Positions 1-21,120 of a stretch of DNA of 21,120 bases are shown here, in pieces. Below the pieces are notes generated by a model. It searched no databases. It saw only the letters and a program-made list of their open reading frames with translations, and was not told the DNA's origin. The position numbers and the translations under genes are program-made. Numbering within the stretch: the first letter of the stretch is position 1; every line of letters starts with the position of its first letter. The stretch is from the IMG/VR virus record IMGVR_UViG_2630968336_000003; one strand, written 5' to 3'. The DNA is from a virus. Its lineage: Duplodnaviria; Heunggongvirae; Uroviricota; Caudoviricetes.

Positions 1-1284
1 TTACAGACTTCTGGAAGGTTGCGCAGCTCTTACAACACGCGGTTGATCTTCCGCAGCGTCTTCCAGCGCACTTAAATCACGGTCTTTCACCTCTGGCATT
101 TTCAGCGCAGAGATTAAACCAATCACTGAATATGCCATGATCATAATGGCGATCGGATACCAGGATTCCGTCATGGTGCAGAAAATACCCGCCAGGATAG
201 GACCAAAACCGGAAGCGATAAGACCACCAATTTCTTTAGAAATAGCCATCCGGGTAAAGCGGTTTTTACAGCCGAACATTTCTGCCATGGTAATGTTTTC
301 CAGAGCAAATAATCCCAGCACCGCACAGTTATGAATCACAATCAGTGCAACCATAATGGTGCTCGGGGCATAGCTTTTATCTACAATGATAGAAAGCATT
401 GGCCATGCCAGCACAATCGCGGAGGTATTCATAATAATATACGGGATCCGGCGACCAATTTTATCGGATAACCAACCAAGGAACGGAATGGTCATAAAGC
501 CGAGAATCGAACTGATCATCAATGCATCTGTTGGAATTGCTTTGTTAAACAATAACGTCTGCACTAAATAGCCTGCAAGGAAAGTCTGAATTAACCCGGA
601 GTTACCCGCCTGACCAAAACGCAGCCCTGTTGCCAGCCAGAAGGATTTGCTCTGGAACATGCTACCAGCAGGTGCAGGTTTTGCTGTCGGTTGGTTACTG
701 TCGTTAACCTTCTCAAAGACCGGGCTTTCTTTCAGATTCATACGCAACCAGATAGCAAAGACCATCACGACAACACTCGCCAGGAACGGTATACGCCATC
801 CCCACGCCAGCAGTTCCTCTTTACTGAGAATGAAGAACATAAAGGCCCAGATTGCCGTTGCGCTCAAGGTTCCGCAGTTAGTTCCCATAGCCACAAATGA
901 GGAGATAATTCCGCGCTTACCTTTTGGCGCATATTCCGCCAGCATCGTACCGGCACCGGAAATTTCCGCACCTGCACCCAACCCCTGAATAATACGCAAC
1001 GTCACCAGCAAGATGGGTGCAAAAACACCAATCTGTGCATAGGTCGGTAACACACCAATTAAGGTGGTACAGATCCCCATCATGGTGATGGTAATAAAGA
1101 GCACTTTTTTACGCCCTATTCTGTCGCCCATTTTGCCGAAAATAAATGCTCCGACAATACGCGCCACATAACCTGCACCGTAGGTTCCCATTGCCAGAAT
1201 TAACGCCATTGCCGTTGATGATTCAGGAAAAAATATTTCATGAAACACTAACGCTGCGCCGAGCGAATATAACTGGAAATCCAT
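1..1284 (-). CDS. ydfJ: MFS transporter (metabolite:H+ symporter family), apparently 5'-truncated at the prophage junction
   Basis: 427-aa ORF, hydrophobic throughout, with the GDRIGRKK loop motif typical of MFS/MHS transporters. The first residues (MDFQLYSLG) align to the conserved WFDFGVYGF block that normally lies about 25-30 residues into ProP/KgtP-type proteins, so the native N-terminus appears to be missing. Confidence 0.85.
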   Translation of the reverse strand: MDFQLYSLGAALVFHEIFFPESSTAMALILAMGTYGAGYVARIVGAFIFGKMGDRIGRKKVLFITITMMGICTTLIGVLPTYAQIGVFAPILLVTLRIIQGLGAGAEISGAGTMLAEYAPKGKRGIISSFVAMGTNCGTLSATAIWAFMFFILSKEELLAWGWRIPFLASVVVMVFAIWLRMNLKESPVFEKVNDSNQPTAKPAPAGSMFQSKSFWLATGLRFGQAGNSGLIQTFLAGYLVQTLLFNKAIPTDALMISSILGFMTIPFLGWLSDKIGRRIPYIIMNTSAIVLAWPMLSIIVDKSYAPSTIMVALIVIHNCAVLGLFALENITMAEMFGCKNRFTRMAISKEIGGLIASGFGPILAGIFCTMTESWYPIAIMIMAYSVIGLISALKMPEVKDRDLSALEDAAEDQPRVVRAAQPSRSL

Positions 1285-1888
1285 AATTCACAGGTGTTTT
1301 TTCCCATCCTGTGGTTTCCTTGGCGTTTTCTAGGTTTTTTCAGATAGTTGCATTTTTTTAAAAAGCATCCTAAGTTCGATCTCAGTGTCTATCTGGGGCC
1401 TATTTCTGTCCCATATATGCCCCAAAAAAACTCCCCAACAGATAAGTAGTTTTTTCATGGATTTATGCGTAAAATCAAGAACGGCTGGAAATCATTCAAT
1501 ACTCACACTATCGAAAAATTTACCAGCCAATCGCAGCACGTTCTTGCATAAGGTGTGTCTGCGGTTTTTCAACTATTCAGATACATCACTCCCATCACAT
1601 TCATTCCTCCGCATCAAAGGCATATAGGCTATATCACCTTGATATTTTTCTTTTTCAGATAAAAACTGTTATCTATGTATACTTTTAAACCCAATCCGTG
1701 TAGAGTCTCTACATAAGATAGTTTGCAGTTGCCGCTTCAGCTTGCGCCATAAACCGCCTGATTTTTGCTGCCACCTGTTAGCATTCCTGTATACCTGAAA
1801 CGACAATGTTTATCTACGAACTTTAAGAACACCCAAGATAAAAATTGTCAACTATATCATATATAACACATTACTAATTCGAGGCTAT

Positions 1889-2002
1889 ATGAACAGCATA
1901 CTGATAATCACATCTCTCCTTATCATATTCAGCATTTTTAGTCATGCCCTAATAAAATTAGGGATTGGCATATCCAATAACCCAGACAAAACCGATGTAT
2001 AA
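1889..2002 (+). CDS. hypothetical small hydrophobic peptide (37 aa)
   Basis: ATG at 1889 preceded by GAGG 5 nt upstream; product [37 protein letters not shown] has one predicted TM segment. Not in the ORF track because it is short. Confidence 0.3.
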
Positions 2003-2070
2003 GTCAACATATCCTGAATCAGACATACAATATCGCAATGAAAATCAATAATATTTTAAGGAATATCTTC

Positions 2071-2304
2071 ATGAAATCAAAAGACACCCTAAAGTGGTTC
2101 CCTGCGCAGCTTCCTGAAGTAAGAATTATCCTAGGGGATGCTGTAGTGGAAGTAGCAAAACAGGGAAGACCTATCAATACCAGAACATTGCTTGATTACA
2201 TTGAAGGAAACATAAAGAAAAAATCATGGCTGGATAACAAAGAATTATTACAAACAGCGATATCAGTTCTTAAAGACAACCAAAATTTAAATGGTAAAAT
2301 GTAA
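2071..2304 (+). CDS. ydfK: cold-shock-associated small protein YdfK (77 aa)
   Basis: Track ORF 2038..2304; the ATG at 2071 has an AAGGA Shine-Dalgarno 8 nt upstream and gives the 77-aa product MKSKDTLKWFPAQLPEV... Sequence and position (between ydfJ and pinQ) match Qin ydfK as I recall it. Confidence 0.8.
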   Translation: MKSKDTLKWFPAQLPEVRIILGDAVVEVAKQGRPINTRTLLDYIEGNIKKKSWLDNKELLQTAISVLKDNQNLNGKM

Positions 2305-2620
2305 TATAATAAACTTACTTTTTTATCATTTTTCCACTTTAACAACATTTTGCTCCACTTTTCCACGACCAAACAACTTGAAATCTGGTTAAAATAACAC
2401 GCAACACTATTCTTCTTCCTTGAGTCCGCCCGGAACTCGAAAAACAAACCGAGTTAAAGCCATTTTTCACAAAATCGATTTTGGGTCTCACCAAAATTAC
2501 GGGGTTGCATACGCATTCGTTTATTTTCGAACGTGTACATACAAATATGCACAAAAATAATCATAATTATTTTCTGAGATGCATTATGATATGAACACCA
2601 ATTTCGTATAGAGTCTCACT

Positions 2621-3211
2621 ATGTCTCAAATTTTTGCTTACTGTCGGATATCAACGCTGGATCAGACCACCGAAAATCAACGCCGGGAAATCGAAAGTGC
2701 AGGTTTTAAAATCAAACCTCAGCAAATAATCGAAGAACACATTAGCGGCTCAGCAGCAACCAGTGAGCGTCCTGGTTTTAACCGGTTGCTTGCTCGCCTG
2801 AAATGTGGTGATCAATTGATTGTGACAAAACTGGATCGCCTTGGTTGTAATGCAATGGATATCAGGAAAACAGTGGAACAACTGACCGAAACAGGTATCA
2901 GAGTGCATTGCTTAGCATTGGGGGGCATTGACCTGACCAGTCCAACAGGAAAAATGATGATGCAAGTAATTTCAGCAGTCGCTGAATTTGAACGAGACCT
3001 TTTACTTGAACGCACTCATTCCGGGATAGTAAGAGCCCGCGGCGCAGGGAAACGTTTTGGTCGACCACCTGTGTTAAATGAAGAACAGAAACAGGCGGTA
3101 TTCGAACGAATTAAGTCAGGTGTAAGTATAAGTGCCATTGCCCGGGAATTCAAAACCTCGCGGCAAACCATTTTAAGAGCCAAAGCAAAACTTCAGACAC
3201 CTGACATATAA
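2621..3211 (+). CDS. pinQ: serine recombinase / DNA invertase (Gin/Hin/Pin family)
   Basis: 196 aa; N-terminal catalytic-serine motif YCRISTLDQ, resolvase core, C-terminal HTH ([16 protein letters not shown]). Confidence 0.95.
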
Positions 3212-3308
3212 AAAATAATCTCGGTGTGAGATGCTTTACGTCTTCCAAGCCCCCTTCCTTGCCGTAAATGGAAAGATACATCTAATTATAGAATTTATAT
3301 GTTTTACC

Positions 3309-3884
3309 CTACGGCAGTGCTGGCCATTCAATATCCTGTGCAGTTGACGTATCAACACGGTTCAGCAATACCCGATACTTTTTCCATGCTTCCAGCAACG
3401 AGATTTCTTCCTCCGTTGCAATTTCCAGATCTGCAGCATCCTGAAGCGGCGCAATATGCTCACTGGCTACCTGCATCAGGTTGTTTTTTGTTTCTTCCGC
3501 CTCCCGGATCCGGAACAGTTTTTCTGCTTCCGTATCCTTCACCCAGGCTGTGCCGTTCCACTTCTGAAACTCCCCTTCCGGCGATAACCAGGTAACATTT
3601 TCCGGTAACGGACCGAGTTCAGAAATAAATAACGCGTCGCCGGAAGCCACGTCATAAACCGTTTTACCCCGATGATCTTCAACGAGATGCCACGATGACT
3701 CATCACTGTTGAAAACAGCCACGAAGCCAGCCGGAATATCTGGCGGTGCAATATCGGTACTGTTTGCTGGCAGACCTGTATGAGGCGGAATATATGCATC
3801 ACCTTCACCAATAAATTCATTAGTTCCGGCCAGCAGATTATAAATTTTTATGGTCCGTGGTTGTTCACTCATTCTGAATGCCAT
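3309..3884 (-). CDS. tfaQ: tail fibre assembly protein
   Basis: 191-aa ORF immediately downstream of and abutting the stf fragment (stf stop overlaps tfa start at 3884); typical Tfa size and position. Confidence 0.85.
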
Positions 3885-4846
3885 TATGCAAGCCTCACAA
3901 TATAGTTAAATGCGATGTTTTTGACGGTGTTTTCCGCGTTACCAGCAGCGTTAACGGTGATGGTGTGTCCATGTGAACCAATCGCAACGGAGTGCGTATG
4001 AGCACCAATACCGACAGTATGTGCATGCGCGCCTGCGCTTGCAGCAGTGCCGGACAGCGAGTGGGTATGAGCACCATCTGATGATGTCTTCCCTGCATTA
4101 CGAGTCTGGCCACTACCGCTTGTTGTGCTCATAATCCCCGCGCTTAGATTTGAAATCGCGGTATAACCATTAGGGAAAATGCTCGTGTTCGTGCCACCAA
4201 ATGCACCGGAACTCTTGTGTTGGTGCGCACCGGCACTATTTGCGGTCCCGCTAATACTATGGGTATGCGCCCCGGTGTTATTCGTGGATTTGGTTCCGTA
4301 ATCAAACGACGATGTGGTTTCCGTCCCCAAATCCGTACTGGATGCGCTGGCGCTGTGGGTGTGCGATTTAATGCCGTCCTGTTCCTGAGATAATACGGCC
4401 CGACCACTGGCGGGCTTGCCCTTAATCGTCCAGCCACGCATATCAGGGATCACGCCTGACGGATAAGCAACTGCAAGTTTCGGGTATGCAGATTTGTCAA
4501 AAGTCTGCCCCTGCATCAGGGCATAACCAGACGGAACGGTATCTGATGGCCACGGGATTGGTGCACCGACTGGATAAAACTCTGCAGGAGGATGAGCCGA
4601 GGTGTAAAGCTGCGCCCACGGCGACCAGTTTGCGTCGGTCGTATCCCGTCGTGAACGAATAAATGCCGGAGCATGAGCACCGCTTGTACCACTCCAGCCG
4701 ATGAGTAACTCACCTTCGCCAACGGCTGTCATCCCTTTCAGGTGAATGATATTTCCATACGCTGTTGGATATCCGTTGTTATACACCTCGTATAACTCAA
4801 GACCTGCTGCCCCCTGCGTATTGTCTGTCAGCGCGGTTATATTCAC
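3884..4846 (-). CDS. stfQ: side tail fibre protein, C-terminal fragment starting at a deletion junction (likely non-functional)
   Basis: 320-aa ORF with Gly/Ser/Thr-rich sequence and repeated GAHTHS-type motifs. The reading frame opens with GTG inside sequence that is the 3' end of the Nu1 homologue, so there is no native tail-fibre N-terminus. Confidence 0.8.
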
Positions 4847-5366
4847 TCAGCAACCCCGGTATCAGTTCATCCAGCGCGGCTGCTTTGTTCATGGCTTTGA
4901 TGATATCCCGTTTCAGGAAATCAACATGTCGGTTTTCCAGTTCCGGAAAACGCCGCTGCACCGACAGGGGGATCCCGTCGAGAATACTGGCAATTTCACC
5001 TGCGATCCGCGACAGCACGAAAGTACAGAATGCGGTTTCCACCACTTCAGCGGAGTCTCTGGCATTTTTCAGCTCCTGTGCGTCGGCCTGCGCACGCGTA
5101 AGTCGATGGCGTTCGTACTCAATAGTCCCTGGCTGGAGATCTGTCTCGCTGGCCTGCCGCAGTTCTTCAACTTCCCGGCGCAGCTTTTCGTTCTCAATTT
5201 CAGCATCCCTTTCGGCATACCATCTTATAACGGCGGCAGAGTCATAAAGCACCTCATTACCCTTGCCACCGCCTCGCAGAACGGGCATTCCCTGTTCCTG
5301 CCAGTTCTGAATGGTACGGATACTCGCACCGAAAATGTCAGCCAGCTGCTTTTTGTTGACTTCCAT
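4797..5366 (-). CDS. nohA: terminase small subunit, phage lambda Nu1 homologue
   Basis: 189 aa; N-terminus [29 protein letters not shown] and most of the protein match lambda Nu1 as I remember it. The C-terminal ~13 residues ([13 protein letters not shown]) diverge where lambda has IEQSG, coinciding with the junction to stfQ. Confidence 0.95.
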
Positions 5367-5379
5367 TGTTCATTCCACG

Positions 5380-5585
5380 GCCAAAAACAGAGAAAGGAAA
5401 CGACAGAGGCCCAAAAGCTCGTTTTCAGCACCTGTCGTTTCCTTTCTTTTCAGGGGGTATTTTAAATAAAAACATTAAGTTACGACGAAGAAGAACGGAA
5501 ATGCCTTAAACCGGAAAATTTTCATAAATAGCGAAAACCCGCGAGGTCGCCGCCCCGTAACCTGTCGGATCACCGGAAAGGACCC
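5380..5585 (-). other. lambda-type cohesive end site (cosB-cosN-cosQ region)
   Basis: Minus strand of 5544..5555 reads GGGCGGCGACCT, the lambda 12-nt cohesive end. Flanks match the lambda left end (CTCGCGGGTTTTCGCTATTTATGAAAATTTTCCGG...) and right end (...CCGGTGATCCGACAGGTTACG) from memory; the Nu1 start lies about 190 nt downstream as in lambda. Confidence 0.85.
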
Positions 5586-5754
5586 GTAAAGTGATAATGA
5601 TTATCATCTACATATCACAACGTGCGTGGAGGCCATCAAACCACGTCAAATAATCAATTATGACGCAGGTATCGTATTAATTGATCTGCATCAACTTAAC
5701 GTAAAAACAACTTCAGACAATACAAATCAGCGACACTGAATACGGGGCAACCTC

Positions 5755-5988
5755 ATGTCAACGAAGAACAGAACCCGCAGAACAACAACCCGCAACATCC
5801 GCTTTCCTAACCAAATGATTGAACAAATTAACATCGCTCTTGAGCAAAAAGGGTCCGGGAATTTCTCAGCCTGGGTCATTGAAGCCTGCCGCCGGAGACT
5901 GTGCTCAGAAAAAAGAGTTTCTTCTGAAGCAAACAAAGAAAAGAGTGACATTACTGAATTGCTCAGAAAACAGGTCAGACCAGATTGA
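5755..5988 (+). CDS. ynfO: small basic protein of unknown function (77 aa)
   Basis: ORF with a basic N-terminus (TKNRTRRTTTRNIRFPNQ) in the position of Qin ynfO between cos and ydfO. Confidence 0.65.
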   Translation: MSTKNRTRRTTTRNIRFPNQMIEQINIALEQKGSGNFSAWVIEACRRRLCSEKRVSSEANKEKSDITELLRKQVRPD

Positions 5989-6030
5989 AGCAATTTAGAT
6001 AATCGTGCAGACTACGCCCCCTCATATCAC

Positions 6031-6456
6031 ATGGAAGGTTTATCTATGGATCAGGTAGTCATTTTTAAACAAATATTTGATAAAGTTCGAAACGATTTAA
6101 ACTATCAATGGTTTTATTCTGAGCTAAAACGTCACAATGTCTCACATTACATTTACTATTTAGCCACAGAGAATGTTCATATTGTATTAAAAAATGATAA
6201 TACAGTGTTATTAAAGGGCCTAAAAAACATTGTGTCTGTCAAATTTTCAAAGGATAGGCATCTTATAGAAACGACCTCTAATAAGCTGAAATCCAGAGAG
6301 ATCACATTTCAGGAATACAGAAGAAACCTTGCTAAAGCAGGAGTTTTTCGGTGGGTTACAAATATCCACGAACAAAAAAGATATTACTATACCTTTGATA
6401 ATTCATTACTATTTACTGAAAGCATCCAGAAAACTACACAGATCTTACCACGCTAA
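6031..6456 (+). CDS. ydfO: prophage protein of unknown function (ydfO/ybcV family)
   Basis: 141-aa ORF at the position and size of Qin ydfO. Confidence 0.75.
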
Positions 6457-6607
6457 ACCATAACGTCCGGCTTCTCTCACTCCTGAGCCGGACTGCATTG
6501 GTTTAATAAAAACCATCAACAATTGTGATTTAGATATTCGGAACCATTCAAATATAACAAAACCCCGTAAAAACGAGGTTTATGGATAAATTTTATTATT
6601 GAATACA

Positions 6608-6781
6608 TCAGATTAAATTAATCTTGACATCATAGCTTTCAAGACCCGTCATTTTTTCCCGTGCGGTAAACTGAATACTGGTAACTTCTTTCCCGGTCTT
6701 TTTCTTAAGTTCAATAATTTTTTTTGTTATATATTCAGAAATATCTGCTTCTGCTTTTGTTTTTAAGTTTTCAATATTCAT
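6608..6781 (-). CDS. gnsB: GnsA/GnsB family small protein (57 aa)
   Basis: Hand translation of the minus strand gives MNIENLKTKAEADISEYITKKIIELKKKTGKEVTSIQFTAREKMTGLESYDVKINLI, a clear GnsA/GnsB-type sequence. An ATG one codon upstream would add one Met. Confidence 0.8.
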   Translation of the reverse strand: MNIENLKTKAEADISEYITKKIIELKKKTGKEVTSIQFTAREKMTGLESYDVKINLI

Positions 6782-6952
6782 CATTTCCTCTTTTAGTCTG
6801 TTATGACTTTCCAGTTACACAGTAAGTCGATTATATGGTGCAAACGTGTAAAAGATAAGATGAAACATCGCAATAATCAACATACGATAGTCTAAATTTT
6901 ACACAAACAGACAAAGAGAATTTTCCTGAATTATCAATGCAATAGCATCAAA

Positions 6953-7108
6953 TCAACTCAAGAGCCTTATTGCTGCTTCCAGAATTTCTTCTGAAGTAAC
7001 ATGTCGATCCGCGGCTACATAAATGACTTTATGATCTCCGGTCAGAGATGGAAACCCTGCGGCCATTACAGTAAGGTGTGTTTTTTCGCCATTTGGATAT
7101 TCACGCAT
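6953..7108 (-). CDS. ynfN: cold-shock-induced small protein YnfN (51 aa)
   Basis: Track ORF 6953..7144 (63 aa); starting at the third in-frame Met gives a 51-aa product matching the size I recall for ynfN. Start site uncertain. Confidence 0.6.
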   Translation of the reverse strand: MREYPNGEKTHLTVMAAGFPSLTGDHKVIYVAADRHVTSEEILEAAIRLLS

Positions 7109-7224
7109 GATGGTGTTAACTCCAGTCATCGCTGGCACTACCACTGCTGGTTCAGAGTTAAAAAAACTATGATTTTTTTCATGATGTTACCGTAGTATGT
7201 GAGTATCCATCGAATAGACACCAA

Positions 7225-7250
7225 GCAAAAAAGCTCCCGAAGGAGCCTTC
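7225..7250 (-). terminator. candidate rho-independent terminator
   Basis: GCTCC-CGAA-GGAGC hairpin followed on the minus strand by a U-run (read as TTTTTTGC). Confidence 0.4.
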
Positions 7251-7453
7251 ATTTTCACTTTTTTAAATCCAACGACAGACGGCTGGCATTTAAGTATTGT
7301 GAAATATTATCAAATGTAATCATCATTGATTTACAAAAGATACATTTTGCCCCGAAAGGATTCATGTCAGAAACATCAAAAGATGATGTTCTATACTGGG
7401 AACCATGACAACACGGGCATCTAAAGTGAATATGGTTTGTAATATTGTCTACC

Positions 7454-7666
7454 TCAAAGCGCCACTACATGAACAGCGGCAGGACCTTTAGGTCCGTTCT
7501 CAATACCAAATTCAACTTCCTGATTCTCAGTTAATGTTTTGAAATCGTTGCTCTGAATTGCTGAGAAATGGACAAACACATCTTTGCTGCCATCTTTCGG
7601 CGTGATGAAACCAAAACCTTTTTCAGGGTTAAACCATTTCACTAAACCAGTCATTTTGTTAGACAT
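7454..7666 (-). CDS. cspI: cold shock protein, CspA family
   Basis: 70 aa; [23 protein letters not shown] with RNP1/RNP2 motifs (KGFGFI, VFVHF). Confidence 0.95.
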
Positions 7667-8028
7667 AATTATTACCTTTTGAAGAAATTAGCCCTTGGGC
7701 AGAATGGTCCGAAAAAAAATATCAGAGAGAAAAACCAACAAGGAAATCTCAAGAGGTACAAATAATAAAATTATAACAATGACTGCTTCAGATAAATTTG
7801 TAACAAACCAGAACACCATTAACGCATGATTAACCACCCATAGCAAGGATTACTTTTGTAAAGAAAAACACAGCAATGAAAGAATAGCTTTATTTATTAA
7901 TAAAACGTGTCATTCTGATTAAGACCTTTTATCTTACCCTTAAGATTTCAGGAATTTTGGCTCATGGAAGAGTCCTTTTTATTTAAATTTTACATTCCGC
8001 GATGTAAATGTTCCGATTTAATATTACC

Positions 8029-9052
<1,024 letters not shown>

Positions 9053-9056
<4 letters not shown>

Positions 9057-9364
9057 AGATATTTATGATGAGGACGCTCGTGCTTATTGGCAGGATTTTC
9101 AATCTTAAAGGAGTACTGATGCTGCAGATAAGACTCAACTTTTTCTGACAATTTTTCTGCTACTTCCAGGAAGACTTGCCGGACGCTCCTTCTGGCTGCT
9201 GCCTCATAAAACTCCAGCGCAGCTCCTTCAACACGGTCCATGGCGACATCCAGGTCAAAAATTTCACCGTCAAAGCGTTCTTTGTCCTGTAAGGCTACAG
9301 TTACCGTAACTTTATTCTCAAAATTACGGACTCCTTTCACAACCAGTTCATAGTCTTGAGTCAT
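9053..9364 (-). CDS. ydfR: protein of unknown function inserted between holin and endolysin
   Basis: 103-aa ORF in the position of Qin ydfR; start overlaps the rrrQ start region. Confidence 0.7.
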
Positions 9365-9368
9365 TGGA

Positions 9369-9584
9369 TTACTCTCCTCTCGCAGCCTTACGCCTGTCTT
9401 CTTTAATCTTGAAATAAAGATTTGTCAGATACGTCAGCAGGCCAAAAACCAGGCTACCCAGCACACCGATTGCAGCCCACTGTGACGGAGTTACTTTATC
9501 GAGTAACTGCAATGCCCAGAAACCAGCATTACCCGCCGATGTGCCATAGGCAACACCTGTTGTTAACTTATCCATTGATTTCAT
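9369..9584 (-). CDS. essQ: pinholin (phage 21 S-like), dual-start motif
   Basis: 71 aa from [26 protein letters not shown]...; closely resembles phage 21 S21 with the MKxM dual-start arrangement and two TM segments. Confidence 0.9.
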
Positions 9585-9803
9585 ATCCTCACCCCGATGT
9601 ACACGGATGGTGCAATATGTTTGAAAAGATCGGAGTCTACGGGGTAGTTTTGACAGCACACGTTGTTCTCAACGGCGCTAAAAAAACATACACATTAAAA
9701 ATGTGGGTAATTATTTTGAAAGAAAGTCATATATAAAATAATAATACGAGAAATGTTTTCATATTTAGTGTACTGTATACGGCCATTTATACAGGAAAAG
9801 CCT

Positions 9804-9974
9804 ATGTCAGAACGTAAAAACTCAAAATCACGCCGTAATTATCTCGTTAAATGTTCCTGCCCAAACTGCACCCAAGAGTCAGAACACAGTTTTTCAAGAG
9901 TACAAAAAGGTGCCCTTTTGATCTGCCCTCATTGCAACAAAGTATTCCAGACAAATCTTAAAGCTGTAGCCTGA
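9804..9974 (+). CDS. small zinc-ribbon-like protein (56 aa)
   Basis: ATG at 9804 with a GGA-containing Shine-Dalgarno (AGGAAAAG) just upstream; product MSERKNSKSRRNYLVKCSCPNCTQESEHSFSRVQKGALLICPHCNKVFQTNLKAVA has paired CxxC motifs. It may correspond to a small protein annotated in K-12 (I think ynfU, but I am not certain). Confidence 0.5.
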   Translation: MSERKNSKSRRNYLVKCSCPNCTQESEHSFSRVQKGALLICPHCNKVFQTNLKAVA

Positions 9975-10032
9975 TTGATTTTATTAGTAACAAGTATTTT
10001 TTATATTTTAATAATATATTTAAAGCAGATAA

Positions 10033-10058
10033 TAAAAAACCCGCCTGAGCGGGTTTGA
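10033..10058 (-). terminator. rho-independent terminator downstream of cspB (bidirectional hairpin)
   Basis: CCCGC-CTGA-GCGGG hairpin flanked by an A-run on one side and T-rich sequence on the other. Confidence 0.7.
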
Positions 10059-10337
10059 GATTGTGGTGCTTTTTGTGGGAGTCATCCACTTACGCACTTT
10101 GTTTTGCCATGCCAGCAGTTAGCTTCTGCTGTAAAACTATTCATGCAGCAAACCTGCACTTCACCACAATGGTTAGCATACTTTTCCTGATTAAGATTTT
10201 GCCAAATATGCTAGCCATTGTTTCATGTATTGGACCTCCTTACTTTTTATTAAAGAGATCCAATATTCACTACTCTGTCCGTATCTCTACTCAGGCATCA
10301 GCCTTCTTCGTTATCGTATACAGACGAGCGATGAATT

Positions 10338-10553
10338 TTAATCAGTAATGATGACATTTGCTGCTGCAGGACCTTTAGCACCACTCTCTATAGAGAAGGT
10401 AACCTTTTGACCTTCAAATAAGGTTCGATAATTATCATTCTGAATCGCAGAAAAATGCACAAACACATCTTTACTACCATCAACAGGAGAAATAAAGCCG
10501 AAACCTTTATCAGCGTTAAACCATTTTACTAAACCAGTCATTTTATTTGACAT
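10338..10553 (-). CDS. cspB: cold shock protein, CspA family
   Basis: 71 aa; [23 protein letters not shown] with RNP motifs. Confidence 0.95.
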
Positions 10554-10569
10554 TCTACATTCCTTAACT

Positions 10570-10582
10570 TGAGCCTTTCGGC
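10570..10582 (-). promoter_or_regulatory. cspA-type 'upstream box'-like element in the cspB 5' UTR
   Basis: Minus strand reads GCCGAAAGGCTCA just upstream of the AAGGA Shine-Dalgarno; resembles the GCCGAAAGGCACA element of the cspA leader. Confidence 0.45.
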
Positions 10583-10853
10583 ATAAATGGTTTGCATAAC
10601 AGAAACGACTTCGTACTTAATTGGAGAGACTCAAAGAAGGAATAAGTGAATAACACCTGAAATGAGAACTGCTTTAGTAAACTACTTCGTATATCGTCTG
10701 TTCTTCAAACCGACGCAATCATTAACGCATAGTTGAACATATGAAGCAATGTTTATTTTAGACATCCAGCCATCTTCAACCCCATCAAAAAACTATAGCT
10801 TTCTTCAGGAACGTGTGTATAGTGCGCCAAGTTATCAGTATTAAGGAATTTTT

Positions 10854-11066
10854 TTGTCCCGTAAAATGACAGGAATTGTCAAAACCTTTGACGGCAAAAG
10901 CGGCAAGGGTCTTATCACCCCATCCGATGGTCGTATCGATGTCCAGCTTCATGTTTCAGCGCTCAATCTCCGCGATGCAGAAGAAATTACCACCGGATTA
11001 CGCGTGGAATTTTGCCGGATAAATGGTCTGCGTGGCCCTTCAGCTGCCAATGTTTACCTTTCATGA
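10854..11066 (+). CDS. cspF: cold shock-like protein (divergent CspA family)
   Basis: 70 aa; [37 protein letters not shown] has the CspA fold pattern with degenerate RNP motifs. Confidence 0.9.
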
Positions 11067-11120
11067 GCTATATTAAAGCTTTAATTTCAGGCCCCATCGG
11101 ATCACACATGGAGAGTTTTT

Positions 11121-11210
11121 ATGAATAACCCCGTCTGTCTTGATGACTGGTTGATTGGCTTTAAAAGCTTATGCTGTACTTTGGCCGTAATAGCTCTGCT
11201 AATAATATAA
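11121..11210 (+). CDS. hypothetical small hydrophobic peptide (29 aa)
   Basis: ATG at 11121 with GGAGAG 6 nt upstream; product [29 protein letters not shown]. Confidence 0.25.
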
Positions 11211-11358
11211 TAAGCAGACTCATTGTGTTTAGGGACATTGTACTGGAAGAAAACATTTTAAACATCAGGCAAATAACCAAGTCACCAGCTAAATAATAAG
11301 TTAACAGACATGAGTCCCGGGATGAGATTCAACATTACCATTGCCCCATTTAAAGCAC

Positions 11359-11384
11359 AAAACCCGCTCATCAGCGGGTTTTCT
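11359..11384 (-). terminator. rho-independent terminator downstream of quuQ (candidate tR'-like)
   Basis: ACCCGCT-GAUGA-GCGGGU hairpin followed by UUUUGUGCUUU on the minus strand. Confidence 0.6.
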
Positions 11385-11427
11385 ACTTTTTCTTAACGTC
11401 GGGTATACAAAGCCCATCGTTGAAAAA

Positions 11428-11456
11428 ATTTTATCCATATTTTTTGAAAAATGCAA
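11428..11456 (-). promoter_or_regulatory. candidate late promoter (PR'-like) just downstream of the Q antiterminator gene
   Basis: Minus strand reads TTGCAT, a 17-nt spacer, then TAAAAT; sits between the quuQ stop and the terminator at 11359..11384. Confidence 0.4.
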
Positions 11457-11487
11457 ACATCATGTCGCCATCTTCAGCAAAAATCAT

Positions 11488-12240
11488 TTATCTCGTCACC
11501 TTCCTCAATTGCGCTTCCGCGTATGCTTCTTCCTGCCAGCACTTTGTTACCAGTTTACCAATGACGTCCGCATACCCCTTATACCACTGATAATCGGTCA
11601 GGTCTGGTACCAGCTTCTGGACATGACGTCGTGCCAGCGTGGTCGGTAAACGACTAAACCGGTTTCCATTACAACGCCCACAAATCTTATATACCGGTAC
11701 GCCATGAAACCGGGTTCTTTTTTCATCCAGAACAATCCCTTTACCCTTACACCCTCTGCACGCTGTGCTGGCTTCGCCCTTACCATGGCAATGCTGACAT
11801 AGTTCCTTCACCCATTCTTCCTTGATTACAGATTCCCCGCGTCTGTAGTGTTTCACCACTTCGCGCAATACATTATAAAATCCCGTACCTGAACAATGCT
11901 CACAGCGAGCCTTACTTGCCGCAGACCTGGAGTAATCAGCAAAGGCAAAACTCACGAGGTAAGGAATAATCTGTAACCGGATTTCTTCACTCAATTTGTT
12001 CAATGTCGGGTTATCCAGTGCCATCGCGTAATTTAGCAGGCCTTCAATCGCAAACTGAGGGTCCTGAACACCAACTTTTGCCAGAAATAAGGCCAACCCA
12101 AGTGGTGCTTTCGACTGCACCATCCCCTGCGCTGCCATTACATCCGTAATTGTTAAACAACCGGTGCCTGTCGCTGGAGCGTCATCGCTCAATTTTGGAG
12201 ATTTTGGGGAGTAATATTTTGGTAAGGCTTCAAGGTTCAT
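11488..12240 (-). CDS. quuQ: late-gene antiterminator Q homologue
   Basis: Track ORF 11488..12270; the product from MNLEALPKYY... is about 250 aa. Four CxxCxGxG-type repeats and a position upstream of the lysis genes fit a Q-family antiterminator. Confidence 0.8.
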   Translation of the reverse strand: MNLEALPKYYSPKSPKLSDDAPATGTGCLTITDVMAAQGMVQSKAPLGLALFLAKVGVQDPQFAIEGLLNYAMALDNPTLNKLSEEIRLQIIPYLVSFAFADYSRSAASKARCEHCSGTGFYNVLREVVKHYRRGESVIKEEWVKELCQHCHGKGEASTACRGCKGKGIVLDEKRTRFHGVPVYKICGRCNGNRFSRLPTTLARRHVQKLVPDLTDYQWYKGYADVIGKLVTKCWQEEAYAEAQLRKVTR

Positions 12241-12253
12241 GCTCGTTCTCCAC

Positions 12254-13303
12254 TTACGCCAGTACGCCAATTGCCAGCGCGCGATCGATAAAACGAAATA
12301 TCAGCTCCAGTTGGGAGCCATACTTATCTTCAAATGCCACTGTATCCGTATGCAGCTCGTTGTGATGCTTTCTGCACAAAGGCAACACAAAGAGATCATG
12401 TGCTTTTGTTCCCATTCCGCCCTGCCCGTGACCAATCAGATGATGCGGATCGTCGGCTGGCATACCGCAGCAAGCACACGGCTGTGTCTTAACCCAACGT
12501 GTGTATTTCTCCTTAACCCAGCGGCGACGTTTAGGCAGCTTCATGAAAGATTCCGGAGACTCTGGATCAACGGTGATGCTTACCACCGTCTTTTCCTGTG
12601 GTGATTTTTGTTGCTGGTGGGCGTAAGGCAACGGTGCAAGATTTTTTGTGCGTTGTTTCAATATGCTGGTGGCGGTCAGCTCTCCCGGTACGATGTCGCT
12701 TTCGCGGTACACCGAGCAGATTTTTTCCGCTGGTAATCCCAGCGAACGACGCGATACAGCCTCAGGTAGTGCATCCACCACCTGATTGCAGACCGCCCAC
12801 CAGGATAATTCAGCCAAAGATAATTCCCGCTCCTGCGTACCGCTTATTGCGTGACGGATGACGTCAATCACCCATGCTGTCAGATTTTGTTGAGCAAGCA
12901 GCTCCAGTGATTCCGATGTCTGGTCACGCAGTTGGTTGTCGCAGTGCCAGCACAACACCATTGCGCCGGTACCATAACGGTGAATGACTGTTTCAGTGTG
13001 ATGGTAATCGCCATTAGGCCACTGGCAGGATGTAACATGACGTAATAGCCAGTCGGACAATGCGCCAACGCCGCCAGCAGCACGAATCACCCGTTCGTTA
13101 CTAAAAAACGGCAGCAATGTTTTGTCTTCCGCCAGCGGCTGGCGAACGGCAGGAACGACTCCGGATGGCAGATTACGCATGCTTTTTGGTTCCGGTTCCA
13201 CCAGCACTCGAGGATTATGAAATATCTGTATGGATTCACGGCCCGGCTTAAGGACCACCAGCCCAAGCTCAGGCACCAGAACAGGTCTAAGTAATACCCG
13301 CAC
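12254..13303 (-). CDS. ydfU: prophage protein with Cys/His-rich C-terminal motif (DUF968-like)
   Basis: Track ORF 12254..13342; a GTG at 13303 has a GGAGG Shine-Dalgarno 4 nt upstream and gives 349 aa. The C-terminus carries CACCG...HH...CRKHHNELH. Confidence 0.7.
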   Translation of the reverse strand: MRVLLRPVLVPELGLVVLKPGRESIQIFHNPRVLVEPEPKSMRNLPSGVVPAVRQPLAEDKTLLPFFSNERVIRAAGGVGALSDWLLRHVTSCQWPNGDYHHTETVIHRYGTGAMVLCWHCDNQLRDQTSESLELLAQQNLTAWVIDVIRHAISGTQERELSLAELSWWAVCNQVVDALPEAVSRRSLGLPAEKICSVYRESDIVPGELTATSILKQRTKNLAPLPYAHQQQKSPQEKTVVSITVDPESPESFMKLPKRRRWVKEKYTRWVKTQPCACCGMPADDPHHLIGHGQGGMGTKAHDLFVLPLCRKHHNELHTDTVAFEDKYGSQLELIFRFIDRALAIGVLA

Positions 13304-13304
13304 G

Positions 13305-13583
13305 TTACCTCCAGATCCGTTGCTGGAAAGTGCGGGACGCACGTGGTGGGCGTTCGGAATAAGGCAGCCTGACAGAGATTATCCAGTGCCGATAGTCGAG
13401 ACTGAGAGCTTTCTTAACCTCGAACCCGCGCCTGCGGTAAGAATGAATCAGCCATTCGGCCTGTTCTGCAGTGCATGGAGGGTGCTGGAACCATTCAGAC
13501 TTGAATGCGTGAGAATACCGCCCGTGCGTGCAGGCAAGAACGGGCGAATTATCAGAATTGTAATATTTTGCGTTGCGTGCCAT
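13305..13583 (-). CDS. hypothetical protein (92 aa), translationally coupled to ydfU
   Basis: Its stop (13305..13307) lies one base from the ydfU GTG start; contains conserved-looking Cys/His residues. Confidence 0.5.
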   Translation of the reverse strand: MARNAKYYNSDNSPVLACTHGRYSHAFKSEWFQHPPCTAEQAEWLIHSYRRRGFEVKKALSLDYRHWIISVRLPYSERPPRASRTFQQRIWR

Positions 13584-13649
13584 CGGTTTTCTCCGGTGGC
13601 ACGGTGTTACTCAGCGGGAGTTCAGCCCCGCGCAAGATTGTAGATGAGT

Positions 13650-13901
13650 TTATTCTCCTGAAAAAGCAGAAAAGCCAGCTTTTATTCCGATCTCTTTCAA
13701 TGCCTGTAATGAAGTGACAAACTCACCTTCGCGCAAGATAAATCCGTCCGTGACCCGAGCATCCACAAAATTAATTAACGCAGCCCCATTCTTTCGCAAA
13801 CACATAATGCGGTAATGACTAACAAGATTTCCATTTTCAACGCACACAGCATAGAGGCCATCTTCACAAAAAATTTTACGCAGTTCTTCGATGTTCATCA
13901 T
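13650..13901 (-). CDS. rem: hypothetical protein (83 aa)
   Basis: 83-aa ORF at the position between hokD and ydfU where Qin rem lies; assignment is by size and position only. Confidence 0.45.
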   Translation of the reverse strand: MMNIEELRKIFCEDGLYAVCVENGNLVSHYRIMCLRKNGAALINFVDARVTDGFILREGEFVTSLQALKEIGIKAGFSAFSGE

Positions 13902-14025
13902 CAGAATCCTTCCGGATAATTAGCTCTCCCCTTTAAGGGACCATCCCTCTTATCCCTGCGCGCTACTTAAGTATTTTTGATTCTATTCCGGCACCGTCCA
14001 GAACTTCAAACGCGTTGAAAATAAA

Positions 14026-14050
14026 AACAAAAACCCGCCGAAGCGGGTTA
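14026..14050 (-). terminator. rho-independent terminator downstream of hokD
   Basis: ACCCGC-UUCG-GCGGGU hairpin followed by UUUUUGUUUUUAUUUU on the minus strand. Confidence 0.7.
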
Positions 14051-14117
14051 AGTGCGGGTGCGTTGAGGATGCCTGCCACATCAGAGGTGGCGAGGGATTT
14101 CTCCCCCGCCGGGTCTC

Positions 14118-14273
14118 TTACTCCTCAGGTTCGTAAGCTGTGAAGACAGCGACCTCCGTCTGGCCGGTTCGGATTCGTACCTCGCAGAGGTCTTTCCTCG
14201 TTACCAGTGCCGTCACTATGACGGTTAAACAGATGACGATCAGGGCGATTAACATCGCCTTTTGCTGCTTCAT
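14118..14273 (-). CDS. hokD: Hok-family type I toxin (51 aa)
   Basis: Hand translation gives MKQQKAMLIALIVICLTVIVTALVTRKDLCEVRIRTGQTEVAVFTAYEPEE, a canonical Hok/Gef sequence. Confidence 0.9.
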   Translation of the reverse strand: MKQQKAMLIALIVICLTVIVTALVTRKDLCEVRIRTGQTEVAVFTAYEPEE

Positions 14274-14344
14274 AGCCTGCTTCTCCTGTCAACGCAAAGC
14301 AGAAGTGTCACCTTCGGTGCGAAACAGAGATGTCATGCTTTGGT

Positions 14345-14632
14345 TCAGAGAATGCGTTTGACCGCCTCGCTATATACTTCCGAGCGTTCTCTTTTCCCAA
14401 CAGAAATCACGAAAACGACAACTTTCTCGTCTATAACCTGGTATACAAGGCGATAGCCTGAAGACCGGAGCTTAATCTTGTAACAATCAGGCATACCACG
14501 GAGCTTGTTTGCTTCAATCCGGGGTGACTCAAGTACTTCAACCAGCTTCTTTTTCAACTGTTCACGTACCGTCGAGCCCAGCTTTCGCCATTCCTTTAGT
14601 GCCCGCTCGTCAAAATCCAGAAAATACGCCAT
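14345..14632 (-). CDS. relE: RelE mRNA interferase toxin
   Basis: 95 aa; MAYFLDFDERALKEWRKL... ; RelE/ParE fold pattern. Confidence 0.95.
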   Translation of the reverse strand: MAYFLDFDERALKEWRKLGSTVREQLKKKLVEVLESPRIEANKLRGMPDCYKIKLRSSGYRLVYQVIDEKVVVFVISVGKRERSEVYSEAVKRIL

Positions 14633-14871
14633 CAGAGTTCATCCAGCGTCACACGTACTGGCTTAGGATTACGAAGCCGTTCTTTCACTATCTCCACAAG
14701 TTCAGCATCTTCATCACTCAGGAGTGTCTGTTTGAACGGCAAGCGTTCATTGTCAGCGATATACTCGAGCATGAGACGAAGCGCTTCAGAAGGAGTTACA
14801 CCCATTTTTTCAAGCGCGGCGTAAGAACGCGCTTTAAGTTCATCGTCAATACGCAGGTTAATGCTACCCAT
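14632..14871 (-). CDS. relB: RelB antitoxin
   Basis: 79 aa; MGSINLRIDDELKARSYAALEKMGVTPSEAL (ribbon-helix-helix N-terminus); stop overlaps the relE start. Confidence 0.95.
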   Translation of the reverse strand: MGSINLRIDDELKARSYAALEKMGVTPSEALRLMLEYIADNERLPFKQTLLSDEDAELVEIVKERLRNPKPVRVTLDEL

Positions 14872-14882
14872 GTCTTACACCT

Positions 14883-14908
14883 CTTGTAATTACAAATGTC
14901 ATTACAAG
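14883..14908. promoter_or_regulatory. relBE operator (relO)-like inverted repeats in the relB promoter region
   Basis: Perfect 12-bp palindrome TTGTAATTACAA at 14884..14895 plus an adjacent imperfect copy (TGTCATTACAAG), about 13 bp upstream of the relB start. Confidence 0.65.
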
Positions 14909-15201
14909 TATCGCACTACAACATGCTTAGGGCAAGTCACGAAGGAAGTCAGAAAGTAGTCGTAAGAACGGTGATCACTGTCCGCTTTGTGCCAGGAGCA
15001 GCCATTGCTAAGTCCATCCTGTATTGTGCAGGTCAGCTCGTTTTTAAAGAGTCCGGCCATCATCTTACTGGTACAGACACCATATACTTTGTGACGGTCA
15101 GGCTACATATGCACAACTCAACTTATTCATCTATTTTTTGCTTTAGCATGTCAGTGTTGCTTTCTCGTCGGCGGGTGAGCGGTGACCTGACCTGTCGATA
15201 A
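14896..15201 (+). CDS. ydfV: hypothetical protein (101 aa)
   Basis: ORF at the size and position of Qin ydfV. It starts inside the relB operator and I see no strong Shine-Dalgarno, so its reality as a gene is uncertain. Confidence 0.35.
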   Translation: MSLQVSHYNMLRASHEGSQKVVVRTVITVRFVPGAAIAKSILYCAGQLVFKESGHHLTGTDTIYFVTVRLHMHNSTYSSIFCFSMSVLLSRRRVSGDLTCR

Positions 15202-15353
15202 AGGAACGTAACACGTTTTATGCAACACCCGCATGCGGCAGAAAATTATTGCCGAACGTTTACCCCTGTCAACAAGCTTTACTTTCTGAGGCGCGCCAGC
15301 CCGCGAGGAAAACAATCTGAACATCAAACAATTAATGACACAAGAAATACGAT

Positions 15354-15380
15354 TAAAGATTTTTTTGTGCATGCCGATAG
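15354..15380 (+). promoter_or_regulatory. sigma-28 (FliA) class 3 flagellar promoter for flxA
   Basis: TAAAGATT, an 11-nt spacer, then GCCGATAG, close to the sigma-28 consensus TAAAGTTT-N11-GCCGATAA, about 25 nt upstream of the flxA start. Confidence 0.8.
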
Positions 15381-15403
15381 TGCTTTTTTAAAAGGAGAAA
15401 TCT

Positions 15404-15736
15404 ATGTCTGTCACAATTCAGGGAAATACCTCAACCGTTATTTCAAACAACTCCGCCCCGGAAGGAACATCAGAAATAGCCAAAATCACAAGACAAATTC
15501 AGGTGCTGACTGAAAAGCTTGGGAAAATCTCATCGGAAGAGGGGATGACGACACAGCAGAAAAAAGAAATGGCTGCATTGGTACAGAAGCAAATTGAAAG
15601 CCTCTGGGCTCAACTGGAGCAGTTGTTAAGGCAGCAGGCAGAGAAAAAGAATGAAGACGCGACAGTTCAGCCTGATAAAAAAGAAGAGAAAAAAGACGAT
15701 ACAAATACCGCTGGCACCATTGATATTTACGTCTAA
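15404..15736 (+). CDS. flxA: FliA-regulated protein FlxA
   Basis: 110 aa, Gln/Lys/Glu-rich coiled-coil-like protein directly downstream of a near-consensus sigma-28 promoter. Confidence 0.85.
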   Translation: MSVTIQGNTSTVISNNSAPEGTSEIAKITRQIQVLTEKLGKISSEEGMTTQQKKEMAALVQKQIESLWAQLEQLLRQQAEKKNEDATVQPDKKEEKKDDTNTAGTIDIYV

Positions 15737-15749
15737 GTGACAGCCGTAT

Positions 15750-15776
15750 TGTGGCCCTCATCGGGCCACTTTTCGC
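15750..15776 (+). terminator. rho-independent terminator downstream of flxA
   Basis: GTGGCCC-TCATC-GGGCCAC hairpin followed by TTTTCGCC. Confidence 0.6.
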
Positions 15777-16120
15777 CATCAGCCTTTTCTTTAAAGACAT
15801 ATTATCTTTGTATCATTTCTGATAGTTAACATTACAAGATATAAGTAATGGACGCACTCCCAATTAGTCTATTTAAATCGCCACGAGTTTAACTGACAAC
15901 CCATGATCAATTATGAATTGCAACTATTTCTGTAGTCACTTTTGTGGGGACAGTCCACAAAACTGCCAACTTCCGCTTCTTGCTCTTAGCGGACATTAGC
16001 ATAGGCTATTTACCATAACGCCTCATTACGCGCACCGCCCAGACTGACTCAGCGCGTTTCTGGCATATCCCCGGTAAAACAAGTAACAAACCACCCGAAA
16101 ATGAACACCAGAAACGCGAC

Positions 16121-16348
16121 TTAAGAATCTACCCTATGAATGGATATGCACTCAACCGAATCGATCTTGGTTTCAATCTTTTTTATCGGGATCAGGCTTC
16201 TTTTTAGGTAACTTCGGGGGCTTAACTTGCTGATGACTTTGCGTTCGGCGCGTAAGCCAGGGATGGTCAGCTTTAGGTTTAACATAGTATTTTGAGCGTA
16301 AATCAATACGGGCATTATCCACTCGTTCATGGACACTCTTTTCATCAT
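16121..16348 (-). pseudogene. intK: short ORF at the position of the Qin integrase remnant (intK)
   Basis: 75-aa ORF whose start overlaps the ydfX stop in an ATGA arrangement. Too short for an integrase, and I recognise no catalytic motifs; the assignment is from the known Qin gene order only. Confidence 0.35.
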
Positions 16349-16635
16349 CCAGTGGTAGCCTCCATAATTGCAGGCACTAGCGCCGTGAACTTTTCACGCT
16401 TATCCCTGGTGTCGATAGCCTTCCAGCGTTCAAATATCTTCACTCGATTAACGCCAAGCGCTCGCTGATCAATCGCGCCACCTTCATATGTGACACGCTG
16501 AACATCGATGTTCGGGCGCTCTTTCAAAGCCCAGAATGCTTCAGTGATTAATATCGTCGCCTGCTCCTGTGTCATTCCTGGTCGACATATCCAGGCATCC
16601 AGAGCCTCACGAGCCTGTTCAGGAGTGATTTTCAT
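16345..16635 (-). CDS. ydfX: hypothetical protein (96 aa)
   Basis: ORF downstream of and overlapping dicC, in the position of Qin ydfX. Confidence 0.6.
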   Translation of the reverse strand: MKITPEQAREALDAWICRPGMTQEQATILITEAFWALKERPNIDVQRVTYEGGAIDQRALGVNRVKIFERWKAIDTRDKREKFTALVPAIMEATTG

Positions 16636-16849
16636 TGTTCAACCGCCCCGCCCGCTTCGTCTTACGATATTCATCATAAACTTTGGGATCATACTGAAGC
16701 TCCCCGCCAGATGCCTCCTGTAGACGCATCGCGCGACCTTCGGGAACTAAATCCCCTTTCCAGCTATAAAGCGAAGCCAAACGAATACCTGCTGCTTGTG
16801 CAAGTTTTGTTTTTGAACCGAAATACAAAAGAGCGTCAGTTTTAAGCAT
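16619..16849 (-). CDS. dicC: Cro-like repressor DicC
   Basis: 76-aa basic protein transcribed divergently from dicA, typical of a cro-type regulator (MLKTDALLYFGSKTKLAQAAGIRLASLYSW). Confidence 0.85.
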   Translation of the reverse strand: MLKTDALLYFGSKTKLAQAAGIRLASLYSWKGDLVPEGRAMRLQEASGGELQYDPKVYDEYRKTKRAGRLNNENHS

Positions 16850-16863
16850 TTAAAACACCTTTA

Positions 16864-16883
16864 TTGTTAGTCATAACTAACAA
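16864..16883. promoter_or_regulatory. candidate operator palindrome in the dicC-dicA divergent control region
   Basis: Near-perfect 20-bp palindrome TTGTTAGTCATAACTAACAA between the dicC and dicA starts. Confidence 0.5.
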
Positions 16884-16932
16884 GATAGATGTTAACAAAA
16901 ACATAGTCAATACGATTTAGCATTAGCTAACT

Positions 16933-17340
16933 ATGGAAACAAAAAATTTAACTATCGGCGAACGCATCAGGTATCGTCGGAAAAACCTCAAACACACCCA
17001 AAGGTCTCTTGCTAAAGCCCTGAAAATCTCCCATGTGTCTGTATCACAATGGGAACGGGGTGATAGTGAACCTACAGGGAAGAACCTTTTTGCCCTCAGT
17101 AAAGTATTGCAATGCTCACCAACATGGATTCTATTTGGCGATGAAGACAAGCAACCAACACCACCTGTTGAGAAGCCAGTTGCCTTATCCCCCAAAGAAC
17201 TAGAGCTCCTTGAGCTGTTTAATGCACTGCCAGAATCAGAACAGGATACCCAGCTCGCCGAAATGCGAGCTCGAGTAAAAAACTTCAATAAACTCTTTGA
17301 AGAATTACTAAAAGCCCGTCAGCGGACAAATAAAAGATAA
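16933..17340 (+). CDS. dicA: HTH (XRE family) repressor DicA
   Basis: 135 aa; N-terminal HTH (LKHTQRSLAKALKISHVSVSQWERG) of the P22 C2 / XRE type. Confidence 0.95.
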   Translation: METKNLTIGERIRYRRKNLKHTQRSLAKALKISHVSVSQWERGDSEPTGKNLFALSKVLQCSPTWILFGDEDKQPTPPVEKPVALSPKELELLELFNALPESEQDTQLAEMRARVKNFNKLFEELLKARQRTNKR

Positions 17341-17506
17341 CATCATCAATGAGTTATCTTTTACCACATCAATTATGTTAGCTATAGCATACAAAATCAC
17401 TTGACCGATATGTTAGTCATGGCTAATCTTGTTTGCATCAACACACCGCACGGTGTTCTCAGCAAACAGTTCCGCTACCCCAGCGTTAAGGGGAAATGAG
17501 GTCAGC

Positions 17507-17662
17507 ATGGATACTATCGATCTTGGCAACAACGAATCTCTGGTGTACGGCGTGTTTCCAAACCAGGACGGCACGTTCACCGCAATGACGTATACCAAAA
17601 GCAAAACGTTTAAAACCGAAAATGGTGCCCGTCGCTGGCTGGAAAGAAACTCAGGTGAGTGA
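17507..17662 (+). CDS. ydfA: small protein YdfA (51 aa)
   Basis: Track ORF 17429..17662; the internal Met gives MDTIDLGNNESLVYGVFPNQDGTF..., which I recognise as ydfA. Confidence 0.7.
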   Translation: MDTIDLGNNESLVYGVFPNQDGTFTAMTYTKSKTFKTENGARRWLERNSGE

Positions 17663-17663
17663 T

Positions 17664-17792
17664 ATGGATTTCGACACAATCATGGAAAAGGCTTACGAAG
17701 AATACTTCGAAGGCCTTGCCGAAGGCGAAGAAGCTCTCAGCTTCAGTGAGTTTAAACAGGCGCTTTCCAGTTCGGCAAAATCTAACGGCTGA
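17664..17792 (+). CDS. ydfB: small acidic protein YdfB (42 aa)
   Basis: ATG at 17664 two bases after the ydfA stop; product MDFDTIMEKAYEEYFEGLAEGEEALSFSEFKQALSSSAKSNG. Confidence 0.65.
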   Translation: MDFDTIMEKAYEEYFEGLAEGEEALSFSEFKQALSSSAKSNG

Positions 17793-17821
17793 TAAGCGAA
17801 ACAGCACCGCGAGGAATCAGT

Positions 17822-18040
17822 ATGCAGAAACGAGAACCCGTCATCATCGCGCCAGACTATACCGATGATGAACTTTATGAGTGGATGCGCCAGAAAATTA
17901 ATGCAGCGCAGGATCTGAAATGGGCTAATGAAGCCAGGGCTAAGCAGGCTGAAAATCTGTCCGCTCTGGAGCAGGATATCACCAATCTGGAAAAAGCAGC
18001 GGCATTAAGCATTGCCAGAATGATTACATACCCGCGTTAG
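17822..18040 (+). CDS. ydfC: small protein YdfC (72 aa)
   Basis: ORF with a GAGG-containing Shine-Dalgarno, at the position of Qin ydfC. Confidence 0.75.
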   Translation: MQKREPVIIAPDYTDDELYEWMRQKINAAQDLKWANEARAKQAENLSALEQDITNLEKAAALSIARMITYPR

Positions 18041-18380
18041 TAGCTAATCAACAAAGCTAAGGTTAGTAATTAAGGAGTTCTCCACGGGTGAGGTGGAGTG
18101 CGTGCGCCGGACACGGGTGCGCATCCGGAACTGACAGTTTACTGAAAGGATATTTCCCTGAAAAGTCAGACCATAACGCGAAAGCGCATGGCGAGGTAGC
18201 TGGTTCATAGATAGCCTGTCGTTAAATTTTCGTCGACCGTGCGCTTCCGGTTGTGGCAACCCGCGAAATGGCGCGGCGGTAAGTATGGCGGGGTTATTCC
18301 TTCCCCGTTGAGGACACCGGGTTGTCAGGTTGACCATACGCTTAAGTGACAACCCCGCTGCAACGCCCTCTGTTATCAAT

Positions 18381-18437
18381 TTTCTGGTGACGTTTGGCGG
18401 TATCAGTTTTACTCCGTGACTGCTCTGCCGCCCTTTT
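18381..18437 (+). ncRNA. dicF: DicF small regulatory RNA
   Basis: Sequence TTTCTGGTGACGTTTGGCGGTATCAGTTTTACTCCGTGACTGCTCTGCCGCCCTTTTT matches DicF as I recall it, including the terminal GGCGG...CCGCC hairpin and U-run. Ends are approximate (about 5 nt either way). Confidence 0.85.
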
Positions 18438-18607
18438 TAAAGTGAATTTTGTGATGTGGTGAATGCGGCTGAGCGCACGCGGAACAGTTAAAACCAAAAA
18501 CAGTGTTATGGGTGGATTCTCTGTATCCGGCGTTAATTGTTAACTGGTTAACGTCACCTGGAGGCACCAGGCACTGCATCACAAAATTCATTGTTGAGGA
18601 CGCGATA

Positions 18608-18796
18608 ATGAAAACGTTATTACCAAACGTTAATACGTCTGAAGGTTGTTTTGAAATTGGTGTCACTATCAGTAACCCAGTATTTACTGAAGATGCCATT
18701 AACAAGAGAAAACAAGAACGGGAGCTATTAAATAAAATATGCATTGTTTCAATGCTGGCTCGTTTACGTCTGATGCCAAAAGGATGTGCACAATGA
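18608..18796 (+). CDS. dicB: cell division inhibitor DicB
   Basis: 62 aa; MKTLLPNVNTSEGCFEIGVTISNPVFTEDAINKRKQERELLNKICIVSMLARLRLMPKGCAQ. Confidence 0.95.
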   Translation: MKTLLPNVNTSEGCFEIGVTISNPVFTEDAINKRKQERELLNKICIVSMLARLRLMPKGCAQ

Positions 18797-18951
18797 ATTC
18801 AGCATTTGTGCTTGTTCTGACAGTTTTTCTTGTTTCCGGAGAGCCAGTTGATATTGCAGTCAGTGTTCACAGGACAATGCAGGAGTGTATGACTGCAGCA
18901 ACCGAACAGAAAATTCCCGGTAACTGTTACCCGGTTAGACTGGCCCCCTGA
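18793..18951 (+). pseudogene. ydfD: ydfD-type small membrane protein gene, 3' end interrupted by IS2
   Basis: ATG at 18793 overlaps the dicB stop (ATGA). The frame enters the IS2 left end at 18936 and terminates after five IS2-encoded codons. Removing IS2 and one copy of the target duplication restores a 63-codon ORF ending at 20318..20320. Confidence 0.7.
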
Positions 18952-19026
18952 ATCTCCAGACAACCAATATCACTTAAATAAGTGATAGTCTTAATACTAG
19001 TTTTTAGACTAGTCATTGGAGAACAG

Positions 19027-19392
19027 ATGATTGATGTCTTAGGGCCGGAGAAACGCAGACGGCGTACCACACAGGAAAAGATCGCAATTGTTCAGCAGAG
19101 CTTTGAACCGGGGATGACGGTCTCCCTCGTTGCCCGGCAACATGGTGTAGCAGCCAGCCAGTTATTTCTCTGGCGTAAGCAATACCAGGAAGGAAGTCTT
19201 ACTGCTGTCGCCGCCGGAGAACAGGTTGTTCCTGCCTCTGAACTTGCTGCCGCCATGAAGCAGATTAAAGAACTCCAGCGCCTGCTCGGCAAGAAAACGA
19301 TGGAAAATGAACTCCTCAAAGAAGCCGTTGAATATGGACGGGCAAAAAAGTGGATAGCGCACGCGCCCTTATTGCCCGGGGATGGGGAGTAA
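19027..19392 (+). CDS. insC: IS2 transposase OrfA (InsC)
   Basis: [41 protein letters not shown]... with HTH; an A6G slippery heptamer at 19344..19350 lies in the overlap with insD. Confidence 0.95.
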
Positions 19393-20255
19393 GCTTAGTC
19401 AGCCGTTGTCTCCGGGTGTCGCGTGCGCAGTTGCACGTCATTCTCAGACGAACCGATGACTGGATGGATGGCCGCCGCAGTCGTCACACTGATGATACGG
19501 ATGTGCTTCTCCGTATACACCATGTTATCGGAGAGCTGCCAACGTATGGTTATCGTCGGGTATGGGCGCTGCTTCGCAGACAGGCAGAACTTGATGGTAT
19601 GCCTGCGATCAATGCCAAACGTGTTTACCGGATCATGCGCCAGAATGCGCTGTTGCTTGAGCGAAAACCTGCTGTACCGCCATCGAAACGGGCACATACA
19701 GGCAGAGTGGCCGTGAAAGAAAGCAATCAGCGATGGTGCTCTGACGGGTTCGAGTTCTGCTGTGATAACGGAGAGAGACTGCGTGTCACGTTCGCGCTGG
19801 ACTGCTGTGATCGTGAGGCACTGCACTGGGCGGTCACTACCGGCGGCTTCAACAGTGAAACAGTACAGGACGTCATGCTGGGAGCGGTGGAACGCCGCTT
19901 CGGCAACGATCTTCCGTCGTCTCCAGTGGAGTGGCTGACGGATAATGGTTCATGCTACCGGGCTAATGAAACACGCCAGTTCGCCCGGATGTTGGGACTT
20001 GAACCGAAGAACACGGCGGTGCGGAGTCCGGAGAGTAACGGAATAGCAGAGAGCTTCGTGAAAACGATAAAGCGTGACTACATCAGTATCATGCCCAAAC
20101 CAGACGGGTTAACGGCAGCAAAGAACCTTGCAGAGGCGTTCGAGCATTATAACGAATGGCATCCGCATAGTGCGCTGGGTTATCGCTCGCCACGGGAATA
20201 TCTGCGGCAGCGGGCTTGTAATGGGTTAAGTGATAACAGATGTCTGGAAATATAG
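19350..20255 (+). CDS. insD: IS2 transposase OrfB (InsD), DDE catalytic domain
   Basis: 301-aa ORF overlapping insC in the -1 frame; integrase/DDE core. Confidence 0.95.
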
Positions 20256-20412
20256 GGGCAAATCCACCGGTCGATAAAGTTATTCACCAGGATAATATCG
20301 AAATCCCGGCAGGTCTTTAAAACAGTTCCGTAATAAATATCCGGTTTCATTCTTATATGCCAGCAATGGCAGGGATTTGTTCATCCTTAAATCTGTCATG
20401 AGGTTAAAACAA

Positions 20413-21120
20413 ATGAGTAAAGTCTTTATTTGCGCCGCTATTCCTGACGAACTGGCAACAAGGGAAGAAGGCGCTGTGGCTGTAGCCACAGCCATTGAAG
20501 CTGGCGACGAACGCCGTGCTCGAGCAAAATTTCACTGGCAATTCCTGGAACATTATCCGGCTGCTCAGGACTGCGCTTATAAATTTATTGTCTGCGAGGA
20601 TAAACCTGGCATACCCCGCCCTGCCCTCGATTCATGGGATGCTGAATATATGCAGGAAAACCGCTGGGATGAGGAGTCTGCTTCTTTTGTCCCGGTTGAG
20701 ACTGAATCCGATCCGATGAACGTCACTTTTGACAAGCTGGCCCCTGAAGTACAGAACGCTGTCATGGTTAAGTTCGACACATGTGAAAACATCACCGTTG
20801 ATATGGTTATTAGCGCACAGGAATTGTTGCAGGAAGACATGGCAACATTCGACGGACATATCGTTGAAGCGTTGATGAAAATGCCAGAAGTTAACGCCAT
20901 GTATCCGGAGCTTAAGTTGCACGCCATTGGGTGGGTTAAGCATAAATGTATTCCTGGTGCTAAATGGCCCGAAATTCAGGCAGAGATGCGCATCTGGAAA
21001 AAACGTCGCGAAGGTGAACGCAAGGAAACCGGAAAATGGGGTCGAGTATTGCCGGGACGCTGGGTGGTGTTTTCTGGCATAACTATGGCTGGAACGGCGT
21101 CGGCGCATTTATTGCTCTGA
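20413..21120 (+). CDS. hypothetical prophage protein, partial (runs off the window end)
   Basis: ATG at 20413 with GAGG 9-10 nt upstream; open to the last base of the window (at least 236 codons). No domain recognised. By position it may correspond to Qin ydfE. Confidence 0.55.
   Translation: MSKVFICAAIPDELATREEGAVAVATAIEAGDERRARAKFHWQFLEHYPAAQDCAYKFIVCEDKPGIPRPALDSWDAEYMQENRWDEESASFVPVETESDPMNVTFDKLAPEVQNAVMVKFDTCENITVDMVISAQELLQEDMATFDGHIVEALMKMPEVNAMYPELKLHAIGWVKHKCIPGAKWPEIQAEMRIWKKRREGERKETGKWGRVLPGRWVVFSGITMAGTASAHLLL

Follow-up and report, generated by a model that had tools for sequence, protein, structure and literature searches.

The window, the whole 21,120-nucleotide stretch of DNA analyzed here (IMG/VR record IMGVR_UViG_2630968336_000003), is identical (100%) to the Qin prophage of Escherichia coli K-12, and the site studied is the already-annotated nohA/cos remnant of this defective prophage. 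The nohA gene is annotated in K-12 genomes and named as a Nu1 homolog, and the status of Qin as a defective lambdoid prophage has long been known. Work by Espion et al. in 1983 is said to concern lambda qin111 and is cited here without being used as evidence. All features described below lie on the minus strand.

Homology to lambda (NC_001416) begins, by megablast, at window position 5917 with a 362-bp homolog of the lambda right end (5556..5917, corresponding to lambda 48141-48502). In the alignment, the 303 bp adjoining cosN match lambda 48200-48502 at 100% identity, including cosQ. The latter is the 7-bp heptamer GGGTCCT (5579..5585, lambda 48473-48479), a subsite for packaging termination (PMC4669245) that is placed upstream of cosN at the lambda spacing and is the same in lambda, Qin, DLP12, PhiR42_1, PhiR70_1, and Kati. 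The 12-nt cohesive-end sequence of cosN, GGGCGGCGACCT (5544..5555), equals lambda bp 1-12, and the identity to lambda extends over bp 1-53. The I2 spacer or bend segment (5506..5538, lambda bp 18-50; definition from PMC4856287) is likewise identical, so that the distance between cosN and cosB is preserved. A first-pass annotation made from the letters alone had placed a lambda right end, the cohesive end at 5544..5555, and a cosB-like leader here, and alignment to lambda confirmed all three. A chance match was dismissed because identity remains at 98 to 100% over more than 1 kb.

Beyond cosN, lambda bp 1-719 align to window positions 5555..4838, and the complex cosB layout R3-I1-R2-R1 is present at the correct cosN-R3 spacing provided by I2. 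The R3 binding site for the small terminase subunit (TerS) lies at 5491..5506 (lambda bp 50-65; limits from PMC9026076) and carries a single change, G54A, at window position 5502. It is followed by I1, the interval between R3 and R2 with the IHF site (5447..5490), in which only A73G and T102C were found, both near its edges and both shared with PhiR42_1. R2, AGAAAGGAAACGAC (5433..5446, lambda bp 110-123), and R1, GTCGTTTCCTTTCT (5391..5404, lambda bp 153-166), are identical to lambda and were recovered as an inverted pair, with R2 inverted relative to R3 and R1. Altogether, the 190-bp leader differs from lambda at seven positions (G54A, A73G, T102C, G134A, a deletion of G138, T145G, and T176G), and the aligned coding part adds a few further differences.

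These changes raise the question of whether G54A, the 1-bp deletion at bp 138, or another leader change abolishes recognition by terminase and renders the site dead. G54 does fall within the nominal limits of R3 and within the CGTTTCC motif common to the three lambda R sequences. However, the bases of R3 contacted by TerS are bp 55-63, defects are known for positions 56, 58, and 59 (PMC9026076), and this contacted core is unaltered in Qin. Positions 53 and 54 are also variable in such phages and prophages of the lambdoid type, with C53T in PhiR70_1, NR2550, and DLP12, and the deletion at bp 138 lies between R2 and R1, the latter having been called accessory (PMC4669245). Moreover, PhiR42_1, which was taken as viable because its GenBank record describes an isolated phage and names the host used to propagate it, is identical to Qin over bp 1-200 and thus carries all seven changes, and its Nu1 is identical to residues 1-176 of NohA. 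Mutations disabling cosN or cosB, which had been proposed as evidence against a usable site, were accordingly looked for and none was found at a critical base: all seven leader differences fall outside the bases reported as critical. Scoring of the elements against lambda and DLP12, also suggested in the first-pass annotation, found cosQ, cosN, R2, and R1 identical in all. A dead site is therefore very unlikely, and the Qin cos looks functional and, as far as its sequence can tell, competent for a terminase of lambda specificity. We infer this specificity from the identity to lambda of both the Nu1 recognition helix and R2 and R1.

The leader is followed by nohA (4797..5366), which encodes 189 amino acids comprising residues 1-176 of the TerS protein Nu1 and 13 out-of-frame residues derived from a tail fiber gene. 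NohA matches lambda Nu1 at 173 of these 176 residues and the Pfam family Phage_Nu1 (PF07471, E = 2.7e-101) over residues 1-164, which bears out the near-full-length Nu1 homolog seen initially. Residues 1-47 are identical to lambda, as are the helix-turn-helix and wing. Judged from these comparisons, NohA is a bona fide Nu1 and not an Rpp protein of phage-inducible chromosomal islands (PICIs). Its C-terminal end is not intact, as the last five residues of Nu1 (IEQSG) are missing and the 13 unrelated residues stand in their place. The domain binding the large terminase subunit (TerL) is located in the C-terminal part of TerS, and loss of binding has been reported only for a 30-residue truncation. 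The cognate large subunit does not follow downstream, where gene A is reduced to its first three codons. A promoter scan around cos and nohA predicted no sigma-70-like promoter, and expression of nohA therefore probably depends on late read-through transcription. NohA was also considered as a known defense protein, and this assignment was rejected after PADLOC returned only a weak match to mad1 at the level of the N-terminal helix-turn-helix.

The match to lambda and intact relatives runs as far as ...GAGTGAATATA at window position 4838 (lambda bp 719), and the next base enters codon 708 of a side tail fiber gene of 1,023 amino acids. The two sides share a 2-bp TA microhomology at the junction (4838..4839). 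The end of Nu1 homology had previously been put at about 4840, with a direct run into the C-terminal part of the tail fiber gene, in good agreement with this position. The resulting open reading frame, stfQ' (3884..4846, 320 amino acids), is listed in RefSeq as an N-terminally truncated pseudogene and opens with a GTG at 4846..4844. This codon had been described as made partly from Nu1 codons, which is correct and can be refined: it is the native start codon (lambda bp 711) of the terminase gene A, whose reading frame overlaps with the end of Nu1. Hence, stfQ' is an in-frame fusion of A(1-3) to Stf(708-1023). The next surviving gene downstream is the tail fiber assembly gene tfaQ (3309..3884). 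The large terminase subunit, portal, capsid, tail, and N terminus of the tail fiber are absent from the K-12 annotation and present in an intact relative, and the loss of the whole morphogenetic module at a deletion junction, as proposed from the sequence, was thus borne out.

Comparison of the junction with intact relatives, a check that had likewise been suggested, defined the deletion end points. The Qin-type prophage of NR2550 has the same attachment site and flanks as Qin (ydfJ', ynfT, ydfK, pinQ, tfaQ ... relBE, dicB), is 99.5% identical over 1,263 bp up to the junction, and has the full module from A to stf. PhiR42_1 is 99.1% identical over the same 1,263 bp, with the cos leader and Nu1 residues 1-176 identical. 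Both keep 21 kb, from A to the N terminus of the tail fiber, that K-12 Qin does not have. Relative to NR2550, 21,116 bp are missing, from Nu1 codon 177 through tail fiber codon 707. This definition of the deletion at the level of single bases, with its TA microhomology and the in-frame joining to the gene A start codon, and the identity of the Qin cos to that of a live relative are what the present analysis adds.

Among known systems, the closest likeness is to lambda itself, with which Qin shares cosQ, cosN, I2, R2, R1, the layout and spacing of R3-I1-R2-R1, and the DNA-binding domain of TerS. It differs from lambda by the seven leader substitutions and indels, one of them in outer R3, by the lost C-terminal residues of Nu1, and by the absence of gpA, portal, head, and tail, and the site is found in a nonexcising chromosomal remnant. 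The cos-nohD site of DLP12 is similar in that a lambda-type cos and a Nu1 homolog lie beside a deletion by which the terminase and tail fiber regions became joined. In contrast to Qin, DLP12 retains the full Nu1 of 181 amino acids and the first 309 nt of A, is joined to tfa rather than stf, shows C53T where Qin has G54A, and is located on the opposite strand 1.05 Mb away. At this sister site, lambda recombinants cluster beside cos, and the DLP12 nu1 (nohD) works in lambda (PMC3945230).

The comparison indicates that a lambda-like prophage integrated at ydfJ and that a single illegitimate deletion, mediated by the TA microhomology, removed the DNA between the end of Nu1 and tail fiber codon 707, leaving cosQ-cosN-cosB together with NohA, a Nu1 altered at its C terminus. 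Since a deposited phage isolate shows no difference from Qin in bp 1-200 or in residues 1-176 of NohA, the event looks recent enough that an intact cos needs no selection to account for it. The Qin nohA/cos is thus probably a passive, well-preserved relic of prophage decay rather than a helper-dependent satellite.

The satellite reading had been raised in the first-pass annotation: the terminase of a superinfecting lambdoid phage would recognize the Qin cos and package Qin in helper capsids in the manner of cos-type PICIs or SaPIs. The cos is intact in sequence, Qin has no annotated virion structural genes, and a dimer of the 20.46-kb prophage (size from PMC3105296), about 41 kb in length, could in principle be accommodated in a lambda head, given the packaging limits of lambda. 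The Gram-negative cos-type PICIs (EcCICFT073 type, cos-rpp) are also chromosomal, have no structural genes, and carry a cosQ and a cosN that differ very little from their counterparts in lambda-like helpers (PMC9026076). Unlike Qin, however, these elements excise, replicate, and encode an Rpp that heterodimerizes with the TerS of the helper, and they have no phage-type cosB R sequences (PMC9026076). Qin has the phage's own cosB with the lambda R sequences and, next to cos, a true Nu1 (98% identical) in place of any Rpp-type protein. For Qin in general, no excision was detected and its intQ is inactive (PMC3105296); for lambda infection in particular, DLP12, Qin, and Rac do not excise as judged by PCR (PMC3945230). 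From dicC to flxA, the K-12 annotation lists no replication genes, with ydfX given as a pseudogene, and part of the dicC-ydfW region kept by NR2550 is deleted in K-12 Qin.

The orientation of cos is equally unfavorable to mobilization of Qin. Packaging from this site runs in the direction from nohA to ydfJ and would reach the end of the prophage within about 4 kb. Of the 20 kb of Qin, about 16 are situated upstream of the point where packaging starts and would be left behind. The need for two cos sites had been rightly flagged: Qin in situ has a single one, and the only other cos in K-12, that of DLP12, is convergent and 1.05 Mb distant. Mobilization as a cos-type satellite therefore fails on excision, intQ, replication genes, Rpp, and cos orientation, and we consider it exceedingly improbable.

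As a relic, the Qin cos may still remain a substrate for a terminase of lambda specificity, and only when a lambda-type phage supplies gpA. The terminase would nick the chromosomal cosN, stay bound on the nohA side, and translocate one way through nohA, stfQ', tfaQ, and pinQ toward ydfJ, mar, lsr, and hipBA. Termination would fail because there is no downstream cos in the same orientation, with rare one-ended, docL-like particles as the most to be expected. Qin itself would not be mobilized. The exposed end on the cosQ side would be recombinogenic, making it easier for the infecting phage to pick up late-region DNA from Qin. A study by Kotani et al. (1992, NAR 20:3357) reportedly deals with terminase cutting of the E. 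coli chromosome and was not used as evidence here.

A stronger version of this scheme resembles lateral transduction, with a helper terminase starting at the Qin cos and delivering about 44 kb of chromosome at a biologically meaningful frequency. A headful of 48.5 kb from this site would include about 44 kb of adjacent chromosome, from ydfJ to hipBA, with marRAB and lsr. The cos appears competent by its sequence, and packaging would proceed in one direction, into host DNA, from a start in situ at a prophage-borne packaging site that docL formation and lateral transduction have in common. Lambda docL particles, said to be classical and reportedly described by Sternberg and Weisberg, contain DNA that runs from cos into bacterial sequence and ends there, and they are defective and one-ended. 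Against such a route, termination of the lambda type needs a downstream cosQ-cosN (PMC4669245), and no cos in the same orientation is present within 1 Mb. Furthermore, the phages for which lateral transduction has been established are of the pac (headful) type, and the literature states that it is not carried out by cos phages (PMC12829572). A literature search gave no work that ties lateral transduction to cos and cryptic prophages. Transfer at meaningful frequency thus appears very unlikely.

Deletions that retain cos and Nu1 and lose the genes from A through the tail have arisen independently in E. coli at least six times. Four of them alter only the last 5 to 12 codons of Nu1, and independent breakpoints are knotted at lambda bp 697-719. 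The part of this knot at lambda 697-700 (ATACC-GG-GGTTG) was considered as a quasi-site for the Pin invertase and rejected as unsupported. A search of the window for AAACCNNGGTTT, which we take to be the Pin crossover core, yielded one match at chance level and none near pinQ or tfaQ, and the junction partners instead share simple microhomologies of 2 to 4 bp.

A purely neutral account does not predict recurrent deletions that keep Nu1, and these leave some room for selection. One form that selection could take, by loose analogy to Rpp, is that an orphan TerS such as NohA interferes with, or acts as a decoy for, an incoming lambda-type terminase. This would fit the intact DNA-binding and dimerization domain of NohA with its altered extreme C terminus, the uninterrupted Nu1 frame left by each of these deletions while A is destroyed, the confinement of four of them to the part of TerS in which the TerL-binding domain resides, and the weak mad1 match. 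Yet K-12 carries both nohA and nohD and is a normal plating host for lambda, and no promoter is predicted near nohA. The nohD of DLP12 supports growth of lambda once recombined into the phage (PMC3945230), and the phenotype of a ΔnohA mutant in a boric acid screen was marginal and uncomplemented (PMC11502571). In addition, clonality within the K-12 and B lineages inflates the deletion counts, and the orphan frames are too similar to those of live phages for a test of purifying selection. An interfering TerS kept by selection is accordingly highly improbable.

As a broader idea, orphan modules of cos and TerS, such as nohA/cos of Qin and nohD/cos of DLP12, might be retained recurrently in E. 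coli for their action on incoming lambda-type phages, either as chromosomal terminase targets or through an altered TerS, which we regard as very improbable. If it were true, an orphan cos would be a terminase target seeding one-way packaging or recombinational capture of adjacent DNA, and a C-terminally altered TerS could perturb the packaging of a helper. The knot at bp 697-719 would then be a selected boundary, keeping Nu1 and losing gpA, rather than a product of chance.

As it stands, the analysis mostly confirms textbook anatomy of the E. coli K-12 genome. A lambda-type cos core is found in 85% of complete E. coli genomes and carries no annotation in the rows examined. If such orphan chromosomal sites are used, breaks made by terminase or one-ended packaging could constitute an overlooked route of phage-prophage recombination or of host gene transfer.

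The 1.8 kb surrounding nohA and cos in the window show 100% identity to E. coli K-12 chromosomes, and RefSeq annotates the matching K-12 region as the Qin cryptic prophage. The window begins at the end of the host gene ydfJ, which the prophage interrupts, and the Qin genes come in the order pinQ, tfaQ, a pseudogene for a truncated "phage tail protein", nohA (labelled "DNA-packaging protein"), ynfO, ydfO, gnsB and cspI, with the lysis genes, ydfT (Q), relBE and dicA beyond cspI. The nohA/cos feature is a known, annotated remnant of K-12 Qin; cos itself carries no annotated feature in the RefSeq rows examined. In K-12 ER3413 (NZ_CP009789.1, 1615730-1618868), an IS4-family (ISVsa5-like) insertion splits the 1.8-kb region into two pieces, and the remnant is therefore still eroding in laboratory lineages.

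The first-pass annotation had described a lambda-type cos and a Nu1 homologue at a deletion of the morphogenetic genes, and alignments to lambda and to the Qin-type prophage of strain NR2550 confirmed all three elements. Homology to lambda starts at window 5917. The 303 bp aligned upstream of cosN are identical to lambda 48200-48502 and contain the cosQ heptamer GGGTCCT (5585..5579, minus strand), the cohesive end GGGCGGCGACCT (5555..5544, minus strand) is that of lambda cosN, and window 5555..4838 aligns with lambda bp 1-719. The 5' part of ynfO is also common to the lambda right end (100% identity over 145 bp aligned): its first 54 codons (DUF3950, YlcI/YnfO family) lie on the plus strand at window 5755-5917, the complement of lambda 48303-48141. 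No gene is annotated at this stretch in the lambda reference record, and an unannotated or truncated ynfO-like ORF may adjoin cos in lambda.

As a benchmark for cos intactness, we used the literature of the Feiss laboratory. Initiation requires cosN and cosB (R3, the IHF site I1, R2 and R1), and termination requires cosQ and cosN (PMC4669245); I2 (bp 18-50) is critical, as is the exact spacing of cosN from cosB (PMC4856287). The 190-bp leader in the window has seven differences from lambda (G54A, A73G, T102C, G134A, loss of G138, T145G and T176G), and none falls in cosQ, cosN or I2. R2 and R1 are identical to lambda and form the expected inverted pair. R3 covers bp 50-65, of which bp 55-63 are contacted by TerS, and deleterious changes are known at bp 56, 58 and 59 (PMC9026076); the sole change in the R3 of the window, G54A, falls outside the bases that TerS contacts. 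Positions 53 and 54 are naturally variable, with C53T occurring in PhiR70_1, NR2550 and DLP12. Furthermore, bp 1-200 of the window cos are identical, including all seven lambda differences, to those of Escherichia phage PhiR42_1, deposited as a complete phage genome for which a propagation host is given. Mutations abolishing terminase binding had been named beforehand as evidence against packaging recognition; no known disabling mutation was found, so this objection does not arise. By every sequence criterion available, the Qin cos is intact and qualifies as a competent lambda-specificity cos.

The NohA ORF (4797..5366, minus strand; 189 amino acids) matches Pfam Phage_Nu1 with an E value of 2.7e-101. 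It shares 173 of 176 residues with lambda Nu1 (differences K48R, A75T and L132I), is identical to PhiR42_1 Nu1 over residues 1-176, and continues with 13 unrelated residues. Its DNA-binding domain is intact, its extreme C terminus is altered, and its TerL partner is absent. No sigma-70-like promoter was predicted near nohA, which is consistent with reliance on late read-through transcription. The sole reported ΔnohA phenotype is marginal and was obtained without complementation. The N-terminal helix-turn-helix (HTH; residues 1-55, window 5202-5366) weakly matches PADLOC mad1 of the MADS defence system (E = 1e-11), probably reflecting generic HTH similarity.

Comparison with an intact relative, as the first-pass annotation had proposed, defined the deletion. 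The NR2550 prophage (NZ_AP040168.1) is apparently complete and occupies the same chromosomal site as K-12 Qin, at ydfJ, with the same flanks (ydfJ', ynfT, ydfK, pinQ and tfaQ on one side; ynfO, ydfO, cspI, relBE and dicB on the other). Its morphogenetic module comprises A, W, portal, protease, D, E, FI, FII, Z, U, V, G, T, H, M, L, K, I, J, lom and a 1023-amino-acid side tail fibre. Up to the junction, NR2550 and the window are 99.5% identical. At the breakpoint, the nohA side of NR2550 reads ...GAGTGAATATA followed by TCGAAC, its tail-fibre side reads ...GGTCGGGTA followed by ACCGCGCTG, and the window reads ...GAGTGAATATAACCGCGCTG, which places the crossover at window 4839-4838, in a TA microhomology of 2 bp. 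The breakpoints on the NR2550 record (2385242 in the tail fibre, 2406359 in nohA) give exactly 21,116 bp missing: the loss begins at Nu1 codon 177, takes in A to lom and ends after codon 707 of stf. The tail-fibre ORF had been described as opening with a GTG made partly from Nu1 codons; the GTG at window 4846 (lambda bp 711) proved to be the native start codon of the terminase gene A. The stfQ' ORF, which RefSeq classes as a truncated pseudogene, results from an in-frame fusion at window 4838-4846 (minus strand), A(1-3)::Stf(708-1023), and keeps the translation start of A. No more than 371 of the 5,426 complete E. coli genomes carry the exact junction, and the sampled carriers are either K-12 strains or genomes of K-12 size, among them BW25113, J53 and DSM 498. 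The Qin loss was a recent single deletion. A second deletion, affecting the replication region, also belongs to the decay of K-12 Qin.

At least six independent deletions across E. coli lineages have kept cos and an uninterrupted Nu1 ORF and lost A through the tail genes, with distal ends in J, stf, tfa or pin and junction microhomologies of 2 to 4 bp. DLP12 in K-12 (L008:14059-15322) shares the design of Qin: nohD is complete there, and the initial 309 nt of A are then joined to tfa (breakpoint close to lambda bp 1018). Among the other genomes sampled, the junction joins lambda bp 697 to a tail-fibre gene in EC195, bp 699 to J in E. coli B (TACC microhomology at lambda 16139-16142), bp 699 to the 5' part of pin in TW10690, and about bp 957 to stf in ZH48; others lie at about bp 913, 1758, 1856 and 2268. 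The ZH48 fusion, a 348-amino-acid ORF right after full-length nohD (L011:2593-3639), joins gpA residues 1-82 in frame to about 240 C-terminal residues of the side tail fibre, and its annotation is that of an intact "phage tail protein".

Four independent left breakpoints (697, 699, 699 and 719) occupy a 23-bp stretch, lambda bp 697-719 (window 4838-4860), where Nu1 ends and the A ribosome-binding region lies; three of them lie in other loci (L009:2581, L010:2579 and L012:2581). Equal-sized probes over the 5,426 genomes, counting places as copies rather than events, gave 5,586 (Nu1 5'), 5,988 (Nu1 3'), 5,218 (A 5'), 4,732 (A middle) and 4,539 (A 3') places. The biggest step, a drop of 770 places, lies in the 40 bp separating the Nu1 3' and A 5' probes, although about 371 of these are clonal K-12 Qin and the rest is inflated by lineages such as E. 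coli B. The cluster may indicate a hotspot or a boundary under selection, with counts confounded by clonal lineages. A Pin invertase quasi-site was tested as its cause and found unsupported.

The first-pass annotation had also speculated that Qin could in principle be recognised by the terminase of a superinfecting lambdoid phage in the manner of cos-type satellites, a satellite reading we reject since most of the defining tests failed. No Qin excision was detected among about 10^10 cells, whether or not mitomycin C was added, and the Qin integrase is inactive (PMC3105296); by PCR, DLP12, Qin and Rac do not excise in lambda infection (PMC3945230). No replication genes are annotated in K-12 Qin. 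Gram-negative cos-type PICIs carry cosQ and cosN without phage-type R sequences and encode Rpp, which heterodimerises with helper TerS, whereas Qin lacks Rpp, its cosB being the phage's own and its TerS a true Nu1. Only two cos-core matches exist in K-12, the Qin cos (1.636 Mb, nohA on the minus strand) and the DLP12 cos (0.580 Mb, nohD on the plus strand); being convergent and separated by 1.05 Mb, they form no initiation-termination pair. From the Qin cos, the packaging path runs through nohA, stfQ', tfaQ, pinQ and ydfK and exits the prophage after about 4 kb, the remaining roughly 16 kb of Qin being upstream of the packaging start. Read from K-12 record 1,586,000-1,635,990, host DNA stretching from ydfJ' past hipBA would make up about 90% of a 48.5-kb headful; it includes marRAB, eamA, the lsr operon, hipBA and dgcZ. 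Cos phages are stated not to perform lateral transduction (PMC12829572).

We propose that the Qin cos would stay silent until a lambda-specificity phage brings terminase, which would then nick chromosomal cosN and keep hold of the nohA-side end. Translocation would start without means of termination, and the cosQ-side free end may turn recombinogenic. For DLP12, nu1 works in lambda, and about half of the sequenced lambda-DLP12 recombinant junctions adjoin cos (PMC3945230); by analogy, these recombinants fit the proposed route of terminase nicking and a recombinogenic end at the Qin cos.

The NR2550 prophage and PhiR42_1 provide references to reconstruct the decay of K-12 Qin. The lambda-type cos core (window 5436-5655) occurs at 8,760 places, a median of 2 per genome, in 4,592 of the 5,426 complete E. 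coli genomes, with no annotated feature beneath it in any row examined, and the modest question raised is whether orphan cos-TerS modules are retained above chance in E. coli.

Follow-up and report, generated by a model that had tools for sequence, protein, structure and literature searches.

A complete IS2 insertion in ydfD of the Qin prophage of Escherichia coli K-12 HMS174

Introduction

The right end of the Qin prophage in Escherichia coli K-12 reference strains consists of dicB, ydfD, ydfE', an IS2 remnant (insD-7), and intQ'. The original paper on ydfD is said to be that of Masuda et al. 2016. The gene lies at the end of the dicBF operon, which is repressed by DicA and whose longest detected transcript is the 1,608-nt ydfABC-dicFB-ydfD RNA (PMC10448788). 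The products of this operon are toxic upon expression (PMC10448788, PMC8835842). The C terminus of YdfD was probed by Lu et al. 2022 (PMC8835842), who found that the deltaC1, deltaC2, deltaC5, and L63A variants lose lethality and that longer deletions give more survivors. [quoted passage not shown]

IS2 produces its transposase, OrfAB, by −1 frameshifting and transposes by way of two intermediates, first a figure-of-eight and later a minicircle, with a 5-bp duplication at the target and retention of the donor copy (PMC3299598). The abutted ends of the minicircle create a strong promoter, Pjunc (PMC3299598). For E. coli K-12 HMS174, the genome announcement reported five extra IS elements relative to W3110 (PMC4239344). 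No paper pairing HMS174 with ydfD, nor any on an IS2 insertion in ydfD, was found among the papers searched. IS2, YdfD, and the HMS174 genome have all been described before, and the insertion analysed here sits in a public, annotated genome.

Results

The window, that is, the whole stretch of 21,120 nucleotides that was analysed, matches E. coli K-12 HMS174 at 100% identity (NZ_LM993812.1, about 1600962 to 1622081). The gene order dicA/ydfA-ydfB-ydfC-dicF-dicB-ydfD, together with a DicF RNA at positions 18382 to 18433 (Rfam, 76.7 bits against a gathering threshold of 48), identifies the dicBF operon of the Qin prophage. By annotation, the dicA/dicC immunity region upstream and ydfABC are intact. 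The cell division inhibitor gene dicB (18608 to 18796, plus strand), annotated in both HMS174 and W3110, is also intact and identical to that of W3110. Prophage and operon are those of the right end of Qin in K-12, and the sequences show 0 mismatches except at two rearrangements. The first is a complete IS2 within ydfD, a gene that is intact in the K-12 reference, where a truncated IS2 remnant ends ydfE'. The second has removed that remnant, intQ', and 17 chromosomal genes that the reference retains, from rspB to the 5' part of ynfM.

The inserted element spans positions 18936 to 20266 on the plus strand, and its transposase genes point the same way as the dicBF operon. Its length, 1331 bp, and its ends were read by script, and direct reading gives TAGACTGGCCCCC as the start and GGGGCAAATCCA as the end. 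Gapped alignment of the two ends delimits a left inverted repeat, IRL, of 42 bp (18936 to 18977, plus strand) and a right inverted repeat, IRR, of 41 bp (20226 to 20266, plus strand), which together form the known imperfect inverted repeat of IS2 and have the published lengths of 42/41 bp (PMC3299598). The list of open reading frames contains orfA (insC, 121 aa; 19027 to 19392, plus strand), which matches Pfam HTH_Tnp_1 with an E value of 1.8e-19, and the orfB (insD) frame, 301 aa as an open reading frame (19350 to 20255, plus strand), which matches HTH_21, rve, and rve_3. A pattern search located the A6G slippery heptamer at 19344 to 19350 on the plus strand, whose role is the −1 programmed frameshift that gives the OrfAB transposase (PMC3299598).

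RefSeq labels the element [quoted passage not shown] and it is free of mismatches across all 1331 bp when compared with the full IS2 copies of the K-12 derivatives JW-5 and BH212. Length, inverted repeats, overlapping open reading frames with A6G, 5-bp duplication, and reference identity are all those of IS2. Set beside canonical IS2 (JW-5, BH212, and rcsC::IS2 of W3110; IS3 family, IS2 group), the element differs only in its insertion site. As the copy is complete, it may in principle still be mobile.

The pentamer CCGGT directly flanks the element on both sides, its left copy at 18931 to 18935 and its right copy at 20267 to 20271 (both located by script), and 5-bp duplications are likewise present at the 7 other IS2 or IS2-like copies examined. 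Element and duplication amount to an insertion footprint of 1336 bp, the same as that of rcsC::IS2 in W3110 (PMC10652928). The boundaries, the alignment of the inverted repeats, the open reading frames, and the Pfam matches bear out an earlier note on this DNA, which had described a complete 1331-bp IS2 with both terminal repeats, insC/insD, and the A6G heptamer, and the two copies of CCGGT are the perfect 5-bp duplication that it had named.

The interrupted gene, ydfD, starts with an ATG at 18793 that overlaps the dicB TGA at 18794 to 18796. The insertion point lies between the second and third bases of ydfD codon 48, and translation of the resulting chimeric open reading frame, ydfD' (18793 to 18951, plus strand), gives a product of 52 aa composed of 48 native residues and the IS2-derived residues RLAP, without the last 15 native residues. 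IS2 contributes the third base of Val48, the four sense codons for RLAP, and the stop codon, a TGA at 18949 to 18951. The open reading frame that begins at the dicB stop was already said in the earlier note to run into IS2, which the translation confirms. The chimeric end NCYPVRLAP given there is also right, but the count of five IS-encoded codons before the stop is not, as IS2 supplies four residues. RefSeq names the 52-aa product “DUF1482 family protein” (WP_045152978.1).

The orphaned 3' end of ydfD, comprising the codons for DKVIHQDNIEIPAGL and a TAA stop, lies beyond the element at 20272 to 20320 (plus strand), with 20272 as the third base of Val48. Excision in silico of IS2 and one CCGGT joins this segment in frame to the upstream part, as had been proposed, and gives a 63-codon open reading frame with its TAA at 20318 to 20320. 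The reconstructed 63-aa protein is identical to the “lysis protein YdfD” of W3110 (WP_001083297.1). All 8 intact alleles that were fetched from other strains also encode 63 aa, with a near-invariant C terminus, DKVIHQDN(I/N)EIPAGL, and the length that the earlier note had given for the ydfD lysis protein is correct. Pfam DUF1482 (PF07358), which has a curated cut-off of 25 bits, matches both proteins above that value, covering profile positions 1 to 46 of 57 in the truncated product (75.9 bits) and positions 1 to 57 in the reconstructed protein (91.1 bits). The 63-codon frame is thus the conserved form of the gene, and the window allele, which ends at profile position 46, does not have a full-length DUF1482 domain with the conserved C terminus.

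Comparison with W3110 shows 0 mismatches over positions 1 to 18935 and 20272 to 21037, and the W3110 sequence is restored exactly once IS2 and one copy of the duplication are removed. This exact restoration argues that the insertion reading is not due to chance. Alignment with the reference sequences places IS2 at this site in HMS174, whereas it is absent from the site in W3110 and MG1655. Probes of 100 bp that span either junction of IS2 were compared with 5426 complete E. coli genomes; each had a contiguous match in a single genome, that of HMS174, and no reference allele ending at the chimeric stop was found. ydfD is intact in W3110, MG1655, MC4100, DH10B, C600, and others, and the only IS2 there is the well-known truncated remnant after ydfE'. 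Within the set of 5426 complete genomes, ydfD is uninterrupted in 4004 of the 4075 that carry the region; the other 71, which were listed in part, are without a contiguous ydfD. The ydfD::IS2 site is specific to K-12 HMS174.

For its repeats, the HMS174 reference assembly relied partly on in-silico gap filling (PMC4239344), and a repeat misplaced in this way would make the IS2 at this position an artefact of assembly. The right junction is contiguous only in that assembly, and short-read contigs end or branch within IS2. The left ydfD/IS2 junction, however, was recovered with 100% identity, together with the exact 52-aa product, from short-read assemblies of several other sequencing runs. These assemblies are independent of the reference, which argues against an artefact, and a perfect 5-bp duplication combined with the exact in-frame restoration of ydfD is the footprint of a real transposition. 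A misassembly is therefore extremely improbable.

The insertion very probably arose by one ordinary IS2 transposition in the HMS174 lineage, in which CCGGT was duplicated at codon 48 of ydfD. A resident K-12 IS2, a member of the IS3 family, would have been the donor, by the copy-out/paste-in route. OrfAB, made by −1 frameshifting at A6G, would have generated a figure-of-eight and from it a minicircle, which would then have inserted into codon 48. Either the W3110 thy- parent or the KL16-99 donor of HMS174 may already have carried the insertion, which may also be of later date. The extra elements listed in the HMS174 genome paper include “1 IS3” and not “IS2” (PMC4239344), and we assume that this entry is the ydfD copy of IS2.

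The truncated YdfD, with its 48 native residues and RLAP, is almost certainly disabled and is predicted to have lost both lysis and inhibition of IspG. It should be non-lytic because lethality is lost even when 1, 2, or 5 C-terminal residues are deleted. The deletions studied by Lu et al. 2022 (deltaC1, deltaC2, deltaC5, L63A, and deltaC35) concern the same 63-aa protein and remove C-terminal residues likewise. Unlike those engineered variants, the window allele arose naturally; it amounts to deltaC15 extended by four foreign residues. The suggestion in the earlier note that the insertion may truncate the toxin is borne out by the 52-aa product, and the published deletion data (PMC8835842) back its guess about function.

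The predicted loss of lysis would leave in place the N-terminal domain, which binds IspG in vitro. A truncated YdfD might on these grounds still be active, either as a toxin or as a dominant-negative binder of IspG, so that its function would be changed and not abolished. Residues 1 to 28, which bind IspG in pull-downs (PMC8835842), are all present in the 52-aa product, as are the hydrophobic N terminus and both conserved cysteines, C32 and C45. Against such residual activity, every C-terminal deletion tested, including that of one residue, lost lethality (PMC8835842), and a product that is still active is quite improbable.

Insertions in the same gene or operon occur in other strains. In PCN061 (NZ_CP006636.1), an IS2-like element lies in ydfD 13 bp upstream of the HMS174 site and is flanked by the duplication CGGTA. 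It shares with the window the gene, the orientation, the length of 1331 bp, and a 5-bp duplication, but identity between the element and IS2 is only 95.5%, the chimeric product has 59 aa, and the prophage is a different, more complete one with a full-length exonuclease, xis, and int. The different site, element, and prophage mark it as an independent event. In S1-NGR-02-A (NZ_CP145679.1), an IS629/IS1203-like element lies in ydfD about 22 bp downstream of the HMS174 site. As in the window, this is an IS3-family element in the 3' end of ydfD and co-directional with it; it differs in having ends of the form TGAACCG...CGGTTCA, an apparently 3-bp duplication (TAA), and a chimeric product of 71 aa. 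HMS174, PCN061, and S1-NGR-02-A thus have three independent IS3-family insertions within a stretch of about 40 bp inside ydfD. Elsewhere in the operon, IS2 or IS2-like copies were seen in other strains in ydfB, in the interval between ydfC/dicF and dicB, in the interval between ydfD and the exonuclease gene, and in an incomplete copy of dicB lying a short way upstream of an intact dicB.

Such a cluster could mean that the insertion was selected, either for knocking out YdfD or for damping the toxic dicBF operon, as part of a recurrent disarming of the cryptic prophage. In keeping with this, PCN061 and S1-NGR-02-A each carry an independent IS3-family insertion in the 3' third of ydfD, both in the same orientation; at least 6 more sites of IS2 or IS2-like elements lie elsewhere in the operon in other lineages; and the dicBF products are toxic when expressed (PMC10448788, PMC8835842). 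The proportion of genomes with an uninterrupted ydfD, given above, argues the other way, and so do the numbers expected by chance, which were estimated roughly from about 10,000 to 18,000 IS2-like copies in the 5426 genomes. For ydfD (192 bp), about 0.4 to 0.7 IS2-type hits are expected and 2 were observed, and for the dicBF operon (2.5 kb), about 5 to 9 are expected and about 11 were observed. By this rough estimate the insertion counts fit chance, being of the same order with no clear excess. Furthermore, the orientation shared by two of the three insertions is explained by the first search, which detected co-oriented IS2 copies only, and an operon that is normally repressed by DicA leaves little to select on. 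Selection is accordingly a very improbable origin of the HMS174 insertion.

The site might instead attract IS2-type elements by its structure or sequence, as a hot spot, and not have been hit at random. The two IS2-type insertions, in HMS174 and PCN061, have near-identical pentamers, CCGGT and CGGTA, both within copies of CCCGGT that lie 13 bp apart and bracket the palindrome GGTAAC-T-GTTACC, and IS2 targets are reportedly at or near intrinsically bent DNA (PMC3299598). These are two events only, however, and the other IS2 duplications (GTGAA, GCTGC, GGCAC, GTTGC, GCGCC, GCAAC, and CCAGG) are G+C rich with no further common motif. The chance that two among about ten events in the region fall within 13 bp of each other is estimated at roughly 0.5, and a hot spot at this position carries little probability. 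The broader proposal that the 3' third of ydfD, or the toxic dicBF operon, is a recurrent target of IS3-family elements in various E. coli lineages, whether through disarming of the toxin or through the CCCGGT repeats and the GGTAACTGTTACC palindrome, is likewise unproven and unlikely. A single ordinary transposition remains the preferred account of the insertion, and no observation speaks against its structural side.

Downstream of the orphaned end of ydfD, a consensus scan found a terminator-like hairpin with a T-rich tail at 20358 to 20381 (plus strand), between ydfD and ydfE. Its position fits the 1,608-nt transcript by arithmetic, and ydfABC-dicFB-ydfD transcription probably terminates here in the normal operon. 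IS2 and the duplication displace this hairpin by 1336 bp from dicB-ydfD'. The transcript of an unchanged dicB would therefore now run 1.3 kb through IS2 before reaching the usual terminator-like 3' end of the operon. No plus-strand promoter was found at the right junction of IS2 by a consensus scan. A hybrid outward promoter at the right end of IS2 was considered and rejected, as the hexamers 16 to 18 bp past the IRR −35 (CCGGTC, CGGTCG, and GGTCGA) are unlike a −10 element.

The next open reading frame, at 20413 to 21037 (plus strand), is ydfE', a remnant of an exonuclease VIII-like (RecE-like) gene; the HMS174 and W3110 annotations both class it as a pseudogene. A full-length homologue, of 2472 nt, is present in PCN061, and ydfE is a pseudogene in every K-12 strain. 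The earlier note had held that the insertion separates dicB/ydfD from the open reading frame at 20413. The separation is real, but what lies there is the ydfE pseudogene and not an intact gene, and the separation is for that reason unimportant. The ydfD::IS2 mutation is probably neutral, because DicA represses the dicBF operon and everything downstream of ydfD was already pseudogene.

The second rearrangement lies close by. At 21037, ydfE' is cut a second time and joined out of frame, at a 1-bp microhomology (T), to the 3' end of ynfM, of which the last about 140 nt remain. Exactly 20,110 bp of W3110 are gone, comprising the end of ydfE', the IS2 remnant, intQ', rspBA through ynfL, and the 5' part of ynfM. 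The largest deletion reported for HMS174 relative to W3110, which includes the ynf operon, has the same size (PMC4239344), and the junction is present in HMS174 only among the 5426 genomes. A deletion mediated by IS2 was considered as its origin. Neither endpoint coincides with an IS end, the left one falling about 140 bp short of the K-12 IS2 remnant, and both copies of the duplication are still present around the new IS2, which together argue that this is not an IS2-adjacent deletion. Illegitimate recombination at the 1-bp microhomology is favoured over an IS2-mediated origin.

Discussion

The practical value of the insertion is small, and it bears on no open question. HMS174 and HMS174(DE3) are widely used protein-production hosts, and they are to be treated as natural C-terminal truncation mutants of ydfD that are also without the 20-kb rspB-ynfM segment, including mlc, speG, and ynfEFGH. 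This could be relevant wherever lysis dependent on dicBF/YdfD, the physiology of the Qin prophage, or the copy number of IS2 is considered in the HMS174 background.

Independent insertions in ydfD

Two other E. coli strains carry insertion sequences within ydfD. In E. coli PCN061 (locus L002), this gene is interrupted by an IS2-like element of 1331 bp (95.5% identical) at positions 3324 to 4654, which lies in the same orientation as the HMS174 IS2 and 13 bp upstream of where that element is inserted. This element is flanked by the duplication CGGTA and gives a chimeric product of 59 amino acids; the PCN061 insertion is an event independent of the one in HMS174. The element of E. coli S1-NGR-02-A (L021, approximately 2707 to 4015) is IS629/IS1203-like, belongs to the IS3 family, has the ends TGAACCG...CGGTTCA, and is codirectional with ydfD. 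It is placed in the 3' end of the gene, some 22 bp downstream of the insertion point in HMS174, with an apparent 3-bp duplication (TAA) and a chimeric product of 71 amino acids, and is a third independent IS3-family event in ydfD.

The uninterrupted target, reconstructed from window positions 18915 to 18935 and 20272 to 20280, is TTCCCGGTAACTGTTACCCGGTCGATAAAG. It presents two copies of CCCGGT, spaced 13 bp, on either side of the palindrome GGTAAC-T-GTTACC. The pentamers taken by the two IS2-type insertions, CGGTA in PCN061 and CCGGT in HMS174, are inside these CCCGGT repeats.

Deletion at the right end of the window and structured RNAs

Within the segment from 20413 to 21120, position 21037 marks a deletion junction with 1 bp of microhomology, at which 20,110 bp are absent compared with W3110 and ydfE' is joined out of frame with the final ~140 nucleotides of ynfM. 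The K-12 IS2 remnant and intQ' were lost, together with rspBA, ynfA-D, speG, ynfEFGH, dmsD, clcB, bioD2, mlc, ynfL, and most of ynfM. Among 5426 genomes, only HMS174 has this junction, and the largest deletion given for this strain agrees with it in size (PMC4239344).

Rfam matches above the gathering threshold in the window are the DicF sRNA (18382 to 18433, plus strand) and, on the minus strand, IS009 RNA within tfaQ (3343 to 3541) as well as a pair of thermoregulator leaders of the cspA type, which precede cspI and cspB (7427 to 7812 and 10322 to 10714).

IS2 elsewhere in the dicBF operon and in other assemblies

A short-read contig (L017, Logan SRR29305865, 2054 to 3313) agrees with the window across the entire IS2 plus two bases; beyond that point its sequence is an unrelated flank, with a gene of the sulfatase family. 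The assembler probably jumped from one IS2 copy to another here, and a different arrangement is the less likely reading.

In XL10-Gold (L010, 2501 to 2863), 50 bp that match the right end of IS2 directly adjoin a dicB truncated at its N-terminus. There, the dicB'-ydfD-ydfE' block lies beside ybfC/RHS sequence and a Tn10 tetR region, which indicates that the locus is rearranged in this strain.

Unrelated strains carry IS2 or IS2-like copies at further operon positions (L006, L007, L011, L012, L013, and L014), and 5-bp duplications flank every copy checked, a set comprising all of these loci but L012. The copies lie in a partial dicB immediately upstream of intact dicB (GPEC1035/1209/1210), in ydfB (O111:H21 15A and NRZ105822), between ydfC/dicF and dicB (FDAARGOS_1249 and Eco_23-2678), and between ydfD and the exonuclease gene (HCP5S3_I2/LCP30S3_I5). 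By a rough count, this tally for the dicBF operon is of an order similar to that expected by chance.
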